Assembly (NCBI GenBank): GCA_043228905.1
Contig: JBHGNT010000018.1
Span: 2,294,001-2,358,000 of the forward strand
DNA length: 64,000 bases
Reading direction: 5' to 3'
Source: Azolla caroliniana
Lineage: Eukaryota > Plantae > Polypodiophyta
Positions 1 through 64,000 of the stretch are shown here, in pieces. Under the pieces are notes generated by a model. It did not search any database. It was given only the letters and a program-made list of their open reading frames with translations, and was not told where the DNA came from. Position numbers and translations under genes: made by a program. How positions within the stretch are numbered: position 1 is the first letter of the stretch; every line of letters starts with the position of its first letter.

Positions 1-598
1 ACAACAACTTAATGACATCAAGGTATCCCGAGAGGACGGTGAAATATCCTCCATAGAGGATATAAAAGATGAGATCAAAAAAGTTAAAGAGGAGGTTAAA
101 AATAACATAGAGTTAGCAAAAACGGGTTGGGTAGATGTGGTTAAAAGAAACATTAAAAAAGAAATAAAGGATGAAAATATTGTTAATACCACCCTCGAAG
201 AGGAGAAAATGCGTCAGGCCCGACGCCTAAATGTGCGTGTCACTGGGCTCAAGGAAGGTGCATCCCCGGACGAGGATGCACAAACACTCAGGAAAATGTT
301 AGGGTACACAACGACCCTACCTATCACCAAAGCTTGGAGGGCCGGACGTGACACAACTAGGAAGAGAGCCTTAGTTCTTCAATTTAAAGACTTAGACTCT
401 AGAATCACTTTCTTTAAGAAGAGACCAATTCTTTGAGGATTGGGTGGGGACCCTATCTATCTCGATGAAGACCTCACCAAGATGCAAATTGAGCATCGCA
501 AGAGTTGTATGCCAAAGGTTATGCAAGCTCGCAAAGACGGGCATCACACCTTTTATCGAGATGGGCGAGTGATCATAAATGATCGCACTACTAATTGA
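1..598 (+). pseudogene. LINE ORF1 C-terminal part, one in-frame TGA at 434-436
   Basis: Coiled-coil-like stretch, then RRLNVRVTGLKE. After the stop the frame continues GLGGDPIYLDEDLTKMQIEHRK...FYRDGRVIIND*, typical of LINE ORF1 RRM/CTD regions. Confidence 0.75.
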
Positions 599-604
599 CG
601 ACGT

Positions 605-3600
605 GTGGCCCATGTGACAAAAAACACACTTAGGATGACCTTATGGAATTGTAACGGTGCACTCTGGACACACCCTGGCCGCCTAGAGGGGATATTAAAG
701 GAATCAGATATAGTTTGCCTAGTAGAAACACACCAAAGCCCAAATAGGGGACTCCCACGAGTCGAAGGATTTCGTTGGGAGTCGGCTTTTAGACAAACCT
801 CACGTCCATGCACTACCAGGGGATCTGGAGGTGTCACAATATTGTTTCGGAGGGAGCTACATAATATGATAGAAATACTGAGCACAGACCCATAAGCTCG
901 TTTTATGTGGGTTAAAGTCTCCACAAGCAAGGACAAGGCAGTAATTTTCGCCATTTGTTACTTCCCCTCGAAAGGCTCTCGTTATAATCTGGCTGGCGAG
1001 GCGAGATTAGTTGATGACGGAGTGCCACATGGGCCTTCCCCATATGAACCTCTATCGGATGACATAATCCGATATTCTTACCAAGGCGAAGTATTCCTTG
1101 TAGGAGACTTTAATGCGAGAACCCAATCCCGACAATGCACAACATTTCAAATGAATAGAAACCTAGAAATGGTAAATGTCGATCCTTCAGACATAGACAC
1201 CACACGTAGATCAAAGGATCAAGGTGCAGACGCCACGAGCTTTGGCCATCATTTGCTCGAACTCGGTAGTCGGCACCAGATGGTCATATATAATGGTTTA
1301 GCCAAGTGGCCAGGTTCGGAAGAGCTCACATGTTTCCCACATGGAGGAGGGGAAAGCACAGTCGATTATCTAATAGGACGCCCTGAAGCTACCCACATGA
1401 TTAACTCCTTCCGAGTGGCCCCATGTCCTATTGGCGCGGACCATAGTTTCTTATACTTCGAGATAAAATGCGATATCTCTAACGTCACCAACTCTAGTCA
1501 ACTACGCCATGACATCACAATACATTTCACACATGAGCCCTTTGACATATATGCTCGACATGTTCAAGCCCATCTCTCCTCCCTTGATCCCTCCCTACCT
1601 TTAGAGAGCCTTAGTACGAAACTCACACACATCCTTCATTCTGCAGCTGTTAGCAGTTTCCCATACTCGAAACACTCCAATCAAGGTAAAGTAGGATCTA
1701 TGCCACAAAATAGATGGTATGATGAGGATTGTAGGTTCCTACATCGACAACTTACAATATCGCAACTCAATGGTAGTATTACCTCAGTACAAGCTCGTAA
1801 AGAAATGCGCAAGATGACACGTCGTAAGAGACGAGCATGGGAGGCATCCCAATATTGGGAACTCTACCACATGCTCATGAGTAGCGATTGTGCCACTGCA
1901 TGGAAAAGATTACGGGAACCAAGACCACAAACACCCATCGAAGATCCCAAAACTTGGCACACTTATACAGAGAGACTTTACCACATCCCAAACCAACCAC
2001 CCATTACAATGCCTTCTACACCCCGACCTACTATGGGGACACTCCTCACGACCTCTAGGGTCACGAAGGTCATAAAGAAATTACAACATAGGAAGTCCAT
2101 GGACCACACAGGATTGCGAGCAAAACACATCATATACGCGAGAGAGTGCCTAGCTCCCTTGCTAACTCTAATCTTCAATTGTGCCCTTGCAGAGGGTTTT
2201 CCATCACAATGGACCATGAACACAGTGGCCCCCATACATAAGGGGGGGGACCCCATGGACCCAAATACTAATAGGACCATTATGATAGGTCATACCCTTG
2301 CTAAATTATATGGTGCAGTAATGGAGGCAGAGCTTAGCGAGTATATGGAGACCTTAAATCTTCGTGCACCTGAACAGGCTGGCTTTAGACGAGCCTTCTC
2401 CACCATTCACCATTTCTTCACACTTAGATGCTTAATTCACCAGACTAAGGCTCGCAAGAAGAAGCTATATTGTTGTTTTGTGGACTTCCGCAAAGCCTTT
2501 GACACGGTCCCTAGAGAGCGGTTGTTTGATAGGCTTAAGAGCTTGAGGATACCAGATGACATGGTCTGGGCCATCTACGCACTATATGAACAAGTGTCCG
2601 GGTGTGTTCGATGCCCAGGTGGCATATCCATTAGTTTCACTAGAACTATTGATGTAAAACAAGGTTGCCCCTTATCTCCAACTCTTTTTGGAATCTACAT
2701 TGATGAGATCACAGATTTTATTGCTCGTAAGGGAGGCAATGGAGTAGTCCTGGGGGATACGTAGGTGCGTATCTTGCTCTATGCAGACGACATAGTTTTG
2801 CTCTCTGAATCCGAACACGACCTACAAAGGCACCTTAATGCCTTAGATGACTTTTGCACACAACGAGGATTGGTAGTGAATCTAGGGAAAACTAAAGTCC
2901 TTATCTTCCACACGTCGGCCCAAGTTAGAGCTAAGTGTCACCTAACTATCTCCCATAGCCCAGTTGAGGTGGTTGGATCATATGTCTATCTCGGAGTCAC
3001 TTTCAGTGCCTGCTCAGGTAAATTTTCGATGACACAAGCAACGAAGGATAGACTTACAAGAGGACATGCATCCCTCTCACTCCTCGAGAGACAATGCCAC
3101 CAAGCATACTTCCAAGAGCCACGAACTAAAGGGTGGCTCTTTGACTCATTAGTGACTCCCTCTCTCATGTATGCATCAGCGGTTTGGGCCCCAAGACTAC
3201 CATCTTTCATGTGGATGCAATTAGAGAGACCATTGGTGATGATGTTATCATGCCAACTCCGAAGCAAATCGTCGGTCCCACATGACATTATTAGGGCTGA
3301 GTTCACTCTACCCCCTATGTTAGTAGAAGCACTTTTTCAACTGGTAGTCTTTATACACAGGATACATAACCAACCACTTGATAGAATATCCCACCAAGCC
3401 TTTAAGGCTTCTCGAGCACTGTATGAGTCCGGCTATACTAGCTCATGGTATGGCATGATGGTGAGTTGGCTTCTTGCCAATGGTCTAGACATTACTAACC
3501 TCCCCCCCTTAAGTACGACGACACGACTGATAACACTTTAATCTCTCATGAGGACCGTAATAAAGTAATACGCCAAGAAATATGGCAAATTTATACTCGG

Positions 3601-4350
3601 TATAAATGGATCACCCCACTAGAGCCACTCCCATCTAAAATGTCGTACTATAAGGAACACTTTATGCACTTCTCTGAGTTAGGTTTTATCACGCGCCCAA
3701 AATATCTAGATGTATTCTTACCACATGCACTAAGGGTTGCCATTGGTCAACTTAGAATATCATCTCACCAACTTGAGATTGAGAATGGACGTACTAATGG
3801 AGTCCCTAGGGAGGAAAGGATATGTAGGTTATGCCACATAGAGATAGAGGATGAGTACCATTTTACATGCAAATGCCCCACCTATGCCGAGATAAGGGCA
3901 AAATACCAAGACATACTTGGTTCCTCTCCCACCCTCCCTAAACTATTAGATACAATAGATATGAAGAAATTAGGTAGATACATCTTAGAATTGAAACAAC
4001 ACAGAGAGAATAAATTACAAAATGTTGATAATAATGTTGTTATTGTTTACCAACATATAACAAATGAAGTTTTTCAGGAACAGGGGGAGACAATGAATGT
4101 CGACACACCTGCACCACTCGGACTTCTCCTTGATGAAGCAGAAAATCAAAGAAGAACCAAACGCCCTCGGATGCCGGGTTTGAAAGCAACTCGACGAGAT
4201 GTAGAAGCAATAAAGAAAATAAGGGAACGTGAACTACACCGCCTAGAAGCCATGGCTAGGGCGCTCTATGCATCGGGGACCATGGGTCACACCCACACCA
4301 AAAACTTTTGACCTCCCACTTCTTTTTGAGAGACTTGGGTGGAAATGAGA
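605..4350 (+). pseudogene. LINE ORF2: AP endonuclease + reverse transcriptase + C-terminal CCHC finger (disrupted)
   Basis: APE motifs WNCNG, CLVETH, GSGGV, GDFNAR, TVDY, ADH. RT motifs QAGFR, FVDFRKAFD, KQGCPLSP, LLYADD, YLGV. Finger ERICRLC..EDEYHF..CPTY. Stops at 893-895 and 2762-2764, frameshifts near 3505 and 4280. Confidence 0.93.
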
Positions 4351-4524
4351 TTAGACTTAGTGCAAAGTTTTGTACACTACTAGAACTTTCTTAGCTTAAG
4401 CTATTTTCTTTTATTTTTAGTTTTGATGATTGGATAAACACTCATTTTTGTTGTAACCTATTTGTCTCATGGGCCAAATTTGGCCTTAGAAGACGTTAAT
4501 ATATCTTTCTTTCTTTCTTTTCTT

Positions 4525-5376
4525 TCTCATCTTTTTCCTCCCCTCTTTTATAGATGCCCTCATGTATTTGAGGGTACAAGACACGCATAAAATGCATGTT
4601 TGCCATTTGGCGCTCATGTATTACATGTGGTGCATGATAACCACATCACTCATTTAAGGTCTCATGTATGAGAATTTACATGTAAAACTATAATGACAAA
4701 AATATTATTTCATGAAAATGTCTTGGCTTAGTGGTAAGCCTATATATAGACTCTCAATTTGGAGGTGCAAGGTTCAAATCCACATTTGCACTCCTTGTGT
4801 ATATATAATATACATATATTTATTTATATATCTATCCGGACACCGGTTCACTGGATCCGCCGCCGACCGGTCGGTTCCGGTTTGCTTTCCGGCCAGTTCC
4901 GATTTGCTTTCTGATCGGTTCTGGTTTGCTTACCAGCCAGTTTCGGTTTGCTTTTTGACCGGTTCTGGTTTGCTTACCAGCCGGTTTCGGTTTGGTTTCC
5001 AATTTATTGGCCGGTCCGGTTTGGTTTTCGGCCAATTCCGGTTTCATTACTGGCCGGTTCCATTTTATTGCTAGTCGGTTTTTGGGAATTTGGCCACAAT
5101 CATCTATCTAGACTAAGTGGCCAAAGTGTCTGAGCAGAAATGAAAAATAAGGGATCTTAATGTGCTTATATAGCCAGGGCCTTAACTTTCATATCTATGT
5201 GGGATATTTCACAGTTCTATTTTTCGTTTTTTTCTTTTGCAAACGTTCATACCCACATAACTTGACACTTAGTGTCCATTTCTTATGTAGTAAAGTGCAT
5301 CCGAAAGTTGTTCAAGACCTCCATCCTTTTATAGTTTTATGTGATTTTCACACCATTGCCGAAAATCTTCACGACA
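4525..5376 (-). repeat. E1 3' LTR (portion right of the LINE insertion), with ~45-bp CCGG-rich tandem units at ~4840-5070
   Basis: Ends in cttcacgaca next to the PPT ttggtgggggtgga (minus strand). Repeated gaccggttctggtttgcttaccagccggtttcggtttg units. Confidence 0.88.
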
Positions 5377-5448
5377 TCCACCCCCACCAAACCGCATGTC
5401 CTCTAGTACGTGCCAAGAAAAAAGAGTGTAAGATTTCGGCTATGGTGA

Positions 5449-7877
5449 TCAATTAGATTCCTCCACGTCTTCATTCACATCCGTCATACTATCTTCATCA
5501 TCGAGGTGATCGAGGTCTAGATCCTCGTCTTGTCTTTTCTTGAAAACCTTTACTCTTTTTCCCGCAATGGGTATGGCCAACCTTGATCCATCTAGCTCTG
5601 CAAGGTGGTATGTGGCATTGTCGTTGGCACTTATCACCACATACCGTCGGAACCATCTTCTTACGAACTTTCTTGTTGTACTGTGTTGATTGTCAAGGCT
5701 GCTGTCATAGACCAATACCCAATCTCCTTCTTCGATCCTCTTAGGACGTAGTCGATGCGTCTTGTCGAACTGAATTTTGTTCTTCACTCGGGCTACCTCC
5801 ATCATTTTTCGCGCATGTTCTAGATCTTCAGGTCTCCTTTCAAGTTGCCTTATCCGTGCCGCTAATAATTCTTCTCGACTCATCTCATTCTCCCATGGTA
5901 TCGCTCCCATGAGGCGATCGTCCTTTCGATGGGCATCACCGGCTTTTGTCCATACATAAGCTCCGTTGGCATATACCCTGTAACCGAGCTGTGTGTCGTT
6001 CTGTCGGCCCACAAGGCATAGGGCAATAGTCGTGGCCAATTCCCGACTCGACCGTTGCATGCTCGTACGATGGCTTTGACGATGGGTCCATGCCCTCGCT
6101 CGATCTTCCCATTCACTTTTGGATTGTAGGCAGTCGTGAGGGAGAGCTTCACGCCTAGTCGTTCGAAAAGCTCCATTGCTTCATGTGCGTCCAACTCCCC
6201 TCGGTCAGCGACTATCTTCCCCACACATCCGTATCGGCAGACAACCTCTTCAAGTAGAAATTTTCAAATAGCTGATGTCGTCTTATTTGTCAAGGCCTGC
6301 CCTTCCACTTGATTTGTCAAGTCTTCTCTTGCCAGCACTAAGTACTTCATTTGTCCCACTCCCATTGGCATTGAGACCAGATCAACCATCCATTTGAAGT
6401 GTATGGTGAGCGGGTATGTCGGTCGTAGCTCATCATGATGACGTATGTTGGAATGTACTTGGCAAGTTTCGCATGTGGATACGAAATGGAGTACATCTTT
6501 GTACATGCTTGGCCACCAGTACTTTTCCTTCAACTTTTCGAACGTCGCCCATGTTCCTCTATGACTTGCCCAAGCACTCTCGTGGAATTCGATCATCAGC
6601 GTCACTTGCTCTTCTTTCTTCACCACCACTTAGCGTGGTATTCCCGTTCTTCTTTTTGGGTGTCGCCAAAGGAAGCCTCCCTTCAAGAAGTATCGATAAG
6701 CTTTCTTCCAGATTCGTAGAGCCTCCTCCTTTGTCAACGAAGCATCCGTCGTCATTGTTCTTAAGAATCTGCCGATCAGTAACCACTCTCCTTCGTACTC
6801 ATCGTCGTTGAAGGCGTGGAGGGTTAGAGTGTCCTTGTCTTCCGCCGATAATCGAGCCATCTTGAAGAAGTCGAGGGTGACGTCTTCATCTTCCAAAACC
6901 ATGTCACTTTCACTTTCAAATCTTGCCCTTCACAGCATATCAGCCATGGCATTCTTCTTCCCTGCAATGTGACGGATCTCTGGGTTTTAAGACTTGATAT
7001 AGGCGATCCACCTTAGCATAGCTAGATCTGGGGTTGCACATCCTGAGATCATTCTGAGGATTGGGAGACAATCTATCTCTATTATCACTTCCATCCCGAT
7101 CAGGTAATCTTTGTCCGTCTTCACTGCCGACACAATACCCCAAAGTTCCTGCTTGACTTGGGCATATTTTTGTTGCCGTTCGATGAGAACCTTTGCTCCA
7201 AACTGGATGGCATATCGTGTATTATCTTCTCCTTCTTGGTTGATGACCCACCCGATTCCGGTTGGGCTCGTATCTACAGTCACATAAATTGGCTTCCTTT
7301 CGGTATAATTGTCCTTTCTTAGTGTTGGAGCTTCAAGAAGTAGTTTCTTCAATCTTCACATCATGTTTGTATGCTTGCTTCGCCATTCGCACTTCATTCT
7401 TTTCTTTAGTAGTCCATATAACGGTTCGGCGACATGAGCGTAGTGAGGAATCCAGATATGATAAAACGCGCATGCTCCAAGGAACCTTCGAACCTCCGTT
7501 TGGTTTTCACATTCTTCTTCCATGTCTTGGATCACGTTCACTTTGGATGGCGAAGGCTTCCGGCTGTATGCTCCACACAAGTGACCTACCACCAAGATCT
7601 CTAGTTGCCCGAATGCGGATTTTTCTCCCGAAAATGTCAAATTCGCATATTCAAGCCTTTGAAGCACCTTCTCGCAATCTTTCATATGATCCGCGACAAA
7701 CTTTCTACACCCTTCCTTAGCTTTCGATTCATCTTTCTCCTCATCTGAACATCCTTTTATAAGAATATCATCCAAGAATGGCATCGTGATGTCCGGGATA
7801 CAATCCTTCAAGACTTTGTTCATGGCATTCACCATATGAGCCACCGAGTTCGTTGCACCTTAAGGTAAGGTACACAT
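5449..7877 (-). pseudogene. E1 pol 3' part: RT C-half, RNase H, integrase (stops and frameshifts)
   Basis: MPFLDDILIKG; VTVDTSPTGIG; H..HRG..CETC zinc finger; WMVDLV, ADRGE, NGKIERGH; RWFRRY (GPY-like). Confidence 0.92.
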
Positions 7878-8202
7878 TGTTACCCTACCCGTAAGAATAT
7901 ACAGGGAGGCATAAGGGTAGGTGTAATGATGTGGTTGATGTGTATGTGTAAAGTAAATGAGTGTGTGAGTATGTGTATGGACACATGCACAATTATCTGC
8001 ATGTGTACAAGAATGTGTATTGGTCTTATTTATAATGGTCATGTAACTGTTAAATTGGATGTATTATATAAACCCCTTATGGGAATGTAATGAGATATAC
8101 ACTTTTTTCCGCTTATTTTGGTGTCATTCTTATTTTCACTCTCTCCTCTCTCTCTATCGTAACCCCCTAGAAAGGCTTCACCCCCCACCCCGACAACACT
8201 TT

Positions 8203-8245
8203 TGGCATGCCTGGTGGGACACGAACCCACAATCCCTTGATTAGA
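8203..8245 (-). other. Extended PBS: DNA copy of tRNA-Arg(UCU) nt 34-76
   Basis: Minus strand reads TCT AA TCAAG GGATT GTGGG TTCGTGT CCCAC CAGGCAT G CCA: anticodon, 3' anticodon stem, variable loop, T arm, acceptor strand and CCA at canonical spacing. Confidence 0.8.
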
Positions 8246-9822
8246 GTTTTTACGGCCTTTCGTCCGTTAGCCCGTATCTCCTTTTCTCTGTCGGAGGATT
8301 GGCGTAGTTCTGCTCGAAGACAGTCAATTTCAGATTCCGCTAGCTGCACGACCCTTTTTGCTTTTGAGGCGATGGCGGTCTGAGCCTCGATTTCTTCTTT
8401 GAGAGCGTTGATAACGTGGTTCAGTGGCGGGGTTTCGTGTTGCGCCATAGTCGCGTGAGCTTCCAACTTTGCGATGCGTGCGTTGGCCTTTTGTAGTTCG
8501 GCTTCGGTCAGTTTAACCTTCTTCCAGACATTCTTATTTTTTATGGCCATCTCCTTGGCGCCCGTGCTGACCTTTGCCAGTTCCCGATGGACTTTGACTA
8601 GGGCCGTGTTTAAGGGTGGTATCTCCATCCCTACTCGTCGTACCCCGGCGTTCCTTTGTCTGCGGACCCTGGCTAGCCGGTCCTCATCATCGCTCTCCGT
8701 TGTTTGTGTTAGGGCGCGCTCTATCATCTGACGTTCCGCATGCTCCTCGATCATTCGTTGGGCGGCTTTGACCTGTTGTGTTGCCAGGAACTCCATGAGC
8801 TCGAAAGAGGTACCAAACTGCAAGAGGGCGCTGAATTCGTGGGCCGTATCCGGAATATCCGGATATGCCAAAACCTCGCTTTCCGCCGTCAATACGGCTT
8901 TCCCTCGTTGGGACTGAGTTGTAATAATCGGCCGCGGCTCTTGGATGATTTCGAAGGTGGTATTCGGCTTTGCTGTTGCGGAGCCTTCACCTTCGGTTGG
9001 TGCCTCCGGAGCCGTGGGGGCGTTTTTTACCAACCCTCGCCCATCTTTCCTGTCCAATCTGCGCCGTTTTGGTCTAGGGCTTTCCTGCCGTGCTTCGGTG
9101 TCTGGTTCAGGGGCTGCTTCCATGGGGCGTCTCGGCTGTTCCTCCTGCGTCGCCCGTGTGTCCGGCTGGTCGGTAGGAGGTTTTGTACTTGGGCCTGGTT
9201 GGGCCGACTGGGGTTCCTCCTCCCACTCTGGGGCTACTAACTCCGCTAACCTGCGTTTTGCGGAGCGGGGCGGGGCCGTGGGTTGGCTGGGCTGCGGTGC
9301 TGGCAGGCCTCGGGGTGGAAACAGTACCGTAAGGTATTGTTGGATGATTGGCCTGAGCTTTTTGCCTGCTTGGTACGCATGCAAGCCTTCCCTTAACGCC
9401 GGCCCTGTGATGACCCCCCAGTCGACTGTACACCCTTCAAAGGTGTCGATAATGATGCCCGCCTTCTGCTTAGGCATCTCGTATGCGTTGACATGGATGC
9501 AGCCAATTTCGAGTAGGAACTTGGCAACTTCATGGAAGAAGGGATCCGGAATCTGTTTTGTTCTATAGGTCTTGGCGGAGGATGAATATGGGCCAAAATA
9601 CCGTTGCAGTGCCTCTGTAGGAGGTATTTAGAAATGTCTTTCGCCTAGTGAGGATAAGTCTAACTTCTTCTGAATGGAAGAGTTGGTGACCGTGTCGATG
9701 TTAAGCCGCCTGGCGATGTCCATGGCGTCCGGGTGTGGAGGTGCTTCTGCGACCCGAATGTAACCATCCAGGCGCTTCTCCACTAGCCATCGGCGTAAGG
9801 TAGTAGAGATGAAGATCGGCAT
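8246..9822 (-). pseudogene. Accessory ORF of the Tat-like element (unknown function; globular N-part, low-complexity middle, coiled-coil C-part)
   Basis: MPIFISTTLRRWLVEKRLDGY... one stop at 9628-9630, then ...EGCTVDWGVITG... through ORF 8167-9477. No RT or IN motifs. Truncated at the tRNA copy. Confidence 0.6.
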
Positions 9823-10932
9823 CGCCAGAGTAGGTTCGTGGAGAGGAGACGGGTAGTAGTGGTGAGTTGGAGCTCTAAGATAGGATGGGGAAGAAGGTTC
9901 TCCGGCTTTGTCCCGTTTGTTTGTCAGGCGTTGATGTTCGTATCGCCGACCCCCTTTGGCGTAACTCGGATGTCCACGATAATCCTCGTCCTCCTCGGAC
10001 TCGTTGTGATTCCGGCGATTCCGGTAGTACCGGTCCTCACGCGGGTTGCGATCTTTATACCGGGGTCGGTCTTCTTGCCTCCTTTGTTCCGCCCGGTGCG
10101 GTTGACGCTGTGTGTCCATGCTGCGGACTGCGGGAGTGGCTCTGTTTAACATATTGTACTCGCATTGGTCGACTGTGTGAACCTTCGAGTGGCAGATTGG
10201 GCAGTGGATTTGCATATTGCACTCCACCGCGGAATGCCCCGAGTTCAAGCAAATCGTGCACTGGATTGCTTGACGAAATTGGCGTTCCTCATCCTGAGGT
10301 AACGCCTGTCGTAAGGATGACATCGAAAACCTATCCTCCTCGTCATCCAACTCGAGCTGTAACGCTCGTTCAATCACCATATTCGTCGTTTCCCCTTTCA
10401 CGCTATTCTTGTTGAGCGTTGCCCGGATGGGCTGGCGTAACGCTGCCAGAAATGTCTCCCGAGCCTCCTCCTCCGCGGGGCTTCGATCCAGTTTCCGTCG
10501 TAAATTTTGGAAACGTAAGCTGAAGTCTGCTATCGTCTCGGTCGGTAGTTGCTTAATTGTATAAAACTGCCCGAGAATCTCGCGTTGTGGAACCCTCTGG
10601 TGGAAGAATCGCAAGAAGGCGGACTGCAGCTGATCGAAGGTTGTTATGGCTGGTAAGTCCATCTGTGAATGCTAGAACGCCGCACACCCATCTAATGTTA
10701 ATCCGAACTCCGTCATTTTCGACTGGTGTGCCACCGTCTCGGAGAGATTCTGCGCCATGTGGTTCGCATTCCAAATGTTCAAGAACATGAGAATATGAGT
10801 TGCGGCGTCGGTTTTGCCGTTAAAGCGGGGGTAGGCAAAGGCCATCGTGGGAGTTACGGCGGATCGGAACAGGTCACCGAGTGGCTGCGGTGAACGTGGT
10901 CCCCTCGTCTCGTTGAGGTATTTGGGGAGCAA
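9823..10932 (-). pseudogene. Gag of the Tat-like element (frameshifted; two CCHC knuckles)
   Basis: YPRFNGKTDAATH, FGLTLDG, FYTIKQLPTETIADFSLRF, CTICLNSGHSAVEC, CPICHSKVHTVDQC. Homologous to Gag at 57970-59349. Confidence 0.88.
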
Positions 10933-11030
10933 GGAATCCCCTTTGCACTTCTAGCAGGTAGTACTGAGGTTGCCGATGCGCGGCTTTTGCCGGGCGCGTT
11001 CTTCTACCTGGCGTGTGACGGACCTTGTTA

Positions 11031-11533
11031 TTGGCCGGTCTTGTCTTGTTGGTTCTCTGCGTCATCTGTGGCTAAACATCCATTCGTTGTTGCTCGTCTG
11101 TGAGGAAACACAAATCACCAAGCGTGCCAAAAGTGTTGTCGGGGTGGGGGGTGAAGCCTAGAAAGGCTTCACCCCCCTTCCAAGGGGGTATTCTCGGTCT
11201 GGCCGGTTATATGACCGCCTAGCCGGACCGGCTGTCCGGTTGGCTGTTGGCACCAACTGTCGCCGTCTATCTGTTGGCCGTTGGTCCTGGTCCATCCATT
11301 GTACAACGGTTGTCCGTATTCGGTGTCATCTATGGTTGCTAGACACCGGTTGTCTGGCTGTCTGTCGGCCTTTTTAATTCGCCGGTCTTGTTTTGTTGGT
11401 TCTCTGGGTCGTCTGCGGCTAAACATCCATTCGTTGTTGCTCGTCTGTGAGGAAACACAGATCACCAAGCGTGCCAAAAGTGTTGTCGGGGTGGGGGGTG
11501 AAGCCTAGAAAGGCTTCACCCCCCTCCCAAGGG
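11031..11533 (-). repeat. Two internal copies (~347-bp period) of LTR-end hairpin + PBS + leader
   Basis: 11031-11187 and 11378-11533 are near-identical. Each has ggggggtgaagcct-agaa-aggcttcacccccc and, on minus, cgacaaca-cttttggcacgcttggtg. Confidence 0.9.
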
Positions 11534-12103
11534 ATTGTGGGTTGACGCTTTTTTAAGATTGCTTAAAGTGTGCGGCACTTCATCGGGGGTTGTTTGGGGT
11601 GGACTCAAGTTTAGATCTTATTTGTATGTCTAAACATAAGTAGTGATATAGTTTTAGAAGAACAGAAAAGTGAGGGCGTGGGTGGGGGTTAGGGAAGTGT
11701 AGCTTGTTGAAGATATCAAAAGTATTTAAACCTAATCAAAGTTTTTAGAACATATTAAAGATCATTGGGATAACTTAAGTTATTAGACACCAATAAAGTA
11801 TTATTAAAACACCAATATAGAGTATTATTAAAACGGGACCACACGCTTAGATGAAAGGGTGTTGTTTAAACACACACTTAAGCAAACACTTAAAAGAAAG
11901 ATTGTTATAAAAAAATAAAAATAAAAATAGAAAAGAGAGATTGAGATTAAAAAATGATTATGGTTAAGAAGGGATTATGATTAATGGGCATGTAATGAGA
12001 TATACACTTTTTTCCTCTTATTTTGGTGTCATTCTTATTTTCACTCTCTCCTCTCTCTATCGTAACCCCCTTGGGAGGGGGGTGAAGCCTAGAACCGACA
12101 ACA

Positions 12104-14974
12104 CACATCCGCACAAGCCTGATCGGAGTCCTCATGGTTGTAATGTCACGACTGTTGATCGCCAATTGGAATTGGTCATATCCGGAGTAGAGATTGCCAA
12201 TGGAGTAGATGGACCGACCCACAAACGCCTCGGCAAATTCGTCCACGCTCGGACCGATTACGGCATTTCGAATTGTCACATTGTTGACGGTTTGAAGATC
12301 TTGGATGAATCGCAATGATCCATTCTTCTTCGGCACCGTGAACCACCTATTGGAATAAGGAGCATTCGACGGTTCCAAAATTTCCATATTCACCTTCTCC
12401 TTTAAGAGCTCGATCAGCTTCGGTAGGTGTGCTCTCGGAACCGGTATCGGTTTCAAATTCCAAGGTACATGCGGCACTGTGAAGATCACCATCGGCTCTA
12501 TTGCCCTTGGTTCAACACATCCGATTTCTTGTGGGAGAAATGTGAAAGCCTTCCCATGTCTCTCAAGCATGTCGCGAAACTTTCGCTCCTCTTCAGGGAG
12601 AAGGAAATCCTCCCTTCCAACTCGTAGCTTTCCCTTCGTCTCTTTGGTGAAGACATGACCTATTGTCTTTGGATCTCTTAAGCTTGGATCGTTAGTGACT
12701 TCCTTCATCTTTTGCCAGCTATCTTCCGGTAGCGGAATTGCAACTGGCTTGACCTTCTTATCCACCGTTTTATATTTTGTGTTGATGTCAGTTTCCTTCA
12801 TCAAGATGCTTCGATGATATTCATCGATGATAACGTACATGTTCATGGAGCTAACCGAAATCACGTGATGATCGTGAAGATAGCTCAAGTCCACGACGTC
12901 CTCGATTTCGCCGATAGTGTCGTTAAATGAGGCTTCTTCCATAATATGAGTCACGAACTCTTCTTCTTCTATTATGTTTTCTTCTTTCAGCATCTTCTCG
13001 AAGTTTTGTATCCAATGCTTGTCCTTCTTGTTGGGTAGTACTAGTTTACATGCGCCACTAGGTGTGACACATGTTGCTTCTCCTCGCAATCCACGCGCTC
13101 TACTTTCTTGTGGGGACTTGCGATTAATCGGACTATTTGTGCCCCATGCTTCAATAGTCCGCTCTAAAAATCCGGGGATTCGCCTCCAAGACTATCTCGA
13201 TTTCTTTCATGATTAGCTCGCACTGTTAGGAATTGGACCGATCTTTGGTTGTCAAGACTCTTTATTCGTGCGAAGGTTGCTCCATTATCGAACACTTTGG
13301 TCTCCATCTGAGATGATGTGATATACGGTTGTCCTAGGATGACAGGATGCGACGCCGATTCTTGCACGAAGAAGTGTTGATCCATCTCCACATCCCCGAT
13401 CGTGACTTTAACATTGGAACAAGCTTCGTACAAGTCCTCCGTAGTCTTTGTTGCGGCGCGAATCTTCCATCCGTGATTTGTATTGATTGGCCATCTTCCT
13501 TTTTTGTAGAAGTCGGTTGACATGAGGTTGATCTTCGAGTCGTGGTCGATCAAGGCTACCACGGTCTCTTTTTTCTCCCCGATCTTCATTGGCATCTCCG
13601 TTGTCGCTCGTGCCCAATAAGGTCGAGTATAGTGGCTGTCCACCATATCTTCATCAACTTCGTCTCTTGCCATCGTTATGGCATTCATTTTTTCTTTTTG
13701 CGGCTTCTCTTCTTCCTCGTCCGATTGTTGTCTTTTTCTCTTTACAAGGTCCACGATCATGTCATGGAACTCCTTCTTCGTAATGCCAAGCAATTCCCTC
13801 AAGGACAAAGTCACGTGGCTACCAAGAACACGTTCTTCATAATGCCAAGCAATTCCCTCAAGGACAAAGTCACGTGGCTATCAAGAACACGTTCTTCGAG
13901 AATCTTCTTTAGGTTCGTCGTCAGCTCTATGTCCGACCTCAGCTTATAGGTAGGCATAGCCCTTGTCCTCTGAGCGAGGTCTTCGACACCAACCTTCATG
14001 GGTCATACGGTTTCTTCGACTCGTATGCTCGGCTCTCCTTTTCGGCTTGATTCTTGTTCCTCCATTTGTAAAGCTCGACTTGTCTCCGCATCTTCCTTCT
14101 TTTCCGCGTTCCTTGTTTCATGTCTTTTTGATGGGCCTTGCTCTTCTATTCTTTTTCTCTTTTCTTCGACGAACACCTCGTGGTTGTTGCACATCACCTC
14201 CACGAGTATGGTGTTGTCATCCACCGGATCCGACCATCCGGTTATACTTTGCACACTTCAATCCACAAGCTCTACTTCGTTCGAAGTGACTTTTCCCTTC
14301 TTCTCATATTCGAGAACGGAAGTCCAAAACTTTGATCCCGCTCTAGCAGCTTTAGTTTTGTCTTTCCCGACTCTTATTCCGGCCGACGCAGCATAGTGCA
14401 TCGCATCCACATGAGTCGCATCGGCATCCTCCATAGCTTTCTTCATTCCTCCTCTTCCGAAATTCATCCGTAGGGGTCTTCTAGTCTCGCTCGAGCAAAT
14501 CATGTTGTCATCTATGTACGCGATATTTTGTCGAATGGCGTCTCGAAGGCTCGAACAATCTCTTCTCATGTGGTCCATGCCATCGCACCACATGCATCTA
14601 AAGGGTTCTTTTCCTTTGGGCCCTCGACGATTCATGTTGGCTAGCATAACCATCTTGAGCTTCTTCGCCAATTCTTCGATGATGTTGTCATCAATCTTCT
14701 TTTATTCGGGGTTACTTTGTTTGGGCGGCTCCGCTACTTTTGGTTGTCTTGTTTTCTCCGCAACAGTTGATCCCGCAAAGTCGTTCCTTCCATCAAATTG
14801 ACCCTCGAGCTCTACGACACGGCCGATAGCCTTCACCACGCTCGCATCGTTGTCTCAAGATCTCATCATTTGATCAACGATTATCATCATCCTTTCGAAT
14901 TCTCCCGCTTGGTTGCTTGAGGATGCCATCTCCAAGTATCGGTCGTCCTCAATTTGATCCTTCCTACCACCTCT
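12104..14974 (-). pseudogene. E1 gag, protease and RT N-half
   Basis: CMWCDGMDHMRRDC knuckle; ALIDHDSKINLM protease; APYSNRWFTVPKKNGSLRFIQDL and LYSGYDQF. A 59-bp tandem duplication lies near 13773-13890. Confidence 0.92.
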
Positions 14975-15000
14975 TTCATGTTAGGTTCACTAGTTAATTA

Positions 15001-15631
15001 TGTCGTGAAGATCTGTCACTACGCGCGGATCGTGAGGCGAAACCGCCAGGGTTCTAGACCGGAAGGACTCGAAGTTGGCACTAGCTTTAGCGAGAAAGGT
15101 TTTAAGATAGATTTAAAGAGAGAGATTGAGATAAGATAGAACACTTGATTTTTAGATTGAGAGAGAGTTTTTGAGAGACAAGATATATCATCAATTGGAT
15201 AACGAATTTCTTACTTTTAATTTTAATTTTGATCTCAAGTACAAAGCTTCCAAAAATTTTACATTAGTCCTCTCATCTTTTTCCTCCCCTCTTTTATAGA
15301 TGCCCTCATGCATTTGAGGGTACAAGACATGCATAAAATGCATGTTTGCCATTTGGCGCTCATGTATTACATGTGGTGCATGATAACCACGCCACTCATT
15401 TAAGGTCTCATGTATGAGAATTTACATGTAAAACGATAATGAATATTATTTCATGAAAATGTCTTGGCTTAGTGGTAAGCCTATATATAGACTCTCAATT
15501 TGGAGGTGCAAGGTTCAAATCCACACTTGCAATCCTTGTGTATATATAATATACATATATTTATTTATATATCTATCTAGACGTCGGTTCGCCGGATCCG
15601 CTTCCGACCGGCCGGTTCCGGTTTGCTTTCC
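15001..15631 (-). repeat. E1 5' LTR, truncated at ~15631
   Basis: Begins tgtcgtgaagat next to the PBS. The match to the 4525 copy stops after ccggtttgctttcc. Confidence 0.88.
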
Positions 15632-18600
15632 GTTGTATATTTTCCATTGTAATATATGTATATATGTTTGGTTGTGTACATCCACGTCTCTGGTAGTGTC
15701 GGGTGTTCCCACGCCCTTTTTGTTTTCCGTGCATAAGGTAAAGTAGGATCTATGCCACAAAATAGATGGTATGATGAGGATTGTAGGTGCTTATATAGAC
15801 AACTTACAATATCGCAACTTAGTGGTAGTATTACCTCAGTACAAGCTCGTAAATAAATGCGCAAGATGACACGTCGTAAGAGATGAGCATGGGAGGCATC
15901 CCAATATTGGGAACTCTACCATATGCTCATAAGTAGCAATTGTGCCACTACATGGAAAAGATTACGGGAACCAAGACCACAAACACCCATCGAAGATCCC
16001 GAAACTTGGCACACTTATACAGAGAGACTTTACCAAATCCCAAACCAACCACCCATTCCAATGCCTTCTACATCCCGACCTACTATGGGGACACTCTTCA
16101 TGACCTCTAGGGTCACGAAGGTCATAAAGAAATTACAACATAGGAAGTCCATGGACCACACAGGATTGTGAGCAGAACACATCATATATGCGAGAGAGTG
16201 CCTAGCTCCCTTGCTAACTCTAATATTCAATCGCGCCCTCGCAGAGCGTTTTCCATCACAATGGACCATGAACACAATGGCCCCCATACATTAAGGGGGG
16301 GGGCCCATGGACCCAAATACTTATAGGACCATTATGATAGGTCATACCCTTGCTAAATTATATGGTGCAGTAATGGAGGCAAAGCTTAGCGAATATATGG
16401 AGACCTTAAATCTTCGTGCACCTGAACAGGCTGGCTTTAGACGAGCCTTCTCCACTATTGATCATATCTTCACGCTTAGATGCTTAATTGACCAGACTAA
16501 GGCTCACAAGAAGAAACTATATTGTTGTTTTGTGGACTTCCGCAAAGCCTTTGACACGGTCGCTAGAGAGCGGTTGTTTGATAGGCTCAAGTGCTTGAGG
16601 ATACCAGATGACATGGTTTGGGCCATCTACGCTTTATATGAACAAGTGTCCGGGTGTGTTCGATGCCCAGGTGGCATATCCATTAGTTTCACTAGAACTA
16701 TTGATGTAAAACAAGGTTGCCCCTTATCTCCAACTCTTTTTGGGATCTACATTGATGAGATCACAAATTTTATTGCTCGTAAGGGAGGCAATGGAGTAGT
16801 CCTGGGGGATACGTAGGTGCGTATCTTGCTCTATGCAGACGACATAGTTTTGCTCTCTGAATCCGAACACGACCTACAAAGGCACCTTAATGCCTTAGAT
16901 GACTTTTGCACACAACGAGGATTGGTAGTGAATCTAGGGAAAACTAAAGTCCTTATCTTCCACATGTCGGCCCAAGTTAGAGCTAAGTGTCACCTAACTA
17001 TCTCCCATAGCCTAGTTGATGTGGTTGGATCATATGTCTATCTCGGAGTCACTTTCAATGCCCGCTCAGGTAAATTTTCGATGACACAAGCAACGAAGGA
17101 TAGACTTACAAGAGGACATGCATCCCTCTCACTCCTCGAGAGACAATGCCACCAAGCATACTTCCAAGAGCCACGAACTAAAGGGTGGCTCTTTGACTCA
17201 GTAGTGACTCCCTCTCTCATGTATGCATCAACGGTTTGGGCTCTAGGACTACCATCTTTCATGTGGACGCAATTAGAGAGACCATTGGTGATGATGTTAT
17301 CACGCCAAGTTCGAAGCAAATTGTCGGTCCCACATGACATTATTAGGGCTGAGTTCACTCTACCCCCTATGTTAGTAGAAGCACTTTTTCAACTGGTAGT
17401 CTTTATCCACAAGATACATAACCAACCACTTGATAGAATATCCCATCAAGCCTTTAAGGTTTCTCGAGCACTGTATGAGTCCGGCTATACTAGCTCCTGG
17501 TATGGCATGATAGTGAGTTGGCTTCTTGCCAACGGTCTAGACATTAATAACCTCTCCCCCCTTAAGTACGACGACACGACTGATAACACTTTAATCTCTC
17601 ATGAGGACCGTAATAAAGTAATACGCCAAGAAATATGGCAAATTTATACTCGGTATAAATGGATCACCCCACCAAAGTCACTCCCATCTAAAATGTCGTA
17701 CTATAAGGAACACTTTATGCACTTCTCTAAGTTAGGTTTTATCACGCGCCCAAAATATCTAGATGTATTCTTACCACATGCACTAAGGGTTGCCATTGGT
17801 CAACTTAGAATATCATCTCACCAACTTGAGATTGAGAATGGATGTACTAATGGAGTCCCTAGGGAGGAAAGGATATGTAGGTTATGCCACATAGAGATAG
17901 AGGATGAGTACCATTTTACATGCAAATGCCCCACCTATGCCGAGATAAGGGCAAAATACCAAGACATACTTGGTTCCTCTCCCACCCTCCCTAAACTATT
18001 AGATACAATAGATATGAAGAAATTAGGTAGATACATCTTAGAATTGAAACAACACAGAGAGAATAAGTTACAAAACATTGGTAATAATGTTGCTAATGTT
18101 TACCAACATGTAACAAATGAAGTTTTTCAGGAACAGGGGGAGACAATGAATGTCGACACACCTGCACCACTCGGGCTTTTCCTTGATGAAGCAGAAAATC
18201 AAACAAGAACCAAACGCCCTTGGATGTTGGGTTTCAAAGTAACTGGACGAGATGTAGATGCAATAAAGAAAATAAGGGAACGTGAACTACACTGCCTAGA
18301 AGCCATGGCTAGGGCACTCTATACATCGAGACCATGGGTCACAACCACACCAAAAACTTTTGACCTCCCACTTCTTTTTGAGAGACTTGGGTGGAAATGT
18401 GATTAGGCTTAGTGCAAAGTTTTGTACACTACTAGAACTCTCTTAGCTTAAGCTATTTTCTTTTATTTTAGTTTTGATGATTGGATAAACACTCATTTTT
18501 TTTGTAAACCAATTGTCTCATGGGCCAAATCTGGCCTTAGAAGAGGTTAATATATCTTTCTTTCTTTCTTTCTTTCTCTCTCGTGTTCGGTTGCATTCGA

Positions 18601-18699
18601 GTCGTGTCCGGTGTCGGTTTTCTTGGCATCCCTCTTCACCCTCGTCCGAGACCCCCGTGGTCCCGCCCCTTCTAAGCGTACGCATGTAATAACGCGACA
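15632..18699 (+). repeat. 3' part of another Trp-family LTR (15632-15734 + ~18577-18699), split by LINE copy 2
   Basis: Similar to LTR 19035-19641 (ctctcgtgttcggttgc...gtccgagaccc...). Ends taataacgcgaca. Confidence 0.75.
15735..18576 (+). mobile_element. LINE copy 2, 5'-truncated (RT to CCHC finger, pseudogene)
   Basis: Collinear with 1683-4524. YADD in ORF 16817-18406. Same 3' palindrome and (TTTC)n tail. Confidence 0.94.
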
Positions 18700-19641
18700 G
18701 TGTATTCGGAGAACAACAATGACACCCAGAAAGAGCCTACGGGAGGCGAGCAATCGAGGTAACCGGGGGTCTAACCGGGTATGCACGATGCGCGAAGGAA
18801 GAGAGACCAGATCGGCAACGGTGTTCGAGAGGGCCGATCGAAGAAGGTGTGTGCGGCGTATGTGGTGGAACGGATGGAGCTGATGGGTCAGGGCCGGTAA
18901 GGTGCCGGCAAGGAACTGGCAAGACGGTCGGGTGCCGGGAAGGAGAAGAACCAGGTTGATCACCGTCGCCGAAATCTCTCACCCTTTTCCTTTCTTGGCA
19001 CATACCAATGGATGTGCGGTTTGGTGGGGGTGGATGTCGTGAAGATTTCCGGGTACGGTGTGAAACCGGGGTGGAAAGGGCAAGTCGGTGGTGTGCAACA
19101 TGTGCACATGTATAGTAGGAAAACGGTGTATAGAATAAAGGGGAGTATTGATCCCACATTGTAACGTCTCTCCCTTGTAAAGGGGTTGCCCATTTTGAGT
19201 CGTAAGGGTATACCATTTTGTGGAGGGTCTTTCTTTGTTAAGAGTTCCTAGGGTTAGTAACTTCCTATTTTTATTTTTTCTTCTTCTTCTCCTTCTTGAG
19301 AAGTCGGGCGCCGCAGCTATGGCGGAAAGGCAGTTAGGTTACCTTCTTTCTTCTGAGCGTAGCTGGCTCGAAGCCGGGGTTGTATCTTTTCCTTGTAATA
19401 TATATACTCATACCTGTTTGTGGTTATTGGTGTGTTTGGCGGTGTCGGGAGCATAGCCCTCGTTTCATGTGTATAAGAGTTGGTGTCCCGCGCATGCCCT
19501 CTCTCCTTTATCTCTCTCTCTCTCTCGTGTTCGGTTGCCTCCGGGACGTGTCTGGAGTTGGTTTCTCCGCATCCCTTTCTCCCTAGTCCGAGACCCTCGT
19601 GGTCCCCCCCCTTCTACACGCACGCGCGTAATAATGCGACA
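18700..19641 (+). mobile_element. 3' end of a Trp-family element: non-coding internal piece, pre-PPT hairpin, PPT, LTR 19035-19641
   Basis: gcacat-accaatgg-atgtgc, ttggtgggggtgga, TGTCGTGAAGAT...ATAATGCGACA. Confidence 0.85.
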
Positions 19642-21246
19642 CCATCCTTCGTTTCGCCTCTTCCTTTTGTACTTATCTTGGACTAAGTTGCCTCATTGCC
19701 ACCTTCCGAACCCGCAATCGTCATGTTGCCAAATCCAACCTCATCCTCGGTCGGTCTTTCTCCGCAAGTCGAATGGGTGTCTTGCTCCACACCCTCTCCA
19801 ACAATACCATCGTACCGTCTTCAGGCCTCTGCATGGGCCACGTCTGTCTCGTCCAGAAGGTCGACTAGATTCGGATCTCTGGAATCCACCTGCATGCCGG
19901 ATCTCTCCTCTTCCTCGATCATCATCTTCAGAGCCTCGTACGCTTCCCGGACCAGGGCCTTGGCATCAATCTTCGTTGCTCCGTCTCGCTCCGCGCCTGC
20001 TCCCTACTGTGATGGTGTGTCATCGCACGTCATTTTCCCCATTCCTTTCGCGGGTCGCTATTTATCCATCCGTCGGCATACCTATTCGACTTTCGACCAA
20101 TCCTCGGTCAGGCCATTTGCTTTGTCATCGTGGCCTCATGTTCCGCTCGGTCGATTGCCCTAACGAACACCTCGACTTTGTCCACCCCCACCAGTCTTTG
20201 TTTCCGCTCCGGGCGCCGAGCAAGCCGTCGCTTGAACTCTCGGAACGTCTTCATTGCGCCCCAGTGGGTCTTTGCTGTTGCTACCCATTGGTCGAAGTCG
20301 CGCCACCCCTGGCTTTTTGGTCTTCCTCCGTTCGCCTGCAGGAGCGCCCCTTCGAAGGCCTCCCATGAATTATGAGCTTCTCAATGCCCCTTTACTTACG
20401 CGTACCTCCTGTCGTCTACGACCTAACAGAAGAACTCCATCCTCAATGCCTCATCTACGCCTTGGAACTCCATCTCTGAGTTGTAGGCTTCCAAGTAGAA
20501 TGGGACTCTATCAACCACACACCTGACAACTTGTTGTATTGCTTGTCGTCTCATCGTCACTTCTTTGAATTCCATGACCAATTCGGCCACCATCTCCGCG
20601 AAGTCATCATCTTCTGACTCCATCCTCCCTTGCCAGCCTTTCACGTCAGGTTCACTAAAGATGTCGCGGAAATCCGCGGGTACGTGTTAGATCTGGAGCG
20701 GGACCACAAGGGTCTTGGAACTGAGAGAGACAGAGCATAGAAGGTCGAGCTTCACCGTTTCTGGCAACCGCCAAGAACACCGACCAGAGCGTTTCCGGAT
20801 ACGTACTAGAAGCAACCGAATGAGAGAGGGAAAAGGACACGCACGCAACACCGGCTAGAAACAGACTTCCTATGTACAGAAAGTGGAAAGAAAGAACTCC
20901 AAAGACATTGACACAAACACAGATGCACAAAACTTCACTTATATATATATACAAGAGCAAGATACAACTCCGGCTTCGAGCTAGACTAAGGTAGATTACG
21001 TTACAACAATGGTCTGCTGCCAAGCCGCTAATTGGAGAGCTCTCGGGCTCATCACACCAAGCGGGGTCTTGCACAAGAGACAGAGCGGATGCGAAACCCC
21101 CCTAGGTCATACGATGAAGAAGACCTTAGTTAAACCCTAAAATAAATTAAGAAGAAGAGAAAACCTACCATACCTTAGATCTAACAATATACCCTCCTAA
21201 CTCAAAATGGGCAACCCCTTCACAAGTGATCCCCCTTATCATTTTA
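19642..21246 (-). mobile_element. 5' part of a Trp-family element: truncated LTR 20662-~21246, PBS 20640-20657, degenerate gag-like region
   Basis: ttcacgtcaggttcacta is the reverse complement of the Trp PBS. ORF 20423-20644 YLEAYNSEMEFQGV resembles the family Gag N-terminus. Confidence 0.75.
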
Positions 21247-21443
21247 TAGCTAAGTGTCACGTAACCATCCCCCATAGCCCAATTGAGGTGGTTGGATCAT
21301 ATGTCTATCTCGGAGTCACTTTCAGTGCCCGCTTAGGTAAATTTTCGATGACACTGGCAAAGAAGGATAGACCTACAAGAGGACATGCATCCCTCTCACT
21401 CCTAGAGAGACAATGCCACCAAGCATACTTTAAAGAGTCACGG
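21247..21443 (+). pseudogene. Third LINE fragment (RT thumb region)
   Basis: AKCHVTIPHSPIEVVGSYVYLGVTFSARLGKFSM matches 2929-3123. Confidence 0.88.
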
Positions 21444-24400
21444 TGTCGTTGAGAAAACCGTCGCTAGGAGGAATCCGTGGATAGTGTGTATGAACCGGCC
21501 CTTACACATGGGTACATGTTTTGATATATTTACATAGTTAAGTATAGGTCGGCGATGTAATTATCCTAGGTAGCATGAATTCATTAGGTAGGGAATCGAA
21601 GAGGATCTCCGTCTGAAAGGACAGAGAATACAGGTGATGTAACAAGTCTGTAACGGTTCTCTCTGCTTGTGCTATAAAAGGAGAGAAAAAGGGGCTGAGT
21701 AGGGATCGCGCGTTTTCGAGGACTAAGTGTTGTCAGACTGAACCCACGCTCTTCTCCTCTATCTTTGATCATTTCATTGTAGGTTGACAGGTTGCCTCTG
21801 TTTTCATGGAAAGCCCAAGCGCTTCCGACAGAGGCTCCATCTCTTGTTGTTGCGTGCGTTGTGTGAGTTAGTGTCAGCGAGTTGACACTTACCGGCTTGC
21901 CGGTTGTAACATTGCAACCTCTGTAATCTATACTGTTATTGGAATTGATTCTTTCATTTCTGTTTCTCTGTGTTTCTGTGAATCTCTCTCCCTCTTCTCT
22001 CTCACGCTCCTCGGTTCAGGGCCCTCACAGTCCCGCCTTATTTCATACGCGTGAGCGTAACAACACAACATAAATTTGGTGAACCCGATGTGAATTAAGG
22101 CGGCAGAGGAATTGAAAATGAGGGGATCAGAGCTTGCTAAAGCTATGGCGGCAGCAGTCAATCGGATAGTAAGTGCTCACGAGGGCACGGGCACCCTCGA
22201 CAGGGCTATTAAAGCAATTGTCGGTACAATAGGCCGGTTCGATGGGAAGGACGCCAAGGACGCCACGAGTTATTTGGTGACCTACCGGGCCGAAATGGTG
22301 ATGAGGGACATCCCAGAGGAGAGGCATTTGGTTGGGTTCCCTCGGGTAGCGACACCGGGCATCCAGGCAGAGGTGCTCAAGGTGCAGGCTAGATGCCGGA
22401 CGTGGGGAGAATTTGAAGCGCGGCTCCTCCAATGGTACGGGCTTGATGACACGCTTCGGTTATCAAAGAGAGACTTTATGGATTGGGTGAAGACCCCAGG
22501 AAAGGGGAGGAATGCGTCGGCGCTCCTCCGGGAGTTTGAGGAACATTGCGCACGCCTCTCAACACTGGACAGGACCGTACTGGACACGAGCCGTGTCCTT
22601 TTATTCGTCAAAGTTGTGGACGTGCGGGATCGGGAGTAAGTGGGTCTCCTGCTGGAGACGGACGATGGGCTGACAGCCGATTGGGCCGTGGTAAATGGGG
22701 TCTGCGGCCGTTTCGACAAACGACGTGAGTGGGTCGACAAGGGCTCGTCGGGGGCAGGAGCGGTTGCGGCATGAAACCTCAATGGACCCCCTGCCGCCGG
22801 TTGAGATAGGTTCGTCCGGTCAAGGGCCCGTTCGGTGGAGCGGATCTGGAAGAACTAACGCAAATGGTACGAGACCTCCAGATTGCACAAGCAAGGAGGG
22901 ACGACGGCGAGTAGCCTCGCGACCGAAGGCCTCCGGGTAGGCATCGGTGCTTGTGGTGTGACGTGGTCAGTCACGTCCGGAAGGACTGCGTGGAATTCAC
23001 AGAAGCAATAAGGGCTAATGTAGTGTACCTATGGAACGGGAGGGTGCACGCTAGCAAGACCCGGAGAGCCCTGGAGCTGAATATTACACGGGGAGGAATG
23101 AAGAGACTGATGGAAGAAGGGGCGGCATGACACGCGGAGACCATCCACTACTCGACGTCGGCATGAATCCAGATCGGTAGTGACGAAGGCCGGAAGATGA
23201 AAGACTCCCGGTTCTAGTTGGTGGTGCTAGAAGGCCTCGCCGGCGTGCGGTTGAAAAGGGAGGAAGAAGACCGTGTGGAAAGACGGGTTCGGGAGGTCAC
23301 CGGGTGGAGTGATCCAGTCGAAGAAAAGATTGGCTTCATGGAAGCCGCGTGCCAGAACTACGAGGTTCTAGTAGAAGACAAACGTGCAGGAAAGGCCCGA
23401 GGGACTGGACCCTCACAACGATATGAGACCTGGTTCGGCCCAACGAAGAACGATGCCGGCAATCTTGGCGTGCCGAACAAACCCAAGCTAGCCGGTTACC
23501 GGCCGAGCACTGATATTGAAAGAACCACGGACCTATGGAAGGTCCTAGAGGAGCAGATTCTCGACAACAAGGTTGAGCTGTCGCTATGGGAAGTGCTTGG
23601 GATCGCAAAGAAGGAATTCCACAATTCTATCATGGACTTGGTGAAGCGGAAGCGGCTCTCAACAAATCCAGAACCGGAGAAGCCCGTGGAGGTGCGGACG
23701 ACACGGCCCTAGAGGTCGAGTTGGCAGAGAGCCATTATTCGAAGTTACACTGGGCTAGGGCCACGACAAAGACCCCTGTTCGGATCGGTGACGTCCAGGA
23801 ACCGGTGGTTGCGTTGATAGACCACGGCTCGGAGATCAACCTGATGTCCATGGACTTCTACAAAAGGGGGAAGTGACCATCAACACCAAGCACGGCTAGA
23901 AAATACGGGCGGTGACACGCGCTACAGAGGAACTACATGGGGCGTGCCCGAATGTAAGCGTGAAGTTTGGGGATGTCAAGATTGACCAACACTTCTTCAT
24001 GCAGGAGACATCCTCAAACCTGGTGATTCTCGGCGAACCATACATCACGGCGGTGCACATGGAGACCAAAGTGCTTGACAACGGTTCGACGTACGTGCGC
24101 GTCAAAAGCCAAGATTGACGTCGCTCCGTCCAATTCCTGACCGTGCAGGCAAACCACGAGCGTAACCGCGAGACCCTCGGCGGCAATAACCGAGGGGATG
24201 TTTAGAGAGGGCTATCAAGGCGTGGAGCCGGGATAGTCCGGACACCATGGAGAAACCCCACACATGTAGCATAGGAAGGAAATTTTGGTTCTCCGATAAC
24301 GGAGGTTGTACTATAACCGGCATCAGCGGCCGGGAAAGGGAGCGGGCGGAGGAACGACTCAGGATGTGCGGAGTCCTCGCCCCCGATGAAGAAATTAGCA

Positions 24401-27400
24401 ACGCCGTGGAGGCGGTCTCTTTTGACCACACCTTGGGGCAACTACGGAAGGTGTTCGTAGAAGGCCTCAATGAGGACCGGACGGTTCCGGTTAATTCTGT
24501 GGAAATATACGAAGTCATCCCTGACTTCGGTGAAAAGGTCAAGTTTGATCGGACGGCCTGCATAGATACGAAGTACAAGACTGTGGACTAGAAGGTGAGG
24601 CCAGTCGTGGCACCCTTGCCGGAAGGTAGCGGGGAGCGACTAAAGGGGGTCATGTCCGACCCAAGTTTGCGGATTCCAACTGCCATAGGACACCGGTTCA
24701 CCGACATAACGCTACGGGAGCTCAAGATCGGTGGGGGTGGCTTCCTACTGCCAACGGAGGAGGAACGGTTTCGGAGAATGCTCGGGAGGCACGGGAAAGC
24801 CTTCGCATTCTCACCGGAGGATATCGGGTGCGTAAACCCGTCGATCGTAGAATCAATGGTGATATTCACAGTGCCACATGTGCCGTGGAATCTCAAACCG
24901 ATTCCAGTACCCATAGCTCATGTCCCGAAGTCGACGGAGCTGCTGAAGCAGAAAGTGGAGATGGGCATCCTCGAACCATCGAGTGCCCCGTATTCGAATC
25001 GATGGTTTACTGTGCCAAAGAAGAACGACACGTTGCGCTTCATTCAGGACCTGCAGCCAGTCAATAAAGTGACCATGCAGAATGCAGGAGTCAGATCGAC
25101 GATCGACGAGTTTGCAGAGGCCTTCTCCGGGAGGTCGATCTATACTCATGGTACGACCAGTTCCAACTAGCCGAGGAGAGTAGGGATGTCACGATGATGC
25201 AGACACCTCTCGGCTTAGTGCGGATGTGTACCCTACCACAAGGAGGGACAAACTCAATGGCGCACAAGGTGAATGCGATCAACAAGGTGCTGAGGGACTG
25301 CATCCCGGACATCACTAGACCATTTTTGGACGATATACCAATAAAGGGGTGCCCGGTGGAGGATAAGGATGAAAAGGTCGGGCCGGACGAATGCCGGAGA
25401 TTCGTGGCGTACCACATTGACAACTGCAAGAAGGTGGTGCAAAGACTAGAGGGTGTGCGACTCACCCTCTCTGGAGAGAAGTTGGGTTTCGGGCAGTCAG
25501 AGATCCTTGTGGTTAGTCACCTGTGCGGGCCTTACGGTCGGAAACCGTCTCCGGCAAAGGGAGAGGCCATCTCCGCGATGAAGGAAGAATGCAAGTCTGT
25601 TATGAAGGTGCAGAGGTTCCTAGGGGCGTGCGCGTTCTATCACATTTGGATCCTGCACTACGCGCACGTCGCAGAACCACTCTACGGGTTGGTAAAGAAA
25701 GGTCGAAAATTCGAATGGAGTAACAAACATACGGAATCAATCCGGAGATTAAAAGAGGCGCTTACTACGGCACCGGCTCTCCGAAAAGTGGTTTACAGTA
25801 AGGAGGTTCCCATCTACGTAACTGTAGACACAAGCCCGACCGGGATCGGATGGGTGATCAATCAGGAGGACGAGAGCAGTGTGCGGTTCCAGATCCGGTT
25901 CGGGGCGAAGGTATTGAGCAAGTGGCAGTGAGGATACGCCCAAGTCAAGCGCGAACTATGGGGTATCATTTCGGCAGTAAGGGCCGACAAGGACTATCTA
26001 ATCAGGACAGAAGTAATAATCGAGACAAACTGCCTACTGATTCTCGGTATGGTTTCCGGATGCGTGACTCCGGACCTGGCAATGCTCAGGTGGATTGCGT
26101 ACATCAAGTCCCTAAATCCAAAGATACGACACATCTCCGATAAAGACAACACCATGGCCGATATGCTTTCAAGAGCGCGGTTCGACGAAGAAGACGACAT
26201 GGTTTCGGAGGACGAAGAAGTTGGTGAGGACTTCTTCGAGTCGGCTCGCATAGCGACGAGGGCAGGAAGCACTCCAGTGCTTAATGAGTTAGACGAGAGC
26301 AAGTACAATAGGGAATGGCTCCAAATTGGTGGGTTCCTGAAAACGATGACGTCGGGCACAACGTGGACAAGGGAAGAGGCTAACTGGATCTGGAAGAAAG
26401 CGTACCGATTCTTCCTACGGGAGACGGCGTCCCACCTGAAGGAGGAGCAGGAAGCATTGCTGACAGCATACCACGAGAGTCCTTGGGCCGGACATCGGGG
26501 GACATGGGCCACGTTTGAAAAGCTGAAGGAGAAGTACTGGTGGCCGGGACGTGCATCGGTTTGTGACGACTTGCGAAAGCTTTCAGATGCATTCCATAGT
26601 CCGACATCGGGACAAGCAGCACCCGACTTACCCGCTGACCGTCCACTTCAAGTGGATGGTGGATCTGGTGACGATGCCGATGGTTGTAGGGCAGATGCGA
26701 TACCTGGTGCTAGCACGAGAAGATTTGACGAACCAGGTGGAGGGGCGAGCATTACCAAAGAAGACGACCGCGGCCATGTGCTGGTTCCTAATCGAGGAGG
26801 TGGTGTGTTGGTACGGGTGCGTAGGGAAGATTGTCGCTGGTGCTAGCACGAGAAGATCTGACGAACCAGGTGGAGGGGCGAGCATTACCAAAGAAGACGA
26901 CCGCGGCCATGTGCCGGTTCCTAATCGAGGAGGTGGTGTGTCGGTACGTGTGCGTAGGGAAGATTGTAGCACACCATGTAGAACTGGATGCACAAGAGGC
27001 CGAAGTCGGGAATTGGCCACAGGTCCTACCCTACGCATTGTGGGCAGACCGCACTACGCACAGTTTGGTAACCAGGTTCATGTCAGCGGAGCTGATGTAT
27101 GGGCCGAAGCCGATCATGCCGATGGAGCGAACGATCTCCTCGTGGACCGTTGTCACGTTGTTACGCGCGTGCGTGGAGAACGAGGCAGGACCACAGAGAC
27201 CTTGGACCAAGAAATAACCGAATGAGAAGAGGGGAAGGAAACTATCGATGTACTTCACACGCGCACGGACATACAGATTCACAGGAGTTGAACAATGGAG
27301 ACAGAACGAATGTATATGTATATATAAACCAAGGAGTTACACCCGGCAAGCCGGCGAGTGATAGGCTCCGACGCCTGCACACACACACACCCACACACAC

Positions 27401-30400
27401 AAAACGCGAGATGGAGAACACACAGAACGCGAGATGGAGACTTTGTCGGAAGCACTCGGGCGTTCCGCGGAGCAGAGTCAGCCTCCCGAAAACCTGCACA
27501 GAACAACTATGGAGACGACAAAGGAGAAGAGCTTGGTTCCAGTCTGGCAGCACTTCGTCCTCCACAAAACGCAATAATTTTTACAATACCTCTCCCTCTC
27601 TTTTATAGCCCGAGGGAGGCCGTTACCACCCGTTACATCATGTTTATTCCTTGTCCTTTCAGATAGGGATATGCTTTGATTTTCTCCCTAATGAATGTGT
27701 GCTACCTAGGATTTCACCTCAACCGACTTGTACCTACCTACGACAAAACCCTATACGACAAAACTTGTGCCCACGTGTAAGGGCCGGTTTACGCACATTA
27801 TACCCGGTTTCCGCCTAGGGACGGTTTTCTCCACGACATCCGCCCCCAGCTAACCGTGCATCCACCGGTATGCGCCAAAATTAGACGCTTGCCAGAGAAG
27901 ACAGGCCCACGCTTATCCTTCGCCTTCCGAATTGACATCTGTTCCAAGTCGGTCGTTGTCGCTATCCAGGTCGTCCAGGTCCGGTTCATCCTCGTGCCAC
28001 TTTTTGAACACTTTGATCCTTTTCCGCGCCACCAGTACCGCCATCCTTGTCCCGTCGAGCTCCGCGAGATGGTAGGTCCCATTGTTTTTGGTGCTTGTCA
28101 CCGCATAAAGCCCGAACCACCTTCTTGCGAACTTCCGCGTTGCCCTGTGCTGGTTGTCGAGGTTGTTGTCATACACTAGAACCCAGTCGCCTTCCTCGAT
28201 CTTCTTCGGTTTCAATCGGTGAGTCTGGTCGAACCATCCTTTGTTCTTTACCCTCACCGCCCGTAGCTTCTCCGCGGCTCGGCCCACGTCCTCCGGTCTT
28301 CGCTCCAGTTGCGGAATCCGTGCCGCTAACAGCTCCTCCCGACTCATCTTGTCTTTCCAGTTCACCGTGGCCCATGAGGAGATTGTCTACTCCGTTGGCA
28401 TGATCTGCTTCTGCCCGTACATTAGCTCTGCCGGCATGAACCTGGTCAGCCCACAACGCATAGGGTAAGAGCCACGGCCAGTTCCCGACTTGGCCTACAC
28501 ACGCCCGTACTAACGCTTTGACGATCGGCCCATGTCCGCGTTCCACCTTCCCGTTAGCCTCTGGATTGTACGTTGTGGTGAGCGAGAGTTTAATCCCTAG
28601 CTGGTCAAACAGCTCTTCCGCCTCTTGCGCGTCCAACTCCCCGCGGTCGACCACGGTCTTACCTACGCATCCATACCGGCATACCACTTCTTCGATCAGA
28701 AATCGGCATACGGTTGCGGTCGTTTTGTTCTGCAATGCTCGGCCTTCCACCTGGTTCGTTAGGTCCTCCCGAGCCATCACCAGATACCACATCTGCCCTA
28801 CCCCCATCGACATCGTCATCAGATCCACCATCCACTTCAAGTGGACGGTCGGAGGGTAGGTCGGGTGAAGCTCGTCCCGATGTCGGACTATGGACCGCAC
28901 CTGACAGCTTTCGCAAGTCATCACGAACCGATGCACGTCCCAGTATAGTCCCGGCCACCAGTACTTCCCCTTTAGCTTCTCGAATGTGGCCCACGTCCCG
29001 ATGTGTCCGGCCTAGGGACTCTCATGATACGCCGTCAGTAATTCTTCCTGTTCCTCTTTCTTCGTCACCACTCAGAGCAGAATGTCGTGTCTTTTCTTCG
29101 GATGCTTCCATATGCTCCCGTCCCGTAGGAAGAATCGGTACACTTTCTTCTGAACCTGGTTGGTCTCTTCCTTCGTCCACGCCGCGTCCGGTGTCATTGT
29201 CTTCAGGAACCCGCCGATCTGGAGCCACTCCTCGTTGTACTTGCTCTCGTTGAATTCGTTAAGCGCCGGAGTGCTCCCCTTTCTTGTTGTTACGTTAGCC
29301 GACCCGAAGAAGTCCTCGCCGACTTCTTCGTTATCCGAAACCATGCCGTCCTCGTCGTTGAACCGCGCCCTTGAAAGCATATCGGCCATCGCGGTATCCT
29401 TTCCGAGGATGTGTCGTAACTCCAGGTTCAAGGACTTAATGTACGCGATCCACCTGATCATCGTCAGGTCCGGAGTCGCCCATCCGGAAACCATGTCGAG
29501 AATTGGCTGGCAGTCCATCTCGATTATCACCTCTATCCCAATCAGGTAGTCTTTATCGGCCTTGACCTCCGAAACAATACCCCAGTGTTCGCGTTTAACC
29601 TGGGCGTATCCTTGTTGTCGCTCACTGAGGACTTTCGTGCCAAACCGGATGGGGAACCTCGCGCCATCGTCATACTCCTTGTTGATTACCCATCCGATCC
29701 CGGTCGGACTCGTGTCCACGATCACGTAAATCGGAGTGCCTTTGCCGTAGACACCCTTTCGGAGCGCCAGTGCCGCGGCAAGTGCTTCTTTCATCTTCCG
29801 GACCGACTCCGTATGCTCGTCTCTCCACTCGAATTTACGCCTTTTCTTCAGCAACCCATAGAGCGGCTCCGTGACGTGGGCGTAATGCGGAATCCAAATA
29901 TGGTAGAACGCACATGCTCCCAAGAATCTCTGAACCTCTATAACCGAATTGCAGTCTTGCTTCATCGCGGAGATGGCCTCTACCTCCGTCAGGGATGGCT
30001 TCCGGCCGTAAGGCCCGCACAGGTGTCCGACTACCAACATCTCCGACTATCCGAAGGCTGATTTTTCTCCGAAGAAGATGAGCCACGAGCTCTCGAGTCT
30101 TTGTAGCACCTTCTCGCAGTCGCGGATGTGATCCGTCATGAACCTCCGGCAACCGTCACGCCCGACCTACTCGTCCTTGTCCTCCACCAGACATCCTTTG
30201 ATCGGGATGTCGTCCAAAAATGGCATGGTGATGTTCGGGATACAATCCCTAAGCACTTTGTTCATTGCGTTCACCATGTGGGCTACCGAGTTTGTTCCCC
30301 CTTGCGGTAGGGTACAAATCCGAACTAGGCCGAGAGGAGTCTGCATCGTCATGACATCCCTGCTGTCTACGGCTACTTGGAACTGATCGTACGCTAAGTA

Positions 30401-33400
30401 CAGATCACCGACTGAGTAGATCGACCTCCCCGCGAAGGCCTCCGCGAACTCATCAATGGTCGGTCTGATACCTGCGTTTCGAATGGTCACCTTGTTGACC
30501 GGCTGCAGGTCCTGTATGAAGCGCAGTGTGCCATTCTTCTTTGGCACTGTAAACCACTGATTCGAATATGGGGCACTCGACGGTTCGAGGATGCTCATCT
30601 CCACCTTCTATTTCAGCAGCTCCATCAGCTTCGGGATGTGAGCTCTGGGTACCGGAATTGGTTTGAGATTCCACGGCACATGTGGTACCGTGAAGATCAC
30701 CATTGCTTCCACAACCGTCGGGTCTACGCACCCGATCTCCTCCGGTGAGAATGCAAAAGCCTTCCCGTGCCTCCCGATCATTCTCCGAAACCGGTCCTCT
30801 TCCGCCGGCAGTAGAAAGCCACCCCCACCGATCTTGAGCTCCCGTAGCGTTATGTCGGTGAACGTGTGTCCTATGCTGGCCGGATCTCGTAAACTTGGGT
30901 CCGACACGACCCCCTTTATCCGTAACTCGCTACCCTCCGGCAAGGGTGCTGCAACTGGCCTCACCTTCTGGTCCACAGTCTGGTACTTCGTATCCACTCG
31001 GGCCATCCAATCCGACTCGAGTCCCCTACCGAAGTCGGTGATGACTTCGTACATCCTTTCCGAACATACTGGAATCGTTTGGTCCTCATTAAGGCCTTCT
31101 TCGAACACCTCCCGTAACTTCCCCAAGGTGTCTTCGAAAGAGACCGCCTCCACGGCCCCGTTGATTTCCTCTTCAGGGCCGAGGACCCTGCATGCCCGAA
31201 GTCGCTACTCCGCCCGCTTCTTTTCCCAGCCAACTACGGTGGCTATCGTACAACCTCCGCTATCGGAGAACCAAAGTTTCCTACATGTTACGGGCATGAC
31301 CATATAATATCTCGTTGTGAGAATTTACCGTAGTATTCTATACACGTGGATAAGTGTGAGGGTTAAACGAGAGTGTAGAGAAGGGGAGGATTACTTTTAA
31401 ATCCTCGGGATTGAGACAACCCATTAGGCCAAGTGTGAACATGGTTGGGGGCCTTGGGTATCGCTATAAATAAGAGGCCTAGCTACCCTCATTTGACTAT
31501 CTTATTGACTACGTCGAGACTCTGTCTTGTGGTGGGTCAACTCTTGTAGCGAGCGCGCCAACACCAGGTACGACTCGACGCCACGACGGTGGTATGGGAC
31601 GCCGATCGAGGCTCGAGTCCGTCTCGATCCCTTCGCTCGGGGGTGGTCGGGTGGATCGGCACCCTTCTTTCTCTCTCTCCTTTCTTTCTATCTACCTATA
31701 TCTATCCTTATCTAATGCTTACTTTAGTACATGTCTCTAATATTTGGTATCCAAGCCTATGTACTAATGTTTCTTTTGTTGGTCTTATCTTCTTGATGGA
31801 TGGCGATCGATCGTTGTGTGGTTGGCCTTCATGCAGACAAGGATCAACAAGGAACTTCGGTAATCTTTCTTTATATTTTTTTGGTCTATTTTTTCTTCTC
31901 CCATCTAATCATGTGTATGGTTAATATGTAGATTATTTTCATTAATTAAATGATGTTGTAATGGTATTTAATTGGTTATCTAAAACGCTTACATATGTGC
32001 ACGGGGTCAATACCTCGTTTGACATATAAATAATATGTGATGAGTGTCGTATGCGTACGAGGTTAATACCTCAATTACGTATTACGTTCACGAACATATG
32101 TTACGTTTGCGTATGAGGTCAACACCTCGATTTTGTTGTAAATAAATGATATGCGTACGAGGTTAATACCTTAATTACGTATTACATTAAACCCTTATTT
32201 TTGGATGTCTCGTGTGCGTAGAGGTATATGCCTCGATTACGTATCTCGATTACGTCATTTTTGGCTATTAAATATAACGATTTCTTTAATATACGCATGT
32301 GGTCACGTGTATACGTAGTTGATCGTATATATGTGATAATATACATGTGTATATACGTTCTTACGTGATTTTAAATTGAATGTTTTCCTTTTCGGGGAAA
32401 GGTTCTTGCTGGCCGTCCTCACATTTTTGTGAGAATCGTGTTGTCACCGTCCTTTTTTTCAACAATTTTTTATTGTTGAAATCCCCGTTGGTGACTTCGA
32501 TATTTCGTTATGTAAAGAAACGTTATATCCATAATGATTTTGAGTACGTAGGGCTTGACCCACTTCATGTGAGGTCGCTCTTATGACACACGTATCCAAC
32601 ATCCCTCCCTCATTACATGGATACGATGCCACCATGAGATCTTCTTACGAGAGGCATTCGTATTGACATGACCATGTGATGGGCCACGTGGGCCTACTAC
32701 GAAAAGAGGGTTCATTTGGCTTGACCATAAGGTTGCACTTTGGCGTATGCCATCGTAATTACGAGACTTGAGGTTAGGTAACGTACCAACATAGTTGTAG
32801 TAAATGAGGGCGAAATAAGGACTCTTGACATATATGTTTCTTTTAAAAAAACATATATGGGCAAATGCCTCGCATATCCCTTATACACATGAAACATTAA
32901 ACATTCAAGAAGAGCAACCTACTTGGTTGGCTCAAGTGTTTAATGCATTTGTTCTCGAGGTCTCGAGTTCAAATATGACCAAGACCATACAACATCGTTG
33001 ATACATATAACTATAACACATGTTTAGACTTGAGGTCTAAGTGCACTTTGGGGTCCTCGTAATAGGACTTAAAGAGCCCAAACCACATATGTGGGCACCG
33101 AAACATAGTTTATTGTTAACATTTTTTTCGTGTATAAACTATTCATGACACGAACATACATGGTTGAGCCTCGGGGAGCCACCATGAAAAAATCGATATA
33201 GAGATCAGGGAAAGACATTTATTTGTCACCCCCATGGTTTTTAAAACACCTTTGTGTTACCATAGTAACATGATCTTGAACCTCATCTCATACGTCTAGA
33301 GGGGTATTATTGACGTGAGATAATGATATCGATTAATGCTCGCCCATGATAGGTTTACATCACGACATGATCTTATGACTATCTCTCTGACATTATCCTA

Positions 33401-33425
33401 TTTCTTTTCCAAAAATAATCATTTA

Positions 33426-34116
33426 ATGGCTCAAAATAACAACCCGATGTCCTCCGCTCAAGCGGAAGGAACTCAAGGGAATCCTCCTAGACAAATGTCT
33501 ATTGAGATGTATTTTTCGCAAATAACCCAATACCTTAGTTTCACCGCTCAACAGATGACCGAACTTCGGCAATCTCAAAGTGCTCTCGAGGCACGTGTCA
33601 TTAGTCTACAACGTGAGACTAATAGACCTGATGAGCGACATGGTGAACCATCGTTTGTCGATAAGCCATTTACGGGAGACAAAAAGGAAAGAACCGAAGA
33701 AGCAATTTGCACGTGGCTGGGCCGATGGGAGTCTCATTTTGAGCTCTATCCCATGCCATATAGTACGAAGATTGCATATGTCGGCCGAGAACTAGGGGGT
33801 AAGGCCGCTGCTTGGTGGCGTGGGTTCCGTACTTTGGGGAAATTGCCCAATACCTGGACAGATTTTGTCACAGTTTTCAAGGGCCAATTTCTACAACCTC
33901 CCTCTCGAACCGAGGCAGCACAAGCTTTAATGAACCGAGCTCTAGTCGGAAATTTTCCTCGCTAGAAGATTATGTCCACCATGCTAGAACCCAAATCCAA
34001 AAATCGGGTCTAGAAGGGGACTATTGGTTAATAGCTTGTTTTGTCAATGGCATCCCCAATTCGGACTATCACTGGATAGTGCACGATAAGGATCCAAAAT
34101 CCTTTGAAGAGGCCGT
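33426..34116 (+). pseudogene. E5 gag (frameshifted, interrupted by E6)
   Basis: PFTGDK..TWLGRWESHF..LGGKAAAWW..TWTDFVTVFKGQF, then LEDYV..FVNGI..PKSFEEAV. Confidence 0.85.
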
Positions 34117-34927
34117 TGTCGTGAAGAAAACCGTCCATAAGCGGAATCGGCGCACCAAGGCGTGGGAACCGGTTCTTCACGCGCGCACGCTCCAAGTTGT
34201 ACATAGAAGCGAATTAGGAGGTTAATCGGCGGGAACGGGTCCTAACACAAGTGGAGACAAAGACCGCGCGAACAGTCTTTTCGGTCGCGCGCGCGAGCTA
34301 AGGAACTGTACGAGTCGGCGGCGTAACTGCGCGGATGCGTGAAGGACGGAGCGGATCCCTGTTCAAAAGGGACAGGGAATAAAGCTGACATGACAGCCTG
34401 CTCGTCGGCCTATATAAGGAGCAGGAAAGAGCTGTTGCAGGCATCTCGGGCAGAGAGGACGAAGTGCTGTCGGACCGTTTTCTGGACGCTTCTCTCTCTG
34501 TTTCCTTCCTTCTTGAGCTCCATAGCTTTCTGTGCAGGGTCCCGAGGAGGCTCGCGCTGTTTCGAGGAACGCCCGAGTGCTTCCGGCAGCACCTCCGACC
34601 TGCAACCCCTTTGTGCGTCGAAGCGAACAAGCGTCGGCATCTGTTTGCCGGCCTGTTCGGTTGTAACCAACCTGTGCCCCATCGAGGGTTGTAGTCGTCT
34701 TAGCCATTTTTGTTAATATACATATTTAGTCATTCGCATCTGTCGGTGTCGGTGTCTGTTCGCGTTATCCGTGCTGAAGGGCCGTGTCCCTGTGTATCCC
34801 CGGTCCTGCGTAGCCGGTTCTCTCTCTTTCTCCCCCCCTCGCTTGCTCTTTGGTTCGAGACCCCCGCGGTCCCGCCTCGTTTCCACACGCACTTGCGTAA
34901 TATCTCAACATCTTTGGTGAACCCGAC

Positions 34928-36745
34928 GTGAAGGAGGCGGCAGAAGAGCAGAAGATGAGGGGGTCGGATCTTGTAGAGGCCATGGCTTCGGCCGTGGATC
35001 GGATTGTAAACGCGCGCGAGGGCACCGGTGCCCTCGACAGAGCTATTGAGGCGGTCGTCGGCACGATCGGCCAGTTCGATGGGAAGGATGCCACGAAGTA
35101 TTTGGCGTCCTACGGTGCAGAGATGCTAATGCGGGACATTCCGGAAAAAAGGCGTCTTGCCGGATTTCCCCGAGTGGCGGCTGTCAAGAAAGTCTGTGGC
35201 CGTTTCGACAAACGGCGAGAATGGGCGGATAACGGGGCAACCGGGTCGGGCTCAGTCGCAGCAAGGAAGCTCGAACCAGCGCCACAGGTGCGAAAGGAAG
35301 AGACCCGAGAGTGGTTGGAAACCGGTTCGGCTTCGACCGGCGTAGTCAGAGGCTCAACCGGAGGAGCGGCGCTGGAGGAATTGACGAGGGCGATAAAGGA
35401 CCTCCAAATCGCGCAAGCCCGAAGGGAAGGTGGCGAACCGGCTCGTGACCGACGGCCAGCGGCAGGAAACAGGTGCATGTGGTGCGATGAAGTCGGCCAC
35501 ATTCGGAAGGACTGCGGCGACTTCGCGGAGGCGCTGAGGAACAGGGTGGTGTACCTGTGGGAAGGACGGGTGCATGCCAGCGACACCCGAAGGGCCCTGA
35601 GCCGAAACGACGGGCGAGGTGGTATGAAAAGGTTGATGGAAGAGGCGGCGGCCCGACACGCGGAAACCGTCCACTACTCGGCGTCGGCCGGCATACGAGT
35701 CGGGGGCGGCGAGGCCCGAAGGGAAAGCAAAGCCGGATTCTGGCCGACAATGCTGGAAGGCCTTGCCAGTGCAAGGCTTAAAAGGGAGGAATCGGACCGT
35801 GCGGAGAAACGGGTACGGGAGATGACCGGGTGGAGCGACCCGGTCGAGGAAAAGACGGGCTTCGTGGAAGCCGCTTGCCAGAACTACAAGGCTCTGGTGG
35901 AAGAGAAGCGGGTGGGGAAACCCGGGACGACAGGGCCCTCACAACGATACGAGACCCGGTCCGGGCCACGACAGGACGAAGCCCGCGGGGCCGGTGCGCA
36001 AGATAAACCCCAGAAGGGCGGGTACCGTCTGGGGACGGAGATAGAAAGGACCACGGACTTACGAAAGGTCCTGCAGGAACGGATCCTCGACAGCAAGGTG
36101 GAGTTGTCGCTACGAGAGGTGCTGGGAATCGCCAAGAAGGAGTTCCACGACTCCATCGTGGACTTGGTGAAACGGAAGAGGCTGTCAACGGAGACAGAAC
36201 CGGAAAGACCGGTGGAAGTGCGGACGACGCACCTAGACGACATGGCGCTAGGAGACGAGTGGGCGGAAAGCCACTATTCGAGACCACACTGGGCCCGAGC
36301 GACCACGGAAACCCCGGTGAAGATCGGCGATGTCCAGGAACCGGTGATAGCTTTGGTGGACCACGGATCGGAGATCAATTTGATGTCCATGGACTTCTAT
36401 AAGAAGGGCAAATGGCCGATCAACACCAAGCACGGGTGGAAAATAAGGGCAGCAATGCGCGCCACCGAGGAACTGCACGGGGCCTGTCCGAATGTGCGAG
36501 TCAAGATCGGCGACGTCGAGATTGACCAGCACTTCTTCATGCAGGAGACGTCTTCGCATCCGGTCATACTGGGAGAGCCGTACATCACGGCGGCACGAAT
36601 GGAGACCAAGGTGCTGGACAATGGTTCGGCCTACGCGAGGGTCAAAAGCCAAGACGGGCGGCATTCGGTCCAGTTTCTGACGGTACGGCCGAACCACGAA
36701 CGTAACCGCGACTCCCTCGGTTCCGAAAACCGAGAGGATTTTTAG
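34928..36745 (+). CDS. E6 Gag-protease ORF (605 aa, with in-frame internal Gag deletion)
   Basis: GQFDGKDATKYL, CMWCDEVGHIRKDC, IALVDHGSEINLM, VILGEPY. Ends at gag-gat-ttt-TAG. Confidence 0.88.
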   Translation: MKEAAEEQKMRGSDLVEAMASAVDRIVNAREGTGALDRAIEAVVGTIGQFDGKDATKYLASYGAEMLMRDIPEKRRLAGFPRVAAVKKVCGRFDKRREWADNGATGSGSVAARKLEPAPQVRKEETREWLETGSASTGVVRGSTGGAALEELTRAIKDLQIAQARREGGEPARDRRPAAGNRCMWCDEVGHIRKDCGDFAEALRNRVVYLWEGRVHASDTRRALSRNDGRGGMKRLMEEAAARHAETVHYSASAGIRVGGGEARRESKAGFWPTMLEGLASARLKREESDRAEKRVREMTGWSDPVEEKTGFVEAACQNYKALVEEKRVGKPGTTGPSQRYETRSGPRQDEARGAGAQDKPQKGGYRLGTEIERTTDLRKVLQERILDSKVELSLREVLGIAKKEFHDSIVDLVKRKRLSTETEPERPVEVRTTHLDDMALGDEWAESHYSRPHWARATTETPVKIGDVQEPVIALVDHGSEINLMSMDFYKKGKWPINTKHGWKIRAAMRATEELHGACPNVRVKIGDVEIDQHFFMQETSSHPVILGEPYITAARMETKVLDNGSAYARVKSQDGRHSVQFLTVRPNHERNRDSLGSENREDF

Positions 36746-36801
36746 AGAGGACTGCCAAGGCGTGGGGCCGCGACAGTCCGGATGCTCCGGGAAAACCCCA
36801 C
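36736..36801 (+). promoter_or_regulatory. Putative -1 programmed ribosomal frameshift signal (slippery heptamer + pseudoknot)
   Basis: G-GAT-TTT then TAG. Stem ggactg (36749) / cagtcc (36774). Loop gtgggg (36762) is complementary to ccccac (36796). Pol is open in the -1 frame from the heptamer. Confidence 0.75.
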
Positions 36802-39800
36802 ATCTGTACGATAAAACCGTGTACAATAGGTAGGAAATTTTGCTTCTCCGACAGCGGAGCATGTACGATGGTCGGCATCGCCGGCGGAGAGAAAACAAAG
36901 ACGGAGGGGAGACTTCGGGCGTGCGGAGTTCTCGGCCCTGACGAAGAAATCGACGGAGCCGTGGAGGCAGTCTCCTTCGACGACACCTTGGGAATGCTGG
37001 GGAAGGTGGTCGAAGAAGACTTTAACGAAGACCGGACGATACCGGTATGTTCCGAAGAAATGTACGAAGTCATCGCGGACTTCGGTCGAGGGCTCGAGTC
37101 AGAACGGATGGCCCGAGTTAGCACCAAGTACAAGACTGTGGACCGGAAGGTGAGGCCAGTTGCGGCGCCCTTACCGGAGGGCAGCGAATCCCGAATCAAA
37201 GGGGTTGCATCGGACCCCAGTTTATGAGATCCGGCCTGCATAGGACACACCTTCACCAACGAGACGCTCCGCGAGCTGAAGATCGGTGGGGGCGGGTTCC
37301 TACTGCCAGTGGAGGAAGACCGGTTTCGGAGAATGCTCGGAAGGCACGAGAAAGCCTTCCCATTCTCACCGGAGGAAATCGGGTGCGTAGACCCGACGAT
37401 CGTAGAGCCAATGGTGATATTCACGGTACCGCATGTACCGTGGAATCTCAAGCCAATTCCGGTTCCGAGAGCTCACATCCCGAAGTTGATGGAGCTGTTG
37501 AAGCAGAAAGTTTATATGGGCATTCTCGAGCCGTCGAGCGCCCCATATTCAAACCGATGGTTTACCGTACCAAAGAAAAACGGATCGTTGCGCTTCATTC
37601 AGGACCTGCAGCCGGTCAACAGAGTGACCATTCGGAACGCAGGGATCGGACCGACCATAGACGAGTTCGCGGAGGCCTTCGCCGGAAGGTCGATTTACTC
37701 GGTCGGTGATCTATACTCAGGATACGACCAGTTCTAGCTAGCCGTGGAGAGCAGAGACATTACGACGATGCGAACTCCCCTCGGCCTAGTGCGGATGTGT
37801 ACGCTGCCGCAAGGAGGGACCAACTCGGTGGCCCACATGGTGAATGCAATGAACAAGGTGCTGAGGGACTGCATCCCGGACATCACCATGCCGTTTCTAG
37901 ACGACATCCCGATCAAGGGATGCCCGGTAGAAGAGAAGGACGAGACGATCGGGCCGGACGGATGCCGGCGATTCGTGATGACGCACATCGACGACTGCGA
38001 GAGGGTGCTGCAAAGGCTAGAGGATGCGAGGCTCACCTTCTCGGGGGAGAAGTCAGCCTTCGGGCAGTCGGAAATCATGGTGGTCGGACATTTATGTGGA
38101 CCATATGGCCGGAAACCGTCTCCGGCAAAGGTAGAAGCCATCTCCGCGATGAAGCCTGATTGCAGCTCGGTCACGGAAGTACGAAGATTCTTGGGAGCAT
38201 GCGCCTTCTACCACATATGGATCCCGCATTACGCGCACGTCGCTAAGCCACTGTACGGATTATTGAAGAAAGGGCGAAGATTCGAATGGCTAGACAAGCA
38301 CACGGAGTCGGTCCGGAAGCTGAAGGAGGCTCTTTCGGCAGCACCGGCGCTCCGAAAGGCCGTCTACAGGAAGGGCACCCCAGTGTACATAACGGTTGAC
38401 ACGAGTCCGACCGGAATCGGGTGGGTCGTCAACCAAGAAGACGAGGACGACAATCGGTTTCCGATCCGATTCGGCGCGAAGGTCCTCAGTGAGCGGCAGC
38501 GAGGATACGCCCAGGTTAAACGCGAACTCTGGGGTATTGTTTCGGCGGTGAAGGCCGACAAGGACTATCTGATCGGGACAGAGGTAATCATAGAGACGGA
38601 TTGCATGCCGATTCTCGGCATGGTTTCCGGATGCGCGACGCCGGACCTGGCAATGCTCAGGTGGATAGCGTACATCAAGTCCCTGGACCCGGAAATACGA
38701 CACATTTCCGGGAAAGACAACGCCATGGCCGACATGCTTTCGAGGGCGAGGTTCGATGACGAGGGCGGCATGGTTTCGGAGGACGAAGAGGTCGGCGTGG
38801 ACTTCTTCGAGGCAGCATACGTAACAACCGACGGGACGAGCACTCCGGCGCTTAACGACTTCGACGCGAGCAAGTACGACGGGGAGTGGCTGCAGATCGG
38901 CGGGTTCTTGAGGACAATGGCGCCGGATGCGTCATGGACGAAAGACGAGGCCAACCGGATCCGGAAGAAAGCGTACCGGTTCTTTCTCCGGGATGGCTAT
39001 CTATGGAAGCACCCGAAGAAGAGGGACGGCGCTCCGCTCCGGGTGGTGGCGATGAAGGAAGAACAGGAGGAGCTGCTGACGGCCTACCACGACAACCCTT
39101 GGGCCGGACACCGTGGAACTTGGGCCACGTTCGAGAAGATAAAGGAGAAGTACTGGTGGCTGGGACTGTACCGGGACGTGCATCGATTCGTGACAACTTG
39201 CGAGAGCTGTCAGATGCACTCCGTGGTCTGACACCGGGACGAGCTTCACCCTACGTACCCTCCGACCATCCACTTCAAGTGGATGGTAGATCTGGTGACG
39301 ATGCCAATGGGGGTAGGACAGATGCGGTACCTGGTCCTAGCGCGGGAGGATCTGACGAACCAGGTGGAAGGCCGGGCCCTTCCAAACAAAACGACCGCGG
39401 CCGTATGTCGGTTCCTAATCGAGGACGTGATATGCCGGTACGGGTGCGTCGGGAAGATCGTGGCTGACCGAGGAGAGTTTGACGCCGAAGAAGCCGCGGA
39501 GCTGTTCGACCGGCTGGGAGTCAAGCTCTCGCTCACCACTGCGTACAATCCGGAGGCGAATGGAAAGGTGGAGCGCGGACACGGGCCGATCGTCAAGGCG
39601 TTGGTTCGGGCATGCGGAGGCCAAGTCGGTAACTGGCCGCGGCTGCTACCTTATGCTTTGTGGGCAGACCGGACCACGCACAGTTCGGTAACCAGGTACA
39701 TGCCGACGGAGCTCATGTTCGGCCAGAAGCCGATCATGCCGATGGAACAGACGATCTCCTCGTGGGCAACGGTCGACTGGAGGGACGAGATGACCCGGGA

Positions 39801-40224
39801 GGAGTTGTTGGCCGCGCGTATACGACAGCTCGAGCGGAGACCGGAGGACGTGGAACTGGCTGCGGAGAAGCTCCGGGTGGCGAGGACAAAGAACAAAGCC
39901 AGGTTCGACCGAACGCACTGGCTCAGACCGAAGAAAATCGAAGAAGGTGACTGGGTGCTCATCTACGACAGCAGCCTCGACAACCAGCACCGAGCTACAC
40001 GGAAGTTCGCACGAAGGTGGTTCGGGCCTTACGTGGTACGGAGCGCCAATGACAACGGGACATATCACTTGGCGGAACTCGACGGCACGAGAATGGCGAT
40101 ACCGGTTGCAGGGAAGCGGATCAAAGCGTTCAAGAAGCGACACGACGACGAGCCAGACCCGGCTCTCCAAGTCAGCAGTGACGAACGATCCGAAAACGAG
40201 GAAGAACCGACGGGCGAGGAATGA
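36743..40224 (+). pseudogene. E6 Pol (RT-RNase H-integrase), single frame with three point stops
   Basis: ORFs 36868, 37309, 37744 and 39283 share one frame. Stops at 37225, 37735 and 39229 sit at CGA/CAG-equivalent codons. Motifs FLDD, DTS, HHCC, D-D-E, GPY. Confidence 0.93.
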
Positions 40225-40556
40225 AGACGGGCCGGTTTTCTCCGTCCCAACTCTCTTGGCGCATACCGGAGGATGCGCGGTTAGGTGGGGGCGGATGTCG
40301 TGAAGAAAACCGTCCATAAGCGGAATCGGCGCACCAAGGCGTGGGAACCGGTTCTTCACGCGCGCACGCTCCAAGTTGTACATAGAAGCGAATTAGGAGG
40401 TTAATCGGCGGGAACGGGTCCTAACACAAGTGGAGACAAAGACCGCGCGAACAGTCTTTTCGGTCGCGCGTGCGAGCTAAGGAACTGTACGAGTCGGCGG
40501 CGTAACTGCGCGGATGCGTGAAGGACGGAGCGGATCCCTGTTCAAAAGGGACAGGG

Positions 40557-43500
40557 TGTTGGGATTACGGTCCCTTCTCATGGGATGGTCGGATATCGGA
40601 GATGAATGCCGACAAGCCCGGTTTCGGTTTCGGATCCGGATGAAGAAGACCCCGGTTTCGGTACCGGATGACGAATGTACCCGGAGAGCGATCCGGATGC
40701 AGGGACATATCCGTGAATATGTTCGCTATGGGCCCCTGAGGCTACAGTTGTAAATAGCCCAAAGTCATATAAGTATAAATATGACTTAGGGCAAACAGTG
40801 TTGTTGTTGCTTATCATTTTTCTGTTTTTCCACTCAAGAGGAGTGAAGAGGGAGCAGCCGTGAGACAGAGTGAGAGATAGAGCGCGAGAGAGGAAGAGGA
40901 CGACGCCTCTGTGTATTTCCGCCGCCTGTGGCAAGGACAGCGAGCTCAAGGTCGTCGCCTTGGAGCTCGTCATTGTATACTTCTCTTGTATAGTGTTGTT
41001 TGGAGTCTTGTACTCCCGTGGTTTTTCCCATCTAGGGTTTTCCACGTTAACCCCTGTGTACTCGTGTGTTTCTCTCTTTTGGTTTCTATTTTCTGCTGCA
41101 TTGATCCGCGATTACTCGGTTGTGGCCGAAAGGAAGAAGGTGAATCCAAGCGTTGATTCCCAACAAACTGGTATCAGAGCAAACTGCTGCAGAAAATGGA
41201 AGGCGGCGGCAGCGGGCAGCCGGGGATGATGGTGCTGAATGCGCAGAATTACGCCGACTGGAAGATCAAGATGGAGGATCTTCTGATTGTTCGGGACCTG
41301 TACGAACCGATTGACAGGTCGGAAATACCGAAGGGGGTACTTGAGTCGGAGTGGAAGCTCCTGAACCGGAAAGCCGTAGCGACGATCCGACAATATGTCG
41401 ATGTAAGCGTCCTACAACATGTGGCGAACGACACCAACGCATATGAGATGTGGAAGAAGCTGTCGGGCCTCTACGAGAGGAAGAATGCGTTGAACCGGAC
41501 CTCCCTGATGAGGAAGATAGTGAACCTCAAGTACCGGGACGGCGAGAGTATGGTGGAACACGTAAGCACGTTCATGGGATTCGTGAATCAGCTTGCGGCG
41601 ATCAAGTTCCCGTTGGAGGATGCAATGCAAGCCATCATCCTGATGTGTACATTGCCGGAAAGCTGGGAGAACTTGGTGGTGACTCTCAGCACCTCCTGCA
41701 CCGAAGATAACTTGTCCTTACAAACGGTAAAGACAAGTATTTTGAATGAAGAAGCGCGTCGGAGAGATAAGGAACCGGCCTCCGACCCGAAGATGTTGTT
41801 TACCGAATCGGATCGGGGAAGACAATGGAACCGGAGTCCGCAAAGACGGGAGAAGTCGGGGACCCGGTCGCAGTCAAGAGGAAGGCCCACATGCTTCCAC
41901 TGTGGGAAGCCGGGGCACTTCCGAAAGAATTGTCGGCATTACCGAAAAGACAATGGAACCGACAACACCGATTCGAAGAAGTCACCGGAGAGAAACGGTG
42001 AATACCGGGGAGCCACGGACCGGAATGGTTCGGATCGGCGAGGACAGGACCGGAAAGGAACAACGGCACTCGCGGCAAGTGAGGAAGAAATCATGCTCAT
42101 CACCGAAGAAGGTGAGCTAAACGTTGCCGTCGATGAGACGACCTGGGTGGTCGATTCCAGAGCATCGTTCCACCTGACCCCGGAGAGAAGATACTTCTCA
42201 TCCTACACAGCCGGTGAGCATGGCTGTGTTCGGATGGGAAATGAAGGTACGTGCCGGATTTCCGGCATAGGAGACGTGTGGTTGACAACCCCGACCGGAT
42301 GCAAAATGCTGCTGAAGGATGTCCGACACGTTCCGGAGGTTCGATTGAACCTGATTTCGGCCGGGAGGCTAGACGATGAAGGCTACACAGGTAGCATCCG
42401 GAACGGCGTAATGAAGTTCAGCAAGGGGAGCCTGATAGTGGCTCGGGCCCGGAAAGTCAACACACTGTACCTGATGAATGCCCGGTTATGTCCGGAAGAA
42501 CTGAATGTGGCAGCCGACACTGCCGGTGAGCTGTGGCACAAGAGACTGTGCCACATGAGTGAGAAGGGGATGAAGAGGCTTGCAGAAGACAACCTTATCC
42601 CAGTGAAGCATGTGCACCTGGAGAAGTGCACCGATTGCCTGGCCGGTAAGCAGAACCGAACCTCCTTCCACTCAAGGCCACCGACGAGACTGAGCGCACC
42701 ATTGGAGTTGGTGCACACTAATGTGTGTCAGGTAGAAACGAAGTCACATGGCGGAGCCCAGTACTTCGTAACATTCATTGATGATCACAGCCGGAAGCTG
42801 TGGACGGCACCGTTGAAGACAAAGGACCAAGCGTTGTGCGTCTTCAAAGAACTCCACGCGAGAGTGGAAAGGGAATCCGGCAAGAAGCTGAAAGCGATAC
42901 GAGCGGATAACGGAGGGGAATACCGGGGGCAGTTCCAGGAGTACTGTCGCTCGAAGGGAATCCGACTCGAGTTTACTGTGCCGAAGACGCCGGAACTGAA
43001 CGGGCTGGCTGAGAGGATGAACCGGACCATAATGGAGCGGGTCCGGAGTATGCTGGCGCATGCGAAATTACCCAAGGGGTTTTGGGCTGAGGCAATGTCG
43101 ACGGCGACATACGTGATAAACAGATCACCCTCAGTACCTTTGGACGGAGACACGCCGCAGAAAGTGTGGACCGGTAAGGAAGTGTCCTACCGGCATCTGA
43201 AGGTGTTCGGGTGTCTCGCATACGTGCATGTGGCAAAGGACCGGAGAGGAAAGCTAGATCCAAAGACCCGGCCATGCATATTCCTCGGTTACGGCGATGA
43301 CGAGTTCGGCTACCGAGTATGGGACCCGGTCGACAAGAAGATATTCAGGAGTCGAGACATCATCTTCATGGAGGACAAGACACTCGCCGACTGGGAGTCG
43401 GAGAAGAAGGTGAAGAGCTCCAAGTCGACCGGTGAGGATCAACTCTACAAGGAGCAGTCCCGACCGGCAAGGGACCGGTTAGCACTCGAGGATCCGGCCG

Positions 43501-45888
43501 AAGACGGTGAAGAAACAGAACCGGCCGAAGAGGATGAAAACGATACCGGAACCGGCCCCGATCCCGAAATGGATTCGGATGAAGAAGAATCGGAAGAACC
43601 GGTTACCGAAGCTCCGGAACGGAGATATCCTCTAAGAGAGAGAAGGGCCCCCCGGAGATTTCCGGAACCAGAGCACGTGCTGCTAACCGACGAGGGGGAG
43701 CCGGAGAGCTTTGAAGAAGCAAAACATGACACCCAGAGCCGCAGGTGGTTGAGTGCCATGCAGGACGAAATGGATTCCCTGCACGAGAACCACACATATG
43801 AACTTGTGGAGTTGCCGAAAGGAAAGCGGGCACTTCGAAACAAGTGGGTGTTCAAGCTGAAACCGGGAGATGCCGGAAACCCCCCGAGATACAAAGCCAG
43901 GATCGTGGTGAAGGGGTTTCAGCAGAAGAAGGGCGTCGACTTCGACGAGATATTTGCCCCGGTAGTGAAGATGACCTCCATCCGGACGGTGCTGAGCATA
44001 GCGGCAAGCATGGACCTCGAGGTAGAACAGATGGACGTGAAGACGGCATTCCTTCACGGTGACCTCGATGAAGAGATCTACATGCAGCAACCGGAAGGAT
44101 TCGAGAAGAAAGGGAAGGAGCACCTGGTATGCCGGTTGAAGAAGAGCCTTTACGGACTGAAGCAGGCTCCCCGGCAATGGTACCGGAAGTTCGACTCCTT
44201 CATGACCGACGAAGGGTACCTCAAAACGCAGTCCGACCACTGCGTGTTTGTGAAGAAGTTCGAAGGAGGAGACTTTCTAATACTCCTCCTGTACGTGGAC
44301 GACATGTTGATCGTCGGACGGGACCAGGTCAAGATCCGGATGCTGAAGAAGGCTCTTCACCGAACCTTCTCAATGAAGGACCTGGGTCCGGCGAGACAAA
44401 TACTAGGGATGCACATCATCCGGGACCGGAGCAAGAAGCAGTTGTGGCTGTCACAGGAGAAGTACGTGACGAAGGTGCTTCACCGGTTCAACATGTCGGA
44501 AGCAAGACCGGTCGGATCGACCCTCCCGACAAACTGCAAGCTGTCCAGCAAGCAAAGTCCCAAGACAAAGGCTGAAAAGGAGGATATGATGAAAGTGCCG
44601 TATGCCTCAACCGTCGGGAGCTTGATGTACGCCATGGTGTGTACGAGACCGGACATCGGATATGCAGTCGGAGTGGTGAGCCGGTACATGAGCAATCCCG
44701 GGAAAGAGCATTGGAACGCAGCCAAGTGGATACTCCGATACCTGAAGGGCACGGCAAACGTGTGCCTCCGATTCGGCTCCGGAAAGCCCGAACTCGACGG
44801 CTTTACCGATTCGGATATGTCGGCTGATGCAGATACCAGCCGGTCCACATCAGGGTATGTGATGACGTATGCAGGGGGAGCTGTTTCATGGCAGTCGAGG
44901 CTGCAGAAGACGGTTGCGCTGTCAACCACGGAGGCGGAGTACATGGCGGCTGTTGAAGCCGGCAAGGAAATAATATGGATGAAGGACTTCATTAGAGAGC
45001 TCGGTATCCGACAGGAGGAGTACCGACTCTACTGCGACAGTCAGAGTGCAATCCACCTTGCGAAGAACGCGGCCTATCACTCCCGGACGAAGCACATCCA
45101 GCGAAGATATCACTGGATCCGGGAAAGGATAGAAGACAAGGAGTTCGTGCTGACAAAGATCCACACGGACGAGAACGGGTCGGATATGCTGACCAAGGTC
45201 CTCACACCCGACAAGCTGGAAGCATGCCGGAAGAGGATCGGATTGGAGAGACATCCCATGCCGAAGTGAAGGGGGAGTTTGTTGGGATTACGGTCCCTTC
45301 TCATGGGATGGTCGGATATCGGAGATGAATGCCGACAAGCCCGGTTTCGGTTTCGGATCCGGATGAAGAAGACCCCGGTTTCGGTACCGGATGACGAATG
45401 TACCCGGAGAGCGATCCGGATGCAGGGACATATCCGTGAATATGTTCGTTATGGGCCCCTGAGGCTACAGTTGTAAATAGCCCAAAGTCATATAAGTATA
45501 AATATGACTTAGGGCAAACAGTGTTGTTGTTGCTTATCATTTTTCTGTTTTTCCACTCAAGAGGAGTGAAGAGGGAGCAACCGTGAGACAGAGTGAGAGA
45601 TAGAGCGCGAGAGAGGAAGAGGACGACGCCTCTGTGTATTTCCGCCGCCTGTGGCGAGGACAGCGAGCTCAAGGTCGTCGCCTTGGAGCTCGTCATTGTA
45701 TACTTCTCTTGTATAGTGTTGTTTGGAGTCTTGTACTCCCGTGGTTTTTCCCATCTAGGGTTTTCCACGTTAACCCCTGTGTACTCGTGTGTTTCTCTCT
45801 TTTGGTTTCTATTTTCTGCTGCATTGATCCGCGATTACTCGGTTGTGGCCGAAAGGAAGAAGGTGAATCCAAGCGTTGATTCCCAACA
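40557..45888 (+). mobile_element. Full-length Ty1/copia (Tnt1/Tork-like); 609-bp LTRs 40557-41165 and 45280-45888; TSD caggg/taggg
   Basis: TGTTGGGA...TCCCAACA termini and three LTR differences. PBS tggtatcagagc at 41169, PPT gaagggggag before 45280. Confidence 0.97.
41196..45269 (+). CDS. Copia Gag-Pol polyprotein (Gag-CCHC-PR-IN-RT-RH), 1357 aa
   Basis: CFHCGKPGHFRKNC, LWHKRLCH, ADNGGEY, NGLAERMNRT, MDVKTAFLHG, LLYVDDM, TKHI, SDMLTK. Copia domain order. Confidence 0.96.
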   Translation: MEGGGSGQPGMMVLNAQNYADWKIKMEDLLIVRDLYEPIDRSEIPKGVLESEWKLLNRKAVATIRQYVDVSVLQHVANDTNAYEMWKKLSGLYERKNALNRTSLMRKIVNLKYRDGESMVEHVSTFMGFVNQLAAIKFPLEDAMQAIILMCTLPESWENLVVTLSTSCTEDNLSLQTVKTSILNEEARRRDKEPASDPKMLFTESDRGRQWNRSPQRREKSGTRSQSRGRPTCFHCGKPGHFRKNCRHYRKDNGTDNTDSKKSPERNGEYRGATDRNGSDRRGQDRKGTTALAASEEEIMLITEEGELNVAVDETTWVVDSRASFHLTPERRYFSSYTAGEHGCVRMGNEGTCRISGIGDVWLTTPTGCKMLLKDVRHVPEVRLNLISAGRLDDEGYTGSIRNGVMKFSKGSLIVARARKVNTLYLMNARLCPEELNVAADTAGELWHKRLCHMSEKGMKRLAEDNLIPVKHVHLEKCTDCLAGKQNRTSFHSRPPTRLSAPLELVHTNVCQVETKSHGGAQYFVTFIDDHSRKLWTAPLKTKDQALCVFKELHARVERESGKKLKAIRADNGGEYRGQFQEYCRSKGIRLEFTVPKTPELNGLAERMNRTIMERVRSMLAHAKLPKGFWAEAMSTATYVINRSPSVPLDGDTPQKVWTGKEVSYRHLKVFGCLAYVHVAKDRRGKLDPKTRPCIFLGYGDDEFGYRVWDPVDKKIFRSRDIIFMEDKTLADWESEKKVKSSKSTGEDQLYKEQSRPARDRLALEDPAEDGEETEPAEEDENDTGTGPDPEMDSDEEESEEPVTEAPERRYPLRERRAPRRFPEPEHVLLTDEGEPESFEEAKHDTQSRRWLSAMQDEMDSLHENHTYELVELPKGKRALRNKWVFKLKPGDAGNPPRYKARIVVKGFQQKKGVDFDEIFAPVVKMTSIRTVLSIAASMDLEVEQMDVKTAFLHGDLDEEIYMQQPEGFEKKGKEHLVCRLKKSLYGLKQAPRQWYRKFDSFMTDEGYLKTQSDHCVFVKKFEGGDFLILLLYVDDMLIVGRDQVKIRMLKKALHRTFSMKDLGPARQILGMHIIRDRSKKQLWLSQEKYVTKVLHRFNMSEARPVGSTLPTNCKLSSKQSPKTKAEKEDMMKVPYASTVGSLMYAMVCTRPDIGYAVGVVSRYMSNPGKEHWNAAKWILRYLKGTANVCLRFGSGKPELDGFTDSDMSADADTSRSTSGYVMTYAGGAVSWQSRLQKTVALSTTEAEYMAAVEAGKEIIWMKDFIRELGIRQEEYRLYCDSQSAIHLAKNAAYHSRTKHIQRRYHWIRERIEDKEFVLTKIHTDENGSDMLTKVLTPDKLEACRKRIGLERHPMPK

Positions 45889-45987
45889 TAGGGAATAAAG
45901 CTGACATGACAGCCTGCTCGTCGGCCTATATAAGGAGCAGGAAAGAGCTGTTGCAGGCATCTCGGGCAGAGAGGACGAAGTGCTGTC

Positions 45988-46622
45988 AGAGAGGGAGACA
46001 GAGAGAAAGAGAGGGAGACAGAGAGGGAGCGTGCGCTTGACACCGACTCACGCACACACACACACACACGCCGACCCGACTCGCGCCCTTATGTGCAGGA
46101 ACACAGAAAAGGGGAAGCACCCGACACCAACAAAGACACGAATATACACAGACAGACGCAAATGTATGTATTACAAGGGAAAGAATACAACCCCGGCTTC
46201 GAGCCGAACCAAGCTAGGGTAGGTTACAACAGCAGTCTATAGCCAAGCCACCGTCCGGGGAGCTCTTGGGCTCGTCACGCAGAGCGGGGTCTTGCACAGG
46301 AGACCGAGCAGAAATAGCCCTCCACAATCCACCCACACCGTGAAGAAGAGGAAGAAGAAGTAGAAGAACTAACCCTAAATCTAACGGTATACCCTCTAAC
46401 ACAAAATGGGCAACCCTTTTACAAGGGACCATCCCTTCCTTTTATAGAACAAGGAGAGGGATGTGTTACAATGTGGGATAAATCCCGATTTACATGGGAT
46501 TCTTCGCCCCGACTTAACTCCTATTATTCACACAATTACACGAGGGTGAGTGCACATGGTGCACCCCGCCGATGTAGCCAATATTTCCCGGTTTCCGCCT
46601 CTGGCCGAAATTCTTCACGACA
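45988..46622 (-). repeat. Truncated Trp-family LTR in reverse orientation
   Basis: Ends ttcttcacgaca. Shares aaaatgggcaacccc and ccggcttcgagc with the LTRs at 19035 (reverse complement) and 20662. Confidence 0.83.
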
Positions 46623-48590
46623 ACGTAAGTCTACAAAACCTATTGTCTGGAATGCTACACTAGACCGAGTCACCTTTAATGAACTCAAGGACCTAGTATG
46701 CAAGGCTCCTTCACTTCTTTTACCCGATCCTTCAAAACCTTTTGAGTTTGAAACCGATGCAAACAATTATGCTATAGGTGTTGTCTTATATCAAGATGGT
46801 AAACCAATAGCATTCGAGAGTAAGAAACTTGATTCTGCTCAATGTCGGTATACCGTTCAAGAAAAGGAATTATTTGCAGTTATACATGCACTCAAAACAT
46901 GGCGCCATTATCTTTATGGAAATCGCTTTGTGGTAACTACGGACCACAAGTCCTTGAAATATTTTTGTGACCAACAAGACCTGAAAGGTCGTAAGGCACG
47001 ATGGGTTGATCTCATCCAGGACTTTGATTTTTCCATACGATATCGTAAAGGTTCCATGAACACTATCGCTGATGCACTAAGTCGAATCCGTGAAGTTAAC
47101 ACGCTTATCTTCACTGAAATATCATCAGATCTTTATGATCACCTTCAAGGAAAGTATCCTGATGACAGCTATTTCGCAAAATATTGGGCAAGAGTTGAGT
47201 CTGGAACAGACACCACCACATCCTCGAAGGAATACTTCCACATTGCTAACGGTCTGCTCTACCGTAATGGGAGGTCAAAAAGAGGATTCTTTTTTAATGC
47301 CATGATGCACCCTCAGCAGGGCACCCTGGAATACATCGTACACTTGTTCTCATCTCCACTCAATTTTATTGGCCTAAGATGCGTCCTGACATACATAGCT
47401 ATGTGACTAAATGTCACCAATGTCAGGTTAACAAAGCCAAGCGACTTAAAGCCTCAGGACTTTTACATCCCTTGGACATTCCCAATAATAAGTGGGAAAG
47501 TATATCTATGGATTTTATTGTTAGCCTTCCTCGCACCCAAAAAGGCCATGATGCCATCTGGGTTGTGGTGGATAAACTAACTAAAATGGCCAGATTTATT
47601 ACTACTAAAACCATGGTAACAACTCCTGAATTGGCTTACCAATTCGTTGACAAGTTATTTCGTTTTTATGGGTTACCGATGGATATCGTGAGTGATCGAG
47701 ATCCAAAATTTACTAGTGACTTTTGGACGCAAGTCTTTAAGAAGTTAGAAACTACGTTGAGCATGAGCTCCACGGATCATCCTCAATCTGATCGACAGAC
47801 AGAACGAGTAAATCAAATTATTGAGGACATGCTTCGAGCATATGTTGGTGCAAAACCAACAAAATGGGAACGTTATCTCCCAATTTTGGAGTTTGCTTAT
47901 AACAGCTCCAAGCTTACGTCAACGGGATATAGTCCTTTTATGTTGATGTATGGTTTTCAGCCACGAGCCCCGATTGATGTTACTATACATCATGATGAGT
48001 TGTGAAGTACGCAAAAATTTCTTCGGGATATGCAAGATATGTTGCATATTGCACGAGATAATATAAAAACAGCTCAAGATAGAGCCTGTTTTTATCCCGA
48101 TCATCATAGACAACCTCATGTATTCAACCTTGGACAGAAAGTAATTTTACGTGTACCTCACAATTCTAAGACATTGTCTACAGGTAAGTGTGCTAAGTTA
48201 GCCCCACGGTTTTGTGGACCTTTTACAGTCCTCAAACGCATTGGGTCATCAGCCTATCATCTCGCTCTTCCCAATGGTGTTGGAATTCATCCAGTCTTTC
48301 ATGTTAGTCGTCTAAAAGAACTTCTAGGTTCTGGCGACAATACAGTTACAACTGAAACTCTGGTTACTTCTGAAGAATTATCTTCTAAACCACATGTACC
48401 AAAAAGAATTCTCGATGTTAAAACAAAAAAATTACGTACTAAAGAAATCCGAGAATTTAAAATAAAATGGATGGATAAATCAATAAAAGATGCAACATGG
48501 GAACACGAAAATACTCTCAAAACTAACTTCCCTAACTTTCCATTGCAAGAGTGCAATGTTTTAAAGAGGGGGAGTATGTTACGGGCATGA
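46623..48590 (+). pseudogene. E5 RNase H, integrase and chromodomain
   Basis: ETDANNYAIG, EKELFAV, TDHKSL, ADALSR; SISMDFI, VSDRDPKF, QTERVNQ, RFCGPF, HPVFHVS; KRILDVK..FKIKW..DATWE. Confidence 0.93.
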
Positions 48591-51500
48591 CCATATAATA
48601 TCCTGTGGTGAGAATTTACCGTAGTATTCTATACACGTGGATAAGTGTGAGGGTTAAACGAGAGTGTAGAGAAGGGGAGGATTACTTTTAAATCCTCAGG
48701 ATTGAGACAACCCATTAGGCCAAGTGTGAACATGGTTGGGGGCCTTGGGTATTGCTATAAATAAGAGGCCTAGCTACCCTCATTTGACTATCTTGTTGAC
48801 TACGTCGAGACTCTGTCTTGTGGTGGGTCAACTCTTGTAACGAGCGCGCCAACACCAGGTACGACTCGACGCCACGGCGGTGGTATGGGACGCCGATCGA
48901 GGCTCAAGTCTGTCTCAATCCCTTCGCTCGGGGGTGGTCAGGTGGATCGGCACCCTTCTTTCTCTCTCTCCTTTCTTTCTATCTACCTATATCTATCCTT
49001 ATCTAATGCTTACTTTAGTACATGTCTCTAATAGTACAGGTCATTTTGCCTATAGTACGTCTATGGGGTTTTTCTGGGGTGTCCGGACTAAAAATCCCCT
49101 CGGTTTTCGCCCCCGAGGGTCTCACGGTTACGCTCATGGTTCGGTCGCACCGTCAGGAATTGGACCGAATGACGCCCATCCTAACTCTTGACTCGCGCAT
49201 ATGCCGAACCGTTGTCCAGCACCTTTGTCTCCATGCGCGCCGCCGTGATGTACGGTTCTCCGAGTATCACCGGATTCAAGGACGTCTCCTGCACGAAGAA
49301 GTGTTGATCGATCTCAACATCGCCGATTTTCACTCGTACATTCGGGCAAGCTCCGTGTAGCTCCTCCGTGGCGCGCGTTGCTGCCCGTATCTTCCACCCG
49401 TGCTTGGTGTTGATCGGCCACTTTCCCTTCTTGTAGAAGTCCATGGACATCAAGTTGATCTCCGAACCGTGGTCTACCAATGCCACCACCAGCTCCTGGA
49501 CGTCCCCGATCCGAACAGGGGTTTCCATAGTGGACCTAGCCCAATGTAGCCTCGAGTAGTGGCTTTCCGCCAATTCGTCCTCCAGGGCCATGTCTTCTAG
49601 GTGCGTCGTTCACACCTCCACCGGCTTCTCTGGCTCCGACTCCGTCAATAGCCTTTTCTGCTTCACCAAGTCTACGATGGAGTCGTGGAACTCCTTCGTG
49701 GTGATACGGAGCACTTCCCTCAGCGACAGCTCCACTTTGTTGTCGAGGATCCGTTCCTCCAGGACCTTTCGTAGGTCCGTGGTCCTTCCGATCTCTGTGC
49801 TCAACCGATAACCGGCCTTCTTGGCCTTGTCCGGTGCGCCGGATACACCGACATCATTCTGCTTCGGCCGAACCGGGTCTCATACCGTTGTGAAGACCGG
49901 TCTTTCCCGCGCGCTTGTCTTCCACTAAAACCTCGTAGTTTTGGCACGCGGCTTCCACGAAACCCGTCTTCTCTTCGATCGGGTCACTCCACCCGGTTAC
50001 CTCCCGGACCCGTCTTTCCGCGCAGTCCGCTTCCTCTTTCCTTAGCCGTACGCCGGCTAGGCCTTCCAACATCAACGGCCAGAACCCGGAGTCCTTCGTT
50101 TTCCGCACTTCATCACTTCCGACCCGGATTCCAACCGACGCCGAGTAGTGGACGGTCTCTGCGTGGCGAGCCGCCACTTCTTCCATCAGTCGTTTCATAC
50201 CCCCTCGTCCGACATTCAGATGCATGGCCCTTTGGGTCTCGCTAGCATGCACTCGACCGCATTAGCTCTTATCGCTTCGGCGAAGTCCCCGTAGTCTTTT
50301 CGGGCGTGGCCGACCACAAGCACCACAAGCACCGGTTCCCAGCCGAAGGCCTTCGGTCACGGACTTGTTCGCCACCGGCCCTCCGTGCTTGTGCAATCTA
50401 GAGGTCCCTCACCGTCTGAGTCAGCTCCTCTAGAGCCACTCCTCCAGACGAGCCTTTGACCATGCCGGTCGAAGTCGAGGCGGTCTCGAGGCGGTCTCGG
50501 GCCTCTTCCCTTTGCGCCAGTGGGGGTACCTCGACCTTCCTTGTTGCTACAGAACCCGCCCCCGTCAAGCCTTTATCGAACCACTCATGCCGTTTGTCAA
50601 AACGGCCTCAGACTCTCTTTACCATGGCCCAGTCGGTTGTTAGGCCATCATCAGTTTCCAGCAAGAAGCCCACTTGCTCCCGGTCCCTTGCGTCCACCGA
50701 TTTAATGAACAATAGGACACGACTCGTGTCCAGTACGGTCCGGTCCAACGCCGAAAGTCGTGTGAAATGCTCTTCAAACTCCCGAAGGAGCACCGACGTG
50801 TTTCTCCCCTTTTCAGGGGTCTCCACCCATTCCATGAAGTCCCGTTTCGACAGCCGAAGCATGTCATCAAGCCTGTATTTTTCAAGGAGCCGACCTTCAA
50901 ACTCTTCCCAGGTCCGACTCTCAGCCCGTACCTCAAGCACCTCCACGTGGATGCCCGGCATCGCCACCCGAGGGAATCCGGCCAGTCGCTTGTCCACCGG
51001 GATGTCCCTCATCACCATTTCGGCTCGGTAAGCCTCCAAATAGCTCGTAGTGTCCTTCCCACCGAAACGGCCTATCGTGCCGACGACTACTTTGATAGCC
51101 CTATCGAGGGCGCATGTGCCTTCGCGCGCACTCACTATCTGATCCACGGCCGAAGCCATGGCTTTTGCAAGATCCAGCCCTCTCATCTTTCTTTTCCTCT
51201 GCCGCCTGTTCACGTTGGGTTCACCAAATATGTCGCATTGTTACGCGCGTGCGTGGAGAACGAGGCGGGACCACGGGGGCCTTGGACCGAGAAATAACCG
51301 AATGAGAAGAGGGGAAGGAAACTACCAATGTACTTCACACGCGCACAGAGACACAGATTCACAGGAGTTGAACAATGGAGACAGAACGAATGTATATGTA
51401 TATATAAACCAAGGAGTTACAACCGGCAAGCCGGTGAGTGATAGGCTCCGACACCTGCACACACACACACCCACACACACAGAATGCGAGATGGAGAACA

Positions 51501-52431
51501 CACAGAACGCGAGATGGAGACTCTGTCGGAAGCACTCGGGCGTTCCGCAGAGCAAAGTCAGCCTCCCGAAAACCTGCACATAACGACTATGGAGAAGACA
51601 GAGGAGAAGAGCTCAGTTCCAGTCCGGCAGCACTTCGTCCTCCACAAAATGCGATAATTTTTACAATACCTCTCCCTCTCTTTTATAGCCCAAGGAGGGA
51701 GGCCGTTACCACCAGTTACATCATGTTTATTCCCTGTCCTTTCGGACAAGGATACGCCTCGATTTTCTCCCTAATGAATGCGTGCTACCTAGCATTTCAC
51801 CTCAACCAACTTGTACCTACCTACGTACTATACGACAAAACTTGTACCCATGTGTAAGGGCCAGTTTACACACGTTATACCCGGTTTCCGCCTAGGGACG
51901 GTTTTCTCCATGACACCGCGGTGGACTGGAGAGATGAAATGAGCCAGGAGGAGCTGTTAGCGACACGAATCCAACAGCTCGAGCGAAGACCGGAGGACAT
52001 GGAATGAGCAACGGCGAAGCTGCGTGCAGCAAGGACAAAGAACAAGGGGCGATTCGACCAGACTCACGGACTATGACCAAGGAAAATCGAGGAAGGCAAC
52101 TGGGTTCTAATCTACGACAGCAGCCTCGACAACTAGCACAAGGCAATGCGGAAGTTTGCGAGGAGGTGGTTCGGGCCTTACGCGGTGACAAGCGCCAACG
52201 ACAACGGCACCTACCATCTCGTGGAGCTCGACGGAACGAGAATAGTTATGCTAGTGGTTGGGAAGAGGATCAAGGCATTCAAGAAGCGGCATGAGGCCGA
52301 ACCGGACCCAGAGGGCATGGGTAGCGACGATGACCGGTTCATAGTGGGTAGCAAACCAGAGAGCGAAAGATAATCACAGGTCGGTCTACTCCGGTAGAAG
52401 TCTGTTCTGGCGCATACCAGAGGATGCGCGG

Positions 52432-53070
52432 TGTCGTGAAGAAAACCGGCCCTAAGATGAATCAAAGGATTAAAGGCGTGAACCCGCCTTTGCACGAGTG
52501 TGCGCGAATTGATATATTGTACATAACTAGGAATAGGACGGATGGTGTAAACATACTAGGTGTTAGATATTTACTAATTAGGAAATCAACGCGTATCTCT
52601 ATCCGAAGGGACAAAGAATAAAGTTAGCATGTTTTGATGTAATGGCCTCCTCGGCGACCTATAAAAAGGGAAGGAGAGGAGGAAAGGGAAAGAGGTTTTC
52701 GGGGGGAGAAAAAAGAGGTGTTGTCGGACTGGGAACTGAGCTCTCTCTCTCTTCCTCTATCATCATCATTCTCTGCAGGGTTGCCATCATTGTAATTGTC
52801 ACTATTATTATAATCGAATCTCTTGTTTCCATCTACCTGTGTTATCTAAGTTTCTGGGAGTGTCTTCTTTCACGTCCCTCGAGTGTGCTCCTTGATTAAG
52901 TCGGTATACGCGTTGGTGGTTCAATCATCGGGGAAGTGCCACCAATTGTTGACAGGCCTAGCAGGTCTTGCACTTGCGTGCTTCTCACTTCCTCTTGTAT
53001 CACCTGCTCCTCGGTTCAGGGCCCCCGTGGTCCCGCCTTATTTCACACATGAAAGTGTAACAACACGACA
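52432..53070 (+). repeat. Isolated Trp-family LTR flanked by gcgg on both sides
   Basis: TGTCGTGAAGAAAACC...AACACGACA. Confidence 0.85.
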
Positions 53071-54213
53071 GCGGATTCGACAGCTTGAACGAAGATCGGG
53101 GGACGTAGAGCGAGCAAGGGAGAAGTTGCGCACAACACGGGAAAGGAACAAGGGTTGTTTCAACCGGACACACCAGCTCCGGCCGAAGAAGATTGAAGAA
53201 GGCGATTGGGTGCTGGTATACAACAATAGCCTCAACAATCAGCACAAAGCAGTGCGAAAATTTGCAAAGAGATGGTTCGGGCCCTACGCCGTGACGAGTG
53301 CTAACGACAATGGCACGTACCATCTTGCGGAACTTGATGGGACGCGGATAGTTGTGCCAGTAGTAGGGAAGAGGATCAAAGTATTTAAGAAGTGGCACGA
53401 GGACGAACTGGACCCGACAGGCCCGGACGATGGTGACGGCTGCACCAGCGCGGACAGCGACTCGGAGAATGAAGGGTGATTACGGGCCGGTCTTCTCCAG
53501 CAATTGTTCTATCTGGCACGTACCAGAGGACGTGCGGTTTGGTGGGGGTGGATGTCGTGGAGAAAACCACCCGTAGGAGGAATTAGGGAAATATGCGCAA
53601 GAATTGGCCCTTACGTGTGGGCACGCTATTTAATTACTTGTACATACTTAGGAGCAATTTGGTTGATGTGAAGATACTAGGTAGTACCCATTTATTGTTT
53701 AGGAAATTGTAGTGTATCTTTGTCTGAGGTGACAAGGAATAAACATGATGTAACCAGGGTATAACGGTCTGTCCCCGGAGGCCTATAAAAGGGAGTGGAG
53801 AAGGCTGAAAGGGGATCGCTTTTTGTCGAGGACTAAGTGTTGTCAGACTAGAACCGAGCTCTTCTCCTCTGTCTTTCATCGTTTTCTGCAAGGTTTGGGA
53901 GGCTGCCTCTGTTTCGTGGAAAGCCCGAGTGCTTCCGGTAGAGGCTCCATCTCTTGTTGTGTGCGTTGTGTGCGTTGTGTGAGTTGGTGTCAGCGAGTTG
54001 GCGCTTGCCGGCCAGCCGTCTGTAATCTTGATTATATATATATATACATTTGCCTCACATGTTGTTCGACCTTGTTGTGAGTTCTTTGTGTATATGTGTG
54101 TGCGCGGCTCGGTCGTGGGTTCGTGGTGCTCCTCCTTCTGTTCGGTAATTCCCCGGTTCAGGACCCCCACGGTTCCGCCTTGGTTTCTCCTGCGCGTGCA
54201 GAATAACACAACG
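53071..54213 (+). mobile_element. Integrase tail, pre-PPT hairpin, PPT and 3' LTR (53553-~54213) of another Trp-family copy
   Basis: RIRQLERR...RWFGPY...ELDG; gcacgt-accagagg-acgtgc. The LTR is related to 21444-22070. The exact right end is ambiguous (54210-54216). Confidence 0.83.
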
Positions 54214-55411
54214 GCATAATCACATATGGTGCGATGACAAGAAGGCAAGATAAATGCGACATTGTCGCGAAAATAATTTTATTTGTAAAACAACCACTTA
54301 TAATATTTATTTGCCAAAAGTTACTTGGCAAGACTTGAACTCACAAACTAAATTTGAGAAGAAGCATTTGAGGTAGACCACTTCAATCTCTTTGGTTTCT
54401 ATTTATTCGTGTTTCTCTTTCACTTTATATATACTAAATTTACATTACAAAATTTGATTACCAAAACAAATTGTTCTAAGGGGATTCAAACTCATGACCT
54501 TTTGTTTCTAAGAGACATCTAAGATACACCACTTCAACTTCTTCCTTATCTTGCATTTCTTTTCTTTTCTTTAACTCTTGTCTTGATTTATGCAGGCCAC
54601 CATCTTCTTTGCCGAGCTTTGCATCCTACACCCACGCGAGCTTCTTCACTCGCCTTTCCTTCCTCTTCTTCTCCTTCTTCCCCCTTCTTTTTAGCCACCA
54701 TGGGCATGGCTTATATAGACTGGTCAACTGCCCTACCACCCTCTTGAGGTGGTTGAGAAACCGCCTCATGTAGGGGGTTGGTTGGTTTTTTTTTTTTTTA
54801 CTATTATTTTATTTATTGATTCTACAAATTCGATTTTGTAGTTATACATTTAAGAAATTATAGAAATAGCCCTCATTTAATTTTGACTCCCCCTTTTGAC
54901 ATAATTATATTTGTGTCCCAAGTAACATTAATCCTTCCGAAGCTTGTATCTTGGGCAATTCACAAACCGAAAATTTGCACATGCTCCTCGTCACAAGCTC
55001 CTAATATAGGAAATTTCTTTCTATAGATTTTTGACATTGTTTTGACATCGTGAAGCAATAACTTTACAACAATGACATGTCTATGCATTGTAAGAATTTA
55101 TATGAGTTATCTCTTGCCGAAAAGATGAAGTGTTATGGTTCTCTTTCACATATGTCTGTTAAGTGTTTAGATTGCACCACGATCGATCACGAAGAAGAGT
55201 GCATCAACAAAGACGTAGTACGACTAAAGAAACTATGAAGAAGAAACGGCAAGAGCTAATGGGTAGCCAAGTGTGAAAGACGCAAACCCTAAATGAAAAT
55301 ACTATGTAAACCACCATTGTGGTGGCTTTGTAGTGGTTCTTCCATTTGTAAAGTTCTTCCTATTGAGTAAGAGCTAGAGCTTCCTATCCTCCTTCTTGTA
55401 TCCCTTAAGCT

Positions 55412-57629
55412 TGTTACCGGCCGGCAAAGGAGTCCAGAGTGGGAAATGGAGAGTTATTTAAGTAGTAGGAATGTGGTTGTAATTAAGCTATGAGTGTGGA
55501 CGGACGGACCAGAATCGGTATGCCGTTCCGGATCCGGACCGATCCCGAACAGGTGCGGATGGCACCGTTTTGTAATACAGACCGGAAACCTATTTAAAGG
55601 CCCGGATACAATGTAATGAATAGCGGTTAATTAATAAAAGCTTAGCGTTGTTATCTCTCTGTGTAATTGTCGTTCTGTCTTAATTGTTATATCTTACTCG
55701 TGTGATTATGAAAGACGATCATGCTCAGTAACTTAATTAAGTCGGATTAAGCGTTGAGTCTAATCTGGTTGCCGTAACACCCTTTGGTGAAGTGTCTTCC
55801 GTAGACACCCTGTGTTAGGCCATTGTCCGGCCCTAAGAGTTAACACACCTTTTGGCAACCACTAAGGTGACCCCCCTTTGGAGACGAAGTTAAAGATTAA
55901 TACGTGGCAGAGACAACAACGACGAAATGTCCGATAATGGTAAAGATGATGTGCAAGAAATCAAATCAATGATGTGTTGCAAATGGTGGTCACGAGATAC
56001 TAAACGAAGCCGAGGAATGAGAAATGGTGTTGACGATTTGCGTGTAGTTGATCGCAAAAGAAAGACGAACAAAAGTTTATGATCTATGGGTTAGCAATGG
56101 AAGTGCAAAGGAGAGAGAGACCCAACCATCACAAACCGTATCTTCCAAAGATGAGAGTGCATTTCTATCCACATATGTCCGGTCAGACATGGCCAGAAAG
56201 ACAAACGACCGGAGGGCCGAATGATGACCAAAACCAAACGGGCATGGATGGGCTGGATAGAGACAACGCTTGAATGAAGCATCGATGGTTGGACGAGATT
56301 CGACAGACATGAATTGGACAAACGACCAGAGACTCGTTAGACAGGGCCCACAAAGATGGAACAAAGATGGAGAAGGCAATGAAGAAAGTGAAAGAAATGC
56401 CAAAAACAACTGACGAAAACATAAGGACAAAGGCCGGAATGGCTGGATAGTGGGCAAGAGTGGCCGGAGTGACCGAATAGCAGCCGAAGTGACCGGAGTG
56501 GATGGACAACAGTCCGAGCGGCCAAAGTGGCTGGACAACAGTTGGAGCGGTCGGATAGGCCGAGAGTGGCTGGACAGGAGTCGGAGAGCCGAAACGACCG
56601 GAGAGCGGCCGGACAGGACGGCAGTCGAACATCATCTGTATGGTGACGACCTAATAAAGCAGCCGGAGCAGCCGGGTTGGGGTGGCCAGACAACCAACGG
56701 CCAGAGCGGTGGCCGAATAGCGACGACCGGATGCCACGTACAAAGATAGTGGCGTCGGCCTTACAATAGTCTGATAGTGGCAGTAACCGAATTGCGGCTA
56801 GAGCAGCGGTCGGACAGAGACACGCCGAACAGACAGAGGAACTGGGTACCGGACGGACAGGCGCCGAGTAGCGACAGCGGAACAATGATACAGAGACGGA
56901 GACGACGAAAACAAACACAACGGACAAACGGACATAAATCTTCTCATCACCACGCCATCGCCACCGTCAACACACAAGCACAGAAGATGATCACGATGAA
57001 TATCAGGAAGACGGCAGAGGAGGACGAGGAAGAGAAAGAGACAAGGACAAAAGCGAAGGTTGAGATAGACAAGCACTACTAGAAAAGGATTAGGAAGAGG
57101 AGATGAAGAAAGAACAAGAAAATGCAGAAAATAAGAAGAAACAGAGACGGGAGAAAGAACGATAAGAAGAAGAGACAAGGAAAACAACCTAAAGAAAAAC
57201 AGAAAACAATAAGAGGAAGAAGAGAGGGAAAAAGAAAAAGAAAACATAGGGGCATGTGAAGAATTTCGGAAACATGAGTGTACATCAACAAATTTCATAA
57301 ACATAAGGGTACAATATAAAATTTTAAAAACAAGAGGGCACCACTAGAATTTTGAAAATCCCCAAGACTACTCACACACACTCAAAACAAAGGAAGAACA
57401 CACATACATACGACATGATTTTGGACCCATGACGAAGTTCGTAAGCCGACAGAACGAGAATGTTTTTGTCGCGGACGATTTGCTGACCGACAAAGATGTT
57501 CGAGTCAAGCCTTCCGATCGAGGGAGTTGATCATTGAAAGGACCGATGGAAGTTCTGGTCGAAGAAATATCATCATCAAGGCATGTGGGATTGACGTGCA
57601 AGGCACTTTCCCACGGGCGTGCCATATTG
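55412..57629 (+). mobile_element. Probable unclassified LTR (55412-55779) with degenerate non-coding internal region
   Basis: TGTTAC...GTAACA termini, internal tatttaaa, followed by ccctttggtg (PBS-like). GGCC/GGAC-rich short repeats at ~56420-56760 and a purine tract at ~57000-57250. Confidence 0.5.
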
Positions 57630-59609
57630 TGTTACCCCGTACGAGATGTACGGAGAGTCAATGTGATGAGAGAGGGTCAAATGTTATCATGATGATTGTT
57701 GTGTGTGTGTAGGGGGCATAAATGTAATTGTGAGTCGATATGTATGTGAATACATGCACACGTGTGTGCATGTGGATGGATACGAGGAGGTGTGAGTGAG
57801 TGTCCAGTATGAATGCTCTTGGGGGCTTACACCCCTTTGTATCTACCCCCTCTTGTACTATTTAACCCCTTATGGGGAATGAATGAAGGGAGGATCATTT
57901 TTCTCTCTCAATCTCTCTCTCTCTTGTCATCTCTCTTTCTCTCTCTCTCCCCCTCAACGTTGAATCCCCTTGGGAGGGGGGTGGAGCCATTCAGCAGAGG
58001 AAGAGCGACCTCCGACACCAGAAGTCGAAGAGGAGAGGCCTCCATCACCAAAAGAAGAGGAAAAACCACCGACGCCGGAAACAAATCGGGAAAGACCACC
58101 GACGCCGGAGAAAATTCCGGAACGAGCACCAACACTACCTGCCCGCGCACCGATACCGGACGACGACATACCATTCCAGTACTCCAAGTATAGAGATGAT
58201 CCAGACGCGGAAGCTCATGTGCACGCCTTTGAACAGACATGGGAAGCCAACCATGTGTCCCAGCGATTGACCCCGGATGAAGAAGAACGCTCTAAGATAG
58301 CGGAATTTGGCGTCACATTGGAGGGACCGGCAGCAAGATGGCGCCGGACGCAGGACCCGTCTACCATCAACACCTTTGCAGATTTAAAATCTAAATTCTT
58401 GCATTTTTTCCAAAAGGAGGTGGACCAGACCGTAATGGTAGGCTTATTTTATACCATCCGACAGGAGGCAGGGGAGAGCATTCCCCAATTTGTCATCCGG
58501 TTTCAACGGATGCATAGTCAGCTTGCCCGCGCACCCCCGGGGGAGGAATTACGGACTATATTCCTAAACGCGCTCCGGGAACCCCTACGCACGGTTTGCA
58601 CAGTAATTGACTTCCGCACAAGTACCATCAACCAGGTCATTGACCGGGTGAGAGAGACGGAAAAGACAAGCTCCTGGCTCACACTGGGAGCACTCCAACG
58701 GGCGTTACCGTCCGATGAAGACCTCCAGTTTCGACAAGCAATACAGTGCACAACCTGCTTGAATTCCAGACACTCGGCTCTAGAATGCACTATGAGGACG
58801 CAATGTGTAATCTGTCAATCCAAGAGCCATACGACAGATAGGTGCGAGTATAATCTATTGAACCGGCAAGCACCGCCTGTCCGACAAATTGAGCCACGCA
58901 GCAGCCAGGATGAAGAAGAGGAACGCTGGCGGCGAATGGACCGCAACCGACCGGCACAGGATGTCCGGTATGGCGATCAACGGGAGAATGATGTCTGGTA
59001 CGGTGATCGACGGGATAACTATGACCGGCATGATCGGTACCGGGATTACAATAGACGATACGAACATTACGACAGGGAGCACTCCCCCGGGTATCGTCAA
59101 CAACGGGAGGAATACGGCAGATATAACAGGCAACCCCGTCAAGAGTACCGCAATAAGAAGAGCTATAACAAAAAACGGCAGTTTAAAAAAGGCGGCTACC
59201 CACGGGATCCGGAACAAGGAGCTCCAAGCAGCCTACCGGTCCAAAACCCCGCGTACCGCAGGACCTGCCCCGGGTACAACAGACAATGCCGAATCCAACA
59301 ATACCCGGAAAGCCTACTGCTACTACTACCGACAGGAAGGCCATTATAGTAACCAATGCCCGGTGAAGAGCTATGAAAAACGATCGGCGGTAAATATGGT
59401 AGTCCTTGAGGTGGCAAATCTGCAGCAGGTGACCACAAGGTCGAAGGGCATGGCCAAGGAATGGGAGACGCAGGAGACCATCCGGAAACAAGCAACGGAA
59501 TGGGTAAAGAAAGCAAACGAGCAGAATGTCACAGACTTACAGCGGCAAAAGGAGAACACCGTAGGGCTTGCCGGTGGTAGTCACTTCGAGAACGAGACAT
59601 GGCAGGTGT

Positions 59610-62598
59610 TGTCGAGCCCTTCGGCTCCGGATCATTGCGTGAGTCGGGTGGGAACCGCCGAGGTTTTGGACTAGGAGGAAGAGGAATACAACTTAAGGCT
59701 AGTTATGAATAATAGGAAGAGAAGTAAGATAGTAATCTCGTGAATCCCACGAGTTTAGTGTATTTTAAAACAATATTTAGATTATAAGAGTAATTTAGAT
59801 GGCAAAATTCGTGAATCCCACGAATATATTAGATTGATCAATTCTTCTATATTAATCAACACCCTTATACATATTTCTCTCCTCCTTATATAAAGATGGA
59901 AGAGGCTAAGCATGGCTTCATGCTTTTTCACCTAAAGTGCCCATGCATACTAAATGTGCATGTGATGCTTAGTCATTTCCTAAATATAGGGCTCATGCAC
60001 ACTAGATGTGCATGAGTCACTTTTAATGTCACGTGTAAATAAAATATTCACACTCTAAAGAATACATGATTTTTACCTTTTAATAAAGGTATGTGTAAAT
60101 AAAGGTCTTATACGTATTAAATCTATATTTATAATACTAAAGATAAGTTATTACAATGGTAAAGTTGGGGTTTATCTACGTGGAGGTGCATGGTTCGAAT
60201 CTTGCCCTATGCATGTGATAAATTCTTTTGATATATTATTTATTTATTTATATGTATCTAAAATCGGATATATTATTTTATGGTTTTCACGTAGTGTGTG
60301 GAATACACTACGACACTCGCCCCCTCCGAACCCGCACATCCTCCGGTATGTGCCGAAGTTGCCGATGCTCGTTGTCTCCCCTTCATCCTCCGTTGGTCCC
60401 GCTATGTCAACTTTGTCTCTCCATTTTGAGTAGACCCATTCTTTCCACCCGAACCATTGTCGCCATCCGATCCACCATATTCTTTGTTCTCTCTCGTCAT
60501 ATTCTTGGCCCTTGTCATTCGTGGTAGTGTCTTTTACTGGCCTCTTTCTTGTCTTCATCAACCTTGACTTTTTTCCGGATCGCTCTTGTCCGATCAACTT
60601 TCGGTTTGATCGGCTTCCGATCGGATTCGTATTCGGCCGAATCGGAATCGGTTGTTCGGTTTTGATTGAGTCGGTCTCCTTCCGGCCCGGTTTCGATCTA
60701 TCGCTTTCGGTTTCGGTTGGCTTTCTTTTCCTCGTTTTCACCAGCCTCGACCGGTCCAACCTCCGGTTGAGTCGGATTAGCTTCTTTCCGGATCGGTCTC
60801 GTCCGATCGGCTTTCGGCTAGGTCGGCTTCCATCCATATTCGCGTTCGGCCAAGTCAGACTCAGTCGACCGGTTTTGATCGAGTCGACCCCTTTTCGGGT
60901 CGGCTTTCTTTTGGGTTGTCTTTCGGCCGAATCCTCATTCGCTCGGTTCGGCTTTCTTTCGGTTCGTCTTTTGGCCGAATCGTCTTTTACCCGGTTCGGC
61001 TTTCTTTCGGATCGGAATCCCGTCCGGATCACCTTCCATCCGAACCAGCTTCCGACTTTACCTTTCTTGCCGCCACCTCCTATCTCTCCGATCTCACGTT
61101 GGTTCTCGAATACAACCGCCGAAGTCTCTAGAATTAGTGGACAGGAATCCATGGTATTATCGTCCTCCGTTGTTTCACCCATAGCCACCTCCTTGGCTAT
61201 CTCTCCTTCGTATGCTTCGGCTTCGACCTTCGTTTCGTTGCCGCCACTTTCCTTATCTTCGGTGTTATGTCGACACACGGGCTCGACTACCGAAGTCTCT
61301 GAAACAATGGTGAAGGAATCCCTTCGTTCGTGCTCATTTACTTTGTCTTCCTCGTCGTTTGTTGGCCTCGACTTTGGTTCGGTTTTAAGCTCCCCTTCAA
61401 TGTCGACTTGCGACTTTTCATGCATCTCCGAACCCTTCCGCATCAAGCTCTCCTTCAGTGGAAGTCGGTGGCCGCTTTTCACCCACTGTTGACCGCCGTT
61501 CGTGGACCATGTCCTCGTCTGCTTCGGTCTTAGATAGTCATATGCGTCTCGTATAGCTTCTTCAAAGGACTCCCATGTTGGATTTTGTTGCCGTATCTTG
61601 AAGATTCTTTCTTGTAACTCATCCGTGGCTACCCGACTGAAGGATATCACTTGCAATCCTTCCGGTATCCCACATCGCATCATCTCCGTCTTGTAGTCAT
61701 GTAGATAGCGTGACACATCCTTTCCGTCGAATTCCCCGTTTCTTTGCACAAGCCGCACTACTGCTGATTTCATCTCTGACATTGTGTGTTGCTCTTCTTG
61801 CATCCGCTTAATCATCATCATCATCATATTCATCGCTTCTTGTTGATTCTCCATCTCCTTACCACCCGCCTTCACGTCGGGTTCACCAACTGTGTCGAGC
61901 CCTTCGGCTCCGGATTGTTGCGTGAGTCGGGTGGGAACCGCCGAGGTTTTGGACTAGGAGGAAGAGGAATACAACTTAAGGCTAGTTATGAATAATAGGA
62001 AGAGAAGTAAGATAGTAATCTCGTGAATCCCACGAGTTTAGTGTATTTTAAAACAATATTTAGATTATAAGAGTAATTTAGATGGCAAAATTCGTGAATC
62101 CCACGAATATATTAGATTGATCAATTCTTCTATATTAATCAACACCCTTATACATATTTCTCTCCTCCTTATATAAAGATGGAAGAGGCTAAGCATGGCT
62201 TCATGCTTTTTCACCTAAAGTGCCCATGCATACTAAATGTGCATGTGATGCTTTGTCATTTCCTAAATATAGGGCTCATGCACACTAGATGTGCATGAGT
62301 CACTTTTAATGTCACGTGTAAATAAAATATTCACACTCTAAAGAATACATGATTTTTACCTTTTAATAAAGGTATGTGTAAATAAAGGTCTTATACGTAT
62401 TAAATCTATATTTATAATACTAAAGATAAGTTATTACAATGGTAAAGTTGGGGTTTATCTACGTGGAGGTGCATGGTTCGAATCTTGCCCTATGCACGTG
62501 ATAAATTCTTTTGATATATTATTTATTTATTTATATGTATCTAAAATCGGATATATTATTTTATGGTTTTCACGTAGTGTGTGGAATACACTACGACA
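59610..62598 (-). mobile_element. Young non-autonomous gag-only Trp-family element; 706-bp LTRs 59610-60315 and 61893-62598; 4-bp TSD gtgt/gcgt
   Basis: About four LTR differences. Perfect Trp PBS at 61871-61888. Splits the host frame TWQ|ALQEC. Confidence 0.93.
60244..61875 (-). CDS. Gag N-terminal domain fused to an acidic, then basic repetitive tail (543 aa)
   Basis: NGEFDGKDVSRYL..YKTEM..TWESFEE matches the family Gag. ERKPNR/RKP repeats. The ORF is open into the 3' LTR. Confidence 0.7.
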   Translation of the reverse strand: MKAGGKEMENQQEAMNMMMMMIKRMQEEQHTMSEMKSAVVRLVQRNGEFDGKDVSRYLHDYKTEMMRCGIPEGLQVISFSRVATDELQERIFKIRQQNPTWESFEEAIRDAYDYLRPKQTRTWSTNGGQQWVKSGHRLPLKESLMRKGSEMHEKSQVDIEGELKTEPKSRPTNDEEDKVNEHERRDSFTIVSETSVVEPVCRHNTEDKESGGNETKVEAEAYEGEIAKEVAMGETTEDDNTMDSCPLILETSAVVFENQREIGEIGGGGKKGKVGSWFGWKVIRTGFRSERKPNRVKDDSAKRRTERKPNRANEDSAERQPKRKPTRKGVDSIKTGRLSLTWPNANMDGSRPSRKPIGRDRSGKKLIRLNRRLDRSRLVKTRKRKPTETESDRSKPGRKETDSIKTEQPIPIRPNTNPIGSRSNRKLIGQERSGKKSRLMKTRKRPVKDTTTNDKGQEYDEREQRIWWIGWRQWFGWKEWVYSKWRDKVDIAGPTEDEGETTSIGNFGTYRRMCGFGGGECRSVFHTLRENHKIIYPILDTYK

Positions 62599-64000
62599 GC
62601 GTTGCAAGAATGCCAGATTACGTTGCCACTAGGAAGACTCCTACAACTCGTGCCAAGATTCACGGAAGGACTGAAGACGGCCATGACGGCAGGAGAACCA
62701 TCACTAGCACCGGTACTCTTCTCGAATCCGGAGGAGGGACCAACGGTGGTGGACACCAGCAGTCCGGTAATCATTGCCATTGTAAAAGGGAAAGAACTCC
62801 CCAGCACAGTTATAGACGGAGGCTCTGGGGTGAATGTAATAAGCCTCCGAACGTGTGATGCCCTAGGAATCCACGAGTGGGAGCCGTGTCCGTTCTGGTT
62901 GCGGATGGCCGATACAAGCTCAGTGCGGCCGACAGGATTAATACGGAAATTAGAAGTCACCGTCGGCGGTCATACATTTCACATCTCGGCAGTAGTGCTA
63001 CAATTACAGGCACAAGGCGCATACCCGCTATTGCTGGGGCGGGCATGGTTGAAAACGGCACATATCAAACAGAATTGGAGGAAAAATATAATTACCTTCC
63101 GGCGAGGAAAAGCCAAGGTACGGGTACCAACACAGCCAAGGACGAGCACTGGCAAGGAATGTACACCGTTGTATGTGGAATGCGTCAACATGCTAGAAGG
63201 GTTAGCTAACGAAGAAGAAGCTCAGTACTTGCAGGAAAACCCGAAGATCATACCCCTCTTCGAAATTGACATTGCCGAAGCAGTAGCACCATACTTACCG
63301 CAACCGGAAGAGGTTGAAGCAGAACCGGATAAAGACGCAATCCGGGAGTTACGGCAAGCGCAGGAAGCGTTGGAACGGGAAATGGCCGTTTCACAATGCG
63401 TAAAAGCGTCGCAACTGGAAGAGGTGAACCTAGGGACCACGAACGAAGCAAAACCGGTGCACATCGCCAAGGAGATGAAGTTCGAAGACAAAACGGCGAT
63501 GATCACACTTCTCACGGAATTTCGCGATGTGTTCGCCTGGTCATACGAAGACATGTGAGGACTCGACCCTCAGTTATACCAACATCAGGTGCACTTGAGC
63601 AAGGACGCAAAACCAATGGCACAAATACAGTACCGGATGAATCCCAATTATGCCGCCAAAGTCAAGGAGGAAATCGACAAACTACTAAGAGTTGGCTTTA
63701 TCCGTCCGGTAATGAAAGCAGTACCGAAGAAGAACAGAAAATTTCGAGTTTGTGTGGACTACCGGAAACTCAATGCAGCTACGGTAACGGATGCGTTTCC
63801 ACTTCCGTTCACAGATGGAGTGTTGGATGTCGTCGCCGGCCATGAGGTCTATAGTTTCCTAGACGGATTCAGCGGGTATAATCAGATCCGGATGCAGCCC
63901 GACGACCAAGAGAAAACGGCTTTCGTCACCGAATGGGGGGTGTTTGTGGCCGTGGTGATGATGTTCAGACTCAAAACGGCACCGGCAACATTTCAACGAA

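What the first reader, a model, noticed from the sequence alone, without database searches (positions are those of the whole stretch)
8203..8245. Genomic fossil of a modified tRNA: primer read through m1A58 to the wobble base
Seen: the PBS continues 25 nt beyond the usual 18. On minus it reads TCT-AA-TCAAG-GGATT-GTGGG-TTCGTGT-CCCAC-CAGGCAT-G-CCA, i.e. tRNA nt 34-76 including CCA. The T-loop has T at position 58, where tRNAs have invariant A. Established: m1A58 normally stops plus-strand strong-stop synthesis and causes RT misincorporation when bypassed, and U34 of eukaryotic tRNA-Arg(UCU) is modified. Inference: this RT bypassed m1A58, miscoded it, and stalled at U34 before switching template, so two RNA modifications are recorded in DNA.
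Basis: partly seen in the sequence, partly recalled or inferred. Interest (0 to 1): 0.8.

Follow-up and report, generated by a model that had tools for sequence, protein, structure and literature searches.

The report
Retrotransposon fossil of over-copied primer tRNA
A scrambled, likely dead plant jumping-gene copy carries about 40 letters of the host arginine tRNA that likely primed it, instead of the usual 18, with one wrong letter exactly where tRNAs normally bear a methyl mark, likely a copying error frozen into DNA, while a second recorded mark at the anticodon cannot be shown.

Summary
Window 8203-8245 is the complement of tRNA-Arg(UCU) nt 76-34, including CCA, directly after an LTR end. 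It matches a host-type gene at 38 of 40 bases, differing only at 58 (A>T) and 71 (G>A, a CpG). Of 8 gene-like copies covering position 58, none has T; a later chance T there is about 0.1%.

The best reading is plus-strand DNA that ran past m1A58 of the primer, miscoded it, then jumped on a 2-3 nt microhomology into the middle of an extra ORF. Further switches left a TSD-flanked, pol-less copy with inverted gag and a second 16-nt tRNA piece.

The claimed stall at modified U34 is not resolvable. AG(A) at 8243-8245 is shared by tRNA and acceptor, the published minor HIV stops lie elsewhere, and run-off from a 3' tRNA half predicts the same end.

Two contigs from other samples hint that the over-copy recurs. 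This scan noted the same phenomenon in two other genomes (unreviewed, not checked here). No paper describing such a fossil was found. Verdict: one modification likely recorded, not two; moderate interest.

The parts
7873..7877 (+). left target-site duplication (CACAT) inside the RT gene of a host Ty3/gypsy element
   Evidence: sequence; empty-site joint 7871->12103 in 3 of 4 runs; RVT_1 at 7359-7859
7878..8198 (+). left LTR (TG..CA), native sense; its U5 hairpin lacks the first arm
   Evidence: collinear with the related LTR at 57630-57990 that precedes a + strand gag
8199..8202 (+). 4-nt spacer between LTR end and PBS
   Evidence: same spacer in both inverted LTR-end/PBS copies
8203..8220 (+). 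18-nt PBS, complement of tRNA-Arg(UCU) nt 76-59 incl. CCA; one CpG-type change at 8208 (nt 71)
8221..8221 (+). A opposite tRNA position 58 (A58>T in tRNA sense): likely m1A58 miscoding
   Evidence: modification itself inferred
8222..8242 (+). over-copied tRNA nt 57-37, perfect match to host-type gene
8243..8245 (+). AG(A) microhomology shared by tRNA nt 36-34 and the acceptor ORF; template-switch point
   Evidence: loose ends before 8243 and 8246
8246..9898 (-). extra ORF of the family, cut mid-frame at 8246; no Pfam family
   Evidence: homologs P0018-P0026 continue past GRKAVK; junction near 9898 from loose ends
9912..10950 (-). gag (PF03732), inverted relative to the left LTR, C-terminally cut; no pol in this copy
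11008..11186 (-). first inverted leader/PBS/U5-end copy; PBS matches tRNA only over nt 76-63
11354..11533 (-). second inverted leader/PBS/U5-end copy; PBS again nt 76-63
11528..11543 (+). second tRNA piece (nt 40-55, tRNA sense, 16/16), joined to inverted U5 through a shared 6-mer
   Evidence: (E 0.028)
11545..11983 (.). AT-rich block of unknown origin, repeated in the genome
11984..12103 (+). right R/U5 end (..CA); its hairpin lacks the second arm; followed by TSD CACAT 12104-12108

Best explanation
[quoted passage not shown] The over-long end could no longer pair with the element's own 14-nt PBS. It likely jumped on the 2-3 nt microhomology AG(A) into the middle of the family's extra ORF. 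More switches followed, including a fold-back onto the over-copy itself (11528-11543). Integrase then likely inserted the scrambled cDNA, whose two ends were still correct, with a 5-bp TSD. Shown: the tRNA match, CCA, the change at 58, the microhomology, the TSD, the cut ORF and the inverted gag. Inferred: that A58 was methylated, that RT made the error, and the order of switches. Why copying ended at nt 37-34 is open. My odds: pause in the anticodon loop with the end chosen by microhomology about 45%, run-off from a 3' tRNA half about 30%, block by modified U34 about 25%.
For: (1) 38/40 match to a host-type gene, contiguous with CCA complement, spacer and LTR end. (2) The element's two other PBS copies match only nt 76-63 and differ at nt 68, whereas 8203-8245 follows the gene there, so it was re-templated from tRNA, not copied from those PBSs. 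(3) Position 58 is A in 7 of 8 gene-like copies covering it in L060/L061 (1 C, 0 T) and in 58 of 58 viral tRNAs found with that base left free. (4) A<>T changes are 9 per 3116 A/T sites in six repeat pairs of the window at 3.3% divergence; this element's internal repeats differ at 4 of 288 sites; scaled, a chance T58 is about 0.1%. (5) m1A causes arrest plus misincorporation, and m1A followed by G gives a low-C pattern, leaving T and G (PMC4787781 passages and section 32). m1A58 exists in plant tRNAs (PMC12150641 passages). [quoted passage not shown] (7) TG..CA ends, TSD and an empty site in 3 of 4 runs show an integrase-type insertion. (8) Run X1 holds a contig with a differently broken U5 hairpin that matches 8177-8244 at 67 of 68, so it shares at least one of the two non-gene bases; run X10 holds a 68-nt contig covering 8177-8245 with 4 other letters and 3 gaps.
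Against: It is a single substitution in one copy; the base at 58 in the other contigs could not be read (the table of other letters was empty). A second mismatch (71) shows the copy is not free of later change. The host has tandem arrays of tRNA-Arg(UCU) genes and decayed copies: one with C58, two with A71, and one with a gapped T-loop that could be aligned to T58, so a DNA donor cannot be excluded. L060/L061 are tied to the host only by shared repeats and flanks. One study found A58U tRNA fully functional for HIV-1 and no extra tRNA sequence in proviruses (PMC1785368 passages), so m1A58 is not the only stop determinant. The signature data come from other RTs in vitro.
Confidence: 0.75

Rival explanations
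1. One reading: two modifications are recorded, m1A58 by miscoding and modified U34 by a stall that forced the template switch.
For: With only the invariant AG as overlap, the last copied base is nt 35, one before U34. The X1 contig also ends at 8244. Plant U34 is commonly modified (PMC12150641 passages).
Against: The junction allows any end from 37 to 34. Listed HIV-1 stops are 58, 55, 54 and ms2t6A37. Modifications off the Watson-Crick edge give weak or no RT signature; that mcm5U-type groups sit at C5 is my own knowledge. A contig end is an assembly feature, not a stop site.
Confidence: 0.2
2. The primer was a 3' tRNA half cut in the anticodon loop; RT bypassed m1A58, ran off its 5' end and clamped onto a new template. 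One modification and one cleavage site are recorded.
For: tRNA halves arise by anticodon-loop cleavage, by RNase T2 in Arabidopsis (PMC12105621 passages). 2-nt clamp switching bridges template ends. The end point lies in the loop.
Against: No RNA data for this organism bear on it. The cited review says halves are mainly stress-induced. An earlier unreviewed note reports a roughly 52-nt over-copy of another tRNA in another genome, so ends need not mark cuts.
Confidence: 0.25
3. DNA-level capture: repair synthesis slipped from the PBS into one of the arrayed tRNA-Arg genes or pseudogenes through about 15 nt of homology, and T58 is that donor's or a later mutation.
For: Tandem arrays with decayed copies exist (7 hits in L060, 6 in L061, some partial). 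Changes at 58 and 71 occur in them. The PBS itself would supply the CCA complement.
Against: 0 of 8 copies covering 58 show T, and decayed copies carry further changes in this span, whereas the window has none besides 58 and 71. The chance rate is about 0.1%. The second tRNA piece and the multiple switches lie inside intact integrase ends.
Confidence: 0.1
4. Inherited family feature: one old read-through became fixed in a sublineage, or the 43-mer is the tRNA-end cassette that related families carry in place of the polypurine tract, so it says nothing about this copy's own reverse transcription.
For: The X1 and X10 contigs share the extension. A tRNA-Arg-3'-half-like stretch lies just before the related LTR at 57630 (14 of 2000 shuffles score as high). 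Earlier unreviewed notes describe such cassettes in this genome and a 500-copy fixed over-copy in another genome.
Against: 8203-8245 follows the U5 end, not the U3 start; the related LTR fixes the orientation. This element's two other PBS copies are short. Summed depth halves at 8208-8215 in X1 and falls less in the other runs (the tool warns depth is no copy number). Even if inherited, the origin would be the same read-through.
Confidence: 0.15

Closest known systems
Over-extended plus-strand strong-stop products of HIV-1 on tRNA-Lys3 (P3-P5; PMC13191261 passages, PMC8599865 passages, PMC1785368 passages)
   Same: [quoted passage not shown]
   Different: Seen there in vitro, and products reaching the loop are described as unable to complete transfer. 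Here the product is integrated in a plant genome, rescued by a microhomology jump, and keeps a base change at 58.
Primer over-extension sequence of lentiviruses and spumaviruses (described in PMC13191261 passages)
   Same: Genomic tRNA complementarity that continues beyond the 18-nt PBS.
   Different: That is a conserved, functional extension to about nt 54-55. This one reaches nt 37-34, and the element's other two PBS copies are shorter than 18 nt.
RT signature of m1A in tRNA-seq (PMC4787781 passages and section 32; PMC11417395 passages)
   Same: Mismatch at A58, T being an expected outcome when G follows.
   Different: Made in vivo by a retrotransposon RT (inferred) and stored in chromosomal DNA; a single molecule, not a read pile.
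Plant Ty3/gypsy LTR retrotransposons, non-chromovirus with extra ORFs (PMC6317226 passages)
   Same: TG..CA LTR ends, 5-bp TSD, tRNA PBS, gag, an extra ORF.
   Different: This copy has no pol, inverted gag, three PBSs and non-matching U3 regions; its lineage was not placed on a tree.

Membership tests
Over-extended plus-strand strong-stop product | contiguous with U5 end and PBS on the plus strand | tested here: met
Over-extended plus-strand strong-stop product | copy of mature tRNA (CCA present, not in gene) | tested here: met
   5 of 5 ARAGORN-called Arg genes in L060/L061 lack CCA; but any PBS supplies it, so it does not by itself exclude DNA capture
Over-extended plus-strand strong-stop product | matches host primer tRNA beyond nt 59 | tested here: met
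   24 of 25 bases; host link
Over-extended plus-strand strong-stop product | primer carries m1A58 | not testable with these tools
   general plant knowledge only
Over-extended plus-strand strong-stop product | ends at a known blocking modification | tested here: inconclusive
   end lies in nt 37-34 behind a microhomology; known stops differ
Primer over-extension sequence (lentivirus type) | family-wide fixed complementarity to about nt 54 | tested here: not met
   two other PBS copies of this element break at nt 62; whole family not surveyed
tRNA gene or full retro-pseudogene | complete cloverleaf with 5' half | tested here: not met
   ARAGORN 0 genes in window; RF00005 only 10.7 bits, 5' cut
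Ty3/gypsy LTR retrotransposon copy | TG..CA ends with 5-bp TSD | tested here: met
Ty3/gypsy LTR retrotransposon copy | gag | tested here: met
   PF03732 E 1.6e-07; homolog P0001 also hits Ty3_capsid below cut-off
Ty3/gypsy LTR retrotransposon copy | pol with RT-RH-INT order; phylogenetic lineage | tested here: not met
   no pol ORF between the ends; lineage therefore not placed
tRNA-end cassette in place of the PPT (earlier unreviewed notes) | tRNA 3' end in sense just before the U3 start of the 3' LTR | tested here: not met
   8203-8245 abuts the U5 end; the cassette-like stretch is at 57576-57624 before another LTR

The most novel reading that the evidence does not exclude
Over-copied primers recur in this retrotransposon family and elsewhere, so genome assemblies hold a fossil tRNA-seq: position-58 miscoding and anticodon-loop end points report tRNA modifications and cleavage sites in the germ line, by isodecoder. 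The same accident, inverted and fixed, is the origin of the tRNA-half cassettes that replace the polypurine tract in related families of this genome.
Probability: 0.25. Interest if true: 0.72.

Novelty: new variant of a known kind. Interest (0 to 1): 0.42.

Why it matters
The m1A58 stop and its bypass rest mostly on retroviral RTs in vitro and remain partly disputed (PMC8599865, PMC1785368 passages). An integrated over-copy with the predicted wrong base is an in vivo trace of bypass by a plant retrotransposon RT, and shows that such a product can still integrate after a microhomology jump. Collected genome-wide, such junctions would make stop positions and miscoding spectra countable without any RNA work. 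This single copy is a likely dead accident with no sign of function.

Tried and rejected
Genome access: no whole genome is held, so the tRNA gene set and the family's PBSs could not be surveyed.

Collection scans: an LTR-end/PBS pattern gave 0 hits in viral contigs and 0 in genome contigs. The gag query gave 6 pattern hits, none confirmed, in viral contigs. The single metagenome scan gave 3 loci, none with an LTR junction; L059 is a tRNA-Leu and was dropped from the count at 58.

Sequencing runs: no RNA holder listed. Only 4 of 16 listed runs were laid, all as contigs. No listed piece bridges 8245/8246 in them (longest listed 68 nt, 784 not shown), which proves nothing either way. The other-letters table was empty and cut to 40 of 682 rows, so the base at 8221 was not read in any run.

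Rfam: no match above cut-off around the site.

Rejected: chance match (E 7.9e-12); the C-terminal tail of the ORF at 8167-8245 as real protein (homologs diverge after GRKAVK); 8203-8245 as a PPT-side cassette. Whether the extra ORF is natively sense or antisense to gag could not be settled (skews uninformative), so the inversion point may be 8246 or 9898-9912.

Literature: searches found no paper on a genomic PBS over-copy with a position-58 change. The library lacks most subscription papers and I read no supplements. PMC2582038 (passages) and PMC11251516 (passages) added nothing on extended PBSs.

Full report
Context. The window is a nest of LTR retrotransposons. It looks plant-like; earlier unreviewed notes call the genome a fern, which I did not test. 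No whole genome is held. The finding lies in an insertion at 7878-12103 that begins TG, ends CA, is flanked by CACAT on both sides and interrupts the RT gene of another element. The uninterrupted site is seen in 3 of 4 runs laid.

Observation. On the minus strand 8245-8203 reads as tRNA nt 34-76. A pattern scan with position 58 left free returned 3 metagenome loci. Two hold arrays of tRNA-Arg(TCT) genes; the third is a tRNA-Leu and was set aside. The window matches the L061 gene at 38 of 40 bases, differing at 58 (A>T, 8221) and 71 (G>A, 8208, a CpG), and the match breaks at nt 33. The genes lack CCA. They are tied to the host indirectly: L060 shares retroelement DNA with the window at 74-88%, and in runs holding this element 20, 16, 25 and 6 contigs run on from 8245 into the same tRNA 5' half, while 8, 11, 12 and 7 begin at 8205 with unlike flanks (24 of 158 loose-end rows shown).

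Is T58 more than chance? Among gene-like copies in L060/L061 with E below 1e-3 that cover position 58, 7 have A, 1 decayed copy has C and none has T. One more decayed copy has a gapped T-loop that BLAST did not align there and that could be read either way. All 58 viral tRNAs with this T-arm have A. In six repeat pairs of the window (mostly LTR pairs), A<>T changes are 9 per 3116 A/T sites at 3.3% mean divergence, and the element's own repeats differ at 4 of 288 sites. Scaled, that gives roughly 0.1% for a later T at this pre-named site. m1A produces arrest plus misincorporation, with low C when G follows, as here (PMC4787781, passages and section 32). m1A58 is present in plant tRNAs (PMC12150641, passages). 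The modification on this tRNA is inferred, not measured.

Is it the PBS? Notes on this genome describe families with a tRNA end where the polypurine tract should be, and gag here lies on the opposite strand, so I tested the side. A related LTR at 57630-57990 is collinear with the left LTR and precedes a + strand gag, so the left LTR is in native sense and 8203 follows its U5 end. The element also holds two inverted LTR-end/PBS/leader copies (11008-11186, 11354-11533) whose PBS matches the tRNA only over nt 76-63 and differs at nt 68. The 8203 copy follows the gene at 68 and beyond, so it was not copied from those. As an internal control, five PBSs of another type in the window agree over 18 nt and then diverge; that they are tRNA-Trp sites is recalled, with a similar motif so assigned in PMC2582038 (passages).

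The end point. Homologs of the extra ORF continue well past the residue at which the window's ORF meets the tRNA copy, so 8245/8246 is a real cut. Family contigs align from 8246 (10, 9, 8, 3) or from 8243 (10, 6, 6, 2). Those stopping at 8246 show AG followed by G or C in their loose ends, so AG is shared and the third base varies. Only nt 76-37 must come from tRNA; the likeliest last copied base is 35 or 34. That is compatible with a stall at U34 but does not show it. Minor HIV-1 stops are at psi55, m5Um54 and ms2t6A37 (PMC13191261, passages). Plain t6A is silent in one tRNA-seq method (PMC11417395, passages). Modifications that spare the Watson-Crick edge leave weak signatures (PMC10851944, passages). 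A 3' half cut in the anticodon loop (PMC12105621, passages) would end the template at the same place, and RTs including Tf1 switch on 2-nt overlaps (PMC3035444, passages).

A multi-switch product. A second perfect tRNA piece, nt 40-55 in tRNA sense, sits at 11528-11543, joined to the inverted U5 through a shared 6-mer (alone E 0.028). The simplest reading is a nascent strand folding back on the over-copy, which would place the over-copy in the same molecule before integration (inference). The U5 hairpin has lost one arm at the left end and the other at the right, gag is cut near 9912, and pol is absent. The copy is predicted to be non-autonomous.

Does it recur? One X1 contig (124 nt, depth 36.8) has a differently broken hairpin and matches 8177-8244 with one other letter, so it shares at least one of the two non-gene bases. 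Its single-copy-like depth through 8214-8244 suggests it is not gene-type at 58 (inference from how such contigs are built). One X10 contig covers 8177-8245 with 4 other letters and 3 gaps. About four further loci align from exactly 8195 to 8245 in three runs; they may be sister-family over-copies or arrayed genes with a similar flank, and I could not read them. Earlier unreviewed notes report A58>T in about 500 copies of one family and A58>G in a 52-nt over-copy fused to mid-RT, in two other genomes. I did not check them and do not count them as support.

Comparison and verdict. The mechanism is known from retroviral biochemistry (PMC8599865, PMC1785368, PMC11251516, PMC13191261; passages), including a conserved primer over-extension sequence in lentiviruses. 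Six searches found no report of an integrated over-copy with a position-58 change; coverage is limited and no supplements were read. I rate it a new variant of a known kind: m1A58 bypass with miscoding likely (0.75), a recorded U34 modification unproven (about 0.2-0.25). Interest 0.42, rising to about 0.7 if a genome-wide survey shows independent over-copies with biased bases at 58 and clustered ends.

Noticed in passing
window 57576-57630: Just before a related LTR lies a stretch like a tRNA-Arg 3' half ending in CCA, with an enlarged T-loop hairpin, at the place of the polypurine tract (14 of 2000 shuffles score as high). It fits earlier notes on PPT-less families and may be an old, fixed, inverted over-copy.
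   Followed up: partly
L060 3337-4483; L061 564-2221: Tandem arrays of tRNA-Arg(UCU) genes and decayed copies (7 and 6 hits, some partial), the tRNA that primes this abundant family; tandem joints also appear in three runs.
   Followed up: partly
runs X1, X4, X5, pieces 8195-8245: About four single-copy-depth loci align from exactly the last four LTR bases through the PBS to nt 34, one in tandem about 290 nt apart: sister-family over-copies or tRNA genes with an LTR-like flank. Unresolved.
   Followed up: no
window 22077, 34915 (+); 20657, 51226, 61888 (-): Five PBSs agree over 18 nt, then carry 0-4 variable bases before a shared GGCGG-like motif, perhaps non-templated or miscoded additions at the strong-stop end.
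   Followed up: no
window 8166-8186, 11146-11178, 11493-11525, 12077-12094: The 14-bp U5 hairpin is broken at both ends of the element and its loop is flipped relative to the inverted copies; the related LTR at about 57990 is also cut inside this hairpin. A likely template-switch hotspot.
   Followed up: partly
window 8246-9830 (-): Extra ORF of about 540-800 aa in relatives, no Pfam family in the window copy, 9 homologs all from one source collection; function and native orientation unknown.
   Followed up: partly
window 40560-45888: Young intact-looking Ty1/copia element (1370-aa ORF, LTRs 0.5% apart).
   Followed up: no
window 59610-62598: Young 3-kb LTR element (LTRs 0.6% apart) with one 569-aa ORF without Pfam match and no pol, inserted in the related element.
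   Followed up: no

Follow-up and report, generated by a model that had tools for sequence, protein, structure and literature searches.

The boundary between protease (PR) and reverse transcriptase (RT) in Phygy-type Ty3/gypsy retrotransposons of plants is, judging by sequence comparison, very probably crossed by -1 ribosomal frameshifting that a predicted RNA pseudoknot would stimulate. The junction at the centre of this analysis lies in E6, an element within the 64,000-nt stretch of Azolla caroliniana DNA that was analysed (hereafter, the window), where sequence comparison lends strong support to a putative -1 frameshift and its covarying H-type pseudoknot.

By its hallmarks, namely a tRNA-Trp primer binding site (PBS), NCGN target sites and the absence of a chromodomain, E6 is a dead Ty3/gypsy copy of the Phygy type, in a window of nested plant LTR retrotransposons. 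It has the LTRs, PBS, polypurine tract (PPT) and GAG-PR-RT-RH-INT order of Ty3/gypsy elements, with Pfam placing DUF4100 in Gag, followed by RT, RNase H and integrase. The PBS motif at 34915, read as tRNA-Trp by its fit to the 3' end of that tRNA, recurs with at most two mismatches in 20 fetched loci. Target sites were CCGT/CCGC for E4, ACGG/GCGG for E3 and CCGT on the left of E6, and were scored as NCGN; the right copy of E6 is uncheckable because its 3' LTR is truncated. Another element, at 59610-62598, has the target sites GTGT/GCGT. We found no Pfam match in E6 to a chromodomain or to the second (archaeal) RNase H family at E 0.001, and no extra ORF in the 72 nt that separate the end of Pol from the 3' LTR. 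The copy is dead because of an in-frame deletion of 111 codons (333 nt) in Gag relative to the homologue P0123, three in-frame stops in Pol (37225, 37735 and 39229) and a copia insertion in the truncated 3' LTR. With this deletion E6 measures ~7.0 kb by coordinates, slightly under the Phygy range of 7.7-10 kb (PMC6317226, partial text), or ~7.3 kb when the 333 nt are added back. Named homologues come from Physcomitrium patens, Riccia and Adiantum; no relatives were found among viral contigs and prokaryote genome contigs.

Table 1. Features of E6 and of the related junctions E1, E3 and E4, in positions of the window.
Feature	Position	Strand	Basis or remark
Left target site CCGT (NCGN, Phygy-type)	34113..34116	+	sequence, PMC6317226
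E6 5' LTR, TG...CA	34117..34910	+	3' end inferred from family motif preceding PBS
PBS TGGTGAACCCGACGTGA	34915..34931	+	17-nt motif
Gag-PR ORF: zinc-knuckle-like motif, DUF4100, C-terminal protease	34955..36745	+	ORF, Pfam
Protease domain at Gag end, predicted retropepsin fold	36305..36682	+	fold prediction, Foldseek
Protease active-site motif D-H-G	36359-36367	+	homologue comparison
Pol, -1 frame: ~130-residue N-terminal segment, RT, RNase H, integrase	36736..40224	+	Pfam, ORF
Slippery heptamer G_GAU_UUU	36736..36742	+	sequence, relatives
Gag-PR stop directly 3' of heptamer	36743..36745	+	TAG here; TAG, TGA or TAA in relatives
Predicted pseudoknot stem 1, 36749-36756 with 36772-36779	36749..36779	+	folding, covariation
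Predicted pseudoknot stem 2, GTGGGG 36762-36767 with CCCCAC 36796-36801	36762..36801	+	covariation, swap test
Pre-PPT hairpin GCGCAT/ATGCGC	40259-40278	+	sequence
Polypurine tract	40283-40295	+	sequence; hairpin and PPT span 40259..40295
E6 3' LTR, copia-split (40557-45888), truncated at about 45990	40296..45990	+	
E1 junction, heptamer intact	13111..13173	-	heptamer 13173-13167, stop 13166-13164
E3 junction, heptamer mutated to GGATGTT	24196..24261	+	heptamer 24196-24202
E4 junction	49088..49097	-	heptamer 49097-49091 and stop intact

A preliminary description of this DNA had Gag-PR ending at G-GAU-UUU-UAG and Pol in the -1 frame in E6, E1 and E3, and both frames and coordinates were found again, with the heptamer of E3 mutated. 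The Gag-PR frame of E6 is open over 34901-36745 (614 codons), and its Pol frame opens at 36706, -1 relative to Gag. Stem 1 of E6 has the core GGACTG (36749-36754)/CAGTCC (36774-36779) and can be lengthened to 8 pairs if one C-A mismatch is allowed; its distance from the heptamer is 6 nt at the conserved GG, or 4-6 nt depending on the extension. The CCCCAC strand begins 16 nt past the end of this stem. E1 has GGACTATT/AATAGTCC as stem 1 and TGGGG/CCCCA as stem 2, with Pol in -1 and open for 408 codons. In E3, where Pol is again in -1, stem 1 (GGGCTATC/GATAGTCC) is intact and the loop strand of stem 2 is mutated (GTGGAG). The loss of the stem in E4, also noted earlier, was seen as ~31 nt of stem 1 deleted between two TAG microhomologies. 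Rfam covariance models gave 0 matches to 36600-36950 at E values up to 1.

Since the predicted C-terminal domain matches the Ddi1, XMRV and HIV proteases, the first ORF of E6 is, on structure prediction, Gag-PR. This domain comprises the last 164 residues of Gag and is beta-rich (mean pLDDT 81), and its Foldseek matches, which include Ddi1 RVP, reach E values down to 1e-6. The D-H-G motif is present in 110 of the 120 homologues listed (224 were found). No Pfam match to the E6 protease was obtained at E 0.001, and a profile search against solved structures gave no better than E 0.7, to Ty3. Among solved structures the best match of RT-RH is Ty3 (E 4e-27) and that of the integrase is foamy virus; no avian chain is named among the 10 integrase matches listed.

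The same arrangement recurs in relatives. A metagenome scan found 133 of them, of which 80 were kept; 49 junctions had enough flank, and 24 (22 metagenome loci plus E1 and E6, forming 12 families at <85% identity) were intact, with an open Gag frame before the site and a Pol frame running uninterrupted to RT. Of these 24, 23 have Pol in -1, the sole exception being L035, which is treated below. The Pol frame is open from the heptamer to RT, with 1,123-1,174 codons in complete junctions, and the 0 frame past the heptamer closes within 2-7 codons. As in canonical -1 PRF, the heptamer thus lies in the upstream frame and the downstream ORF in -1. Pol downstream of the site shows 83 synonymous and 74 non-synonymous changes in 5 non-independent pairs, with third positions the most variable in all 5; by this measure the Pol frame is under coding constraint.

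The heptamer columns of 57 non-redundant junctions show 95-100% conservation against 66% upstream. These values and the counts that follow are biased upward by locating the heptamer through its best match; L016, L049, L070 and L073, which have no placeable site, were dropped. The heptamer reads GGATTTT in 46 of the 57 and GGTTTTT in 3, a stop follows directly in 48 (all three kinds occur), and 56 retain the first G, although it falls at a third codon position and the codons there specify nine amino acids. In this comparison the slip-site nucleotides are constrained beyond the protein. The 120 Gag-PR homologues listed of the 224 found comprised 85 ORF calls and 35 spliced gene models, and the latter were set aside. 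Slip-site residues form the C-terminus of 81 of the 85, ending in D/N/G-F (57), in DF/GF plus 5 residues (22) or in VF-D/Y (2), and the remaining 4 stop short of it; the last PR motif lies 20 to 36 residues from the C-terminus among Gag-PR homologues. Eight of the 35 spliced models, Physcomitrium, Riccia and Adiantum proteins among them, also end on slip-site residues. When distant representatives were added, 112 of the 186 that reach the last PR motif ended there, some of them at ~39-45% identity; the remaining 74 consist of 45 long tails and 29 other ends, and many of them look like gene models or decayed copies.

Single-sequence folding with ViennaRNA, which cannot draw pseudoknots, recovered stem 1 in 10/10 sequences with z scores from -0.3 to -3.1, and E6 folded alone is unremarkable against shuffles (z -0.73). 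A near-gapless alignment of the 12 families and E6 (13 rows) bore out the covariation claimed earlier for stem 1: 98% of cells are paired, and two-sided changes occur at 6 of the 8 pairs. For stem 2, loop 3 differs in length by 1-2 nt between rows, so that a single register over all 13 of them pairs only 73% of cells. In 7 families with a common gapless register, which was picked after inspection, 34/35 cells are paired and 4 of the 5 pairs show two-sided changes, so the pairing of the loop GTGGGG with the downstream CCCCAC, suggested before, is upheld by covariation. Slid stem-2 partners, used as controls, paired in 35-52% of cells. The observed covariation was reached by 0 of 500 shuffles, a figure that is optimistic, as are the covariation counts, since relatedness of the sequences inflates such tests.

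Stem 2 is moreover replaced wholesale with its pairing kept: GUGGGG/CCCCAC, GCGAGA/UCUCGC (L040), CAAGG/CCUUG (L036), AUGAGGGU/ACCCUCAU (L035) and GGGACA/UGUCCC (L021). Amino acids do not account for stem 2, since the codon phase of its 3' strand varies from family to family. Among 9,650 pseudo-sites in Pol, 0-0.4% match the two stems of any family. In a swap test, cognate stem-2 partners averaged -8.3 kcal/mol against -6.2 kcal/mol in permutations; since most families have GUGGGG in common, the cognate ranked first, alone or in a tie, in only 5 of 12 rows. A 30-row alignment made up mostly of close copies pairs stem 2 in 87% of cells with a two-sided change at 1 of 6 pairs, and is not our main evidence because it supports stem 2 largely by invariance. 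A Gag-based tree resolved too poorly for independent stem changes to be counted. The position of stem 1, at 4-6 nt, agrees with the 3' stimulatory structure expected 5-9 nt downstream in canonical -1 PRF. That the E6 junction signal exceeds chance is confirmed within this alignment-based evidence, because it occupies the same place in 12 families and its covariation lies beyond every shuffle.

We propose that ribosomes would be held at the predicted H-type pseudoknot, 6 nt past G_GAU_UUU, and that a minority would slip back one base and make a Gag-PR-RT-RH-IN fusion, with re-pairing presumably complete for tRNA-Phe (UUU to UUU) and partial for tRNA-Asp (GAU to GGA). The majority would terminate at the stop, leaving Gag-PR in excess and RT, RNase H and integrase scarce; these three would then be freed by the protease inside the particle. 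GGAUUUU serves as a -1 site in red clover necrotic mosaic virus (RCNMV). Next to a stop, G_GAU_UUU has been mapped by experiment as a -1 site in PEMV2, where the presence of a stop, whichever it is, makes a difference and the optimal spacer is 5-6 nt; it counts as a tolerated variant of X_XXY_YYZ (PMC4737148, partial text).

Stop readthrough would not lead into Pol, which lies in a frame other than that of Gag, and was rejected on this ground. We consider it very unlikely that the -1 shift is real but stimulated by stem 1 on its own or by a pair of adjacent hairpins, with stem 2 absent or irrelevant. Simple stem-loops suffice for frameshifting in HIV, competing hairpins cover the 3' strand of stem 2 in 8 of 10 minimum-energy folds, and there are families with a weak stem 2 (L036 -4.3, L042 -4.1 and L007 -5.1 kcal/mol). 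However, the register of those hairpins differs from family to family, that of stem 2 is constant across 7 families in which 4/5 pairs show two-sided changes, and the folding program could not have drawn a pseudoknot in any case. Speculatively, the competing hairpins might tune frameshift efficiency. Separate production of Pol, by reinitiation or internal initiation past the Gag stop, is extremely unlikely: an early Met does occur in the Pol frame of some families (codon 4 in L007, codon 8 in L042), but the first Pol Met ranges from codon 4 to codon 109 across the 12 families, with no conserved start codon, and neither the fixed synonymous G nor the GAU and UUU codons would be explained.

Splicing of the Gag stop out of the message, as in Ogre, with the RNA structure serving another purpose, is in our estimate very unlikely. 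Ogre has a functional intron (PMC12786077, partial text) and also splits GAG-PROT from RT-RH-INT, and Riccia gene models span the junction with predicted introns. Against this, the predicted Riccia junctions are inconsistent between models, the -1 Pol frame stays open and shows constraint all the way from the heptamer, and donor-like motifs within 60 nt occur in only 2/12 families, with no conserved splice donor; nor did E6 have an Ogre-type intron with stops between PR and RT. No spliced reads over the junction appeared in 4 runs, with ~6-15 reads there in two raw-read runs, a weak test because depth was low and the reads came from related copies and both strands. Expression of pol by splicing, named earlier as one outcome that would speak against frameshifting, thus gained no support from donors or, at low depth, from read joints. 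Pseudoknot-stimulated -1 frameshifting would also explain why predicted introns across the junction are inconsistent in liverwort genomes.

One clade, absent from the preliminary description, differs in frame. Gag of L035 ends in CAG GTT TTT GAC TAG, with the site AG_GUU_UUU; the -1 frame has only two codons before a stop, and it is the +1 (= -2) frame that carries Pol, uninterrupted over 1,153 codons. An assembly error is excluded by contigs from two other runs, which cross the L035 junction without gaps and differ from it at 0 and 1 positions. L035 is the single DNA locus for this state; at least 5 of the P0145-cluster members listed share its type of Gag end, and in a second family (P0150/P0384 with P0016/P0385) the only non-trivial overlap of peptide ends is +1, as deduced from the proteins. 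A quick, midpoint-rooted Pol tree unites the +1-frame Pols in a single clade (SH-aLRT 100) that sits within the -1 families, L040 (-1) lying outside, and because of this nesting the +1 (= -2) state looks derived.

On sequence grounds the shift in the L035 clade is likely to be -2. The site AG_GUU_UUU matches the arterivirus -2 site G_GUU_UUU, at which the -1 frame likewise meets an immediate stop (PMC6675879, partial text). Between the site and the conserved GG of stem 1 there are 5 nt in L035 against 6 nt elsewhere, and -2 shifting reportedly works best with a spacer 1-2 nt shorter than that for -1 (PMC3458567, partial text), although stem 1 can be extended to 4-5-nt spacers in some -1 families, which counts against the spacer reading. 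In the alignment, the distance from the A site to stem 1 after a -2 shift in L035 equals that after a -1 shift elsewhere. That the clade instead reaches this frame by a +1 shift, at UUU_N or antizyme-like at the stop, is in our view rather unlikely: antizyme shifts +1 with a pseudoknot 3 nt from the site (PMC5009743, partial text), and the second family, to go by its peptides, appears to have UUU_U, which would permit +1 re-pairing, but L035 has UUU_G, a poor context for +1 re-pairing of tRNA-Phe. An RNA run gave only 3 partial reads on L035.

For the clade as a whole we lean slightly towards a -2 shift with a longer history, in which an ancient pseudoknot cassette would be common to moss, liverwort and fern Phygy elements and the clade of L035, P0145/P0014 and P0150/P0016 would have been re-tuned from -1 to -2, by the change of site to AG_GUU_UUU and the loss of one spacer base. 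The -1 and candidate -2 sister cassettes differ little beyond one spacer base and the slip codon, and this near-identity would therefore allow a direct test of whether spacer length sets the direction of the shift (PMC3458567, partial text). Listed cases of -2 shifting are phage Mu, arteriviruses and TVV1 (PMC5009743, partial text). If true, the L035 clade would show that RNA structure can drive a -2 frameshift naturally in a nuclear element of eukaryotes, and would put the spacer/mRNA-tension model of shift direction to a natural test.

Frameshifting itself is a textbook mechanism; the mode of PR/RT crossing in Phygy appears to be undescribed. Plant LTR retrotransposons are usually single-ORF or spliced (PMC5580714 and PMC5009743, partial texts) and mostly without recoding (PMC5580714, partial text), and a 2003 survey, as reviewed, found separate frames in only two types of plant element, +1 in each case (PMC5009743, partial text). 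We found no description of a frameshift signal in Phygy in the titles and abstract openings searched, a scope outside which most subscription papers fall. The word 'frameshift' is absent from PMC7466625, PMC12885004 and PMC2864245, and the partial texts of PMC3605345, PMC11963269 and PMC12786077 describe no such signal. PR within Gag, the Trp primer and 'CpG targeting', which entered the preliminary description's candidate for an under-described system, are already known in plant non-chromoviruses: a tabulation lists the first for Retand and Ogre, and the Trp primer with 4-bp target-site duplications (TSDs) for Phygy and TatI (PMC6317226).

That tabulation gives Phygy a Trp PBS in 81%, NCGN in 100%, a 4-bp TSD and an ORF organisation of 'ND', and TatI a Trp primer in 75% (PMC6317226, supplement table). 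Phygy and E6 are alike in their tRNA-Trp PBS, NCGN sites, lack of a chromodomain or extra ORF and nearly all-coding internal region, and P. patens has homologues. The partial text of the survey names no recoding signal (PMC6317226), whereas the organisation resolves here as Gag-PR, a -1 shift and RT-RH-IN. The 'ND' entry would thus be filled by a covariation-supported frameshift cassette, of which Physcomitrium carries homologues. GAG-PROT apart from RT-RH-INT is the prevailing organisation in Retand (49%, with a single stop between them) and Ogre (a spacer in 35%, a stop in 14%) (PMC6317226). Like E6, these members of the Tat lineage have the protease in the Gag ORF and a break before RT, but Retand crosses at a single in-frame stop and Ogre by a spliced spacer, and both carry an archaeal-type RNase H and extra ORFs. 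This suggests that plant non-chromoviruses may share a regulated PR/RT boundary, with a stop in Retand, an intron in Ogre and a frameshift in Phygy. Gag and pol frames also overlap in Tcn1 and Selgy, where the break comes before PR and no signal is named (PMC6317226, supplement table).

The layout had also been called alpharetrovirus-like and convergent. Alpharetroviruses do combine PR in Gag with a tRNA-Trp primer, and use a heptamer other than G_GAU_UUU. In Rous sarcoma virus, a -1 shift at the end of gag is ~5% efficient and involves a pseudoknot (PMC5009743, partial text). The likeness stands as an analogy and fails as kinship: alpharetroviruses have env and show no special sequence kinship, the RT-RH of E6 is closest to Ty3, and Retand and Ogre already split after GAG-PROT. 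In PEG10, PNMA3 and the fungal and insect gypsy elements, the shift lies between Gag and PR. Their signals, which are not in plant elements, are -1 and gypsy-derived, with an H-type pseudoknot shown for PEG10 and Ma3 (PMC5009743, partial text).

The sites of PEMV2 and of umbraviruses and dianthoviruses resemble that of E6 in having G_GAU_UUU beside a stop, a 5-6-nt spacer and plant ribosomes, but the PEMV2-type stimulator is a bulged hairpin with long-range 3' pairing, whereas that of E6 is a predicted local H-type pseudoknot (PMC4737148, partial text). The arterivirus nsp2TF -2 shift relies on a protein-bound C-rich motif ~10 nt away and on no RNA structure (PMC7939443, partial text); L035, unlike arteriviruses, has a predicted covarying pseudoknot 5 nt from its site.

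The Phygy-type Ty3/gypsy copies in the window are inserted into one another at NCGN sites, a target preference of Phygy that has been published previously (PMC6317226). Another element, with a Trp PBS at 61888 and 706-bp LTRs that are 99.4% identical, is a young, non-autonomous, Phygy-like element. It is flanked by GTGT/GCGT as target site, carries the same pre-PPT hairpin as the main copy E6, and has a single ORF of 569 codons with a weak Gag N-terminal match; no Pol was found in it. In the 3' LTR of E6, a copia element with an uninterrupted ORF of 1,370 codons, LTRs sharing 98.9% identity and the target site CAGGG/TAGGG was probably inserted recently. The two copies of another RT-bearing element are 96% identical.

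Features of the window and of related sequences (L, metagenome loci; P, homologous proteins; E, Phygy-type copies)
Feature	Position	Remarks
Non-autonomous Phygy-like element	59610-62598	minus strand
copia element	40557-45888	inside E6 3' LTR
Another RT-bearing element, two copies	896-4528 and 15271-18578	RVT_1 matches
E4 target site CCGT/CCGC	27147-27150 and 51920-51923	within E3 integrase gene
E3 target site ACGG/GCGG	21439-21442 and about 53069-53072	
Pre-PPT hairpin region	40259-40295	also L001, L006, L007, L017, L021, L035, L040, L042
Protease motif D-H-G	36359-36367	
Pol N-terminal segment	36736-37125	~130 residues, upstream of conserved TKYK motif
L035 variant junction	L035:2835-2895	clade proteins P0145, P0014, P0150, P0016
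Five-codon sub-group		L036, L042; P0122, P0216 and other proteins from P. patens and Adiantum

By-eye comparison of the window and eight loci showed that the pre-PPT hairpin is kept through compensatory changes (GCGCAT/ATGCGC, GCACAT/ATGTGC, GCACGT/ACGTGC), its arms flanking CCGGAGG. At the protease active site, where D-T/S-G is the usual motif, 110 of 120 listed homologues have D-H-G, and the fold is predicted to remain retropepsin-like. The start of Pol before TKYK matched no Pfam family, and its length is steady among families (124-132 residues).

Gene models from Riccia (P0022, P0023, P0029, P0040, P0054, P0058) fuse Gag-PR to Pol at differing points, these inconsistent joins probably being predicted introns that span the frameshift. 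The L035 clade combines an AG_GUU_UUU site, a 5-nt spacer and Pol in the +1 (= -2) frame, and in L035 the -1 frame meets an immediate stop; judged from sequence, this junction is a candidate for pseudoknot-driven -2 frameshifting. Finally, a sub-group comprising 22 of the 85 Gag-PR ORF calls does not end Gag directly after the slip site but five codons further on, with the stop falling at the top of stem 1.
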